Below, one piece after another: positions 1 through 64,000 of a DNA stretch of 64,000 bases. The stretch lies in the NCBI GenBank assembly GCA_965225945.1, contig CBDDBZ010000024.1:1-64000 (forward strand), written 5' to 3'. How positions within the stretch are numbered: position 1 is the first letter of the stretch; each line of letters opens with the position of its first letter. The notes below the pieces were generated by a model. The model worked only from the letters and a program-made list of their open reading frames with translations, searched no databases and was not told the origin of the DNA. This stretch comes from Alphaproteobacteria bacterium. Its GTDB lineage: Bacteria; Pseudomonadota; Alphaproteobacteria; GCA-2731375. The translations under genes were made by a program, and so were the position numbers.

Positions 1-24
1 TAAGGGAGAGCCGCGCCGCGCCGC

Positions 25-312
25 TTACCCATCGCCCGCGCCGAGGAAATCCTTCATCTGGTCCGGGTCCAGCAGGGGATGGATCTCGAAGGCCGCCGGA
101 ATGATGTCGCCCCATTCGTTCAACAGCGCATGCAGCCGCTCGTTGGAGGCGACGTCCAGGATCGCCACCGCGCCCCGTCCGGCGCGGCCATAGACCGAGC
201 GGACCTCGCCGGCCTCGATCAGGGGCTGAATCCAGCCCCAGTATTTTTGCCGGTTGGCCCGGGCCTCGCTCGGCCGGGTCGGCAACGGCTGAGAGACGAT
301 CAGGAACAGCAT
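25..312 (-). CDS. small DUF3303/muconolactone-isomerase-like protein
   Basis: 95 aa, GGGAG RBS, pattern GRGAVAILDVASNERLHALLNEW...FEIHPL. Confidence 0.6.
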   Translation of the reverse strand: MLFLIVSQPLPTRPSEARANRQKYWGWIQPLIEAGEVRSVYGRAGRGAVAILDVASNERLHALLNEWGDIIPAAFEIHPLLDPDQMKDFLGAGDG

Positions 313-411
313 GGGCGGTCTCCCTCATCGAACGACGTTCGAGGTGGTTGTAACCCGGCCTCGCCTGGATCACCATCTGCGCGATCTTCGTGGACGGCGG
401 GAGGACGCGTG

Positions 412-1344
412 ATGGCGGGCTACGAGTTGGCCTATGTCGCCTTGGTGGCGCGCGAGGCGGAGGCGCTGGGACGGCTGCTGGGCGAGGCCCTGGGGCTCGC
501 GCGGGCCGAGATCATGGCCGACGGCCGGGCGGTGCCGATCTACGCACTCGGCCGCTCGGGCCTGGCGATCTTCGCGGCCGACGATCCCTTCCTCGACGCC
601 CCGGCCCGCCCGGGGGTGCATCACATGGCGCTGGCGAGCGAGGATCCGGCGGCAAGCGCGGCGGCGCATGGTCTGCCGGTCCTGGCGGACGCGGCCCACA
701 CCCTCGACGGCCAGGCGCAGGCGGCGATCGATCCCGCCGCCACCTGCGGCATTCGCACCCGCTTTGCCGCGCCCCTGGCGCTTCCGCGCGTCGGGAGCCG
801 AGCGGTCGAGCGGATCGACCACCTCGGCATCGCCAGCGCCGACAACGACGAGGCCATCCGGGTCTTCACCGACAATCTCGGCTGCCCGCTGGAGAGCACC
901 CAGACCGATCTGCAGATCCACCTGGCGGTGGAGACCTTCACCTCCGACAAATATCCCGCCGTGCATCACACGCAGCCGTCCCGCGTCGTCGGCGGCCTGC
1001 GCGACGTCTTCATCACCGTCGGCGACTGCGAGTTGGAGTTTCTGCAGGACTACGATCCCAACCTGGGGCCGGCCGAGACCCGCCACGACGTCGCCGGCAA
1101 CACCAAGGGCGACCAGAGCGCGATCGCCCGCTATGTGGCGAAACATGGCCCCGGCCTGCACCACATCGGGCTGAAGACCGGCGACATCGACGCGGTGCTG
1201 GCGGCGTTGAAGGCGGCGGGCTATCGGATGATCGACACGGTCGGGCGGCCGGGTGGCCGCGCCTCGCTGATCGGCTTCATCCACCCCGGCAACTTCGGCG
1301 GCGGCCTGGTCATCCACTTCGTCGAGCGCGAGGAGATTTGTTGA
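412..1344 (+). CDS. two-domain VOC family protein (methylmalonyl-CoA epimerase-like)
   Basis: IDHLGIA, GLHHIGL and C-terminal HFVE metal motifs; ATG at 412 after GGAGG. Confidence 0.8.
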   Translation: MAGYELAYVALVAREAEALGRLLGEALGLARAEIMADGRAVPIYALGRSGLAIFAADDPFLDAPARPGVHHMALASEDPAASAAAHGLPVLADAAHTLDGQAQAAIDPAATCGIRTRFAAPLALPRVGSRAVERIDHLGIASADNDEAIRVFTDNLGCPLESTQTDLQIHLAVETFTSDKYPAVHHTQPSRVVGGLRDVFITVGDCELEFLQDYDPNLGPAETRHDVAGNTKGDQSAIARYVAKHGPGLHHIGLKTGDIDAVLAALKAAGYRMIDTVGRPGGRASLIGFIHPGNFGGGLVIHFVEREEIC

Positions 1345-1369
1345 TCGGGACGACGTGCGCCGGTCATGA

Positions 1370-2785
1370 CTAATCGAGAGGACCGTTTCTCGCGCTCCAG
1401 ATTTCCCGCCAAGCCTGAAACTCCGAGGGCCTGATCCGGTATCGCGCGAAGTTCCCCTCATGCAGTGAGAGAAGTTCGCTTTCCGCGGTTTCCCTGAACT
1501 TTTCACGCTCATCGGGCTCGACGTTACCGCGGGACCAAAGTGCTATTCGGGCAAGCGCGGATTTCCTGTCCATGCGTCGGCTGACGATCTCGCCGACGAT
1601 CCGACGTAGTCCGTCGCGATGCCTCAGCCGGAAGGGATCGGGCTCTCCGAGTGACTGTCTGACCGCCGCATAGCGAGCCGCCGAGCGCTTGTAGGCCCAG
1701 ACGAACACATCCCTCAGGAGGTCGACCTGCCCGAGTTCGTAAATGCCGAGCAGGGCTTCGGTGTAGGTATTCGTCGCCACGTCGGTGAACGAAAGCGGCA
1801 CCAGATTGGCCTTGATGAACGGGATGTTCGCGGCCAGGCGGGACACCCGTTTGTTCACATCGTCAAAGGGTTGCAGGTACGGCAACTGCGCCATCGCGAA
1901 GAAGGATTGCTCGAACGGATCCTCGATCGCCGAGGCGGTCGCCAAGATCTGGTCGAAGTATTCCTCGAGCATTTGCGGCACTTCGAGCGGGTGGAATACG
2001 GATTGCTCGATGCCGACCGCGATATGGCGCAGCCGCCCGGTCGCGTCCGGGTCCGCCAGCAGGTTGTTGGCCAGCAGGGCATGCAGGTTGAGAATGGTGT
2101 GTCGGTTGAAGCCGATGTCCTCGGCCGATGCGACGAGGAACTCGATCGCGTCCTTGTGGTTCAGGATCATCTGGGCTTCGAACCACGCCTTCCCCTCCGC
2201 CTCCTCGCCGAACTCGATGAGGCGTCTGGTATCGAGCAGGGAGTACGTGTTGCCCTCGAGACGGCTGGAACTCCACGACAGATCGATCAACAATCGGGAC
2301 AATAATCGCTTTGCATAGGTGCCGGCCGGTTGTTCCCCCATCGCCGGCGTGCCGACCTCCTTCAGACGCGCGCGATCCTCCTTGCGGATATAGGCGCTCA
2401 CATTCGGCCGGTAGGACTCCAAAAACGCGACGTCGTAGCCGACCGGCTTCCGCGCCTCGATCGGCTGGCGAACATATGTCCGGATCTCGGCACCGCGCTT
2501 CGAGACCGCTATGGCTGTCTCCGGCTCCCTTTCCTCACGAGTTTCCAGAGCGGTGGAATCGCGCTCGGCGTTGGTCTCGGAAATTCGGTAGATCGCCGCG
2601 CGTCTCTCGCCTTGTCTGACAAGACGGTTTTGGTCGACGAGATATTTCAGCCGATACTGAAGCGTGCGGCGAGGTGTCTCCGGTCCGAGCCCACGGGCGA
2701 TGTCCCGGAGGCCAATTCCGTCCGGCCGACTCCGCACGACGGCCTCGATGTCCTCCAAGGCCTCTCCGGGTATGCGCTTTGGCAT
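1370..2785 (-). CDS. Fic family protein with N-terminal HTH
   Basis: SSRLEGNT motif and non-canonical Fic loop LQPFDDVNKRVSR; N-terminal RRTLQYRL HTH; start could be 2824. Confidence 0.85.
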   Translation of the reverse strand: MPKRIPGEALEDIEAVVRSRPDGIGLRDIARGLGPETPRRTLQYRLKYLVDQNRLVRQGERRAAIYRISETNAERDSTALETREEREPETAIAVSKRGAEIRTYVRQPIEARKPVGYDVAFLESYRPNVSAYIRKEDRARLKEVGTPAMGEQPAGTYAKRLLSRLLIDLSWSSSRLEGNTYSLLDTRRLIEFGEEAEGKAWFEAQMILNHKDAIEFLVASAEDIGFNRHTILNLHALLANNLLADPDATGRLRHIAVGIEQSVFHPLEVPQMLEEYFDQILATASAIEDPFEQSFFAMAQLPYLQPFDDVNKRVSRLAANIPFIKANLVPLSFTDVATNTYTEALLGIYELGQVDLLRDVFVWAYKRSAARYAAVRQSLGEPDPFRLRHRDGLRRIVGEIVSRRMDRKSALARIALWSRGNVEPDEREKFRETAESELLSLHEGNFARYRIRPSEFQAWREIWSARNGPLD

Positions 2786-3174
2786 GTTTTCGACCTGTAT
2801 CTTGCGTATTTGATTCATGCGCAATTATATGGTTGTTTTGCGCAGTTTTCAAGGCGGCTCTCGGCCGTTACTGCGCATTCATGTGTGATATTGCGCAAAA
2901 ATCCAAGGAACGTCTTTGAACCCTCGTTCCGTCCCGCCGGCCAACCAGCTACACTGTGCCCGGAACCGGCGCTCGTCCGGGGACTTTCCAGCAAGGCCGG
3001 GTAGAAGAGACAGCGATGGGCGCTGTCGCCATCGCCGGCGTGGCTGCTGGTCGAGGACACCTTCGGCAAGGGTCATCGCAACCGACGGCTCGGCCCCAAG
3101 CCGGAACACTGGGCCTTCGTGCGAGCCCACGATAGAGCGCTAGCCAAGCGGAGCGACGAACGAGGGAGACTGCG

Positions 3175-3649
3175 ATGGCCGCGAACATGGGACAGACGGC
3201 ACCGGACGAGGAATGGCTCGCCAAGCTCGAGGAGCCGATTTTGGAGCCGGACCTCGCCATCGTCGATTCCCACCATCACCTCTGGCTGCGCGGCGACAAT
3301 CGCTATCTGCTGCCGGAATTCGCCACCGATCTGGCGAGCGGCCACAACATCGTCGCCACTATCTTCGCCGAATGTCGCGCCATGTACCGCCAGGCGGGGC
3401 CGGAGGCGGAGCGAAGCCTGGGCGAAACCGAGTTCGTCGCCGGCCAGGCGGCGATGAGCGCCGGTGGCCAGTTCGGGCCGACGCGAGCCTGCGCGGTCAT
3501 GTTCGGCAATATCGATATGACCTTGGGCGGGGCGGTCGAGCCCCTGCTGGAACGCCTTCAAACGCCTGGCCGCGGGCGCTTCGGCGGCGGAAAAGCGCGA
3601 CCTCTTCGCCGGCGCGGCGGCGCGGGCCTACCGGATGGATTTACCCTGA
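3175..3649 (+). pseudogene. amidohydrolase with large internal deletion
   Basis: N-terminus DSHHHLW runs to about 3555; the typical C-terminus WNAFKRLAAGASAAEKRDLF...MDLP* follows at once in another frame; junction ctggaacgcc. Confidence 0.8.
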
Positions 3650-3679
3650 CCTCTCGATCCATGCGACTCGGCACCGCGT

Positions 3680-3985
3680 CTATTCCTCCGGTTCGGTCGA
3701 GAACATGAGCGGATAGCCCGCCTCGCGCCCAGCCTCCGTGCCTTCCCTGGCCTTGGTCTCGGCGACATCCAGCGTATAGACCGCGACCACGCAGGTGCCG
3801 AGGCGATGGGCCGTCATCATGACCCGATTGGCCTGTTCGTCCCTCATGGCGAAGATCGCCCGCAACACCGCGACGACGAATTCGCGCGGCGTATAGTCGT
3901 CGTTCACGAGCAGGACCTTGTACAATCGTGGCCGCTTGGTCTTCGGCCGGGGTTTGGTGAGAGGTTTGGTCGAGTTGTCGCTCAT
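3680..3985 (-). CDS. clpS: ATP-dependent Clp protease adaptor ClpS
   Basis: LYKVLLVNDDYTPREFVV, MMTAH, YPLMFSTEPEE. Confidence 0.92.
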   Translation of the reverse strand: MSDNSTKPLTKPRPKTKRPRLYKVLLVNDDYTPREFVVAVLRAIFAMRDEQANRVMMTAHRLGTCVVAVYTLDVAETKAREGTEAGREAGYPLMFSTEPEE

Positions 3986-4067
3986 CGAGCCTTGCCGCCT
4001 ATCATGTCGTGGCGAACCCAAGGGACGGGGCGAAGTCTAGCACCCCGGGCTCACCGCCTCCATCGCC

Positions 4068-5678
4068 TCACTCCCGCTCCCGGCGCTCGCCGCCGATGTC
4101 GCTGCCGGCGGGGCGATGCGCGGCGTCGAGCCACTTCTCGACCTCGTGGCGTTGGATCTTGCCGGTGGTGCTTCGGGGAAAGGCGTCGAGGGCGACGAAG
4201 CGGAACTCCTTCGGCCGCTTGAAGCCGGCGAGCCGGCCGGCGCAGAGCTCGTGCAGCGCCGCCGCCGTCAGGCCCTTATCGTTCGCGGCGACGAAGGCGG
4301 TCGGCACCTCGCCCCAGCGGGCATCGGCCCGGCGGATCACCACCGCCTCGTCGATCCGGGCGTCGCCCCGCAGGACGGCCTCGATCTCCGCCGGATAGAC
4401 GTTCTCGCCGCCGGACTTGATCATGTATTTAACCCGGTCGACGAAATCGAGCGTGCCCTCGGCGTTGCGCCGGAGCACGTCGCCGGTGTGGAACCAGCCG
4501 CCGCGAAAGTCCCGCGCGTTGACCGCTTCGGCGTTCCAGTAGCCGCTGAAGAGCGAGGGGCCGCGAAAGGCGACCTCGCCGGGCGTGCCGCTCGCCACCT
4601 CCCGGTCGTCGGCATCGACCAGGCGGATCCGGTTCATGATGTCCTGGGTCTTCGACATCCGCTCCGGCACCTCGCCGATGGGGAACCAGTTGGCGGAGGC
4701 GAGCGGCAGGCCGCATTCGGTGGAGCCGAAGGTGTTCCAGAAGGGCGCGCGCAGAAGGGCGCTGACCCGGGCGATCAGATGGCGCGGCAGCAGATCGGCC
4801 TGGGCGCCTGCGAGGGTGACGCCGCGCGGCGTGATGCGCCTCGCTTCCAGCGCCTCGACCAGCCGGTCGACCATGCCGGGAATCAGCACCAGCCACCAGA
4901 TCGGCTCATCGGCGATCGCCCGGATGATATATTCGAGGTCTAAGCCGTCGGCGACCACGACCTTGCCGCCGAGCGAGAGCACGCCGAAAATGGGATCGAT
5001 CGAGGCGATGTGGAACATCGGCGTCCAGGCGAGCGCCGTATGCTCAGCCGTCAAGCCATATGAGATGCGGGCGATCTGCAGCCGCGCGATTTCCGCCCGG
5101 TGGCTGATCACCGCGCCTTTGGGCGCAGCCGTCGTGCCGCTGGTGTAGATGATCACCACGCCGTCCTCGGCCACGACCTCGGCCTCTGGCGCGGCGTCCG
5201 AGGCGGCGGCCAGCCGGGCTTCGTAGTCGTCGCCGAAACAAACCACCGCCTCGGCGCCGTGGGCGAGGCGCGCCAGGGTTTCGCGGTAGCGTTCGGATAC
5301 GAGCAGCAGTTTCGGCGTCGCCACCTGGATCGAGGTTTCGAGCTCGCCATCGGTCAGGCGCCAGTTGAAGGTCGCCAGGATCGCGCCGAGCTTGGCGGCG
5401 GCGAACAGGGCCTCGATGTATTCCAGACGATTCTCCGAGAGGATGCCGACGCGATTCCCCCGGCCGAGACCCATGGCGCTGAGCGCGTGGGCCAGCCGGT
5501 TGACCCGGCGATCGAAGTTGCCATAGGTCACAGTCCGCTCGTAGTCGACCACCGCGACGCGATCGGGTGTCCTTCCGGCCTGCAGCGCCAGAAGCTCGCC
5601 CAACGTCATGCTCCCCGCCCGGGCGACGGCACCCTCGACGTTCGCGCTGCCGCCCGGCGTGCTCGTCTCGTCTCGCAT
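4068..5678 (-). CDS. AMP-binding acyl-CoA synthetase
   Basis: YTSGTTAAPKG, WFHTGD, IKSGGENVYPAEIE, TGKIQR. Confidence 0.9.
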   Translation of the reverse strand: MRDETSTPGGSANVEGAVARAGSMTLGELLALQAGRTPDRVAVVDYERTVTYGNFDRRVNRLAHALSAMGLGRGNRVGILSENRLEYIEALFAAAKLGAILATFNWRLTDGELETSIQVATPKLLLVSERYRETLARLAHGAEAVVCFGDDYEARLAAASDAAPEAEVVAEDGVVIIYTSGTTAAPKGAVISHRAEIARLQIARISYGLTAEHTALAWTPMFHIASIDPIFGVLSLGGKVVVADGLDLEYIIRAIADEPIWWLVLIPGMVDRLVEALEARRITPRGVTLAGAQADLLPRHLIARVSALLRAPFWNTFGSTECGLPLASANWFPIGEVPERMSKTQDIMNRIRLVDADDREVASGTPGEVAFRGPSLFSGYWNAEAVNARDFRGGWFHTGDVLRRNAEGTLDFVDRVKYMIKSGGENVYPAEIEAVLRGDARIDEAVVIRRADARWGEVPTAFVAANDKGLTAAALHELCAGRLAGFKRPKEFRFVALDAFPRSTTGKIQRHEVEKWLDAAHRPAGSDIGGERRERE

Positions 5679-5819
5679 GGCCTCGCCACTCCTGGGGTCC
5701 ACGATACATCATCGCCGAGACGCCGGGCGGGCCGGTTCGCGATCACGGTTGCCGACGATCCGACGGCCGTGAGAGAATCGTTCGACCCCGAATCGGAACC
5801 GACCGCGCGAGCAAGGCCC

Positions 5820-7094
5820 GTGACTGATTTTCGCTTCCTTCATGCCGCCGATATTCACCTGGACAGCCCGCTGAAAGGGTTATCCGGCCACGATGGCGGT
5901 GCGGCCGAGCGTATCCGGACCGCGACGCGGGAGGCCTTCGACCAACTGATCGGTTTGGCGATCGAGGAGCGGGTCGCCTTCCTGATCATCGCGGGCGACC
6001 TCTATGATGGGGATTGGCGCGATTATCGCACGGGCCTGTTCTTCACCGCCCAGATGGGTCGCCTGAACGAGGCCGCCATCCCGGTTTATCTGCTGTACGG
6101 CAATCACGATGCCGAAAGCCAAATCACGCGTCGGTTGACGCTGCCCGGGAATGTTCACATTTTCGCCAACCGGAAGCCCGAGACCTTCGCAATCGAGGCG
6201 CTCGGCGTCGCCTTGCACGGCCAGGGTTTCCGCGAGCGCGACGTCACGGAAAACCTGGTGTTGGGATATCCCGATCCGATTGCCGGCGCCTTCAATATTG
6301 GCGTCCTACACACCGGTCTCGGTGGCATGGGCGGGCACGAGAACTACGCCCCCTGCACGCTGGCCGACTTGGTGAACAAGGGCTACGACTACTGGGCGCT
6401 GGGCCATGTCCATCAGGGCCAGATCCTCGGCCAGCGTCCCCACGTCGTCTTCCCCGGCAATCTGCAAGGCCGCCACATCCGCGAGGCCGGCGCGAAGGGC
6501 GCATGCCTGGTGTCGGTGCACGACGGCGAGGTCGCCGAGGTCGACACGCCGCGCCTCGACGTCGTGCGGTGGGCTCTGTTGGCCGTGGATCTGGAGGGGG
6601 TGGGTGCGCTCGGCGAGGTCGTGGATCGAATTCGCGATGCGCTGGAGGACGCGGTTTCCGATTCCTCGGACGGTCGCCTGCTGGCCTGCCGTGTGGAGCT
6701 TCGCGGGCGGAGCGACATCCACGAGCGCCTCGTCGCTTCCGAGGAAGATTTGCTCGCCGAGGCCCGCTCCCTGGCGCTGGGGCTGGGCGAGGACGTCGCT
6801 TGGATCGAAAAGCTCGTGCTCCGGACCGAGCCGGGAATCGACCCGGAGGCGCGCGCGGAGCGCGAAGACGCAATCGGCGAGTTGCAACGCGCGCTTCGCG
6901 ACGCCGCCGCCGATCCCGATCTCCTCAGTCGACTGCAATCCGATGTCGGCGAGATGGTGCGACACCTGCCCCACGAGGTGCGTGCCGAGACCGACGATGC
7001 GATCCTCGCGGCCGCGATCGAAGGCGACTATGGCGAGCTAATCACAAAGGTCATGCCGTACCTATCGGCGCGACTGGTGGCCGAGGAGGGCTAG
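5820..7094 (+). CDS. Mre11/SbcD-like metallophosphoesterase (YhaO-like)
   Basis: HAADIHLDSP, AGDLYD, GNHD, ALGHVH; GTG start at 5820. Confidence 0.9.
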   Translation: MTDFRFLHAADIHLDSPLKGLSGHDGGAAERIRTATREAFDQLIGLAIEERVAFLIIAGDLYDGDWRDYRTGLFFTAQMGRLNEAAIPVYLLYGNHDAESQITRRLTLPGNVHIFANRKPETFAIEALGVALHGQGFRERDVTENLVLGYPDPIAGAFNIGVLHTGLGGMGGHENYAPCTLADLVNKGYDYWALGHVHQGQILGQRPHVVFPGNLQGRHIREAGAKGACLVSVHDGEVAEVDTPRLDVVRWALLAVDLEGVGALGEVVDRIRDALEDAVSDSSDGRLLACRVELRGRSDIHERLVASEEDLLAEARSLALGLGEDVAWIEKLVLRTEPGIDPEARAEREDAIGELQRALRDAAADPDLLSRLQSDVGEMVRHLPHEVRAETDDAILAAAIEGDYGELITKVMPYLSARLVAEEG

Positions 7095-7096
7095 CC

Positions 7097-10000
7097 GTGC
7101 GGCTCGGAAGGCTCGATCTGCTGCGTTACGGCCACTTCACCGACAGGTCGATCGAGTTGCCCGTGAATGGACTCGACTTTCATATTGTATTCGGTCCCAA
7201 CGAGGCGGGGAAATCCACAGTGCTCGCGGCAGTAGGCGATCTGCTGTTCGGCATACCGATGCATTCGCCGTACAACTTTCGTCACGACTATTCGAGCATG
7301 CGGATCGGCGCGATTCTGCAAAACGGCGCGGCGGCGATACGAATCGTGCGCCGCAAGGGCAACAAGGACACGTTGCTCGGAACCGACGACGTGCCGATAC
7401 CCGGCGGCGAAAGCGCGTTGCGTCCCTATCTGACGGGGGCTGACCGCGCCTTTTTCGAACGAATGTTCAGCCTGGATCACCTTCGCCTCGCGCAAGGCGG
7501 CCGGGAGATCCTGGAGGCCAAGGACGAGGTTGGGCAGATGCTGTTTTCCGTCGGCGCGGGGATCGGTGGTCTACGCGACCGGTTGAGCGCCCTGAACACG
7601 GAGGCGGACAGTCTATGGGGCAAAAAGAGGGCAGGACGGCGGCTTTATACGAAGGCGGGCGACAAGCTGAAGGAAGCCCAACTGCAACTGCGCGAAGAGA
7701 CCTTCACCGCCAAGCGGTGGCACGATTTGAAGCGGACCCATCAAGCCGCCGAGGAAGCCCATGGGGAGGTCGAGGCGGAGTTCGAAAGGATGTCCGTCGA
7801 GGCCCAACGCCTCGCCCGCGTGCGTCGGATCTATCGCGACGTATTCCGAAAACATGAGCTCGAGACCCGGATCGAGACCTTGGGAAAGGTCGTCTCCCTG
7901 CCGGAGGATGCCGCACGGCTGCTGAGCGATGCCGAACGGAGGGAGGCCGACGCATCGACCCGAATAGAAACCTTGTCGGCTGAGTTGAAACAGGCGGGTG
8001 GCGCGCTCGAAAACTCGACATACGACCAAGAGCTGGTGTTGCGGGCGGACGACATAGGCCAGCTCCATGAGCGGCGGATCGAGATTCGGGGCGAGAAAGC
8101 CGATTTGCCGAAGCGGCAGGCCGAACTCGAGGCGGCGGAAGGCGAACTGCGCGCCCTGGCGAGGGAGCTGGGTTGGAAAGACGAGAAGGGCATCGGTGTG
8201 CTGATCGCCCGTATCGCGCCTCGCGCCGAGGTCGGCGTGGTTCGGTCGCTTCTGGGCCGGCGCGGCGAATTGACGTCGAACGAGACGAGCCGAACCGAGG
8301 CGTTGGAGGAAGCCGAAGCCGAATTGCGGGTACTTGCCGAGCGCCGGAGCGCCATGGAAGAGACGACCGACGTATCTCGCTTGTCGCGGGCATCGAGGAC
8401 GGTGCGGGATCGGGGCGATCTCGCTGGGCGCCTTCGCGCCGCCGGACAGCAGGTGGCGGACGCGCGGGAGCGCGGGGACCGGCTGCTCGCGTCCTTGCAC
8501 CCGGGCATTGCGAGTGAGGTGGCAGCCGTCGAGATGGCGGTGCCGGCGTTCGCCGCGATCGAGAACCACCGTGATCTGGTCGTCGATTCCGAGCGGCGCG
8601 CGCGCGAATTGCGTCAGCGGATCGAGACGGACGAATTGGAGCTCGAGCGCGCGCGCTCGAAGTACGAGCGCACCGCGCGAGAGGAATTCGCCCCCACCTC
8701 CGAGGCGTTGGAAGAAGTGCGGCGTCGTCGCGACGGGATCTGGGAATTGGTGAAGCTGAGCCATATCGAAGGGGTGGCGATCCCCGACGAATTGGCCGCC
8801 GCCCATGACGCGGACCTCGACGATTTGGCCGGGGCTTTCGAGGACGCGGCGCAAGCCGCCGACGAGACGGCCGACAGGCGGTTCGACCGGGCGGAGGCGG
8901 CCGGGCGATTGGCGGAAATGTCTCGGGCCATCGCGGAGCAGGGCGAGCGCCTCGATCAATCGACCCGCCAGGTTGAGAAGCTCGCCCGGGAGGGAGAGTC
9001 GCTGGAGATCACGTGGCGAGAATTTTGGAAACAGACGCCCGTCGAGCCCTCCGAGCCGGAGTCGATGCTCGAATGGTTGCGAATTCGGGGCGAGTTGCTG
9101 GAAACCATCGGCCATCGCGCGGAGGCGTCGAGTGCGCTGGAGATTCTACGCCTCGAAGAGCGGGATGCCAGGGCGCTGCTCGTGGCGGAGCTGACGGCCC
9201 TCCAGGTCGATCCCGCCACCTCGAGGAACCTCGAATTGGCCATGCTCCTGGAGCACGCCACCGACGTCGAGCGTGACCATGTCGCCCAGGCCGAGCGCGC
9301 GGCTCGACTGAAAGAGGCGTCGAGCGAAGCCCGCTCGGACGTGGAGCGGCGTCGGCGCGAACTCGAGCGTGCCGAAAAGGCGTCCTCGACATGGCGGGAG
9401 AAATGGTCGGTGGCGCTGGAGGGTCTCGGATTGGCGGCGGATTTGGCGCCAGAGGCCGTCGAGGCACAGCTCGACGTGATCGACAGGATGCGGGATTCGA
9501 CGAGCCGTATCAACAACTTGCGCCATGATCGGATCGGCAAGATCAACCGGGATGCCGAGGACTTCGAACGCGTGGTCGCGGACCTCGTGGGCGACGTGGC
9601 GAAAGACCTGGGGGGCGGGCACGCCGACGACGCCGTCCTCGAATTGGAGCGACGGCTGGGGGACGCCCAACGTGTTCGAGATCTCGTGGTGGCCAAGAAA
9701 GCGGAAATCGAGCGTTTGGAAGAACAGGTGGCCGCCTTGGAGGAGACGCGCCGCGAGGCACGTGAGTCGGTGGGTCATCTCGAGCATGCGGCCGCCGCCA
9801 CCACGATCGAAGAATTGCGGGAAGCGATCGAGAAATCCGATTCTCTTCGCCGGCTGCAAGACGAGATGAGCGAGACGTCGCGGACGCTCGAGGCTGAAGG
9901 AGATGGCCGATCAGTCGACGCCTTGGTGGAAGAATGCGCCGGAATCGACGTCGATTCTATCGCGGCGAGGGAAGAAACCATCGCCGACACGTTGAAATCG

Positions 10001-10627
10001 CTGCGCGAGCGATTGACCGCGGCGACCGATGCTAGGTCGGTGGCGCGGGAGGCGTTTCAAGCGGTCGGGGGCGGCGATGCCGCCGCGCGTGCCGCGGCGA
10101 TGCGCCAGGAAGCATTTGCGGAACTGGGTGAGGTGGCCAGACGCTATGCGCGCGTCCGGAGCTCGGCGATCCTTCTGCAATGGGCGATTGACCGCTATAT
10201 GGACGAGAAAAAGGGACCGCTTCTCAAGCGGGCGGGAGAGCTCTTCGCCACGATCACGGGCGGATCGTTTATGGAGCTACGTGTCGATTACGACGACCGG
10301 GACAGGGTCCAACTCATCGGCCGGCGCCCCGATGGCACGTTCGTGCCGGTGCTGGGCATGAGTACTGGTACCGAGCATCAGCTCTACTTGGCGCTCCGCG
10401 TGGCGTCGATCGAGGATTACCTCGAACGTGCCGATGCGCTGCCGTTCATTGCGGACGACCTATTCATCGATTTCGACGAGGATCGATCGGCGGCGGGGTT
10501 CGAAGTCCTGGCGCACTTGGCGCAAAGGACGCAGGTCCTCTTTTTTACCCATGATCGCCATCTAGTCGAGATCGCACGCGACAAGCTGGGAAGTTCCCTC
10601 CACGTGACGATCTTATCGGACGGCTGA
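7097..10627 (+). CDS. YhaN-like Rad50/SMC-type ATPase (AAA_27) with long coiled coil
   Basis: Walker A GPNEAGKST, signature MSTGTEHQLYLALR, Walker B FIADD, FFTH; starts 2 nt after the nuclease stop. Confidence 0.9.
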   Translation: MRLGRLDLLRYGHFTDRSIELPVNGLDFHIVFGPNEAGKSTVLAAVGDLLFGIPMHSPYNFRHDYSSMRIGAILQNGAAAIRIVRRKGNKDTLLGTDDVPIPGGESALRPYLTGADRAFFERMFSLDHLRLAQGGREILEAKDEVGQMLFSVGAGIGGLRDRLSALNTEADSLWGKKRAGRRLYTKAGDKLKEAQLQLREETFTAKRWHDLKRTHQAAEEAHGEVEAEFERMSVEAQRLARVRRIYRDVFRKHELETRIETLGKVVSLPEDAARLLSDAERREADASTRIETLSAELKQAGGALENSTYDQELVLRADDIGQLHERRIEIRGEKADLPKRQAELEAAEGELRALARELGWKDEKGIGVLIARIAPRAEVGVVRSLLGRRGELTSNETSRTEALEEAEAELRVLAERRSAMEETTDVSRLSRASRTVRDRGDLAGRLRAAGQQVADARERGDRLLASLHPGIASEVAAVEMAVPAFAAIENHRDLVVDSERRARELRQRIETDELELERARSKYERTAREEFAPTSEALEEVRRRRDGIWELVKLSHIEGVAIPDELAAAHDADLDDLAGAFEDAAQAADETADRRFDRAEAAGRLAEMSRAIAEQGERLDQSTRQVEKLAREGESLEITWREFWKQTPVEPSEPESMLEWLRIRGELLETIGHRAEASSALEILRLEERDARALLVAELTALQVDPATSRNLELAMLLEHATDVERDHVAQAERAARLKEASSEARSDVERRRRELERAEKASSTWREKWSVALEGLGLAADLAPEAVEAQLDVIDRMRDSTSRINNLRHDRIGKINRDAEDFERVVADLVGDVAKDLGGGHADDAVLELERRLGDAQRVRDLVVAKKAEIERLEEQVAALEETRREARESVGHLEHAAAATTIEELREAIEKSDSLRRLQDEMSETSRTLEAEGDGRSVDALVEECAGIDVDSIAAREETIADTLKSLRERLTAATDARSVAREAFQAVGGGDAAARAAAMRQEAFAELGEVARRYARVRSSAILLQWAIDRYMDEKKGPLLKRAGELFATITGGSFMELRVDYDDRDRVQLIGRRPDGTFVPVLGMSTGTEHQLYLALRVASIEDYLERADALPFIADDLFIDFDEDRSAAGFEVLAHLAQRTQVLFFTHDRHLVEIARDKLGSSLHVTILSDG

Positions 10628-10640
10628 GTTCTCCGCCGCT

Positions 10641-11534
10641 CTACCTGGGGCCCAATTGGACGCCCGCCAGATCCTCGTAGAGCTTCACCACCGCGCTGCC
10701 GTCCTGCTTGTTGAGGCCGGCGCCGCGCGCCATCTCGTAGACCTGCTGGGCCAAGTTGCCGAGCAGCAGCACCACCCCCAACTGCTTGGCGAAGGAGGTC
10801 TCCAGATCCATGTCCTTGTAGGTGATGTCGATCGTGCCGCCGGGCGCGAAGTCGCCCTCGATGATCCGGGGCGTCTTGCTCTCGAAGGCGAAGCTGGCGC
10901 CGGTGGAGACGCGGATCACGTCGAACATCTCTTGCGGATCGAGGCCCGCCTTGGCGCCCAGCACCAGCGCCTCGGCGACGGCGACGGTGCCGACCTGGAC
11001 CAGCAGGTTGTTCACCAGCTTCATCGCAAGGCCCTGGCCGACCGGGCCCACATGGAAGAGGTTCGCCGCCATCGCCTCGAAGACCGGCCGACAGGTCTCG
11101 AACACCTCCGCCTCGCCGCCGGCGATGATCGACAATTCGCCCGTCTCGGCCCGAACGGTGCCGCCGCTCACCGGCGCGTCGAGCAAGCGGACGCCGGATT
11201 GCCCGAGGGTTCCGTGCATCCGCTTGGCGGCGAGCGGATCGATGGTCGACATCGACAGCACGATATCGCCTTGCCGCGCGCCCCGCGCGATCCCGTCCTC
11301 GCCGAGGATCACCGCTTCGGCCTGGGCCGTGGTCTCGACCATGACGATCACCTTGCGGGCGGCGCGGGCCACGGCTTCGGGGCTTTCCGCCGCTTCCGCG
11401 CCCAGGGCCACGAGGTGCTGGACCTTGGCGGGATCCAGATCGAGGGCGACGACGGTGAAACCCGCCTTCGCCAAATTGGCCGCCATCGGGCCGCCCATCG
11501 CGCCCAAGCCGATGAATCCGATCTTTTCCGACAT
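10641..11534 (-). CDS. 3-hydroxyisobutyrate dehydrogenase family NAD(P)-dependent oxidoreductase
   Basis: IGFIGLGAMGGPMAANL, DAPVSGG, KLVNN. Confidence 0.9.
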   Translation of the reverse strand: MSEKIGFIGLGAMGGPMAANLAKAGFTVVALDLDPAKVQHLVALGAEAAESPEAVARAARKVIVMVETTAQAEAVILGEDGIARGARQGDIVLSMSTIDPLAAKRMHGTLGQSGVRLLDAPVSGGTVRAETGELSIIAGGEAEVFETCRPVFEAMAANLFHVGPVGQGLAMKLVNNLLVQVGTVAVAEALVLGAKAGLDPQEMFDVIRVSTGASFAFESKTPRIIEGDFAPGGTIDITYKDMDLETSFAKQLGVVLLLGNLAQQVYEMARGAGLNKQDGSAVVKLYEDLAGVQLGPR

Positions 11535-11646
11535 TGCTTCCCTCCACTGATTGCCCGCCTCGGGCGCCCCGACATTGAAGAATCGCGCCCGGACGGCTAT
11601 TGATGGCACCCGATCGTAGCGGAGTGGCGGGGCGGAGGCGGAATTA

Positions 11647-16293
<4,647 letters not shown>

Positions 16294-16373
16294 AGTTGCC
16301 ATTCATGGCTGGCGGGACCAAGTGAGAGGGTCGCCGCGCGGCGTCGGCGGGATAGCAGAGGACCACCCTCGAC

Positions 16374-17816
16374 ATGGGTAAGCCGACGGGGTTTATGGAG
16401 TTCAAACGGCGCGACCGCTCTTACGCGCCGGTCGCCGAGCGGGTGCGTCACTATCGCGAGTTCGTGCTCGAGCTGAGCGAGGAAGAGACCCGTCGACAGG
16501 GGGCCCGCTGCATGGATTGCGGCATCCCCTACTGCCACACCGGCTGTCCGGTGAACAACATCATCCCCGACTGGAACGACCTGGTCTATCGCGGCAACTG
16601 GCGCGACGCGCTCGACGTGCTGCACTCGACCAACAACTTCCCCGAGTTCACCGGGCGCGTCTGCCCGGCGCCTTGCGAGGCGGCCTGCACGCTCAACATC
16701 ACCGAGCAACCGGTCACCATCAAGACCATCGAATGCGCGATCGTCGACAAGGGCTGGCGGGAAGGCTGGATCACGCCCAAGATCGCCAAGCGGCGGACGG
16801 GCAGCAGAGTGGCCGTCATCGGTTCCGGTCCCGCCGGGCTCGCCGCCGCGCAGCAGCTCATCCGCGCCGGTCACGCGGTGACGATCTACGAGAAGAACGC
16901 CAAGCTCGGCGGCCTGTTGCGCTACGGTATCCCGGACTTCAAGCTGGAGAAGCGCTGCATCGACCAGCGCATGGCGCAGATGCGGGCGGAGGGCGTGGAA
17001 TTCCGCTCCAACACCAACGTCGGCGTCGACATCACGGTCGAGGAGATCCTGCAGATTTACGACGCGGTGGTGCTGGCCGGCGGCGCCGAGCATCCCCGCG
17101 ATATGCCGGTGCCGGGCTGCGAGGCCGACGGCGTGCACTTCGCCATGCGCTTCCTCGGGCAGCAGAACCGTCGCGTCTCCGGCGAGCCGCTGGGCGACGA
17201 CCAGCCGCTGGAAGCCGGCGGCAAGCACGTCGTCGTGATCGGCGGCGGCGATACCGGTTCGGACTGCGTCGGCACTTCGATCCGCCAAGGTGCCGCCTCG
17301 GTGACCCTGCTCGAGATTATGCCGAAGCCGCCCGAGGCCGAGGACAAGGCGCTCACCTGGCCGAACTGGCCGATGAAGCTGCGGACCTCCACCTCGCACC
17401 AGGAGGGCTGCGAGCGCGACTGGTCCGTCGCCACCAAGGCGGTGAAGCAGGATGACGGCAAAGTGACGGCGTTGGAGTTGGTCCGCCTCGATTGGCGGGC
17501 GGGGGACGACGGGCGCATGGCGATGCGCGAGATCCCCGGCAGCGGCTTCGAGATCGAGGCCGATCTGGTGCTGCTGGCGATGGGCTTCGTGCACCCGATT
17601 CACGAGGGATTGCTGGAAAGTCTGGGCGTCGAGCTCGACGGGCACGGCAACGTCGCCGCCGATACCGAGGGCTACCAGACCTCGCACGCACGGGTCTTCG
17701 CCGCCGGCGACATGCGCCGCGGCCAGTCCCTGGTGGTCTGGGCGATCCACGAGGGACGGCGCTGCGCTCGGGCCGTCGACACTTACCTCACCGGCTCCAG
17801 CAATCTCCCCGGCTGA
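16374..17816 (+). CDS. gltD: glutamate synthase small subunit
   Basis: [34 protein letters not shown]; follows gltB. Confidence 0.97.
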
Positions 17817-18071
17817 GCGAGGCCGAAGAGCCGCCTCTCGGTCGGGCACCGTCGCCAGGCGCGAAGCCAGCGCGGCGATCCAGCGGCGTATCTCGCGCGG
17901 GTGGCCGTGGGAATATCATGGGCATCGGGATCGATCGACGAGCGGTGGGTCGGCGGGGCAATGTCGACGATCGGGGGTAGACACACCGTTGGGCCGGGGT
18001 GGCCGATTCGATGATTCGTCGCCACAATCGGAAGTGAGAAATCACGATAGATCCTGTACAGAGCGTGCCGC

Positions 18072-21000
18072 TCAGCTTCCGGCTTCAAGTGACGCGAGGT
18101 TCTCCGCAGCGCGGTCGCGCCAACTGACGCTTCCTTGTCCGTCTGCGATCGATATTGCGGCCTGGTAGGCTGCGGCGGCCTCGTCCGTCCGGCCCGCCGC
18201 CTCCAGCACGATGCCGCGCCAACGGTGCATTTCGGGCTCGTAAATCCGCTGTTCCGTGCTTTCGATCAGATCGCGGCTCTGCTCCAGAACCTCGAGGGCC
18301 TTGGTCATATCGCCGTTCAAACAATGGGCCTCGGCGAGGCTCAGTTGCATGAAGGGTATGTGCTGGCATCCTCCCGTCGCGATGAACCCGTCGATCCCGG
18401 CCGCAATCAATGGCAGCCCTGCAGCGGCATTTCCGTTTAGAACCTCCGCAGTTCCCAGGCCCCAGGTGGCGATCTGCTCCCAGAACATACCACCCGTCGT
18501 CCGGGTGTACTCCAACAGGCGCGTAGCGGAAGTGCAGATACGTTCCGAATTGCGGTCGAACGTCGCGAGGAGTGTGGCCCAGGTCAGGGCATAGGGTAGC
18601 GAGTTGGCGTCGGTTCGAATTCGCACAGCCTTTGCTACCGCGTCGGCCGAGCGCGTGAAGGCAGCATCTCTGTAACCGAGTGCCCACTCGAGGTGGGAAA
18701 GCGCCGACGGTGCCGTGGAGACCGGATTGTGCGCAAATCCGAGGGGAATCTCCTGCAAGACGCGCTCGTCGCTTTCCGTGAACCGCTTCAGCAACTCATA
18801 GGCACCGACGAGATCACCCATCAGGGCTCGGGCGCCACCCATCAGTCGAATGCCGACGAGGTCAATCCATGCCAGGCCGGTCTCCTGCGCAACGGCACGG
18901 ACCTGTTCGCCGGATTCGTCCGCCTGCCGACGCTGACCGGTGAGCATCAGTCCGACGTACTGTCCGTACTAGGCAATCACGCGTGCCCCCGCGTCACCCC
19001 GCCGTGTCGCGAGAATAGCGGCCCGCTCGAACGTCGTAATGGCCTGGGGTGCGCCACCGCCGAAGACTCCGAACTGGACCTGGCCGAGCAGCAAGAGGAG
19101 CGACAGTTCCAGTTTTCCGTCATCGCCCCAGTCGCCCATCGTCCGGAGGATCCTCAGAGCATTCGTGCAATGCGCCGTGGCTTCGGGCTGCTCGGATCGC
19201 TGAGCGGCCGCAATGCTGGCCTTGTCCAACCACCGAATGGCGTTTTTCAGATCGTTCCCCAGTTCGAAGTGACGGGCCAGAACCTCGGGTGCGACTTCCG
19301 AGCCATCGCCGGCCGAATGCGCCTCGGCAATCGCGAGGTGAAGGGCCTGCCGGCGCCGGCGCAGCAGGCTCTCGTAGGCGACGTCCTGGATCAGCGTGTG
19401 TTTGAAGGTGTAGACCTCGCGCTCGTCGTGACGGGTACGGAAGATCAGCTGCGAGTCGACTAGTCGGTCGAGAGCTTCGGTCAGATTGCCGCCGTGGCCA
19501 TCGGCCACCCGCGCCAGCAGCTCGCGCCCGAACTCCCGCCCGATCACCGCGCCGATCTGGGCGATCTCCTTGGCTGACCCCAGCCGGTCGAGCCGAGCCA
19601 TCAGCGAGGCCTGGAGCGTGACCGGCACGTCCTCATCAGCGAGGTCGAATCCCGCCTCGGCCATCGCCTTGGTCAGTTCCTCGACGAAAAGCGGTACGCC
19701 GTCGGTGCGCTCGACAATTCTGGCGACGGCCTCGTCTGTTAGGTCCTGCCCGGCGACGTCGCGGACCATCGCGCCGATCTGAGCCCGCGAGAGCCGGGTC
19801 ATGTTGAGGGTCGTGACGTGACCCTGACCCTGGAACGGGTCGGACCATTCCGGGCGGTGGGTTACCAGCATCAGCAAGCGCTGACCGGCCAGTCGCGGCA
19901 CGGTTTCGACGATTAGCTCCTGCGTCGTCGGGTCGATCCAGTGGGCGTCTTCCAGCACGAACAGCACCGGCTCCTCACGTGCCAGCCCGAGAAGCTGGTC
20001 TTGAAGCGCCCTCAGCGTCGCGATGCGCTGTTGCTGCGGTGGCATGTCGAGCGCGCCATAGCGGGTCTCGAAGGGAACGGACAGCAGGGCGGCGATCAGA
20101 GGCGCGGCCTCGCCGATCTCGGGCGTTGCCTGCCGCAGGACGGCCTCGATGCGGTCCAGCTTTGCCTCCACAGGGTCGTCGGCCGCGAGCCCGACGGCAT
20201 GGTCGAATTGCCGGACCACCGGATAGAGAGCCGAGTTCACGTAGTGCGGCGAGCACTGGAAGAGTACCAATCGGTGCGGATCGCCCTCGATCCGGTCCCG
20301 AAAGGTCTGGACGATGCGTGACTTGCCGATCCCCGGCTCGCCCGCGATCAGAACGACCTGGCCTTCGCTGTCCCTCGCCTGCTGCCAGCGATCGAGAAGC
20401 AGCCCGACCTCGTGGGTGCGCCCGGTGAAGGCCGTCAACCGCATGCCGGGCGCCGTGAAGTGGCCCTCGCTCTCGCGCTGGGCTTGCACGGCCCAGGCAT
20501 CGACCGGCGCTTTGAAGCCCTTGAGAGCCTGGGGGCCGAGGAACTCGAGATCGAAGGCCGTGCGCACGAGCGCCCTTGTGATCCGGCCGATCACAACGCC
20601 CCCGGGAGGCGCCACGCTCTGAAGTCGTGCCGCAAGGTTCGGAGTTTCGCCCGTCACCATTCCCTGTTGACCGACGGTCTCGTCGTTCAGGTCGCCCACC
20701 ACGACATGCCCGGTCGCGATCCCGACACGGGCCGCGAGCATTTCCTGAGAGCCCTCGGTTAGCGGAACTCGGCCGACGCCATCGACGGCGTCCAACCCGG
20801 CGCGGACCGCCCGGACGGCCTGATCCTCGCCCGCGGTCGGCCATCCAAAATACGCGATGACCCCATCGCCCAGCCAGTTGGCCACGTATCCGGCGTTCCG
20901 TTCGATAGCCGACGCAACGTCTGCCTGATAGCGCTGCATAAGCGCTCTGAGGTCCTCGGGATCGAGGCGGCCGGACAGCTCCGTCGACCCGACCAGATCG

Positions 21001-21290
21001 ACGAACATCACCGTGAGCTGGCGCCGCTCTGCCGCAGTCGGCGGCTCGCCTGACGATCCCCTGCCGTCAATGGGCTGTCCGCCCGTGACGTCTTCGCCAT
21101 GTGCTTCCAGCGCGCCGAGATTTTGCGCGGCCTTCATGAGGCGTCGCCGCGGCCCGACCGGCAAACCGATCTCCCTCAGATCATCTTCGGTGAGATCTGG
21201 CAGATCCGAGAATTCGACCTCATTCTCGGTAAAGGCTGGGTAGTATCTTTCGAGGCCTAGATGCTCCAGCCAAGTCGCCAAGTCGTTCAT
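18072..21290 (-). pseudogene. SAM - class III adenylate/guanylate cyclase - STAND ATPase - TPR protein, inactivated
   Basis: ERRQLTVMFVDLVGST, GETPNLAARLQ, GEPGIGKS, EDAHW; in-frame TAG at 18969-18971 with the frame continuing to 18072; cassette inserted 2 nt upstream of the ATG. Confidence 0.85.
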
Positions 21291-21308
21291 TCCTTGCCTA
21301 TCCGGTTA

Positions 21309-21410
21309 TCACCCACACCCACTATATGTAGTGTGCACCCATTTTCCTGAGTAAAGCTCGGTGCAGGTCGAAGCGGAGATATCTCCGGCGATGCCGAGCA
21401 GGGACTCGGA
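21309..21410 (-). pseudogene. probable 3' stub of an IS1595-family transposase (also at 55802-55903 and 60431-60532)
   Basis: SLLGIAGDISASTCTELYSGKWVH...GCG* resembles C-termini I recall for IS1595/ISXO2-like transposases; stop lies inside the TIR; not verified by search. Confidence 0.55.
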
Positions 21411-21567
21411 CGGCATTGTAGCGCCTTTTAGGCGACACTTTAGCGTGGTGGAAATCCTAATCATTGAGTCGGATTTGGCAAAACGCCACGTTGCATAAAG
21501 GACCGTCACTTCATTGAAATTTATCTGAAATCGGAGGTGAACGACACCGATGGAATATTCCAGGAAA

Positions 21568-21876
21568 TCAGAGCTTCATTGAATTGTAGGATTCGAGTGC
21601 CGGATTATTCACAAATAGCTCTGTGAACTGGTTTTCAAGTTCGCTCAATACGTCATATGAAGTAAACGGATTGAGGATCACGTTCTTGCGTGTCGCTTCG
21701 TCTTCGCTGCGACTCAAAACGCGCAGGAGACTAACAGGCGCGGACGGGTTCTTCGCAACGATTCGTGCCAGCGCGTCGCTTTCTTCGACTAGTGCCGTCA
21801 ATCGCTCAGACGATGTCGTTTCATCAGCAGCTTCCCGTCTGGCCGTGGGTTTCTTCGTTTTTCCCTTGGTCGCCAC
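21568..21876 (-). CDS. LRV/HEAT-like repeat passenger protein, copy 1
   Basis: VAKNPSAPVSLLRVLS, VILNPFTSYDVLSEL, FVNNPAL repeats; GGGGGA RBS before GTG; identical in three copies. Confidence 0.75.
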   Translation of the reverse strand: MATKGKTKKPTARREAADETTSSERLTALVEESDALARIVAKNPSAPVSLLRVLSRSEDEATRKNVILNPFTSYDVLSELENQFTELFVNNPALESYNSMKL

Positions 21877-22533
21877 CGTTCCGTCCCCCGATGTTAAGTA
21901 CGTGACGTGAATTAAACTCCGGTTCGGTTTTCAGAACAATCAAGAATTAGCCGGATCGCCTCCTCAATGCGCCTGCGCCGGCCCTTGCCTGCAGTCAATG
22001 CGCCTGCGCCGGCCCTTGCCTGCAGTCCAAGGAGACACACTACATATAGTGGGTGTGGGTGATAACCGGATAGGCAAGGTTCATTCACGCCCCCCGGGTT
22101 GGGAGACCGTAGCGCAGCCCTCACGAGCGTGGGAGTCCGACTTGGATCAATTTCTCCATTTAAATTAGAGAGATCTAATGTAACGGGTAAAGTCGAGGGT
22201 ATGCCGGACGTGGTTCGAGGCATCGCTGACATTCGGTCACCTCCCGATGGCGCGAACCGCGTATGCCCTTGGGAGACCCCATTATAGCGCACTCCCCGCC
22301 CGAGGAGATGTCCGCTATCGCGGGCACCTACCATAAGCAACGAGAAAATGACAGTGCGGGGCGCGGAGTGCCACCGCGGCCCTGGGTGGGCCCCATGTGT
22401 CACCGCCGGCGTCCTCGACCGCTGCCGCCCGGATCGGCTCGCGCCAGCGGCTTCCTCGCGATGTTTTCGTTGTCGCCAGCTGTTTTGTCGTTATATAATT
22501 GGTAGTCCAACTATTTCGATACGGACGATTGGG

Positions 22534-23037
22534 ATGCGAGATACCGTGCGCGACGAAACCTTGCGCGACGAAACCTTGCGCGACAGTGTCGGCGAGCATG
22601 TCGGCGAGATGGCCCGGCTGTGGCGCGTCAACATGGGCCGCCGCCTGCACTCGCACGGTCTCAGCTTTCCGCAATGGGCCGTGCTGCGGGCCTTGGCGGG
22701 CGAGGGCGACGGCATGGTCCAGCGCGACTTGGCCGAGGCCATCGGGGTCGACGGCTCGACCCTGGTCGGCATCCTCGACCGCCTGGCCAAGGCCTCGTTG
22801 ATCGAGCGGCGCGAGGCCGAGCACGATCGCCGTTTCAAGCGCGTTCATCTGAGCGAGGCCGCCCGCGCCCTGCTGCCGGAATTGAGGGCGATCCACCTCG
22901 GGCTTCGCCACGAGCTCTATGCCGACATTCCCGAAGCCGATCTCGAAATCTGCCTGAGCGTCCTCAGACGCGCCACGGCCCGGGGCCGCGACCTGCGCGC
23001 GGCCGCCACTACGTCCGACGATGGGTCGCCGCGATGA
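22534..23037 (+). CDS. MarR family regulator
   Basis: QRDLAEAIGVDGSTLVGILDRL, DRRFKRVHLS; in-frame 15-bp tandem repeat 22547-22584. Confidence 0.9.
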   Translation: MRDTVRDETLRDETLRDSVGEHVGEMARLWRVNMGRRLHSHGLSFPQWAVLRALAGEGDGMVQRDLAEAIGVDGSTLVGILDRLAKASLIERREAEHDRRFKRVHLSEAARALLPELRAIHLGLRHELYADIPEADLEICLSVLRRATARGRDLRAAATTSDDGSPR

Positions 23038-24185
23038 ACGATCAGAGCATCGCCCGGCACGTAAGCGATCCGGAGTCCCCCGTGCCCCTCCGACGGCGGC
23101 GGCTTCCGCCATTTCTGATCCCGTTGCTGACCGTGCTGCTGATGATGATCGGGGTTGCCGTCTGGGGCGGGCGCTGGTACCTGCACCAGCTCGATTTCGT
23201 CGAGGAGACCAACGCCCGGATCGATGCCGACGTCACCGCCATCGCCAGCCGCGTTTCCGGCTGGATGGTCGCCATGCCGAAGGGCGAGGGCGCCGAGGTC
23301 GAGACCGGGGCGGTGCTGGCGCGGGTCGACGACCGCCGGGCACGGCTGAGAAAACAGGAGCTGGAGGCGGAACGTGCCGCCGTTCTGGCCCAGCGCGACC
23401 GGGTCGCCGCGCGTCTCGCCATGGTCGACGGTCAGACCGAGAGCCGTCTCGCCAGCGAGCGGGCGCGATTGCAGGCGGCCAAGGCGCTGGGCGAATCCCT
23501 GACCCACGAATTTCGCTATGCCCAGGACGAGTTTCGTCGCGCCGAGGCGCTGGCCAAGCGCGGCGTGATCGCGGCCCGCCGGCTCGACGAGGCGCGCACC
23601 GCCTATCTCCGGGCCGAGCAGGCCCAGCTGCGTGCCCGCGCCCAGGTGGCGAGCGCCGAAGCCGAGCTGGGCGAGGCGCGCTCCGCGCGGGGCGAGCTCG
23701 ACGTGCTGAAGGCCGAGCTCGTCCGCCTGGAGCACCAGGCGAGCTCGCTCGCCTCGCAGGCCTCGCGCCAGGCGCTGGAGATCGAGGATCACGCCATCAA
23801 GAGCCCCTTCGAGGGCGTCGTCAGCCGCACCTTCGTCTCGGTCGGCCAGTATGTCGCCGCCGGCCAGCGGATCGCCCTGTTGCACGACCCGCGCGCGGTC
23901 TGGGTCGAGGCGCTGATCAAGGAGACGGTGATCCGCCGCGTCCACCCGGGCCAGTCGGTCGAGGTCCGGGTCGACGCCTATCCCGATCGCGTCTTCGAGG
24001 GCCGCGTCGCCAAGGTCGGTCACGCCGCGACCAGCGAGTTCACCCTGCTGCCGACCCCGAACCCGAGCGGCAACTTCACCAAGATCACCCAGCGCCTGCC
24101 GGTCCGCGTCGCGGTCGAGCAGGATCGGGGCTTGTTGAAGCCCGGGATGATGGTCGAGGTCTCCATTGACACCCGACAACGCTGA
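23034..24185 (+). CDS. EmrA/HlyD family efflux membrane fusion protein
   Basis: N-terminal TM helix, NPSGNFTKITQRLPVRV, LKPGMMVEV. Confidence 0.9.
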   Translation: MNDQSIARHVSDPESPVPLRRRRLPPFLIPLLTVLLMMIGVAVWGGRWYLHQLDFVEETNARIDADVTAIASRVSGWMVAMPKGEGAEVETGAVLARVDDRRARLRKQELEAERAAVLAQRDRVAARLAMVDGQTESRLASERARLQAAKALGESLTHEFRYAQDEFRRAEALAKRGVIAARRLDEARTAYLRAEQAQLRARAQVASAEAELGEARSARGELDVLKAELVRLEHQASSLASQASRQALEIEDHAIKSPFEGVVSRTFVSVGQYVAAGQRIALLHDPRAVWVEALIKETVIRRVHPGQSVEVRVDAYPDRVFEGRVAKVGHAATSEFTLLPTPNPSGNFTKITQRLPVRVAVEQDRGLLKPGMMVEVSIDTRQR

Positions 24186-25767
24186 CGATCGCGCCCGCGC
24201 CTTTCTTCGCGAGCGGCGGTGGTTCGCCACGATCACCGTCAACTTGGCGATGATCGCCTCGATCATGTCGTCGACCATGATCAACGTGGCGCTGCCCGAT
24301 ATCATGGGCGCGCACGGCGTCGGCCAGGACATCGCCCATTGGCTCTCCACCGGCTTCATCAGCGCGCAGACGGTTTGCATGCTGGTCGCCGCCTGGATGG
24401 TGGCGCGGATCGGGCCGCGCTACACCTACCTCACGGCCATCGTGGTCTTCGTGCTGGCCTCCTTTCTCGGCCTCCAAGGCACGTCGATCGAGACCCTGAT
24501 CCTCGCCCGGGTGCTGCAGGGCTCGGCCGCGGGCATGCTGCAACCGCTGACGCTGACCATCATCTTCGCCGCCTTCCCGCCCGAGCAGCGGGGCAAGGCG
24601 ATGGGGATCTTCGCCATGGGCGTGGTGCTGGGACCGGCCTTCGGCCCCTTCTTCGGCGGCATCATCATCGACCAGATGAGCTGGCCCTACGTCTTCGTCG
24701 GCGCGGTCCCGCTGCTGATCCTGGGCGGCGCGCTCGCCTTCTCGACGCTGCCGCGCAAGATCCCCGATCTCGTCCCCCAGCGCTTCAACTGGCTGAGTTT
24801 CGCGCTCGTGACGCTGGCGGTGGCGATGTTCCTGACCTCGCTCTCGAACGGCCAGCGGCTCGGCTGGAACAGTGAGCAGATCGTGCTCGGCTTCGTCGTC
24901 GCGATCCTTTCGGCCTGCGCCTTCGTGCTGTGGGAACTGGTGACCAAGACGCCGCTCTTACAAGTGCGTCTGTTTGCCGACCCGCGCTTCTCGCTCGCCG
25001 CCGTGGTCGCCTTCGTGTTCGGCGCCGGCATGTTCAGCTCGTTTTATATCCTGCCGCTCTATGCCAGGACGGTGCAGGAGTTCACGCCGACCAAGGCCGG
25101 TCTCATGTTGATGCCGGCGGGGCTCCTCCTGCTGTTCGTCTTCCCCCTCGCGGGGTGGCTCGCCCAACGCTCGGCCCGGGGGCCCGTGCTCGGCGGCCTG
25201 GTCCTTTTCGGCGGCTCGATGCTGCTGTTTCACGACGCCGACGCCAACACCGCGCTGCTGTTCTTCATCACCGTCACCATGATCGGTCGCGCCGGGCTCG
25301 GCTTCGTCATGCCGGCCATCAACCTGCATGCGCTCCGCACGCTGCCGGACGAATTCCTCGCCTTCGGCGCCGGCACCTTCACCTTCGTCCGCATGCTGGG
25401 GGCCTCGATCGGCACCAACGCCGTCGCCATCTATATCGCGCGGCGCACCGACACCCATGTCGAATGGCTGAAGGCGACGCAGACGGCGGACAACGCGATG
25501 ACGGCGGAATTCATGCTCGGGATCGACGACTACCTCGCCCAAGCCGGCCTCGCCGGGATCGAGCACGCCGCCAGCGGCATCGGGCACTTGCGCCGCGTGA
25601 TCGAATGGCAGGCCAACGTGGGGGCGTACCAGGACGCCTTCGTCGCCGTCGGCCTGGTCTTCGCGCTGGGGCTGATCCCGGCGCTCTTCCTCGGCCGTGG
25701 CGCCCGCGCGCCGGAAAGCGCGGCTGGCCGTCCGGGCGCGCCGCGCGCCGAATCGAGCCGGGCTTGA
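24166..25767 (+). CDS. EmrB/QacA DHA2 MFS efflux permease
   Basis: INVALPDIM, ARVLQG, FPPEQRGKAMG, GPAFGP. Confidence 0.9.
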   Translation: MTPDNADDRARAFLRERRWFATITVNLAMIASIMSSTMINVALPDIMGAHGVGQDIAHWLSTGFISAQTVCMLVAAWMVARIGPRYTYLTAIVVFVLASFLGLQGTSIETLILARVLQGSAAGMLQPLTLTIIFAAFPPEQRGKAMGIFAMGVVLGPAFGPFFGGIIIDQMSWPYVFVGAVPLLILGGALAFSTLPRKIPDLVPQRFNWLSFALVTLAVAMFLTSLSNGQRLGWNSEQIVLGFVVAILSACAFVLWELVTKTPLLQVRLFADPRFSLAAVVAFVFGAGMFSSFYILPLYARTVQEFTPTKAGLMLMPAGLLLLFVFPLAGWLAQRSARGPVLGGLVLFGGSMLLFHDADANTALLFFITVTMIGRAGLGFVMPAINLHALRTLPDEFLAFGAGTFTFVRMLGASIGTNAVAIYIARRTDTHVEWLKATQTADNAMTAEFMLGIDDYLAQAGLAGIEHAASGIGHLRRVIEWQANVGAYQDAFVAVGLVFALGLIPALFLGRGARAPESAAGRPGAPRAESSRA

Positions 25768-25804
25768 GCGTCGTCCCGTCCACCGAAGGTTGTCGCGAAT
25801 GAGG

Positions 25805-26665
25805 CTAGACGATCGCCGTGCCGCCCTTGATCTGGGTGCGATGCAGGCGCCGCCGGCTGGTGGTTGCGAAGGCGTCGCGCCGGTGCAGGACCCAGAGGTT
25901 CCGCCACATCACCACGTCGCCTTCCCGCCAGCGATGGCGCCAGGTGAAACGTTTCGCCGTCGCGTGATCCCAGAGCGCGTCGAGCAGCGCCTCGCTCTCC
26001 TCGAGTTCCAGGTCCGGCACATAGGCGAACGGACGGCGGCCGAGGAAGAGGGCCTCGCGCCCGCTCGGGCCATCGCGGCGGATCAGCGGGTGGCGGGCGC
26101 CGGGCGTTCGGCGAGGATCGGCCACCGCCGCATAGCCCTTGCGCAAGCTGCCGGCCGAGTTGCGCGATTCGTCGTGGATCGCGCGCCGTCCCTCGGCCTG
26201 GCGCCGAAGATCCTCCGGCAGGGCGGCGCAGGCGGCGATCATGTTGGCGAAGTAAGTGTCGCCCTGGCCCTCCGGCACCTCGTGGGCAATTAGGATCGCC
26301 GCCTCCGGCGGCGTCTCGCGATAGGTCATGTCGGCATGCCAGACCGCTTCGCCGTCGCCGAGCGCGCCCATCGCCCGGCCCGCGTCGTCCTCGAGGTTGG
26401 AGATCACGTTGATCTCCGGAAATTCCGGCAGGAAGTGGCGACCCTGGGGATTGACCGCCGGCAGCTCCAAGTCACCGAAGCGGCGGCTGAACGCGATCAG
26501 CCGCGCATCGTCGATTTGCTGGTCGCGGATCAGCAGAACCAGATGCTCGTTCCAGGCCGCCTCGATCTCAGCCGCCGCCGCATCGTCGATGGCGTGGCGG
26601 AGATCGATGCCGCGAAGCTCCGCGCCCAGCGCCCGGCCGGAAGGGATGATGTCAATTCCTGGCAT
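25805..26665 (-). CDS. TauD/TfdA family Fe(II)/2-oxoglutarate dioxygenase
   Basis: WHADMTY, HPLIR, HRWREGDVVMWRN..VLHRR. Confidence 0.9.
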   Translation of the reverse strand: MPGIDIIPSGRALGAELRGIDLRHAIDDAAAAEIEAAWNEHLVLLIRDQQIDDARLIAFSRRFGDLELPAVNPQGRHFLPEFPEINVISNLEDDAGRAMGALGDGEAVWHADMTYRETPPEAAILIAHEVPEGQGDTYFANMIAACAALPEDLRRQAEGRRAIHDESRNSAGSLRKGYAAVADPRRTPGARHPLIRRDGPSGREALFLGRRPFAYVPDLELEESEALLDALWDHATAKRFTWRHRWREGDVVMWRNLWVLHRRDAFATTSRRRLHRTQIKGGTAIV

Positions 26666-27773
26666 GGACCGTCCCCGCCCCCGCGACCACCGGGGTCAGC
26701 CCGACGTGGTGGGTTTCGAGACTATGGGCCTCGAGGCGCGCCGGGTCCATGACCGGACGCCAGCCGAGCGGCACGTGAAGGCGACCGTCCTCGAACGGCA
26801 GCGGGTCCGCCAGCAAGCGCGCTTCCGGCCTGAGCTTGCGGAAACCGTTGAACTCGCCCGTGTTGTGGAGCGCGCGCCTGGCGAGGCAGGCCTCCATCCA
26901 GCAGTTGATCTCGGCGCCGAGACCGTCGCCCAGCACCGCCCCCATCGCGTGCCCCCCTATCCGATGGAGCGCCGCCTCCAGGCGGGCGAGCGAGCCGAAG
27001 CGTTTCAGCTTGACCTTGCAGAGGCCGACGCCGGGGATCGTGGCGGCGCGGTCGATGTCGGCGGCTGAGCAGATCGGCTCGTCCAGCATCAACGGCACGG
27101 GCGAGACGGCGGCGACGGCGGCGTTGGCGTCCCAATCCTCGGCGGCGCAGGGTTGCTCGAACAATTCGACCCCTTCCGGATCCAGGGCTTCGGCGAAGGC
27201 GATGGCCTGGCTGCGCGAATAGCCGCGGTTGGCATCGATCCGTAGCGTCGCGCGGCCGGCGACGGCCGACTGGATCATGGCCAAGCGGTCGATGTCGGCC
27301 CGGAGCTTCTTCCCGACCTTGATCTTGAAAGTACGGAACCCCTCGGCGAGGCGCGTCTCCACCTCCCCCTGGATGGCCTCCGCCGTCTCGGCGTTGAAGG
27401 CGGTCAGTAGCGGCCAGGAGAAGGCTTCGCCCGGGCGCAGCACATCGGCCTCGCCCATCATCTCGATCGCGGTCCCGAGCACCGTGGCGGCGACGGGACT
27501 TTCCGCTTCCGCCGCCGCGACATGGGCCAGGGCCGCGTCCGCTGTGCGGCCCCGCACCGCCTCCGCCGTCTCGACCAGGAAAGCCCAGCCGCTCGCGCGC
27601 GTTTCACGGCCGGAGCCGGGCGAAATATGCTGCTCGCCCCAGCCGACCCTTCCATCGCCATCGCGGACGCGGGCGAGGTAGGGCTCGAAGCTCTCGAAGA
27701 CGTGGTAGGACAGGCGATAGGGCGTGGTGAGCGGCAGGCGAACCCGATAGAGCGTGATCTCCTCGATTCCCAT
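26652..27773 (-). CDS. mandelate racemase/muconate lactonizing enzyme family protein
   Basis: FKIKVG, RIDANRG, LFEQP, MLDE. Confidence 0.88.
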
Positions 27774-27870
27774 GGCTCCCTCGCCTCCCGGTTCCGCGCG
27801 GCCGGCAACGCTATCGCGCGCTCGCGCCGGGCGGTAGGATCGCCCGCCACGCCGCCATCGGGGAGGCCGC

Positions 27871-28800
27871 ATGACCGAGGAGCCCCCGCGCCTCCCGCCC
27901 GACGGCACCGCGCGCGGTCACGGCGATGCCTTGAAGGGCATCGCCTGGATGGTCCTGACCGGCTTCTTCTTCGTCGCCGTCACCGGCCTCGTGCGCCATC
28001 TCGGCACCGACATGAACCCGGTGCAGGCGGCCTTCCTGCGCTATGCCTTCGGCTTTCTGTTCCTGGCGCCGAGTTTGCTCCGGGTCCTGCGCCGCCCGCC
28101 GCCCGGGCGCCGCCTGGCGCTGCATGCCTGTCGCGGCGTCATGCACGGGATCGGCGTCATGCTCTGGTTCTTCGCCATGACCCGCCTCCCGATCGCCCAG
28201 GTCACCGCGCTCGGCTTCACCGCGCCGATCTTCGTCACCATCGGCGCGGCGCTGTTTTTGGGGGAGCGGTTTCGCCTCCGCCGGCTGCTCGCGGTGCTGG
28301 TCGGCTTCGCCGGCATGGTGGTGATCCTCAGGCCCGGCCTCGTCGCCGTCGACGTGGGCGCGCTGGCCCAGATCGCCGCGGCCCCCCTCTTCGCCGCCTC
28401 GATCCTGATCGCCAAGCGGATGACGCTGGTCGACGACAACGCCACCATCGTCGCCCTGATGGCGCTCGTCGTGACCTTCACCCTGCTGGGCCCGGCGCTC
28501 TATGTCTGGGAGCCGCCGACGCTTCCGCAACTGGGTCTCCTGCTGGCGACGGCGCTGTTCGCCACGCTGGGCCACATGACCATGATGCAGGCGATCCGGG
28601 TGACCGAGGTGGCGGTGACGCAGCCGATCACCTTCCTGCAATTGATCTGGGCGACGGTGCTGGGCATTCTGCTGTTCGACGAGGAGCCGGACCTCGCCAC
28701 GGGAATCGGCGGCGCCGTCATCGTCGCCAGCGCGACCTACATCGCGCACCGCGAAAGCCGGCTCCGGCGCTCGGCGAGAGCGGGGAGGACGGGCGCTTGA
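27871..28800 (+). CDS. EamA/DMT family transporter
   Basis: about 10 TM helices, [14 protein letters not shown]. Confidence 0.88.
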
Positions 28801-29258
28801 GGGTTCTGCTGCAACGGGTGCGCGAGGCCCGGGTCGAGATCGCCGGCGAGGTGGTGGGCGCGATTCCGCGAGGGCTGGTGATCCTCTATTGCGCCGAGCG
28901 AAGCGACGGCGCGGACGAGGTGGCGGCGGCGCGCGGCCGGCGCATCGCCCAGAAGGTCGCCAAGCTCCGGATCTTCGCCGACGAGGCGGGCAAGATGAAC
29001 AAGTCCGTCCTCGATATCGGCGGGGCCGCGCTGGTGGTGAGTCAGTTCACGCTCGCCGCCGACCTGAGCCGGGGAAACCGCCCCGGCTTCTCCCGCGCCG
29101 CGCCGCCGGAGGTCGCCGAGGCCCTCTACCAGGCGTTTTGCCGCGACCTCGCGGCCGAGGGTGTGGCCATCGAGACCGGCCGCTTCGGCGCCGAGATGGC
29201 GGTGCATCTGGTGAACGACGGCCCGGTGACGATCTGGATCGACGACGAGAGTTTCTAG
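28797..29258 (+). CDS. dtd: D-aminoacyl-tRNA deacylase
   Basis: [26 protein letters not shown]; TTG start overlaps the upstream stop. Confidence 0.93.
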
Positions 29259-29262
29259 CGCG

Positions 29263-29327
29263 GCAAGATGCAAGACTTGGCCTCTAGCCTTCGAGAAGAG
29301 AGCATGCAAGAAGCAAGATCTGACCCC
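29263..29327 (-). repeat. two GGGGTCAG-TCTTGC-type REP-like motifs
   Basis: minus strand reads GGGGTCAGATCTTGCTTCTTGCA and GAGGCCAAGTCTTGCATCTTGCC; related to motifs near 32023 and 34297-34341. Confidence 0.5.
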
Positions 29328-29707
29328 TTTGTGTCATGATCTCCGTCATGGAACTTTCCTCCTTGTCCATTGCTCAACGGATCTGTAGCGGGGCTGCCTT
29401 CCCGAAGGAAAGCAACCCCGCTTGAGGCAAGGTCCATGACATCATCGCGAGGTGCTGCGCTCCGTGGCGATCCAGGCCGTCTCGATGCCGCGCCAATGCC
29501 TCGATGACTTCGCTCAAATCCCTGGATCGCCACGCTTCGCTCGCGATGACGTCCGTCTTGGCGGACAGGTCCGTTGATGGGCTCACTGGCATAATTTCCA
29601 TGCGTTTGTTCGTTGCGCATCTAAACGACCGGGCAAATTGGCGTCCCATGTCAACCGTGGACACGATTTTTCCGGCCGCCTTGCGACTCAGGGGCGGATG
29701 ACCGGCG

Positions 29708-30946
29708 ATGCGGGAACTTCTGGGAACCAAAGTCCGCGTCGCCCTGCCGGCGATGCTGGCAATCCAGTCTTTCGGCACGATGTGCAGCTTCGCCGGCGCG
29801 GTCGTGGCGGTGCGGGCTTCCGCCGATTTCGGCGTGAAGTCGACGAACATCGGCATTTACACGGCTGTCCTCTACATCGTCGGCATGCTGTCGGGTCTAT
29901 GTGCGGGCGGCATGCTTGCCCGTTACGGCGCCATCCGGACCTGCCAGGTCTCCTTGTTGGCCGCCGCTCTCGGCCTCGCGTTGGCCGGTACCGCCTCCGC
30001 GTGGCCGGTAGCGGTCGTCGCGGCCGCGCTGATCGGCATCGGAATGGGGCCGCTCAATCCGGCCGGTTCGCGAATCCTGGCCAGGTATTCTCCGCCGCGC
30101 TGGCAGCCTTTCGTCTTCTCGGTCAAGCAAACCGGGACACCGATGGGCGGCATGCTGGCGGGGCTCCTGCTGCCGCCGTTGATGGTGCTCTACGATTGGC
30201 GCATCGCCGTCGTCGCCATTTCCGCCATCCCGCTTCTCACCCTTCTCGGCCTTCAACTCGTTCGAGACGAGCTGGACGACGATCGGATGCCCTCGTCCCG
30301 CATCAGCCTCGCCGGCATCACGGATTCGCTGCGCGTGATCGTCACGAGCAAGCCACTGGCCACGCTCGCGGCGGCGGGCTATCTCTACACCTTCGCGCAG
30401 ATGGCCATTCTGGCTTTCACGGTGATCTATCTGGTGGAAGCGAACGGACTTTCGGCCGAATTCGCCGGCGGCATCTTCGCGATAATCCACGGCTCCGCCA
30501 TTCCGGCGCGCATCATCTGGGGGGGCGTCGCGGGCCGCTTCCTCGGCAGTTGGGTCCTGCTCGGCCTGATCGGCCTCATGATGTCGGGCAGCATCGTCGC
30601 CATGAGTTTCTTCACCCCGGCTTGGCCGTTTTGGCTCACCGCTTTGGTGGCCGTCTTGCTGGGCGCCAGCACCAATGGGGTGCTCGGCCTCCTGCTGTCC
30701 GAGTTTGCCCGGCTCGCGCCGCCGGGCAAGGTGGGCGAAGCCACGGGCGGCGGTCAGTTCTTTCTGTTCTTCGGGATCGTCACCGGCCCGCCCATCTTCG
30801 GTGCCATCGTCGAGTTCGGCGGCGGTTACGCCAATGCGTTTTATCTCATCGCCGCCCTGGCGCTCGCCGCCGGCGTCTACCTCCTGCTCACCGTCCGGCA
30901 CGGCCGGCTATCCCATAGCGGCTTCATCCGCCGGCCGGATCGCTGA
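29708..30946 (+). CDS. MFS transporter
   Basis: about 12 TM helices, FSVKQTGTPMGG. Confidence 0.88.
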   Translation: MRELLGTKVRVALPAMLAIQSFGTMCSFAGAVVAVRASADFGVKSTNIGIYTAVLYIVGMLSGLCAGGMLARYGAIRTCQVSLLAAALGLALAGTASAWPVAVVAAALIGIGMGPLNPAGSRILARYSPPRWQPFVFSVKQTGTPMGGMLAGLLLPPLMVLYDWRIAVVAISAIPLLTLLGLQLVRDELDDDRMPSSRISLAGITDSLRVIVTSKPLATLAAAGYLYTFAQMAILAFTVIYLVEANGLSAEFAGGIFAIIHGSAIPARIIWGGVAGRFLGSWVLLGLIGLMMSGSIVAMSFFTPAWPFWLTALVAVLLGASTNGVLGLLLSEFARLAPPGKVGEATGGGQFFLFFGIVTGPPIFGAIVEFGGGYANAFYLIAALALAAGVYLLLTVRHGRLSHSGFIRRPDR

Positions 30947-30954
30947 ACGGGAAT

Positions 30955-32126
30955 GGGGTCAGGCACCTTTTCTCAAATGATATTCGGCCGCGTCAACTTC
31001 TGGTCCTCACTCCGTTGCTTCGATGGACAATGGGGAATGAATGAGCCGCCCACCAAGAGGCGATCGGATCTTGTTCACAATGGTTTCGATTCGGTACTTT
31101 GAGTTCCGCTCGACAAATCGTTGAACCCACGGGAGGCGATCTCGAAAGAACACTTGGCTTTCCGCACACCTCACCACCAGCCTGTTGATCTTTATGACCT
31201 CCGAACGTCGGGGCTCCTGAGCGCGGTATCGTGCTGGATGGAAGTGGAAATCAGCCTCCGGTCGGCGGTCGAAATCGGGCCGGATCATCACTGCGATATC
31301 GGGTGCGAGCGGCACAATTCGGTTGAAGACCCTATGATCTTCTGACAACTCAATTGCAATTGGGTAATCGCTTGTAAAGAACGGACTCGCCGCATCCCGT
31401 TTTATAATATATCCCAGTCGAAATTTGCAAAGCTTATGGTTCTCTCAATGAACCCGCTGATGCCCATCGCCTGCGGGAACTTGCCATCGATGTCTATATG
31501 CACCTTTCCCTCATGGAGTAGGTCGCTTAGCGACCCGCCACCCAGGACTTCAGGGGAAGGCGGAAGCATCTGATGTTTGTCCATCATCTCCGCCGTCACT
31601 TCGACTGTAGCCCGTAATGTGCTACTATGAAGGCGCATCCCCCCGGGGGAGCAGGACATCACATACACTATGAATCCGGCTATAGTAGCCACACTATCGG
31701 CATCGATTTCCCCAGACCGAAGCGCTTCCACAGATCGATTGTAGTTTGGCTCAATATACTTGAGCATCTCTTCGATGATGCGAGGGTGTTCGATGTAATT
31801 GTTTGTGCTTCCTTGCTTAACCCGGCAAACGTCCTTCGAGCCACATGGGAAGTACATCAAATCCCTCTTTCGAATCGCGTGCATCTTCCTTCCGTCCATT
31901 TCTGGCGAGTAGAAATTGCGAAGGTGGACTTGCGGTATGTAATGATCCAGCACCACGTGACTCGATCCCTGGTTCGGTTATTGGAGGTACCCCGGTCCTG
32001 AACCAAAGATACTCCGGGATTCGGGGTCGCGTCCTGCATCTTGGATGGGGTTGCGGCGTCGGGGGGCCCGATCTCGAAGTATCGAATTCTTGCCCCGATC
32101 CCGAAAAAGGGGTCAGGCACCTTTTC
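30955..32126 (+). repeat. 18-bp exact direct repeats GGGGTCAGGCACCTTTTC flanking a lower-GC segment
   Basis: copies at 30955-30972 and 32109-32126. Confidence 0.85.
31007..31956 (-). pseudogene. DUF4238 family protein, frameshifted
   Basis: DHYIPQVHLRNF start; FFTSDYP motif reached only after a 1-nt shift near 31400; lower GC. Confidence 0.75.
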
Positions 32127-32339
32127 CATGGGGGCGAAGTCGCCGCCGGGGCGACGGCGTGAGGAGGCGAAGGCCGGACTTCCGTTCCCTACCTCTCCGC
32201 CGGATTGCCGCTCCTGGCCCGGTCCTGGAGGCGCCGAGCCCGGCTTCCCGAGCACGACGCGCCCGGCGCCCTCGACGCGGTGGTGGTGCGGCGGGCGGCG
32301 CGAGGGTGAAACGCGAAACCCCGGTCGCCCGGGCCGGGA

Positions 32340-32777
32340 CTACATGCGCTCGGTGACGTCGGCCCAGCGCACCGAGAAGTTGGCCTTGTCCTTCGACGGG
32401 TCCCAGTCCATTCGCCAGTGTTTGAGGACATCCCTACCGAGAAGCGACTTGACGCCATCGAGATCGGGGTTCGGCGGCAAGATGTCGATTGTGATGGCGT
32501 AGTGCTACAGCCGGCGGCGCGTCACATCCTTGAACGTGAGCGTGGCCGGTTCCAGGAACGTCGGCGTCGTGCCGCCGACACCCGTGGCAAAGTCGGAGCA
32601 TGGCAACTGGCTGTAGTCCAGCCCGATGTTCTGGCCGTCGGACGGCATCAGTGTCGTCGAATCGGCGCCGGTGTCCACCAAGAACGAGATCTGGCCGAAC
32701 AGTTGCTGGCTTGCCGGATAGAGCACGCCTTCGAGATAGGGCGCTCCCGATCTATCGCCGATGCGCCCGGTGATCAC
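32340..32777 (-). pseudogene. retropepsin-like aspartyl protease with in-frame TAG
   Basis: FLVDTGADST; SLLGRDVL lies after the TAG at 32505-32507 in the same frame. Confidence 0.8.
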
Positions 32778-32780
32778 GTT

Positions 32781-33071
32781 TTACAGAATCAAGGTTCGCG
32801 GCTTGCGCTCGATGAGGTGGACGATCACCTTGGAGCGCGGGATGCCGAGTCTGTCGACTTCGGCGAGAAGGTCGTCGAGGTTTTCGGCGGAGGCCTGGAC
32901 GCCGGCCCTCGCCACGGCGATCCACTTGTCCGGGTACTCGTCGATGAAGCGCGGCTGCTCGCTCGAAAGCAGGCTCGCGGCCTCGCTGAACTCCGCCAGT
33001 GAGGCGGCGACTTCCGCGGCGGTCTCTTTCCTGTTGTTGATCATGTTCATGACAGCGGCTTTGCCGGTCAT
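32781..33071 (-). CDS. DUF5678-like small protein, upstream partner of the retropepsin
   Basis: EYPDKWIAV..GVQASA pattern; ends TLIL just before the protease start. Confidence 0.65.
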   Translation of the reverse strand: MTGKAAVMNMINNRKETAAEVAASLAEFSEAASLLSSEQPRFIDEYPDKWIAVARAGVQASAENLDDLLAEVDRLGIPRSKVIVHLIERKPRTLIL

Positions 33072-33112
33072 GTCGATCTCCCGTGTGTCTCATCCCCGTG
33101 CTCAAAATTGTA

Positions 33113-34142
33113 CCTGATTACGCACTTTACTCAGCCGGATTGATGTGGTACAAATCGTGAACATTTGGTGGTTTTACAGGAGATTCACGATGCCACGCAA
33201 CAAGGTTCAGTTCCAGAAGGGGCTCAGCGAGCCGCGTTTTCGTGAGTTGTACGGTAGCGAGGAGCAGTGTCGCGAGGCCCTGTTCCGCTGGCGCTGGCCG
33301 GAGGGGTTCGCCTGCCCCCGATGTGGCGCCACGCGCCATTGCGAGATCGCCGGGCGAAAACTCTACCAATGCGCCGCCTGCCGTCATCAAGTCTCGCTGA
33401 CCGCCGGCACGCTCTTCCACGCGACCAAGCTGGCGCTGACCCTGTGGTTCTCGGCGATCTATCACATGACCCAATCGAAGAAAGGGATCTCCTCCCTCGA
33501 ACTCGGCCGGCGGCTCGGCGTCACCCAGACCACGGCCTGGAAGATCAAGCAGAAACTGATGCAGTCCATGCTCGAGCGCGATGCCAAATTGCCGCTCACC
33601 GGGCGGGTGGAGATGGACGATGCCTACCTCGGCGGCCGGCGTTCCGGGGCCAAGCGCGGCCGGGGCGCGCCGGGCAAGACACCGTTCGTCGCCGCCGTCC
33701 AGACCACGGCGGAGGGCCAGCCCGTGCGCATCAAGCTCCGCCGCGTCAAGGGCTTCCGCAAGAGCGAGATCGCCAAGATGGCCAAGCGCGACCTGAGCCC
33801 TGGGGCGACCGTTTTCAGCGACGGGCTCAACTGCTTCACCGCCGTCACCACGCGGGGCTGTGCGCATCATCCGATATCCACCGGCTCCGGACCCGGGGCC
33901 GTCGCCGTGCCCGCCTTCAAATGGGTCAACACGACCCTCGGCAACCTCAAAAACACCCTGCGCGGTACCTGCCATGCGATCCGACCCAAGCATGTGCCGC
34001 GCTACCTGGCGGCGTTCCAGTACCGATACAACCGCCGCTACCGGCTCGCCGACATGATCGAAGCCCTCGGCCGCGATGCCCTGCGCACGCCGCCCATGCC
34101 ATATCGGCTCCTGAAGTTGGCTGAGGTTAGTGCGTAATCAGG
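33113..34142 (+). mobile_element. IS1595 family insertion sequence (CCTGATT ends)
   Basis: 24-bp imperfect TIR CCTGATTACGCACTnnnCTCAGCC; TSD AAATTGTA at 33105-33112 and 34143-34150. Confidence 0.95.
33190..34137 (+). CDS. IS1595 family transposase
   Basis: Zn ribbon CPRCG..CAAC, VEMDDAYLGG, FSDG, YRYNRR. Confidence 0.95.
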   Translation: MPRNKVQFQKGLSEPRFRELYGSEEQCREALFRWRWPEGFACPRCGATRHCEIAGRKLYQCAACRHQVSLTAGTLFHATKLALTLWFSAIYHMTQSKKGISSLELGRRLGVTQTTAWKIKQKLMQSMLERDAKLPLTGRVEMDDAYLGGRRSGAKRGRGAPGKTPFVAAVQTTAEGQPVRIKLRRVKGFRKSEIAKMAKRDLSPGATVFSDGLNCFTAVTTRGCAHHPISTGSGPGAVAVPAFKWVNTTLGNLKNTLRGTCHAIRPKHVPRYLAAFQYRYNRRYRLADMIEALGRDALRTPPMPYRLLKLAEVSA

Positions 34143-34932
34143 AAATTGTAACACGGGGCGCAAGGGGGCAAGCGAGGCTGATCGTCGCGTGTGACGAGCT
34201 AGTGACGGTGGTCACTCGATCCCAGGCTCGGCGGGCTCCGCCGGCATCCCGGACCTTCCGCCACTCGGCGACGCGCGGGTTCGGGGTCGCGGGTTCGGGG
34301 TCGCGTCTTGCGGGGTTCGGGGTCGCGTCTTGCATCTTGCATGGGGTTGCGGCGTCGGGGGAGCCGGTCTCGAAGTGTCGAATGCTCGCCCCGATCCCGA
34401 ACCACGCCATCGCCCACACCCCGCCGTCGAGCCATGGCGGCGAAACCGCCCGCGCTCGAAGGGCGTGGAACGACGCCATGGTGACGTCGGGACGATCCGC
34501 GGCCCTTCGCCCCCTCGCGCCCTCCACAGCGACCAAAACTCGTCATTTCGGGCCGATTCGGCCTCATTCGTGACGGTTTTTGATGCCCAAATGAGCGCCT
34601 TTTGAACCCCCCGGGCGATGTGCCTCCGGACGTATATTTGACATAATCCGAGACCGGCGCAGCCGTCCCGAGGGCCCGCTCGGCGGCGGGCGGCGGGGCC
34701 CGGCGGGGCGCCCGGGCATCGTGGCGGACGCAGGGCGGGGGCCGGAAACCCCCATCGATTCAATCTCTTCCGCTCCCGCCACCGGCGCCTTGCGGCGCCT
34801 CGCGCGGCACGCCATATAGGAGACATGAGCCACACGCATCCGACGCGTTCGGCGATAGACGTTCGCGCCGATCCCCGGCCGGGCGGCGGGGCCGGTTCGC
34901 GCCGGTTTTCGCGCCGGCGTGGTGAAAAACCA

Positions 34933-35019
34933 TCATTCCTCGTCGCGCGGGCCGGGCGTGGGGTCCGGGAACTCGCGAAGCTCGAGCTCGCGATCACCGG
35001 TGAAGACGACACCTCTCAT
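34933..35019 (-). pseudogene. 5' remnant of a zinc-binding dehydrogenase
   Basis: GAGGAGG RBS then MRGVVFTGDRELELREFPDPTPGPRDEE*, truncated after 28 codons. Confidence 0.7.
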
Positions 35020-35064
35020 CGATTCCTCCTCGTAAATCGGCGGACCGCCTCGCCATGCTCGCCG

Positions 35065-36085
35065 TCAGCCCACCGACTCCTTCGCCTGTTTCGCCGCCTC
35101 GGCCGCCGGCGCGCCGGAGATCACCGGCAGGCCGCGCTCGCGGTAAGGGGTACGGCCGAAGAAGGCGCGGTAGCACTTGGTGAAGTGGGAGGCCGAGACG
35201 AAACCGCAGGCGAGCGCCACGTTCATCACCGACATCGTGGTCTGCAACAGCAACAGCCGCGCCCGGTGCAGCCTCAGCTCGAGATAATAGCGGGCGGGCG
35301 AGCGGTTGAGATACTTGCGGAACAGCCGCTCGAGCCGGCGGGTCGAGAGGCCGGCCTGGCGGGCCAGCGCGGTGCGGCTCAACGGCTCTTCCAGGTGCTG
35401 CTCCATCATCTCGATGATCACGAGCAGCTTCGGGTGGCGGACGCCCAGCCGGCCCGGGAGCGAGAGCCGCTGGTGTTCGCCCGGCGGGCGGATCCGCTCG
35501 TGAATCATCTGCTCGGCGATGTCGCCGGCCAGCTCCTGGCCGTGCTCGCCGGCGATCAGGTCCAGCATCATGTCGATCGAGGCGGTGCCGCCGGCACTGG
35601 TCATCCGGTTGCGGTCGAGCTCGAAGAGCTGCGCCGTCACCATGATATCGGGAAATTCCTCGGTGAAGGAGGCCAGGTTTTCCCAGTGGATGGTACAGCG
35701 GTAGCCGTCCAGCAGGCCGGCCCTGGCCAGCACGTGGGTGCCGGTGCAGATCGCGCCGACGGCGACGCCCGTGCGATCCATCCGCCTGAGCCAGGAGAGC
35801 GGCGCGGAAGCGGCGAAACGATGGATGTCGATGCCGCCGCACACGATCACACCCGACAGCCGTCCGGCCTCCTGGATCGCCACGTCCGCATGTACCGTGA
35901 CGCCGTTGGAGCAACGGACCGGGGCGCCGTCGAGGGAGAGGATTTCCCATTCGTAGAGGCCCCGGCCGCTCAGCCGGTTGGCGATGCGCAACGGCTCGAT
36001 GGCGTTGGTGAAGGCGGCCATCGAGAAGTTGGGCACCAACAGGAAGCCGACGCGGTGCGGAATGTTCCCGGAGAATCGGAATCAC
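35065..36085 (-). CDS. GlxA family AraC regulator (DJ-1 domain), start possibly frameshifted
   Basis: VGFLLVPNFSMAAF, GAICTG, TIHWEN, ACGFVSASHF; upstream in-frame TGA near 36082 with GTG one base out of frame. Confidence 0.85.
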
Positions 36086-36183
36086 AATCGCCTGGCCCCG
36101 CCCGCTCCGCGCTGGCCCCGGACCGTCGGCGCGCGCTACCATCCGCCTCCAAGCAGAAAGTCCGGTCGAGGGGAGCGGCGGCA

Positions 36184-37383
36184 ATGGACCTGGGATTCAA
36201 GCCCGAGGAATTGGCCTTTCGCGACGAGGTGCGCGACTTCCTCCGGAACCATCTGCCCGACGACATTCGCGAGGCGACGGTGCGGAGCCCGTCCTACGTC
36301 GACAAGGAGATGATGGTCCGCTGGCAGCGCATCCTCGACGATCGCGGCTGGATCGCGCCGGCCTGGCCCGAGGAACACGGCGGCCCCGGCTGGAACCTCG
36401 TCCAGCGCTATATCTACGACGAGGAATATCAGGCCGCCGATGCCCCGCGTGTCAGCCCCTTCGGCATCACCATGGTGGGCCCGGTGATCTACACCTTCGG
36501 CGACGCAGGCCAGCAGGCCCACTACCTGCCTCGCATCCTGGCAAGCGAGGATTTCTGGTGTCAGGGCTATTCGGAGCGCGGCGCCGGCTCCGACCTCGCC
36601 TCGCTGCAAACCCGAGGCGTTCGGGACGGCGACGACTACGTGGTGAACGGTCACAAGATCTGGACCTCGCATGCCCACCACGCCGATATGATGTTCTGCC
36701 TCGTGCGCACGGACAGCGAGGTCAAGGCGCAAGCCGGCATCAGCTTCCTGCTGATCGACATGGCGAGCCCGGGTATCACGGTGCGCCCGATCGTCTCCAT
36801 CGACAAGGCCCACTATCTGAACGAGGTCTTCCTCGACGACGTCCGTGTCCCCGCCGCCAACCGCGTCGGCGAGGAGAACAAGGGCTGGACCTACGCCAAG
36901 TTCCTGCTCGGCAACGAGCGGACGGGAATTGCCGGAGTCGCCAAGTCGAAGCGCAAGCTGGAGCGGCTGCGCGCGATCGCCGCGCGCGAATGCGACGAAG
37001 GCGCGGCGCTGATCGAGGAGGCGGCCTTCGCCCGCCGCCTGGCCGATATCGAGGCGCGATTGACGGCGCTGGAGTTCACCAGCCTCCGCCTGCTGGCCCG
37101 CGACCGCGACGGCGCGGGCTCGGGCGCCGAGGCCTCGATGCTGAAGATCCGGGGCACCGAAATCGAGCAGGACCTGAACGAGGCGGTGATCCAGGCGATA
37201 GCCTTATACGCCGCGCCCTACCCGAGCGAGCCGCCCCGGCCGGAGCGGAACGAGCCGGAAATCGGCCCCGAGCACGCGGCCGGCAAGATGTCGGAACACT
37301 TGCTGCGCCGCGCCGCTTCCATCTACGGCGGCAGCAACGAGATCCAGCGCGGGATCATCGCCAAGTTGGTGCTGGGGCTCTGA
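36184..37383 (+). CDS. acyl-CoA dehydrogenase (PimC-like)
   Basis: WCQGYSE.GAGSDLASL, NGHKIWTS, IYGGSNEIQR. Confidence 0.92.
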   Translation: MDLGFKPEELAFRDEVRDFLRNHLPDDIREATVRSPSYVDKEMMVRWQRILDDRGWIAPAWPEEHGGPGWNLVQRYIYDEEYQAADAPRVSPFGITMVGPVIYTFGDAGQQAHYLPRILASEDFWCQGYSERGAGSDLASLQTRGVRDGDDYVVNGHKIWTSHAHHADMMFCLVRTDSEVKAQAGISFLLIDMASPGITVRPIVSIDKAHYLNEVFLDDVRVPAANRVGEENKGWTYAKFLLGNERTGIAGVAKSKRKLERLRAIAARECDEGAALIEEAAFARRLADIEARLTALEFTSLRLLARDRDGAGSGAEASMLKIRGTEIEQDLNEAVIQAIALYAAPYPSEPPRPERNEPEIGPEHAAGKMSEHLLRRAASIYGGSNEIQRGIIAKLVLGL

Positions 37384-37491
37384 GCGCGAGGGAACCGGCT
37401 GGTCTCCTCGGTTTCCGGCCGATGCGCTGACATCAACCGCCGGATCATGCTCAAAGTGAGGCGCCGACCGAATTCGGGGTACCCGACCGGG

Positions 37492-39123
37492 CTATTCACC
37501 GCCACCCAACAGGCGTTTGGCCTCCTCGCGCAGCTCGGTCTTGCGGATCTTGCCGCTGGCGGTCATCGCGAATTCGTCGACGAAGATCACGTGTCGCGGG
37601 AGCTTGAAGCTCGCGACGTGGCCGCGGCAGAAGCCGATGACCGCCTCCTCGGTGATCTCGACGCCGGGCGCGGCCTGCACGAAGGCCACGGCGACCTCCG
37701 AGAGGCGCGCGTCGGCAAGGCCGACCACGGCGACCTGGAACACCTCGTCGCGTTCCAGCAGCAGGCCCTCGACCTCCATCGGATCGACGTTCTCGCCGCC
37801 GACTTTCAGCATGTCCTTGTAGCGGCCGAGGAAGCGGAGATAGCCGTCGGCCAGCAGGACGCCCGTGTCGCCGGTGTGGAACCAGCCGTCCGCGTCGTAG
37901 GCGGCCGCCGTCTCCTCCGGCTTCTCGTAATAGCCGAGCATCAGGGCATCGCCCTTGACAATCAGCTCGCCGGGGATGCCGGCGGGTTGGTCGACGCCGG
38001 TCTCGGGATCGACGACGCGACACTGGTAGCCGAGCGCCGGGTAGCCCGAGGTCTCGCAGCGATGCGCCTCGTCGTCGTCGAGCGACCCGAGCGAAACGCC
38101 GAGCCAAATCTCGGTCATGCCGTAGCCGGAGACCGTGTGCAGCGGCGCCAAGACCCGGGCCCCGCGCCGCGCGATGGGCGTCGCGCTCAACATGCCGGCG
38201 GCGAAGATGCCGACGCGGAGCGTGGAGAGATCGCGCGGACGCGCCTCCTGCGCCTCTGTCAAAGCCTTCATGTGCGCCTCGAAGCCGTGCATCATCGTGA
38301 CCCCTTCGCGCTCGACCAGGTCCAGACATTCGTCGGGATCGAAAGTCTCGGTGATGACCTGCTTGGCGCCCGTCACCATGGCCATCAGCGCACCCTCCGA
38401 ATAGCCGAAGGCGTGGAACAGCGGCAGATAGTTGAGGACCACGTCGATCGGCGTGATCGCCATGCGGAAGCCGCGTCGCTCGATGTTCGGGATCAATTTG
38501 TGGCTGTGCATCGCCCCCTTGGGAAACCCGGTGGTGCCGGAGGTGTACATGATCATCACCGGATCGTCCGGGTCCACGGCGTCGGCCCGCGCCCGGAGAT
38601 CCGCCTCGGAGACCGCCTCGCCCTCGGCCTTCGCCTGGTCCCAGGAGACGGCGCCCGCCGCGACCTCCGCCCCCACGATCACCAGCCGTCGCATCTTGGG
38701 CACGCTCGCATCGTCGATCTCGATGCCCGTCTCCGGCATCGACAGCACCTCGCGCGCCATCGCCTGATAGTCGATCGGCCCCGAACGGTCGTGGGTGATC
38801 AGCATGACGCTGTCCGATTGGCCGACCACATAGTCGAGGTCGCGGGTCCGGAAGCGGGTGTTGATCGGCACCTGGACCGCGCCGATCTTGGCCAGCGCGA
38901 AGCTGATGAAGATCCAGTGGTCACAATTGTTGAGCCAGAGCGCCACGTGTTCGCCCGGCCCGATGCCCTGGACCATCAGCGCCTTGGCGGCGCGGTCTAT
39001 CTCCGCCGCCTGGGCCCGAAAATCATGGCGGCGATTCTGGAACACCAGCGCCTCGCGCTCTGGATGACGCGCGGCCATGTCGTCGGCGAGATCGCCGAAC
39101 CGTCGCTTCGCGTACCACTCCAT
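37492..39123 (-). CDS. AMP-binding acyl-CoA synthetase
   Basis: YTSGTTGFPKG, YGMTE, LKVGGENV. Confidence 0.9.
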   Translation of the reverse strand: MEWYAKRRFGDLADDMAARHPEREALVFQNRRHDFRAQAAEIDRAAKALMVQGIGPGEHVALWLNNCDHWIFISFALAKIGAVQVPINTRFRTRDLDYVVGQSDSVMLITHDRSGPIDYQAMAREVLSMPETGIEIDDASVPKMRRLVIVGAEVAAGAVSWDQAKAEGEAVSEADLRARADAVDPDDPVMIMYTSGTTGFPKGAMHSHKLIPNIERRGFRMAITPIDVVLNYLPLFHAFGYSEGALMAMVTGAKQVITETFDPDECLDLVEREGVTMMHGFEAHMKALTEAQEARPRDLSTLRVGIFAAGMLSATPIARRGARVLAPLHTVSGYGMTEIWLGVSLGSLDDDEAHRCETSGYPALGYQCRVVDPETGVDQPAGIPGELIVKGDALMLGYYEKPEETAAAYDADGWFHTGDTGVLLADGYLRFLGRYKDMLKVGGENVDPMEVEGLLLERDEVFQVAVVGLADARLSEVAVAFVQAAPGVEITEEAVIGFCRGHVASFKLPRHVIFVDEFAMTASGKIRKTELREEAKRLLGGGE

Positions 39124-39158
39124 CGCCTCGCTCCTCGTCGTTGCGCGGGCCGAAAGTC

Positions 39159-40172
39159 TCAATGCCGGTTGGCGAGGTCCAGAAAGTCCCGGTTGACGCA
39201 GTTCCTGAGCTCGCCGTCCCGAAGGTAGCCGAGCATGGAGCGGAACGCCTTGGCCCGAAGATCGCGCTGCCCCGGCACGCTGTAGAAGGCGGCGTGGGGC
39301 GAGAGCAAGAGGCGCCCGTCGATCCAGTCCTCGCGGGCGGTGAAGGCGCGGATCAGGGGATGGTCCTCCGGCGGCTCGCTCGGCAGCACGTCGAGGGCGG
39401 CGCCGGCGATTCGGCCCTCCCTGAGCGCGTCGTACAGCGCGTCGATGTCGACCACCGGTCCCCGGCTGGTGTTGACCAGCACGGTCGTCGGCTTGGCCCG
39501 GGTCAGCAGGTCGGCATCGACCAGGCGCTCGGTTTCGGCGCTCAAGGGCGTGTGCAGGCTGATGGTATCCGCCGTCTCGAACAATTCCTCGACGCATCCC
39601 ATGCGGCGATAGCCGGTGGCTAGATCAGCGCCGTCGGGGAGGTAGGGGTCATGAAACACGACGTCCATGTCGAAGGCCCGGGCGCGCCTGGCGGCGGCGG
39701 TGCCGATCCGCCCGAGGCCGACGATGCCGAAGGTCGTGCCGCGCAGCCGCATGAGGCAACGCTCCGCCGCGTAGTCCCAATTGCCGCGCGGATCGGCGCG
39801 CAGGCAATCGTTGTAGCGGACCACCGCGCGCCTGAGCGCCAGCGCCATGGCGATGGCGTGGTCGGCGACCTCGGTGGTGCCGTAGTCGGGGACGTTGCAG
39901 ACGGCGATGCCGCGGGCGCCGAAACCTTCCAGGTCCAGGCCGTCGAAGCCGACCCCGCCGCGCACCACCATCCGGCAGTTCTCCATCAGCCCCATCCGCG
40001 TCGTCACCAGCGGAGTACAGCGAAACACCAGGATGGCGTCCGCCTCGGCCCAGGAGTCCTCCGGCACCGCCTCGCCGTCGTCATGGACGTCGAGCGTAAC
40101 GTCGAGTCCGGCGGTGATTTCCTCCTCGACCTCGAGGCCTTCCCACATCTTGTCGGTGATCAGAATACGCAC
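39159..40172 (-). CDS. D-2-hydroxyacid dehydrogenase (CtBP-like)
   Basis: NVPDYGTTEVADH, GLGRIG, NTSRG, SPHAAFYS. Confidence 0.9.
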   Translation of the reverse strand: MRILITDKMWEGLEVEEEITAGLDVTLDVHDDGEAVPEDSWAEADAILVFRCTPLVTTRMGLMENCRMVVRGGVGFDGLDLEGFGARGIAVCNVPDYGTTEVADHAIAMALALRRAVVRYNDCLRADPRGNWDYAAERCLMRLRGTTFGIVGLGRIGTAAARRARAFDMDVVFHDPYLPDGADLATGYRRMGCVEELFETADTISLHTPLSAETERLVDADLLTRAKPTTVLVNTSRGPVVDIDALYDALREGRIAGAALDVLPSEPPEDHPLIRAFTAREDWIDGRLLLSPHAAFYSVPGQRDLRAKAFRSMLGYLRDGELRNCVNRDFLDLANRH

Positions 40173-40517
40173 GCCTCGCTCTCCCTTCCCGCTTTGCCGT
40201 CCCGGCCGGCTGTTCTACCTTCGAGACCCGGGGCGGGACAAGGCGTGGGAACGAAAGCGCTCGCGAACCGTCGATCGAACGCCGCGATCACTGGACGGCG
40301 AGGGCGCGGATCGACTAAGAGTCGACCGACAACCCACGCAGACGATATGTCGGGCCGAAGCGACGATCAGGCGCGGCGTGGAGACGGGCAATGTTGACAC
40401 GGCTAGATTTATTGAACTTCAAGTCTTGGAGACATGCGGATCTGCGCTTCGGCCGCGTTACCGGGCTGTTCGGTCCCAACAGCTCGGGCAAGAGCAGCTT
40501 GCTGCAGTTTCTGTTGA

Positions 40518-40617
40518 TAGCCGGATCGCCTCCTCAATGCGCCTGCGCCGGCCCTTGCCTGCAGTCCAAGGAGACACACTACATATAGTGGGTGTGGGTG
40601 ATAACCGGATAGGCAAG
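40518..40617 (-). mobile_element. 100-bp terminal fragment of the LRV cassette including one full TIR
   Basis: matches the last 100 bp of copies 2 and 3; TIR at 40575-40617. Confidence 0.92.
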
Positions 40618-40687
40618 TATTGCTGACCGGGCTGTTCGGTCCCAACAGCTCGGGCAAGAACAGTTTCTGTTGATGCTGAAATCAGAC

Positions 40688-40831
40688 TAAGAACGCCACC
40701 GACCGGGGATTGGTCCTGGATCTCGGTGGTCCCGACCAGCTCGTCGATCTCGGCACATTTAAGAACGCCACCGACCGGGGATTGGTCCTGGATCTCGGTG
40801 GTCCCGACCAGCTCGTCGATCTCGGCACATT
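40688..40831 (+). repeat. 72-bp exact tandem duplication inside the ATPase gene
   Basis: taagaacgccaccgacc...ctcggcacatt at 40688-40759 and 40760-40831. Confidence 0.92.
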
Positions 40832-41983
40832 TCGCGACATGGTGCATGGCCATGACGAAAAAGCGACGATCGCCTGGCGACTGGAGTGGGAGGAATTCGA
40901 GCCGCTCGAAATTCCGGATCCCGCCGGGCGGCGGCGCGATGTCATGCTTTCCGGTCACGAGATGGCCATCGAATGCGAGGTTGCGCTTCGGCGCAATTCG
41001 ATGAGCGCACGCCGATTGATGTACGAGTTCGAAACTGAGAAATACTCTTTAAGGCCAAAACCGACAAAACCCACTGAGTTCGTTCTCGGCTCTAGCTCGT
41101 TACGAGGGCCGGGTTTCGACTTTCAACGCAGCCGCGGTCGAGCCTGGCCGCTTCCTGGACCAATCAAGACGCATCTCTTTCCCGATCAAGCCAAAACATA
41201 CTATCGGAACGCGGATTTTCTCGGCTATTATGAATCTGCATACGAGGAAACAATTGATAACGTCTATTATCTCGGGCCCTTGAGAGTGTATCCGAAACGC
41301 CTATACACATGGGCTGGCGCCAGACCCGTCGATGTTGGTCCACGTGGTGAAAGAACCATTGATGCGATCCTGGCGGCGACTTCAGAAGGCGAATTGTTGA
41401 ACCTTGGTCTCAAAACAAAGCGACGCTCGTTTCAAGAAATGATCGCCCACTGGCTCAAGAAATTGGGGCTTATACAGGAGTTCAGAGTCGACGAACTAGT
41501 GAGCGGATCTAACACATACCGAGCCGTGGTGCTACGCGACCGTCGCGGTTACGAGGCATTGTTGACCGATGTCGGTTTTGGAGTGTCGCAGGTCTTGCCC
41601 GTTCTGGTGCTGCTCTACTATGTTCCAGAGGGCACGACCGTCATCTTGGAACAACCAGAAATTCATCTCCATCCTAGTGTGCAGAGCGGTCTAGCGGATG
41701 TGATATTGAAGGTGGCCGAAACACGCAACGTACAGGTAATCGTCGAAAGTCACAGCGAACACCTACTCCGCCGACTACAGCGTCGCGTTGCGGAAGGCAA
41801 GGTCGACGCCGAAGATATCTGCCTCTATTTCTGCTCCGTTCGTCGGAGTACGTCATCCTTACGAGACCTACAACTCAATAAGTTCGGCGAGATCCAAAAC
41901 TGGCCTGAGTATTTCTTCGGTGACGACTTCGGCGAGGTCGCCGCGACGCAGAAAGCCGGTCTGAAACGGCGAATGGCGGCGGA

Positions 41984-42484
41984 ATGAAGCTCAAAGCGGT
42001 CGTTGACACCAATGTTGCGGTCGTCGCCAACGGTCGTCGCACCCATGCCATCGCTGCGTGTCAATTACGCTGCATCGAACGCCTCGAATCGATCGTCGCC
42101 AGCGGAATGGTTTTGATCGATGATCGACAGCTGATTTTGAACGAGTATCGAAACCGACTTACGCCCACCAGAGGTCCAGCTGCGGGCGATAGGTTCTTCC
42201 TGCATGTATACAGACATCAACATGTAAGTGATCGCGTCCAATCGGTTCCCGTAACGCCGCGGGATGATATGCCGGATCACTTCGAGGAGCTACCGGACGA
42301 TCCCCGGCTGGACACTTTCGATCGTAGGGACCGCAAGTTCGCCGCCGTGGCGCGGGTGGGACGAGCGCCGGTGTGGAACGCGACCGACAGCGATTGGGCG
42401 GAGCACGAACAGGCGCTGCGCGAGAACGGTATCGTCGTGGAGCAGCTCTGCCCGGAGCACGCCACCAGGGACGGACAGCCGTAG
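41984..42484 (+). CDS. PIN-like domain protein coupled to the ATPase
   Basis: VVDTNV, ILNEY, DRRDRKFAAVA, NATDSDW; ATGA overlap. Confidence 0.7.
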   Translation: MKLKAVVDTNVAVVANGRRTHAIAACQLRCIERLESIVASGMVLIDDRQLILNEYRNRLTPTRGPAAGDRFFLHVYRHQHVSDRVQSVPVTPRDDMPDHFEELPDDPRLDTFDRRDRKFAAVARVGRAPVWNATDSDWAEHEQALRENGIVVEQLCPEHATRDGQP

Positions 42485-42511
42485 CCGGCGTGGGACGAGG
42501 AGGACGCGAAC

Positions 42512-43291
42512 ATGGACGAGCTGAAAATCGCGCGAGAGGCGGGAGGGATCGCCGTCGTCACCATCGACCGGCCGGCCAAGCGCAACGCCGTGACGCTGGC
42601 CATGTGGCGCGGGTTGGCGGAGATCGCGCGCGAGCTCGAAGCCGACGCAGGGGTCCGGGTGGTGATCGTGACCGGCGCCGGCGGCCATTTCTCGGCTGGC
42701 GCCGACATCGCCGAGTTCGCCACGGTGCGCGACACGCCCGAACGCGGCGCCGTCTACGAGGAGGCGACGGCGGCGGCCGAGAATTCGCTCCACGGCCTGG
42801 CCAAGCCGACGATCGCGGCGGTCGACGGCGTCTGCGTCGGCGGCGGGCTCGGCCTCGCCATCTGCTGCGACTTCCGCGTCGCCGGGCCCGAGGCGCGCTT
42901 CGGCATTCCCGCCGCCCGCCTCGGCATCGTCTATGCGCTCGGCGAGACGCGGCGCCTGGTCGACGTCGTGGGCGCCGTCGGCGCCAAGCGGATCCTGTTC
43001 TCGGGCGAGATTTTCGACCGGGAGGCGGCCCAGGCGCTCGGCCTGGTCGACGAGGCGGCCGACGGCCCGGCGTTGCCGGCGGCCCGCGCTCTTGCCACCG
43101 CCATGGCCGCCAACGCGCCGCTCTCGCTCGCCGGCGCCAAGTTCGTGGTCAACGCCATCACCGCCGGCCGGGGCGAGGCGGAGCGGGCGCCGATCGACGC
43201 GCTCTGCCTGGAGGCGATCGCCAGCGAAGACTATGGCGAAGGCCGCGCCGCCTTCCTCGAGAAGCGCCGCCCGAGCTTCACCGGGGCTTGA
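42512..43291 (+). CDS. enoyl-CoA hydratase/isomerase family protein
   Basis: FSAGADI, CVGGG, FGIPAARLG, AFLEKRRP. Confidence 0.92.
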   Translation: MDELKIAREAGGIAVVTIDRPAKRNAVTLAMWRGLAEIARELEADAGVRVVIVTGAGGHFSAGADIAEFATVRDTPERGAVYEEATAAAENSLHGLAKPTIAAVDGVCVGGGLGLAICCDFRVAGPEARFGIPAARLGIVYALGETRRLVDVVGAVGAKRILFSGEIFDREAAQALGLVDEAADGPALPAARALATAMAANAPLSLAGAKFVVNAITAGRGEAERAPIDALCLEAIASEDYGEGRAAFLEKRRPSFTGA

Positions 43292-43300
43292 GAAGCGGCC

Positions 43301-44716
43301 ATGGCGGGCGACCACGCGCGGTTGCCGTCGCGCGGCGCGGGCCCCCTCCTCCACCCCGCGCTCGCCGGCCTCTGGCTCCGCCCCTGGTTCGACGCCTTCG
43401 CGCTCCGCTTCATCGCCGACTGGCAGATGCCGATGGCGCGCGCTCTCGCGACGGCGCTGGCCGTGGACGGCGAACCCGAGACGTTTCGCCGGCGGCTCGC
43501 TCTCGCGCGACGCCCGGGCCCGGTGACGCGCGCAAGCTTGGCCGCCGTCGCGGCCGGGGGGCGGGCTTACGCACGCGCGGCGGCGGACTGGGAGGCGACG
43601 CTGTTCGCCCCGAGCCCGCCCACGCCGGAGGCGGCGATCGCGGCCGAGGTCGCGCGGCGGAGCGCGGCGGAGCGGATGATGCTGTCGCAAACTCGCTTCC
43701 TGCCCCTCGTCGCGCGGGGCGCGGTGGCGCCGCTCGGCTGGGACGTCGCCAGCCAAGAGGAGATGCACGCGCGGCACGGCGCACGGCTGGAAGGTCTCGC
43801 CTTCCCCGCGCCGGCGCCGGGCGAGGTTCGCCGTTCCCATTCGTTGCTCGGGCCCGACGGCGCGCAGTATTGGCTGCGGATGCCCGCGCCCTCCCCCCTG
43901 CTGGACGACGAGGCCTGGGCCCATGTGTATGAGCCGGCCGGCGTCGAGAACCCGGCGACGCTCGTCTTCCTGCACGGCATCTGCATGGAGCTGGAGTTCT
44001 GGCCCGACCGCTTCGACCCGATCCCGAGGCTCGCCCGGCGCGGAATTCGTGTGCTTCGGGTCGAGGGGCCCTGGCACGGCCGGCGCCGCGCGGCGGGCCG
44101 TTTCGGCGGCGAGCCGATCCTGGCCCGGGGGCCGCTGGGTATGGTGGAACTGTTCGAGGCCTGGGCGAGCGAGGCGGCGCTCTGGATCGAGTGGGCCCGG
44201 CGCGCGGGCTCGGGGCCGGTGGCGCTGGCGGGCGTCAGTCTCGGCGCGCTGACCAGCCAGCTCGCAGCCACGGCCGCCCGCGACTGGCCGGCGGCGATGC
44301 GGCCCGACGCCTTGCTGCTCGTGGTCACCACCGGCGACCTCGGCGCCATCATCACCGAAAGCGACCTTCCCGCCCGCCTCGGCCTGCCCGCGCGGATCGC
44401 CGAGGAGGGCTGGACGGCCCAGACCATCCGGCCCTGGCTGGCGCTGGTCGAACCCGGGCCGGCACCGGCGCCGGCGCCCGGGAACATCGTGATGCTGCTG
44501 GGCGAGGTGGACCGGGTGGCCCCCTTCGCCGGCGGCCTGGCGCTGGCGGATCGCTGGCGGGTGCCGGCGGCGAACCGCTTCCTCCAGCGCCGGGGCCACT
44601 TCTCCGCCAGCCTCTCGATGGGCTTCGATCCCCGGCCGATCGAGCGGCTGCTGGAGATCCTGGCGCGCCGGGGCGCGCGCCTCACTGGGCCTGACGGCGG
44701 GTATCCCGTGGTTTGA
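43301..44716 (+). CDS. alpha/beta hydrolase family protein
   Basis: FLHG, nucleophile GVSLG, C-terminal GHF. Confidence 0.75.
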   Translation: MAGDHARLPSRGAGPLLHPALAGLWLRPWFDAFALRFIADWQMPMARALATALAVDGEPETFRRRLALARRPGPVTRASLAAVAAGGRAYARAAADWEATLFAPSPPTPEAAIAAEVARRSAAERMMLSQTRFLPLVARGAVAPLGWDVASQEEMHARHGARLEGLAFPAPAPGEVRRSHSLLGPDGAQYWLRMPAPSPLLDDEAWAHVYEPAGVENPATLVFLHGICMELEFWPDRFDPIPRLARRGIRVLRVEGPWHGRRRAAGRFGGEPILARGPLGMVELFEAWASEAALWIEWARRAGSGPVALAGVSLGALTSQLAATAARDWPAAMRPDALLLVVTTGDLGAIITESDLPARLGLPARIAEEGWTAQTIRPWLALVEPGPAPAPAPGNIVMLLGEVDRVAPFAGGLALADRWRVPAANRFLQRRGHFSASLSMGFDPRPIERLLEILARRGARLTGPDGGYPVV

Positions 44717-44846
44717 GGGCGATCCGCCGCCCTTCGCACGATGAGCGATAGCCGGCCAGCACCGGTCGTTCCTCAAAACCTCGTCGGCCGCTGAAATCCT
44801 GGCATTTCATCCCACCGCCGGCGAGTGTTGGCGGCCTGCGGACGAT

Positions 44847-44940
44847 CGTCGTGATCCCCGTCGCCTTCGAGCGCGAGATCGTCCCGAGCCGCGCAACGTT
44901 ATAGCGGGAAAACATCGCTCCGCGCCGACAAGTGGCAGTC
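44847..44940 (+). repeat. 94-bp dispersed repeat, copy 1 (copy 2 at 53202-53295)
   Basis: shared core gcgagatcgtcccgagccgcgcaacg......gcgggaaaacatcgctccgcgcc. Confidence 0.85.
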
Positions 44941-44982
44941 CTGAAGCGGGAAAGACCACGGCCGCGGCTTCGGCCGACGTGC

Positions 44983-46089
44983 TCAGGCGGCCCGGGTCGC
45001 CTCCGCATGGCGCGAGAAGGCGGGCATCACTTCCTCTGCCAGCAGGGTGAGCGAGCGTCGGCAGAACGCCGGATCGTCCCACTCGTGCGCCATCACCGTG
45101 AGGACTCCGAAGGGACCCGTCTCGTCGCGTAACGCGACGAGTTTGTCGAGAACCGTGGCCGGCGAGCCCCACGCCACCATGGACTCGGCCACTTCGTGCC
45201 ACTCGACCGCGTCTGGGTCCGGATGCCCTTCCGGCGCGATGAACCTCGCCAGCCCCCGCGCGTGCAGCGACGAGAGCAAATAGCGGAACCAGAAGCCCAT
45301 GGCGCCGTCCGGATCGAGCAGATAGTCACGCGCCTCCTGGTCGCTCGGGGCGACCACGATGCTGCGCAAAACCCGCCAAATCTCGGGGTCGGGCCGCCGG
45401 CTCGCCAGCTCGCAGCCCTCGACGTAGCGCTCCCACTGGCTCCTCGTGTAGCGAGGCTGCAGGAAGCTCGACCCCGAGATCGGGATCCAGCCGCACTCGC
45501 CGGCCATCAGGGCGCTGCTCGAGCCCGGCGACAGGATCGAGACGGCGATCGGCGGATGGGGCTTCTGGTAGGGCTTCGGGAAGGCGCCGACGCCGAGCTC
45601 GATGCGGGAGACGTCCTCGAGCGTGACGTCCCAGTATTTGCCCTTGCGCCGATACGGGGGTTCGCCGTCCCAAATCGCGAGGATGTGTTCGATCGACTCA
45701 CGGACCATCGCCCCCCGGTCGGTGTCGCCTCCGACGTCGAAGAGCTCAACGTCCGAGGACAGGCTGCCGGTGCCAATTCCCATCAGGAATCGGCCACGAG
45801 AAAGGTGGTCGAACAACGCGGCCTGCCCCGCGACCTGCGCCGGGTGGTGCTGCGGCAGGCAGAATACGCCGGTGCCTAGCTTGATTCGCTTGGTCTGCTC
45901 GATGAGCGTGGCGAGAAATACGAGCGGGGCGGTGATCGGCTCGACGGTGGCGCTCACGTGCTCGCCGATCCAACACTCGTCGAAGCCGAGCGCATCGGCG
46001 AGCAAGACGGTCTGACGGTCCTCTTCGAGAACCTCGGTGAAGTTCCGTTGCGGATCATGCACGGGCTGCATGAACATTCCTAGGCGCAT
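44983..46089 (-). CDS. LLM class flavin-dependent oxidoreductase
   Basis: GFDECWIGEH, IKLGTGV, PKPYQKPHPP. Confidence 0.9.
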   Translation of the reverse strand: MRLGMFMQPVHDPQRNFTEVLEEDRQTVLLADALGFDECWIGEHVSATVEPITAPLVFLATLIEQTKRIKLGTGVFCLPQHHPAQVAGQAALFDHLSRGRFLMGIGTGSLSSDVELFDVGGDTDRGAMVRESIEHILAIWDGEPPYRRKGKYWDVTLEDVSRIELGVGAFPKPYQKPHPPIAVSILSPGSSSALMAGECGWIPISGSSFLQPRYTRSQWERYVEGCELASRRPDPEIWRVLRSIVVAPSDQEARDYLLDPDGAMGFWFRYLLSSLHARGLARFIAPEGHPDPDAVEWHEVAESMVAWGSPATVLDKLVALRDETGPFGVLTVMAHEWDDPAFCRRSLTLLAEEVMPAFSRHAEATRAA

Positions 46090-46281
46090 CTTTGCATGCC
46101 TCCCTACCCTGTGGCTTGCCCGGCTGGACAGCTCACAGGTTAGTGGAACCGACCTCCCAACACCAGGGCGGCGATGCTCTGGCGCGCCCTCGGCGAGACC
46201 GGCTATGTCTACAATCGGAGCGCCGCCAATCTAGGCCGCGGAAAATAAGGCCGGCTGTGCCGGGCTCCTGGGAGAGATGCG

Positions 46282-47118
46282 ATGCAGATCGTCGATTCAC
46301 AAATCCACCTCTGGGCGAATGACAAAATGGCGCCGCCGCACCGGCAGGTTGCCACCTACTCGATGGACGACGCCCTGCGGGAGATGGCCGAGGCCGGGGT
46401 CGACGCGGCGGTGATCCATCCCCCCAGCGCGCTTGGCGAGGCGGTCAACGTGCTGGCGGTCGATGGGGCGCGCCAACACCCGGACAAGTTCTGCATCCTG
46501 GGGCATTTCGACCTGCGGAGCCCGACAGGGCTCGACGTGGTCAAAGGGTGGCGGCAACGGCCGGGCATGCTCGGCTTCCGGTTCACCTTCAACCAGCCAC
46601 ACCAGCAGAGCTGGTGGAGCGACGGCTCGCTCGATTGGTTCTGGGCGGCGTGCAAGCGCGAGGGGCTGCCGATCGGCCTGCTGGCCGGCGCACACCTAGC
46701 CGAGCTCGCCAATATCGCCGAGCGCCATCCGGGGCTGAAGCTGCATATCGACCACTGCGGCCGGGGCGGCGGGAGTTCGGGGGGGATCGATGATCCCGCC
46801 TTCGCCAATTTGGAAGAGATGCTGGCCCTGGCCAAATACCCCAATGTCGCGGTGAAGCTCTCCGGCGCGCCGAGCTATTCGAGCCAACCCTATCCCTATC
46901 GCAACATCCACTCGTATATCCGGCGGATCTTCGACGAGTTCGGCCCCGGGCGCTGTTTCTGGGGCACGGACATCACCCGCATGGCGTGCCCATACCGGCA
47001 ATGCGTGACGATGTTTACCGAAGAGCTGCCCTGGCTCCGGGGGCGCGACCGGGAGCTGGTAATGGGGGACGCGATCTGCGACTGGCTCGGCTGGAGGCGG
47101 CACGGCGGCGCCGGGTAG
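46282..47118 (+). CDS. amidohydrolase family protein
   Basis: VDSQIHLW, IDHCG, VKLSG, FWGTD. Confidence 0.88.
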   Translation: MQIVDSQIHLWANDKMAPPHRQVATYSMDDALREMAEAGVDAAVIHPPSALGEAVNVLAVDGARQHPDKFCILGHFDLRSPTGLDVVKGWRQRPGMLGFRFTFNQPHQQSWWSDGSLDWFWAACKREGLPIGLLAGAHLAELANIAERHPGLKLHIDHCGRGGGSSGGIDDPAFANLEEMLALAKYPNVAVKLSGAPSYSSQPYPYRNIHSYIRRIFDEFGPGRCFWGTDITRMACPYRQCVTMFTEELPWLRGRDRELVMGDAICDWLGWRRHGGAG

Positions 47119-47131
47119 ACTTAGAGCATGA

Positions 47132-48457
47132 TCAGGCGGAAAAGTCGGCTGTGCTAACGAGCCATGTCGCGATCTGGGGAAAGGCGATGACCAATGCCAA
47201 AACGGCCAGCATGGCGATCACGAACGGCAGCGCGCCGATGTAGATGTCCAAGATCCCTCGACCGGGGTCGGCATTGGCGGCTCGCATTCTGACCCCTTGC
47301 AAGACGAACAGGTTCATGCCGACCGGGGGCGTGATCAGCGACAACTCGAGCAAGATGACCATGACGATGCCGAACCACACCAGATCGACGTCGAGCGCGA
47401 TCAGCATGGGGAGGATGATGGGGAGCGTGGTCACCATCATCGCGAAGCTTTCCATCATCATGCCGAGGATGACGTAGAGCACGCACAGGAACAGGATCAG
47501 CTCGAGCTGAGAAAGCCCGAGGCCGATGACCCAACGCGACAGCATGATCGGCAGTCCCAGCAGAGCCAGAGTGTTCTGCAGCAGGAAGGCGCCGATCAGG
47601 ATGAACATCACCATCCCGGTGCTGCTGGCGGTGGAGAGAAACGTGTCCCTCAGCATTCGTAGATTGACCTTCCGGTTCGCGAGCGCGAACAGGAAAGCCC
47701 CACAAACCCCGAACGCGGCGGCCTCGATGGCGGTGGCGATACCGAGATAGATCGTGCCCAGCACCAGGAAGATCAGCACGAACACCGGCAACAGCGCAAA
47801 CAGGCTGAGAAACCGGTCGCGCCAGGTGACGATTTCGACCGGCTGCGGGGCCATTTCGGGGCGAACCTTGGCGAACACGAAGATGACCCCCATGAAGCTC
47901 AACATCATGACCAGGCCCGGAATTACGCCGGCGATATAGAGCCGCCCGATGGAGGTTTCCGCGAGCAGGCCATAGACGATCAAGATGATGCTCGGCGGGA
48001 TCAGGATCCCCAGGGTTCCGCCCGCCGCGAGGGAACCGAGCGCCAGCCGAATGTTGTAGCCGTGTGCCCGCATCGAAGGCAGCGAGACCGCCCCGATCGT
48101 GGTCGCGGTGGCGACGCTGGAGCCGGAGATCGCGGCGAACAGGCCGCAGGCCCCGATGTTGGTGTGCAGCAGGCCTCCGGGCAACCGGTTCAACCATTTG
48201 GCCAAGGTCTGATACATCGCGTCGGTGACGCCGCTGCGGAGCAGGATGTCGCCCATGAGCAGAAACAAGGGCACGACGGCGATGGAAATGCTGCTGTTCA
48301 CGGCCCATGGGATATGCGCGTAGAAACCCCAGATCGGAGAGTCTATGAATACGCTACCTACCGTCATCGCGGTTATACCGAGCGCGACAGCGACGTAGAA
48401 GCCGAGGGCGAACGCGACGAGCAGGGTGAGTATGATGACGGTGAGGATGCCGAGCAC
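47132..48457 (-). CDS. dctM: TRAP transporter large permease
   Basis: AISGSSVAT, GTLGILIPPS, LITPPVGMNLFV. Confidence 0.92.
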   Translation of the reverse strand: MLGILTVIILTLLVAFALGFYVAVALGITAMTVGSVFIDSPIWGFYAHIPWAVNSSISIAVVPLFLLMGDILLRSGVTDAMYQTLAKWLNRLPGGLLHTNIGACGLFAAISGSSVATATTIGAVSLPSMRAHGYNIRLALGSLAAGGTLGILIPPSIILIVYGLLAETSIGRLYIAGVIPGLVMMLSFMGVIFVFAKVRPEMAPQPVEIVTWRDRFLSLFALLPVFVLIFLVLGTIYLGIATAIEAAAFGVCGAFLFALANRKVNLRMLRDTFLSTASSTGMVMFILIGAFLLQNTLALLGLPIMLSRWVIGLGLSQLELILFLCVLYVILGMMMESFAMMVTTLPIILPMLIALDVDLVWFGIVMVILLELSLITPPVGMNLFVLQGVRMRAANADPGRGILDIYIGALPFVIAMLAVLALVIAFPQIATWLVSTADFSA

Positions 48458-48460
48458 GGC

Positions 48461-49039
48461 TCAATCGTCCCTCTGCTGGGCCAAGGGATCGACCGGTCGC
48501 ATGACGGCGGCCCCGGCGACGAACCGGAACCCACCCGCGATGAGCATGACGATCGCTTGGGCCGTGAGCATCGTGAAACCGATAGCGGTCAGCGATTGCG
48601 CATATACGAGCGGCTGCGCGAGCATGGAATACGCGGTGGCGTCCAGGATGTAGGATTCGTAGGAGAGATGCCAAGTGTTGGCGGACAGCACCGCGGCCAG
48701 CACCACCGCCATCGCGATCGTCAAGAGGTTCAGGATCTCGCGCAAACGGGCCGGATAGAGCGGCATAATGACATCGATGCGAACATGGGCCCCCCGCGCG
48801 AGCGCGAAGGCCATGGCCCAGGTGCCGCCGAAGGCCAGGACTTGACCCGCGATCTCATCGCTGACCCCGGTGAAGGGCCCCCCGAGGCGGCGGCTCGCCG
48901 CATCTATCATCATGTAGAACGCCAGGGGCAAGAAGGCGGCGCCGGCCGCGACCGCCATCATCGTCGTGATGCGGCTTGTCACGTGCTCCACACGCTCGAC
49001 AATCACGGGGATGGCTCTATCCGAGCGTTCAACCTGCAT
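48461..49039 (-). CDS. dctQ: TRAP transporter small permease
   Basis: 4 TM helices, GAHVRID. Confidence 0.88.
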   Translation of the reverse strand: MQVERSDRAIPVIVERVEHVTSRITTMMAVAAGAAFLPLAFYMMIDAASRRLGGPFTGVSDEIAGQVLAFGGTWAMAFALARGAHVRIDVIMPLYPARLREILNLLTIAMAVVLAAVLSANTWHLSYESYILDATAYSMLAQPLVYAQSLTAIGFTMLTAQAIVMLIAGGFRFVAGAAVMRPVDPLAQQRDD

Positions 49040-49200
49040 GCGAACGCACCTCCTCCTGAGACCGACGCGAGAGCGCTTAGGGCGCCACGGCCGGACGAGG
49101 AATCAGCTCAACGGGGTTATTGGCCGAGCGGGCCGGAAGCGACATGTGGCGTTGTCGCCATCCGGCTGCTCAACTGATGGATAACTGTCCCGCTAAAGCG

Positions 49201-50250
49201 CTACTCGACTTTGTGCCCGGTGATCGGCGCGACATGCTTTTTGAAGGCCTCCCGCCCTTCAGCGCCGACCCGATCGAACCACCAGGGCAGGATGACCTCG
49301 CTGGTGAGCTTCTCGAATGTCGGAGCCCACTCGGGCTTCGCCGGAATGGTCAGCGTCATGCCCTTCTCCTTGGCCAGCGCGACGCCGACCCGGTTGTTCT
49401 CAAAGCCGCCACCCCAAGCCACTTTCTTCATCTCGGGCACCGCGGCGAGGATCGCCTTGCGGGCCTTTTCGGACAACTTGTCCCAGCTCCTTTTGCTCAC
49501 CACGACGTAGCCGACCGCGCCGGCGGTTCCGATGGCCGTCATGTGCGGGGCAACCTCCCACATGCTCAATCCCTTGACCTGGTCCGGACCGGTGATCAGG
49601 CTATCGATCACGCCCCGCTGCAAGGCACTGTAAACCTCGTTCATCACGATGTTGAGCGGTTCTCCGCCGAGCGCCTTGACCCATTGCGCGAGGCCCGGCG
49701 AATAGACACGGACCTTGTGGCCCTTGATGTCCGCCAAGCTGTTCACCGGATACTTGCTGTACAGGAAGGAGGCATTCCAATAAAAGTTGGAAAGGACCTT
49801 GCCACCCATTATGTCCTCGCGCGGCGCCACGATGTTTTGCAGCCACGCCTCGGCCACCTCCTGCTGCTGTTCCGGGCTCGTCGTGACACCCGCGAGGTCG
49901 GTCGCTTCGATCAGCGGGAAGTCGCCGGCGACGTAGGACGAGGTGACATCCGCGATATCGATCAGGCCGGCCCTCATGATGCGCAACATTTCGGTTCCGC
50001 CGATACCGATCTCGCCATACGTCAGGGTCTCCAAGCTCACCTCGCCATCGGTGATCTCGGGAAGCCGCTTCTCCAACCACCGCCAGAGGTTGTAGTGCGC
50101 CCCGACGCGATGGGCGGCCACACCCCGCCACTTGACCTTGTCCTGCGCCGACGCCTCGGGAACGAGGGACAGACGATCGCCGCTCAACGGGGACAGGAAT
50201 ACCGCAAGCAACGTGACCGCGATGGCGATCATCCATTTTCTTCTATACAT
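49201..50250 (-). CDS. dctP: TRAP substrate-binding protein
   Basis: signal peptide, DIKGHKVRV, EVYSALQRGVID. Confidence 0.9.
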   Translation of the reverse strand: MYRRKWMIAIAVTLLAVFLSPLSGDRLSLVPEASAQDKVKWRGVAAHRVGAHYNLWRWLEKRLPEITDGEVSLETLTYGEIGIGGTEMLRIMRAGLIDIADVTSSYVAGDFPLIEATDLAGVTTSPEQQQEVAEAWLQNIVAPREDIMGGKVLSNFYWNASFLYSKYPVNSLADIKGHKVRVYSPGLAQWVKALGGEPLNIVMNEVYSALQRGVIDSLITGPDQVKGLSMWEVAPHMTAIGTAGAVGYVVVSKRSWDKLSEKARKAILAAVPEMKKVAWGGGFENNRVGVALAKEKGMTLTIPAKPEWAPTFEKLTSEVILPWWFDRVGAEGREAFKKHVAPITGHKVE

Positions 50251-50479
50251 GACGCTCCTCCAGGGGTTCGTTTCGATTTTCTCGCCACCCGAGCATTATG
50301 CGTGAAGGGTAGCCGCGAGGCAAAGCTAGCGCCTCCTATGATACCGCTGTCAAGTTGGCTGCTAGCATCGGGTATGCCTGCATGGTGGCGGTCTTCGTCT
50401 TCGCCAAGGACCCTGATGTTCGGCCTGCGGGAATTTCCGACCTGATCACGCCTCGCCTCGACGGCCCCGTACGCTCGAG

Positions 50480-50640
50480 CGCTGGCGGCTGGTCGTCACG
50501 GTCGATGTTGATCGCCTGGCCGATAATATTGCGGCCCGAGGGTGAGGCGGAGAAGCAAATGATCCAGTGAATTATGTGACCGCCGACGACTTCGCCGATC
50601 AGGTCGTGCCATTTGGCGAGCGCGACCTGGGCGGCATCGA
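50480..50640 (-). pseudogene. degraded C-terminal remnant of an SDR oxidoreductase
   Basis: ICFSASPSGRNIIGQAINID resembles SDR C-termini; limits approximate. Confidence 0.4.
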
Positions 50641-50815
50641 CAATCGTTTCCACCGCTCCCAAAATTTCGGCGCCACCCTCAGTTCGCCCATGGTCGGTAA
50701 AGACGAAAGCGCTTTGGGCGTGGCGCTCGTCGCCATGGCGAACACGGGCAAGAACATCCTCGCCCGGAGCACGCGACGACGTCGCGCGCGCATGGCCTCG
50801 ATCCTCCTCGAAGCG

Positions 50816-51829
50816 TCAATCCCAAACCCGCTCCCACCGCCTGGTCTCGGCCGAGCGGTGGATCGCCAGCGCCGCGCGCAGTTCGCCGAGCGAATATTCC
50901 GCGCTCGCCTCCAGCGGCTTGCCGTCGAGCACCGCCCGGGCGAAGTCCTCCAGCTCGGGCGCGAAGGATTTCGTGTAGCCTCGAGGCCCGCCCACCCGCA
51001 AGCCATCGGGACTCGCGCCCTCGAACAGCACGACGCCTCGGGTGCAGCCGTGGTCGATGACGATTTCGCCCTCGGTGCCGGTGATCCGCCACCAGGGGTC
51101 CGGCTCGTTGACGGAGGTGTGGCGAAGCGCGTGGAAGGTGGCGGTCGAGCCGGACTCGAAGGCCAAGATCACGTCCGCGAGCGATTCCCCCTCCATGGCG
51201 CCGAAGGGATGGCCGACGACGGCGACCACCTCCTCGATCTCGCCCATCCACATACGCAGCGGCCTCAGCCAGTGCGAACCGCCGTCGATCACGATGCCGC
51301 CGCCCATGCGCGCGCGCTCCTCGCGCCAGGGCTCCTTGGCGAGCGAGGGGAGCTTGGTCGGATCCAGCACGTAGTTGGCGCGCGCGGTGACGACCTCGCC
51401 GATGCGGCCCTCGCGGACGAGCTCTCGCGCGGTGACGATCTCGGGCCAGTACTGGGCGTTCTCGGCGACCATGAAGACGGTGCCGGCCGTCCGCGCCGCC
51501 GCCAGCATCCGTTCGCAGGCATCCAGCGTCGCGGCCATCGGCTTTTCCAGCAGCACGTGCTTGGCGGCCTCGAGCGCCTGGATCGTCAGCCCTTCGTGCA
51601 AGTCGTGGGGCAGCATGAGGTCGACGGCATCGAACGGTACGCCTTCGATCGCGTCGTCCAGCGAGGTGAAGGCGGCGGCCCCGGTCTCGGCCGCGACCGC
51701 CTGGGCGCGTTCCAGAACAGGATCGACCGTGGCCACGATACGGATGCGCGGGACCTCGCGAAGGGCGGCCAGGTGATGGGCGGCGATGCCACCGCAGCCG
51801 ACCAAGGCGAGCGTCAGTTGCGAAGCCAT
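50816..51829 (-). CDS. Gfo/Idh/MocA oxidoreductase
   Basis: VGCGGIA, HVLLEKPMA, GGIVIDGGSH. Confidence 0.9.
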   Translation of the reverse strand: MASQLTLALVGCGGIAAHHLAALREVPRIRIVATVDPVLERAQAVAAETGAAAFTSLDDAIEGVPFDAVDLMLPHDLHEGLTIQALEAAKHVLLEKPMAATLDACERMLAAARTAGTVFMVAENAQYWPEIVTARELVREGRIGEVVTARANYVLDPTKLPSLAKEPWREERARMGGGIVIDGGSHWLRPLRMWMGEIEEVVAVVGHPFGAMEGESLADVILAFESGSTATFHALRHTSVNEPDPWWRITGTEGEIVIDHGCTRGVVLFEGASPDGLRVGGPRGYTKSFAPELEDFARAVLDGKPLEASAEYSLGELRAALAIHRSAETRRWERVWD

Positions 51830-51925
51830 GTGCGTTTCTCCCTCTCCCCGCCTGCGATGCTAAATCATCCCACGGTCTTACAAAACGTCGCGGAGCCAAG
51901 GGACGGCGCGGCGCGCCCGACCGAT

Positions 51926-52960
51926 CTACGCCGACAACTCGAGCATCACCTTCATCGCGTCGTCGGCCTTGGTGTCGGCCAGCTCGAAGCCGCGCCGGAT
52001 ATCGCCCAGCGGCAGGACGTGGCTGACCATGGCGTCGGCCCGGACCTTCCTCGAGGCGATCAGGTCCAGGGCGGTTTCATAGTTGCCCGTGCTGTATCCG
52101 GAGGTGCCGATCAACGAGATCTCGGGATTGCTGACCGCGTTGGAATCGAAGCTCAGCGGTCCATCGAAGATCGCCACGAGGATGATGCGGCCCTGCCGGT
52201 TCACGGCCCGGAGCGCCTCCTCCATCAAGGCGGGCACGCCGACCGTCATGAAGACCACATCCACGCCCTCGCCGTCGCACAAGGCCTTGATCTCGTCGAC
52301 AATCGAGCGGCCATCGGCGAGCACGCCGTGGGTCGCGCCCAAGTGGCGAGTGGCGGTATCTAGGCAGTGCGGCTGGCGATCCACGCAGATGATCTGTGCC
52401 GCCTCCGCCCGGCTGGCGGCCGCCGCGACGGCCATTCCGATCGGTCCCGTGCCGATGATCGCCACGTTCTCGCCGGCTCGGACACCGGCGCGCTCGACGG
52501 ATCGCACGCCGACCGCCAAGGTCTCGATCAGCGCGCCTTCGACGTAGGAGAGGTGGTCCGGAAGGTGGTATGCGCCCCGGGCGGGCGCGGTGACGATCTC
52601 GCCGAAGCCGCCCGGCCAGTCGGGCGTGCCCATCACCGTTCTGGCGGGGCAGATCTGAGATTCGCCCGCGCGGCACCAGCGGCAATCGCCACAGGTCCGA
52701 TACGGCAGGAGGGCGACGCGGTCCCCCGGCGCGAAGCCGGTGACGTCGGCGCCCACCTCGACCACCCGGCCGGCGAGCTCGTGCCCCATGATCGACGGCG
52801 GCTTGCGAAACGGGTGCGTCCCCTTGAAGGCGTGCACTTCCGAGCCGCATATCCCGGTGGCACCCACCTCGATCAGAAGATCGTCCGCCTTGTCGAGGCG
52901 GGGCGCCGCCGTCTCGATGATCCTCAGTTTTCCGATCGCTTCGAGCAGGGCCGCCTTCAT
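51926..52960 (-). CDS. zinc-dependent (MDR) dehydrogenase
   Basis: GICGSE, GHE, CGDCRWC, GTGPIG. Confidence 0.9.
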   Translation of the reverse strand: MKAALLEAIGKLRIIETAAPRLDKADDLLIEVGATGICGSEVHAFKGTHPFRKPPSIMGHELAGRVVEVGADVTGFAPGDRVALLPYRTCGDCRWCRAGESQICPARTVMGTPDWPGGFGEIVTAPARGAYHLPDHLSYVEGALIETLAVGVRSVERAGVRAGENVAIIGTGPIGMAVAAAASRAEAAQIICVDRQPHCLDTATRHLGATHGVLADGRSIVDEIKALCDGEGVDVVFMTVGVPALMEEALRAVNRQGRIILVAIFDGPLSFDSNAVSNPEISLIGTSGYSTGNYETALDLIASRKVRADAMVSHVLPLGDIRRGFELADTKADDAMKVMLELSA

Positions 52961-53076
52961 CGTCTTCGTCCTCGCCGAATTGCCGGCGTTTGGGGGTCCG
53001 TCATCCCTCTGGCGCGCCCGCGGGCATTCAACTCGAGCCAGCTTGGCGGCGCTCCAACGGCTTGCTTTTCGAGCCG

Positions 53077-53220
53077 TCACCGTTGGGGTTGGAGCACCGC
53101 TTCGACGCCGGCAATCGCCGTACGATGCATGACCCGCCGCCGGGATGCCGGATCATAGGGCATGACCAGATGCATGGTCCAGGTGTTGTCCCCCATCGGA
53201 ACGTCGTGATCCTCGTTGCC
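53077..53220 (-). pseudogene. C-terminal remnant of a TauD-like dioxygenase
   Basis: MGDNTWTMHLVMPYDPASRRRVMHRTAIAG resembles the WDN..TMH...RVMHRT end of TauD proteins. Confidence 0.5.
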
Positions 53221-53295
53221 TTCGAGTGCGAGATCGTCCCGAGCCGCGCAACGCAATTGCGGGAAAACATCGCTCCGCGCCACGAAGCGGCAGTC
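53202..53295 (+). repeat. 94-bp dispersed repeat, copy 2
   Basis: aligns without gaps to 44847-44940 with about a dozen mismatches. Confidence 0.85.
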
Positions 53296-53419
53296 GGCGA
53301 TGGGGAGGAGCCATCCGGAGAATCCCGGATTAGGCCGGCGCGACCTTGTCAGCGCGCGGCGCTTTGCTAGTCTCCGCCCGCAAGCCGCCTTTTTTGGCAT
53401 CCGAATTCGGGAGGGAACC

Positions 53420-53743
53420 ATGCTGCTCGACGTCCGCACCTACACCTGCCGCCCCGGCACCATCAAGAAGCACCTGGAGCTTTACGAGAAGATGGGCAAG
53501 GGGCCGCAGAGCCGCAATCTGGGCCAGCCGCTGGCCTATCTCGTCACCGAGACCGGCGATCCCAACCAATACGTCCACATCTGGGTCTACGAGAACGCCG
53601 GTGACCGCGAGACCAAGCGCACCGCCATGCAGGCCGACCCGGAATGGCTCGCCTATACCCAAGAGAGCGCCAAGCTCGGCGCGCTGGTCAAACAAGAAAA
53701 CAAGCTGATGCGGCCGGTCGACTTCTACCCGATCGCGCGGTGA
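53420..53743 (+). CDS. NIPSNAP family protein
   Basis: DVRTYTCRPG, YVHIWVYE, ADPEW; GAGGGA RBS. Confidence 0.9.
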   Translation: MLLDVRTYTCRPGTIKKHLELYEKMGKGPQSRNLGQPLAYLVTETGDPNQYVHIWVYENAGDRETKRTAMQADPEWLAYTQESAKLGALVKQENKLMRPVDFYPIAR

Positions 53744-54247
53744 GGGAGGTGCTGCGGCGCGCGCGCGATCGCCGCGCCGCCACCGCCACCTTCCGGGTGG
53801 ACGCGGGGCGCTGGGGTGAGTTCACGCCGCGGCGAGGGCTGGCATGTCGGCTATCGGGGGTAGACTCCCCGTCGGGCCGGGGGGGGGCCGATTCGGTCAT
53901 TGATAGCCACGAATTGACATTCCGTTGTTCTGAACTGAAGGCCGCATCCCCGCAGCCGCATCGCAATTGCAACCGTCGTTCGACTGGCTGCTGCGATCAA
54001 GCATCACTCAGAATGCCCAGCCGGCGCAAAAGCGGATAGCGACGATCGATGATCTCGCGCAGCGTCGATTCCTTGATGCGAAACCGGCCACTGCGCGCCA
54101 AGTGGTGGACAACGCTGCGCGAGGTCAAGCGGTGATTGGGAGCAACCAACGCCGCGGCCTCTGCAAGCGCGGCCTCCAGCTCCTGCCTCAGGGCCAGCCG
54201 AAGCCGCTGCTGTCTCGGGTACAGTCAAGGCAACTGGATCAGGGTGT

Positions 54248-55156
54248 TCAGGTCGCTGGCAGGACCCCAGGGGGAAGCGCCGCGCAGTGGCGCGCGATCT
54301 CACCGGGTCGCGTGAACCATACCCGCTCACGATGCGGGTGCTCGGCGCAATGCGCCAGAGCCGTGCGCAACACGCGCAAGCGAAACGGCTGGCCGACGAT
54401 GTAAGGGTGCAGCGCGATTGCGCAAACTAGCGGTCTGTCAACGCACTGCCGAACCATTTCGTCGAACTGGTTGACGATCATGTCGGCAAAGTCACGCGCA
54501 CTATGGTGTCGGTGCAGCTGTGCGGTAAAGTCGTTGAGCTCCAGCGGATAAGGAACCGCCAAGATTCGACCGGAGCGGGTCTTCAACCAAATCGGCTGAT
54601 CGTCGGCCGGCCAGTCGAGCAAATATTGATACTGAGCTTCCTGCAATAAATCTGGCGTCACCGCCGTTTCGGACAAGCTCGGGCTCAACCAGCCAGCTGG
54701 CAGGGTGCCGCTTCCCTGCGCAATCGTATCGGTTACGGTGCGGATAAGATTGTCTTCGTCCTCTGTCCACATACCCCGCTGCAACTCGGAACTGGTCCGG
54801 CCATGGGCGATGATCTCGTCCCCCCGCGCGACAATGCGGGCCGCGATCCGCGGTTGCGAACGAAATATCAGACTGTTGACCGTAAAAGCAACGGGCAGCC
54901 GCAATCCGTCGAGCATCGCAACCAAATTCCACAATCCGACACGGTGACCGTAGTCTCGCCAACCATAGTTTCGTTCGAGCTTCCACCCGCTCCACTGGCT
55001 CTGGCCGCTCGACCGGTCTTCGGCGACTCCGGTGCCGAATGCGAAATGCTCAACCGCTACTGAAACATAGAACGCCAGCCGTTTGTTTCCCGGCCAGGAG
55101 TAATCCGGGCGTCGGTCGATGACTGAGTAATCGTAACGGCCGTGGTGTGGGAGCAT
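54248..55156 (-). CDS. polysaccharide deacetylase family protein (PuuE-like)
   Basis: WRDYGHRVG, AHGRT, GWLSP, LHPYIVGQPFR. Confidence 0.88.
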   Translation of the reverse strand: MLPHHGRYDYSVIDRRPDYSWPGNKRLAFYVSVAVEHFAFGTGVAEDRSSGQSQWSGWKLERNYGWRDYGHRVGLWNLVAMLDGLRLPVAFTVNSLIFRSQPRIAARIVARGDEIIAHGRTSSELQRGMWTEDEDNLIRTVTDTIAQGSGTLPAGWLSPSLSETAVTPDLLQEAQYQYLLDWPADDQPIWLKTRSGRILAVPYPLELNDFTAQLHRHHSARDFADMIVNQFDEMVRQCVDRPLVCAIALHPYIVGQPFRLRVLRTALAHCAEHPHRERVWFTRPGEIARHCAALPPGVLPAT

Positions 55157-55159
55157 GGG

Positions 55160-55785
55160 TCAACTTCCTGGCACAACACCCGCTGGCAACGCAGTGACAT
55201 GTCGTGCGATCGCACGGGGATGAGCGAACCAGATAAGATCGCGCTGCGAATGATGGGCAATGTGCGCGAGCGCGTCGCGGACCAGCTTTAGCCGGAATGG
55301 CTGCCCGACCGTCATGGGGTGCATCGCAACCGCGCAGACGAGAGGCCGCTCGGTGCATTGTTCGATCATTTCATCGAACTGGTCGACGATCATATCAGCG
55401 AATTCACGTGCGCCCTGATGCCGAAACAGAATTGCGATTGAGTCGTTGACCTCCAACGGATATGGGACAGACAGGATCCGACCGCTACGCGTCTTCATCC
55501 AGAACGGTTGATCGTCGGCGCACCAATCCATGATGTACTCGTAGCCGGCCTCCTGAAGGAGATCGATGGTAACGTCACTATTGGACATCCCGGGGCCCAT
55601 CCATCCGCGTGGAGGGTTGCCCTCATGACGTTCGATGGTCTCCGTGACGGAGGCGATCATTCGCGCCTCGTCCTCGGCCCACATCGAGCCTTGATGCTCA
55701 GACTGGGTGCGACCATGACCGATCACTTCATCGCCGCGCGCGCGAACACGTTCCATGATCTCGGGACACTACTCGTAGATCAGAC
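55160..55785 (-). pseudogene. 3' half of a second PuuE-like deacetylase split by the composite transposon
   Basis: continues NASSLI from 61170-61451 as YE*CPEIMERVRARGDE; GHGRT, MHPMTVGQPFR; in-frame TAG at 55769-55771. Confidence 0.9.
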
Positions 55786-56540
55786 CTTGCCTATCCGGTT
55801 ATCACCCACACCCACTATATGTAGTGTGCACCCATTTTCCTGAGTAAAGCTCGGTGCAGGTCGAAGCGGAGATATCTCCGGCGATGCCGAGCAGGGACTC
55901 GGACGGCATTGTAGCGCCTTTTAGGCGACACTTTAGCGTGGTGGAAATCCTAATCATTGAGTCGGATTTGGCAAAACGCCACGTTGCATAAAGGACCGTC
56001 ACTTCATTGAAATTTATCTGAAATCGGAGGTGAACGACACCGATGGAATATTCCAGGAAATCAGAGCTTCATTGAATTGTAGGATTCGAGTGCCGGATTA
56101 TTCACAAATAGCTCTGTGAACTGGTTTTCAAGTTCGCTCAATACGTCATATGAAGTAAACGGATTGAGGATCACGTTCTTGCGTGTCGCTTCGTCTTCGC
56201 TGCGACTCAAAACGCGCAGGAGACTAACAGGCGCGGACGGGTTCTTCGCAACGATTCGTGCCAGCGCGTCGCTTTCTTCGACTAGTGCCGTCAATCGCTC
56301 AGACGATGTCGTTTCATCAGCAGCTTCCCGTCTGGCCGTGGGTTTCTTCGTTTTTCCCTTGGTCGCCACCGTTCCGTCCCCCGATGTTAAGTACGTGACG
56401 TGAATTAAACTCCGGTTCGGTTTTCAGAACAATCAAGAATTAGCCGGATCGCCTCCTCAATGCGCCTGCGCCGGCCCTTGCCTGCAGTCCAAGGAGACAC
56501 ACTACATATAGTGGGTGTGGGTGATAACCGGATAGGCAAG
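55786..56540 (-). mobile_element. LRV cassette copy 2 (755 bp)
   Basis: 43-bp TIRs at 55786-55828 and 56498-56540. Confidence 0.95.
56061..56369 (-). CDS. LRV passenger protein, copy 2
   Basis: translation identical to 21568-21876. Confidence 0.75.
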   Translation of the reverse strand: MATKGKTKKPTARREAADETTSSERLTALVEESDALARIVAKNPSAPVSLLRVLSRSEDEATRKNVILNPFTSYDVLSELENQFTELFVNNPALESYNSMKL

Positions 56541-56541
56541 C

Positions 56542-57364
56542 GTGAACCATCAAGCCGACGCCACGACGCCGACCGCGGGCGGCGCCAAGGTCCGCTACAT
56601 CAACGCGGAATGGCGGAACCGGGAGGACAGCCCGCGCATCGGCTCACGCGAGAGCCGGCGCGCCATGACCTCGTTCCAGGACGTGCTGGTGCACGACGTC
56701 AGGGCCGAATTCCAGGCGGGCCAGATCGATCTCGACCGCTCGGGCTTCACGCTGTGCGAGAACCTCACCGAATGCGGCGACTTCCGCGACGACGCGGTGA
56801 TCGAGGCGCAATACTATCCCGAGATGATCGACCTCGTCCGGCGGATGAGCGGCGCCGACCACGTCTTCGTCAGAGCGCACCTCGTACGCACCGAAATACC
56901 CACCGATTTCAACGACGGCTACGCGCGCTTCGTCCACTGCGACTTACAACATCCGGCTGATCGAGGAATTGGCGCATGAATTGCTGGCGCGATACGACGT
57001 CGAGGCGAAGCCGAACTGGACTTACGCCTGGTACAACACCTGGCAGCCCTTCGATCATCAGGTGCAGAAAAATCCGCTCGCCGTGATCGACTGGCAAAGC
57101 CTGCCCCTCGAGGACGTGATCGACTACTATTATACTGGCCGCGGCCTCGACAGCCTGACCGCGGCGCCCGTCTACAGCCCCGACCATCGGTTCGATCCCG
57201 GGGATGGAGACGACCGAGACACTGGTGATCAAGCAGTCGACGCGCGGCCCGGCCGGGCGGCGTATTGCCCGCACACTTCCTTCGATCTGCCCGGCAGCGA
57301 CGACTTGTTGCCCCGGCGCAGCATCGAAACTCGGTTCCTCGCCGTCTTCGAGGACGCCGCTTAA
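56542..57364 (+). pseudogene. CmcJ/NvfI-like oxidoreductase, frameshifted
   Basis: LDRSGF, YYPE, FVHCD, NPLAVID, PHTSF, RRSIETR; shift near 56944 and a compensating pair near 57195-57237. Confidence 0.75.

Positions 57365-64000: not shown

What the first reader, a model, noticed from the sequence alone, without database searches (positions are those of the whole stretch)
21293..22078. Transposase-less 755-bp mobile cassette spreading an LRV repeat gene
Seen: three full copies (21293, 55786, 60415) and a fragment (40518) with perfect 43-bp TIRs, 8-bp TSDs, an intact 102-aa ORF and no transposase. Known: 8-bp TSDs and ends matching nnnGcnTATC are described for the ISSod11 group of the IS1595 family, and passenger-carrying non-autonomous derivatives exist in that family. 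Inference: this is a recently amplified cassette that lost its transposase and is mobilised in trans. I do not know of one with an LRV passenger.
Basis: partly seen in the sequence, partly recalled or inferred. Interest (0 to 1): 0.9.

Follow-up and report, generated by a model that had tools for sequence, protein, structure and literature searches.

The report
Transposase-less jumping cassette with LRV gene
This is a real, heavily multiplied small jumping-DNA cassette that has no transposase of its own, most likely borrows that of a neighbouring insertion sequence, and carries a small conserved protein that a structure model predicts to bind this borrowed enzyme.

Summary
The repeat is real. 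The window holds three full copies and a 100-bp fragment, with perfect 43-bp inverted ends, an intact 102-aa LRV_2 gene and no transposase.

Two details need correcting:
- Copy 1 is 786 bp because of a 31-bp internal duplication.
- Only copy 1 has its own 8-bp duplication. Copies 2 and 3 together bracket 3.9 kb of chromosomal DNA and share one outer duplication (GATCAGAC), so they form a 5,384-bp composite transposon. Its empty site is seen in a same-genus genome and in two metagenome runs.

Genome-wide there are 63 full copies. 48 have perfect 8-bp duplications and 46 are at least 99.5% identical to the reference copy.

The only transposase-coding element with the same termini is a 1,105-bp IS1595-family IS ("IS_A"), 81.7% identical in its transposase to ISAcr1. 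It co-occurs with the cassette in every genome searched that holds the cassette. Mobilisation in trans is therefore well supported but inferred.

The LRV gene is not a casual passenger. Shorter relatives (about 520-545 bp) in other Alphaproteobacteria keep it, with dN/dS of 0.17-0.34, while copies within this genome decay neutrally. A complex prediction supports binding of the LRV protein to the IS_A transposase (0.72 against a best control of 0.01). This is a prediction, not a measurement.

Verdict: a mobile insertion cassette of a known kind, with an unusual and possibly functional accessory gene.

The parts
21285..21292 (.). Left copy of the 8-bp target duplication GTTCATTC of copy 1. It contains the ATG (as CAT on the + strand) of the SAM/cyclase/AAA gene at 18969-21290.
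21293..22078 (+). Cassette copy 1, 786 bp (755-bp unit plus a 31-bp tandem duplication). TIRs are at 21293-21335 and 22036-22078.
   Evidence: (I5)
21312..21404 (-). Relic of an IS1595-type transposase C-terminus (31 codons) inside the 66-aa ORF 21309-21509.
   Evidence: 22/31 identical to IS_A transposase residues 308-338
21568..21876 (-). 102-aa LRV_2 gene (GTG start) of copy 1.
21948..22009 (+). 31-bp tandem duplication (2 x 31 bp) that makes copy 1 longer than the other copies.
   Evidence: D5
22079..22086 (.). Right copy of the duplication GTTCATTC.
40518..40617 (+). Truncated cassette: the right 100 bp (unit positions 656-755) including the right TIR. It sits in a scrambled AAA-ATPase-like gene between two about 41-bp direct repeats of host sequence.
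   Evidence: (D4, D17)
55778..55785 (.). Left copy of the outer duplication GATCAGAC of the composite.
55786..56540 (+). Cassette copy 2 (755 bp, the reference copy), left arm of the composite. Its LRV_2 gene is at 56061-56369 (-).
56541..60414 (.). Cargo of the composite: a 3,874-bp copy of chromosomal DNA (TPP-enzyme gene, Oxidoreduct_C gene and two unnamed ORFs). It is 99.5% identical to G000:C34:100947-105008 and carries four frameshifting indels relative to that locus.
60415..61169 (+). Cassette copy 3 (755 bp, identical to copy 2), right arm of the composite. Its LRV_2 gene is at 60690-60998 (-).
61170..61177 (.). Right copy of the outer duplication GATCAGAC.

Best explanation
The feature is one copy of a 755-bp non-autonomous transposable cassette, a 'mobile insertion cassette' derived from an IS1595-family insertion sequence of the ISAcr1 type.

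How it works (inferred): the cassette keeps only what a transposase needs in cis, namely two perfect 43-bp inverted ends. It is cut and inserted by the DDE transposase of the co-resident 1,105-bp IS ('IS_A'). Insertion makes 8-bp staggered cuts at sites close to G-W-W-Y-R-W-W-C, which leaves 8-bp duplications.

What it has done here (shown): it has burst to 63 full copies in this genome. Two copies can also move the DNA between them, as in the 5,384-bp composite in the window.

Its gene: the single gene encodes a 102-aa all-helical LRV_2 repeat protein that is kept by selection along the cassette lineage. My sub-claim, at about 45% odds, is that this protein binds the IS_A-type transposase and so biases or tunes transposition in the cassette's favour. 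The direction (helper or brake) is open.

Shown: anatomy, copy number, duplications, empty site, shared termini, co-occurrence, selection on the gene.
Inferred: who moves it.
Predicted only: the protein contact.
For: Anatomy and movement:
- Perfect 43-bp TIRs.
- 63 full copies, 48 of 63 with a perfect 8-bp duplication and 4 more with one mismatch.
- 44 of 63 are exactly 755 bp, 22 are identical to the reference and 46 are at least 99.5% identical to it.
- Palindromic target pattern: G at position 1 in 33 of 48 sites and C at position 8 in 35 of 48.
- The empty site of the composite is present once in same-genus genome G002 with the host gene intact. It also appears as a joint 55777>61170 in one contig each of DNA runs X2 and X6, from two studies.

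Partner:
- The IS_A transposase has PF12762 (E 3.6e-37) and PF12760 (E 3.5e-13).
- IS_A's left end is 30/32 identical to the cassette TIR, and the first 15 bases of both IS_A ends are identical to it.
- The cassette's first 126 bp are 77% identical to the IS_A right end and carry a transposase C-terminal relic.
- Of 182 hits to the 13-base end core (TGCCTATCCGGTT), 142 match the cassette TIR exactly over 34 nt, 21 are IS_A right ends and 8 are IS_A left ends. Ten more are one-off variants of the cassette end and one is unrelated.
- IS_A makes 8-bp duplications with a similar pattern. At G000:C26 the same 8-mer GTTCGATC flanks the cassette, lies between cassette and IS_A, and follows IS_A.
- In an even sample of 301 genomes of the class, the LRV gene is in 3 and IS_A in 4. 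All 3 LRV genomes hold IS_A.
- G002, G017, G029 and G218 hold both elements, and G001 holds neither.
- G041 and G042, which hold short LRV cassettes, hold 1,153-bp ISs with matching termini and transposases 80-81% identical to IS_A's.

Gene:
- Pfam LRV_2 hit.
- 234 relatives, nearly all 102 aa.
- dN/dS is 0.17-0.34 in 10 of 10 pairs among 5 lineages.
- Within the genome, substitutions are as dense inside the ORF as outside (0.072 against 0.062 per site) and 18 of 22 are non-synonymous.
- Complex prediction: ipSAE 0.72, 0.03 and 0.72 in three runs, with best of 3 controls 0.01. This mark was reached by 58 of 80 solved complexes and 2 of 110 mismatched pairs. Partner pLDDT was at least 79, and the runs agree in at least 16% of contacts.
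- No solved relative of either chain was found by sequence.
Against: - No transposition assay exists, so mobilisation by IS_A rests on shared ends and co-occurrence. Co-occurrence could also reflect shared transfer vehicles, and related genomes are not independent.
- IS_A's two ends differ from each other and from the cassette TIR beyond base 15-32.
- The genome holds many other IS1595-family transposases.
- One genome in the sample (G183) has IS_A without the cassette. That is compatible with the model but does not add support.

For the binding sub-claim:
- One of three runs scored 0.03.
- My own shallow alignments were used, so the calibration holds only roughly.
- Invariant LRV residues are not enriched at the predicted interface: 5 of 16 invariant columns fall among 30 interface residues, where about 4.7 are expected (hand count).
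- The LRV fold model is mediocre (pLDDT 64.7).
- Cyanobacterial relatives of the domain are N-terminal modules of 300-700-aa proteins with no visible IS link.
- Derivatives without the LRV gene also exist, for example a roughly 353-bp element in G017. The gene is therefore not needed for movement as such.
Confidence: 0.8

Rival explanations
1. Same cassette and same trans-mobilisation, but the LRV gene is a plain passenger. It would be useful or neutral to the host cell, or kept for reasons unrelated to transposition, and would not touch the transposase.
For: - Known mobile insertion cassettes carry unrelated passengers (passages of PMC3913671).
- The domain also occurs at the N-terminus of long cyanobacterial LRV proteins without any IS context.
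- No enrichment of invariant residues at the predicted interface (hand count).
- One of three complex runs failed.
- Elements with related ends but no LRV gene exist (G017).
Against: - The gene has stayed with this one IS clade's ends through dS of 0.5-1.3 with dN/dS of 0.17-0.34, across cassette forms of 520-755 bp.
- It decays neutrally once copies sit in a genome. That pattern fits selection on the propagating lineage rather than on the host.
- The complex prediction passed with controls at 0.00-0.01.
Confidence: 0.4
2. The cassette is moved by a different IS1595-family transposase of this genome, for example the roughly 15-copy 'IS_B' whose transposase is 36% identical to IS_A's, and not by IS_A.
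For: - The genome encodes many IS1595-family transposases.
- IS_B shares the inner end motif CCTATCyGGTTA.
Against: - IS_B ends begin CGTCCCTATC, not CTTGCCTATC.
- IS_B duplications read off the alignment (TTATCGAT, TAAGGTAG, TTGCCTAG, AAGACTAT) do not follow the cassette's G...C pattern.
- IS_B is found inserted into the cassette TIR rather than sharing it.
- Only IS_A shares the terminal 15 bases.
Confidence: 0.05
3. The cassette is autonomous, and the 102-aa LRV protein is itself a new kind of transposase or recombinase.
For: It is the only intact conserved gene in the element, and it is under purifying selection.
Against: - It is a 102-aa helical repeat protein with a disordered basic tail. 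No nuclease or recombinase family hit was found in Pfam, NCBIfam, PADLOC or PHROGs.
- The ends, the 8-bp duplication and the relic all point to a DDE IS1595 enzyme.
- The cassette was found only in genomes that hold IS_A or an 80-81% identical relative.
Confidence: 0.03
4. The copies are not transposition products but assembly artefacts or segmental duplications.
For: - The two non-source DNA runs laid show the empty site and not the flank-to-cassette junctions of the composite.
- A few copies share identical wider flanks, for example G000:C3/C31 and C1/C14, so some copies are duplicated along with their surroundings.
Against: - 48 of 63 copies sit between different flanks, each with its own perfect 8-bp duplication.
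- No full or partial match lies at a contig end (read from the coordinates against the contig lengths).
- The junctions that the misassembly alternative would need are absent from the assembly.
- Full copies with their own duplications occur in another family's genome (5 of 5 in G218) and in a metagenome contig (L074).
Confidence: 0.02

Closest known systems
ISAcr1 (IS1595 family; Acidiphilium cryptum JF-5 plasmids, NCBI label 'IS1595-like element ISAcr1 family transposase')
   Same: - The first 15 terminal bases, CTTGCCTATCCGGTT, are identical on both ends.
- It makes an 8-bp duplication (ATATATTG at the copy examined).
- Its transposase is 81.7% identical to that of IS_A, the cassette's presumed partner.
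   Different: ISAcr1 is an autonomous IS of about 1,080 bp with one transposase gene. The cassette is 755 bp, keeps only a 31-codon relic of such a gene and carries an LRV_2 gene instead.
Mobile insertion cassettes (MIC231 of Bacillus cereus; qnrD and qnrS2 mic elements)
   Same: Inverted repeats bracket a non-transposase gene, there is no transposase, and the target is duplicated. MIC231A1 is moved in trans by the IS231A transposase (passages of PMC3913671).
   Different: - Different IS family (IS4-type IS231, as I recall).
- The passengers there are enzymes or resistance genes.
- I saw no report of dozens of copies per genome, of long-term purifying selection on the passenger, or of a predicted contact with the transposase.
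Prokaryotic MITEs (e.g. Correia elements, MITEAba12)
   Same: Non-autonomous, carrying TIRs and target duplications, amplified far beyond the parent IS, and moved in trans (passages of PMC10969869; title and abstract listing of PMC6382973).
   Different: MITEs are described as 50-500 bp and non-coding (PMC10969869 passage). This element is 755 bp, and 41% of it is a selected protein gene.
Passenger-carrying IS1595 groups (ISPna2+, ISNwi1+, ISNha5)
   Same: Same IS family, with extra non-transposition genes inside the ends.
   Different: As I recall, those elements keep their transposase and are autonomous.
Composite structures bracketed by non-autonomous elements (MITE-flanked integrons in Acinetobacter; Tn3-derived TIMEs)
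   Same: Two copies of a transposase-less element bracket and move other DNA. This comes from reference titles in PMC10969869 and the title and abstract listing of PMC4133298.
   Different: Here the arms are IS1595-type cassettes. The cargo is a decaying copy of the host's own chromosomal genes. The empty site and the donor locus can both be seen.

Membership tests
IS1595 family (tested on the partner IS_A) | Transposase with the DDE_Tnp_IS1595 catalytic domain | tested here: met
   PF12762 E 3.6e-37, 128.2 bits, cut-off 27. NCBIfam NF033547 E 7.6e-57.
IS1595 family (tested on the partner IS_A) | N-terminal zinc-ribbon domain (all groups except IS1016; passage of PMC8101967) | tested here: met
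   PF12760 E 3.5e-13 at residues 23-69.
IS1595 family (tested on the partner IS_A) | Single transposase gene, about 1 kb, 8-bp target duplication | tested here: met
   The IS is 1,105 bp with one 339-aa ORF. A perfect 8-bp duplication was found at 6 of 11 units listed. Three more are off by one base and two have none.
IS1595-family derivative (the cassette itself) | Ends and duplication length of a family member, plus a remnant of its transposase | tested here: met
   - The terminal 15 bases are identical to IS_A and ISAcr1.
- 8-bp duplication in 48 of 63 copies.
- Relic 22/31 identical to the transposase C-terminus.
   The end reads CTTGCCTATC. The motif itself was not verified against ISfinder.
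ISSod11 subgroup of IS1595 | Transposase groups with ISSod11 in a tree | not tested
   No ISSod11 sequence was available from a tool. The closest named IS found is ISAcr1.
Mobile insertion cassette (MIC) | Bracketed by inverted repeats, no transposase gene, target duplication (definition in a passage of PMC3913671) | tested here: met
Mobile insertion cassette (MIC) | Carries a gene unrelated to transposase | tested here: met
   LRV_2 gene.
Mobile insertion cassette (MIC) | Mobilised in trans by the cognate transposase | not testable with these tools
   Only indirect evidence exists: shared ends, co-occurrence and the same target pattern.
MITE | 50-500 bp, without coding capacity (passage of PMC10969869) | tested here: not met
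   The element is 755 bp with a selected 102-aa gene. The short relatives are 519-545 bp and also coding.
Composite transposon (window 55786-61169) | Two element copies bracket cargo, one duplication flanks the whole, and an empty site exists | tested here: met
   - GATCAGAC on both outer sides and none on the inner sides.
- Empty site in G002 and in contigs of runs X2 and X6.
- Donor locus at G000:C34 without cassettes.
LRV_2 domain proteins (Pfam PF25591) | Score above Pfam's gathering cut-off | tested here: met
   34.1 bits against a cut-off of 27. The classical LRV family PF01816 scores 19.4 bits, below its cut-off of 21.6.

The most novel reading that the evidence does not exclude
The LRV_2 protein is a hijacking or tuning factor. 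A transposase-less cassette would encode its own small protein that docks on the C-terminal region (around residues 298-308) of the transposase of its host IS (ISAcr1-type). The docking would either steer the enzyme to the cassette's ends or damp the IS. That would make the cassette a hyperparasite with a dedicated effector, comparable in logic to phage satellites that redirect helper proteins. It would explain three observations: why the gene stays under selection along the lineage, why it is tied to one IS clade, and why the cassette outnumbers its helper about 5 to 1 here.
Probability: 0.4. Interest if true: 0.8.

Novelty: new variant of a known kind. Interest (0 to 1): 0.6.

Why it matters
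Non-autonomous bacterial elements are usually treated as passive. They are either empty ends (MITEs) or ends that happened to trap a gene (MICs).

Here a cassette family has kept one small protein gene under purifying selection while staying tied to one clade of IS1595 elements. It has spread at about 99% identity between different families of Alphaproteobacteria (G000, G029 and G218). In one genome it has burst to 63 copies, broken genes and built a composite transposon out of chromosomal DNA.

If the predicted contact with the transposase is real, this would be a simple and testable case of an IS parasite that encodes its own factor against or for its helper. It would also give a first functional handle on the uncharacterised LRV_2 domain.

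If the contact is not real, the element is still a well-documented new MIC of the IS1595 family and a useful marker of recent gene flow in marine and sediment Alphaproteobacteria.

Tried and rejected
**Searches and tests that led nowhere**

- Fold search of the LRV model against the PDB: 0 matches at E <= 0.001, best E 2.6. The model itself is mediocre (pLDDT 64.7).
- Sequence profiles against the PDB: the LRV profile gave 2 chance-level rows (E 0.68 and 0.92). The transposase profile gave 0 at E <= 0.01.
- Family scans of the LRV protein:
  - PADLOC: 0 families.
  - PHROGs: one chance-level row at E 0.34.
  - NCBIfam: 0 families.
- Protein atlas: the nearest cluster is an LRV_2 cluster, probably the protein's own. 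Small LRV clusters labelled Uroviricota are a lead only and were not followed.
- Promoter and terminator scan of the cassette: 1 promoter-like site against 0.7 expected, and it is not upstream of the LRV gene. No promoter is claimed.
- Search for longer proteins containing the LRV module: 12 hits, mostly single-member read-through fusions. None carries PF12762, so there is no LRV-transposase fusion to serve as a 'Rosetta stone'.
- Viral contigs: 0 exact matches to the 43-nt end.
- Plasmids (PLSDB): 0 of 11 matching records cover 80% or more of the cassette. Only IS ends match.
- No autonomous parent with the exact 43-bp ends was found in this genome, in the related loci or in the 9 metagenome contigs.

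**RNA evidence**

RNA-library contigs of runs X15 and X16 cover the cassette at word depth of about 90-240, against 0-5 on the flanks. That ratio is about the copy number, DNA can be present in such libraries, and contigs cannot show transcripts. I therefore make no claim about expression. Parts without cover in those runs mean nothing.

The very high word depths of short cassette contigs in X2 and X6 (about 9,000-20,000, against about 5-50 for flanks) are sums over contigs and organisms. They are not copy numbers.

**Other points considered**

- Interface conservation test (hand count): no enrichment.
- The composite could also have arisen by homologous recombination of a circular cassette-plus-cargo unit into a resident copy, instead of one transposition. 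The sequence cannot tell these apart.
- The match of CGTCCAAG at G000:C39:5162 to the inner flank of copy 3 belongs to a copy with its own duplication on both sides and different wider flanks, so I treat it as chance.
- ISfinder could not be consulted.
- No supplementary files were asked for. Supplements of PMC8101967 (its lists of IS1595 groups) might bear on subgroup assignment.
- Literature searches: 'IS1595'+'MITE' gave 17 papers, with none on such a cassette by title or abstract. 'ISSod11' gave 6. 'ISAcr1' gave 0. 'leucine rich repeat variant'+'transposable' gave 0.
Full report
**1. The observation**

The window holds three full copies of one repeat, at 21293-22078, 55786-56540 and 60415-61169, and a 100-bp piece of its right end at 40518-40617.
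- Each full copy ends in 43-nt arms that are 100% complementary (I5, I8, I9).
- Each carries an intact 102-aa ORF on the minus strand.
- The ORF hits Pfam LRV_2 above the gathering score (E 2.6e-8, 34.1 bits, cut-off 27). The classical LRV repeat family is just below its cut-off.
- There is no transposase gene. A 66-aa ORF near the left end contains 31 residues that are 71% identical to the last residues (308-338) of an IS1595-type transposase.

- Copy 1 is 786 bp because 31 bp are tandemly duplicated.
- Only copy 1 has its own 8-bp duplication, GTTCATTC. Copy 2 is flanked by GATCAGAC on the left and CGTGAACC on the right. Copy 3 is flanked by CTTGGACG on the left and GATCAGAC on the right.

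**2. Census in the whole genome**

The genome is 6.27 Mb in 39 contigs, and the window is contig C24:1-64000. BLAST finds 63 full-length copies plus many fragments.
- Duplications: 48 of 63 copies have a perfect 8-bp duplication, 4 have one mismatch and 11 have two or more.
- Length: 44 of 63 are exactly 755 bp.
- Identity: 22 are identical to the reference copy. 46 are at least 99.5% identical to it, 4 are 99-99.5%, 10 are 95-99% and 3 are below 95%.
- ORF: 53 of 63 keep an intact 102-aa ORF, and 45 of those are identical in protein.
- Target: the 48 reconstructed target sites give a palindromic preference of about G-W-W-Y-R-W-W-C. G is at position 1 in 33 and C at position 8 in 35.
- Composition: the element is 51% G+C in a 66% G+C genome.
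- Independence: a few copies share wider flanks (for example C3/C31), so the number of independent insertions is somewhat below 63.

**3. Where it comes from and who moves it**

The first 126 bp of the cassette match, at 77%, both ends of longer repeats. Those repeats contain a 1,105-bp IS that I call IS_A, for example at G000:C14:58222-59326.

IS_A is an IS1595-family element:
- It has one 339-aa ORF carrying DDE_Tnp_IS1595 (E 3.6e-37) and the IS1595 zinc ribbon (E 3.5e-13). NCBIfam calls it an IS1595-family transposase.
- About ten copies encode the full protein at 97-100% identity.

IS_A shares its ends and its behaviour with the cassette:
- Its left end is 30/32 identical to the cassette end, and the first 15 bases of both its ends are identical to it.
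- A census of the 13-base end core (TGCCTATCCGGTT) finds 182 hits. 142 match the cassette TIR exactly over 34 nt, 21 are IS_A right ends and 8 are IS_A left ends. Ten are one-off variants of the cassette end and one is unrelated. IS_A is thus the only transposase-coding element in the assembly with these termini.
- IS_A makes 8-bp duplications with a similar pattern, such as GTTCGATC, GATCGAAT and GACTGATC.
- At G000:C26 the order is GTTCGATC, cassette, GTTCGATC, IS_A, GTTCGATC. The two elements used the very same 8-bp target.
- A second abundant IS ('IS_B', transposase 36% identical) has other termini (CGTCCCTATC...) and other duplications. It is twice found inserted into the cassette's TIR.

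The closest named element is ISAcr1 of Acidiphilium plasmids. Its transposase is 81.7% identical to IS_A's, it has the same 15 terminal bases, it is about 1,080 bp and it makes an 8-bp duplication. The family features cited (8-bp duplication, single transposase, zinc finger, DDE domain) are from a passage of PMC8101967. The subgroup motif nnnGcnTATC is recalled, not verified.

**4. Co-occurrence**

- Among 41 relatives, 8 genomes (counting G000) match the cassette at E <= 0.001. Near-identical pieces lie in G002 (same genus), G017 (same family) and G029 (another family).
- In an even sample of 301 genomes of the class, the LRV gene (profile A1, E <= 1e-10) is in 3: G000, G029 and G218. IS_A (E <= 1e-50) is in 4: the same three plus G183.
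- IS_A at 99-100% identity is present in G029, G218 and G017, is a remnant in G002, and was not found in G001, which also lacks the cassette.
- G218 belongs to another family. The five full 755-bp copies fetched from it are 98.8-99.6% identical to the G000 reference, and all five have perfect 8-bp duplications.

Related genomes are not independent, and shared transfer could produce the same pattern. Even so, the cassette was found only where IS_A or an 80-81% identical relative is present.

**5. The composite transposon**

- The outer flanks of copies 2 and 3 are the two halves of one gene, a relative of the neighbouring 302-aa gene. Its reading frame runs on across the junction once a single GATCAGAC is restored.
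- In same-genus genome G002 the site is empty. The sequence reads ...gtaGATCAGACtact... once, at 98% identity, and the gene is intact.
- One contig each in DNA runs X2 and X6, from two studies, joins 55777 to 61170, skipping 5,392 bases with 8 bases that fit either side.
- The 3,874-bp cargo is 99.5% identical to G000:C34:100947-105008, where the sequence continues on both sides without any cassette.
- Relative to that locus and to the metagenome contigs, the cargo copy has indels at 56944, 57195, 57236 and 58614 that break its genes.
- No full or partial match lies at a contig end, and the junctions needed for a misassembly alternative are absent.

A pair of transposase-less cassettes has therefore moved chromosomal DNA as a unit. 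Alternatively, a cassette-plus-cargo circle recombined into a resident copy. The sequence cannot distinguish these.

**6. The LRV gene is not a casual passenger**

The family:
- The 102-aa protein has 234 relatives at E <= 0.001, 74-99% identical among the 120 listed.
- Nearly all are 102 aa, and many lie on contigs of 500-1,000 bp, as expected of repeats that break assemblies.

Short relatives:
- Genome contigs labelled as Alphaproteobacteria MAGs (one labelled Dehalococcoidia) hold shorter relatives of 519-545 bp. Their layout is TIR, about 120 bp, the LRV gene, about 20 bp, TIR, with no transposase relic.
- Perfect 8-bp duplications flank 3 of the 6 examined, and a 7/8 match flanks a fourth.
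- Their genomes hold them in 1-3 copies.
- In G041 and G042 there are also 1,153-bp ISs whose ends share the first about 17 bases with the local cassette. Their transposases are 80-81% identical to IS_A's.

Selection:
- Between five lineages, dN/dS of the LRV gene is 0.17-0.34 in all 10 pairs, at dS of 0.13-1.3.
- Within G000, 60 copies show 50 distinct substitutions. 22 are in the ORF (3 synonymous, 18 non-synonymous, 1 stop) and 28 are outside. The per-site density is the same (0.072 against 0.062), and the synonymous share is below the random expectation of 0.24.
- Old copies (80-85% identical) have broken ORFs.
- This is the pattern of a transposable-element gene that matters for the propagating lineage but not for resident copies.

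More distant relatives (43-56% identical) in cyanobacteria are the N-terminal modules of 300-700-aa multi-LRV proteins.

**7. What the protein might do**

- The AlphaFold model is all-helical, with a disordered basic N-terminal tail (pLDDT 64.7). It has no structural or sequence match in the PDB.
- Because the lineage-level selection and the tie to one IS clade suggested a link to transposition, I spent the single complex job on IS_A transposase (alignment A2) with the LRV protein (alignment A1).
  - Scores were 0.72, 0.03 and 0.72, and the best of 3 controls was 0.01.
  - The mark was reached by 58 of 80 solved complexes and 2 of 110 mismatched pairs.
  - Partner pLDDT was at least 79, and the runs agree in at least 16% of contacts.
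  - My own alignments were used, so the counts hold only roughly.
- The predicted contact joins LRV residues 64-102 (with 42-49) to transposase residues 298-308 (with 194-197, 261-272 and 34-40).
- No relative of either chain is solved, so the pass is not a memory of a known complex.
- It remains a model's confidence, not a measurement. One run failed, and invariant LRV residues are not enriched at the interface.
- I put the binding at roughly 45%.

**8. Spread**

- Exact 43-nt ends occur in 9 metagenome contigs. Three of them hold full 755-type copies, 95-97.5% identical and with intact ORFs, and one has a perfect duplication, GTTTGGAC.
- Public runs that hold the stretch include marine sediment and sponge metagenomes. 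Only X2, X6, X15 and X16 were laid.
- No exact match to the 43-nt end was found in viral contigs, and no plasmid record covers 80% or more of the cassette.

**9. Comparison and novelty**

By the definition quoted in PMC3913671, this is a mobile insertion cassette: inverted repeats, no transposase and a target duplication, with MIC231A1 moved in trans by the IS231A transposase as the precedent. It fails the size and non-coding description of MITEs (PMC10969869 passage).

What goes beyond the known kind:
- a single small gene conserved by selection across a whole cassette family;
- a lasting tie to ISAcr1-type ISs;
- near-identical copies in different bacterial families;
- a burst to 63 copies;
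- a composite transposon built by two transposase-less arms;
- a predicted contact between the passenger protein and the helper transposase.

One full-text search found no paper pairing LRV with transposable elements. ISfinder was not available, so prior cataloguing cannot be excluded.

**10. Verdict**

The most likely mechanism is trans-mobilisation by IS_A (about 0.8). The LRV protein as a transposase-binding factor is an open and testable possibility (about 0.4-0.45).

Noticed in passing
G000:C14:57696-59326 (also C1:44070-45700, C15:7573-9203, C33:95821-97478, C38:177697-179354): IS_A also occurs as 1,631-1,658-bp units. Each is a full IS plus an inverted 526-bp copy of its own right end, so both outer ends are right ends. 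Two of the five units have a perfect 8-bp duplication around the whole unit, and three have duplications shifted by one base. It looks as if right-end/right-end pairs can transpose.
   Followed up: partly
G000:C19:59701-60821 and C34:188810-189930: A 1,121-bp IS_A variant has 132-bp perfect inverted ends. Its left end and the first 14 codons of the transposase are replaced by an inverted right end. Both copies have perfect 8-bp duplications.
   Followed up: partly
G000:C4:70085-71927 and C32:286358-288088: The second IS1595-family IS ('IS_B', ends CGTCCCTATC...) is inserted twice at the same ATATGTAG site inside the cassette's TIR, once in the left TIR and once in the right.
   Followed up: partly
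G000:C26:1253-3136: The same 8-mer, GTTCGATC, stands before the cassette, between the cassette and IS_A, and after IS_A. Two successive insertions used exactly the same target.
   Followed up: yes
window 21285-21292 / 18969-21290: Copy 1 sits 2 bp upstream of the ATG of a 773-aa SAM / adenylate-cyclase / AAA_16 gene, and the duplication includes that ATG. The gene is thereby cut off from its native upstream region. The effect on expression is unknown.
   Followed up: no
window 40460-40831: Around the cassette fragment, an AAA-ATPase-like gene start is scrambled. About 41 bp of host sequence is repeated on both sides of the fragment (95% identical), and a perfect 72-bp tandem duplication follows at 40688-40831.
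   Followed up: no
window 55750-55760: The gene split by the composite carries an in-frame TAG where G002 has TAC (E-Y-C in G002, E-stop-C here). It may have started to decay after disruption.
   Followed up: partly
window 56541-60414 vs G000:C34:100947-105008: The donor locus has a 186-bp tandem duplication near its start that the cargo lacks. The cargo has four frameshifting indels that the donor and the metagenome contigs lack.
   Followed up: partly
window 33145-34137, with 32015-32105 and 34311-34401: Another IS1595-family transposase frame (about 28% identical to IS_A over residues 14-300, tblastn E 9.5e-29) lies between two 91-bp direct repeats that are 90% alike (D7, 12, 64).
   Followed up: no
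window 61944-63065: A 373-aa DDE_Tnp_1 (IS4-type) transposase gene lies just right of the composite.
   Followed up: no
G017:C52:7583-7935: A roughly 353-bp element matches the cassette's left about 105 bp (84%) and right about 64 bp (83%) but has no LRV gene. Many similar ends sit at contig ends of G017. It is probably a true MITE of the same IS clade.
   Followed up: no
G000:C33:252803-254713: Two cassette copies in inverted orientation, 401 bp apart, share the outer 8-mer GTTGATTC and have unlike inner flanks. This is probably a second, small composite.
   Followed up: no
runs X2 and X6 laid on window 55300-61700: Short contigs of the cassette carry word depths of about 9,000-20,000, whereas contigs of the single-copy flanks carry about 5-50. 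This is not a copy number, but it suggests the cassette is very abundant in those communities, perhaps in several organisms.
   Followed up: no
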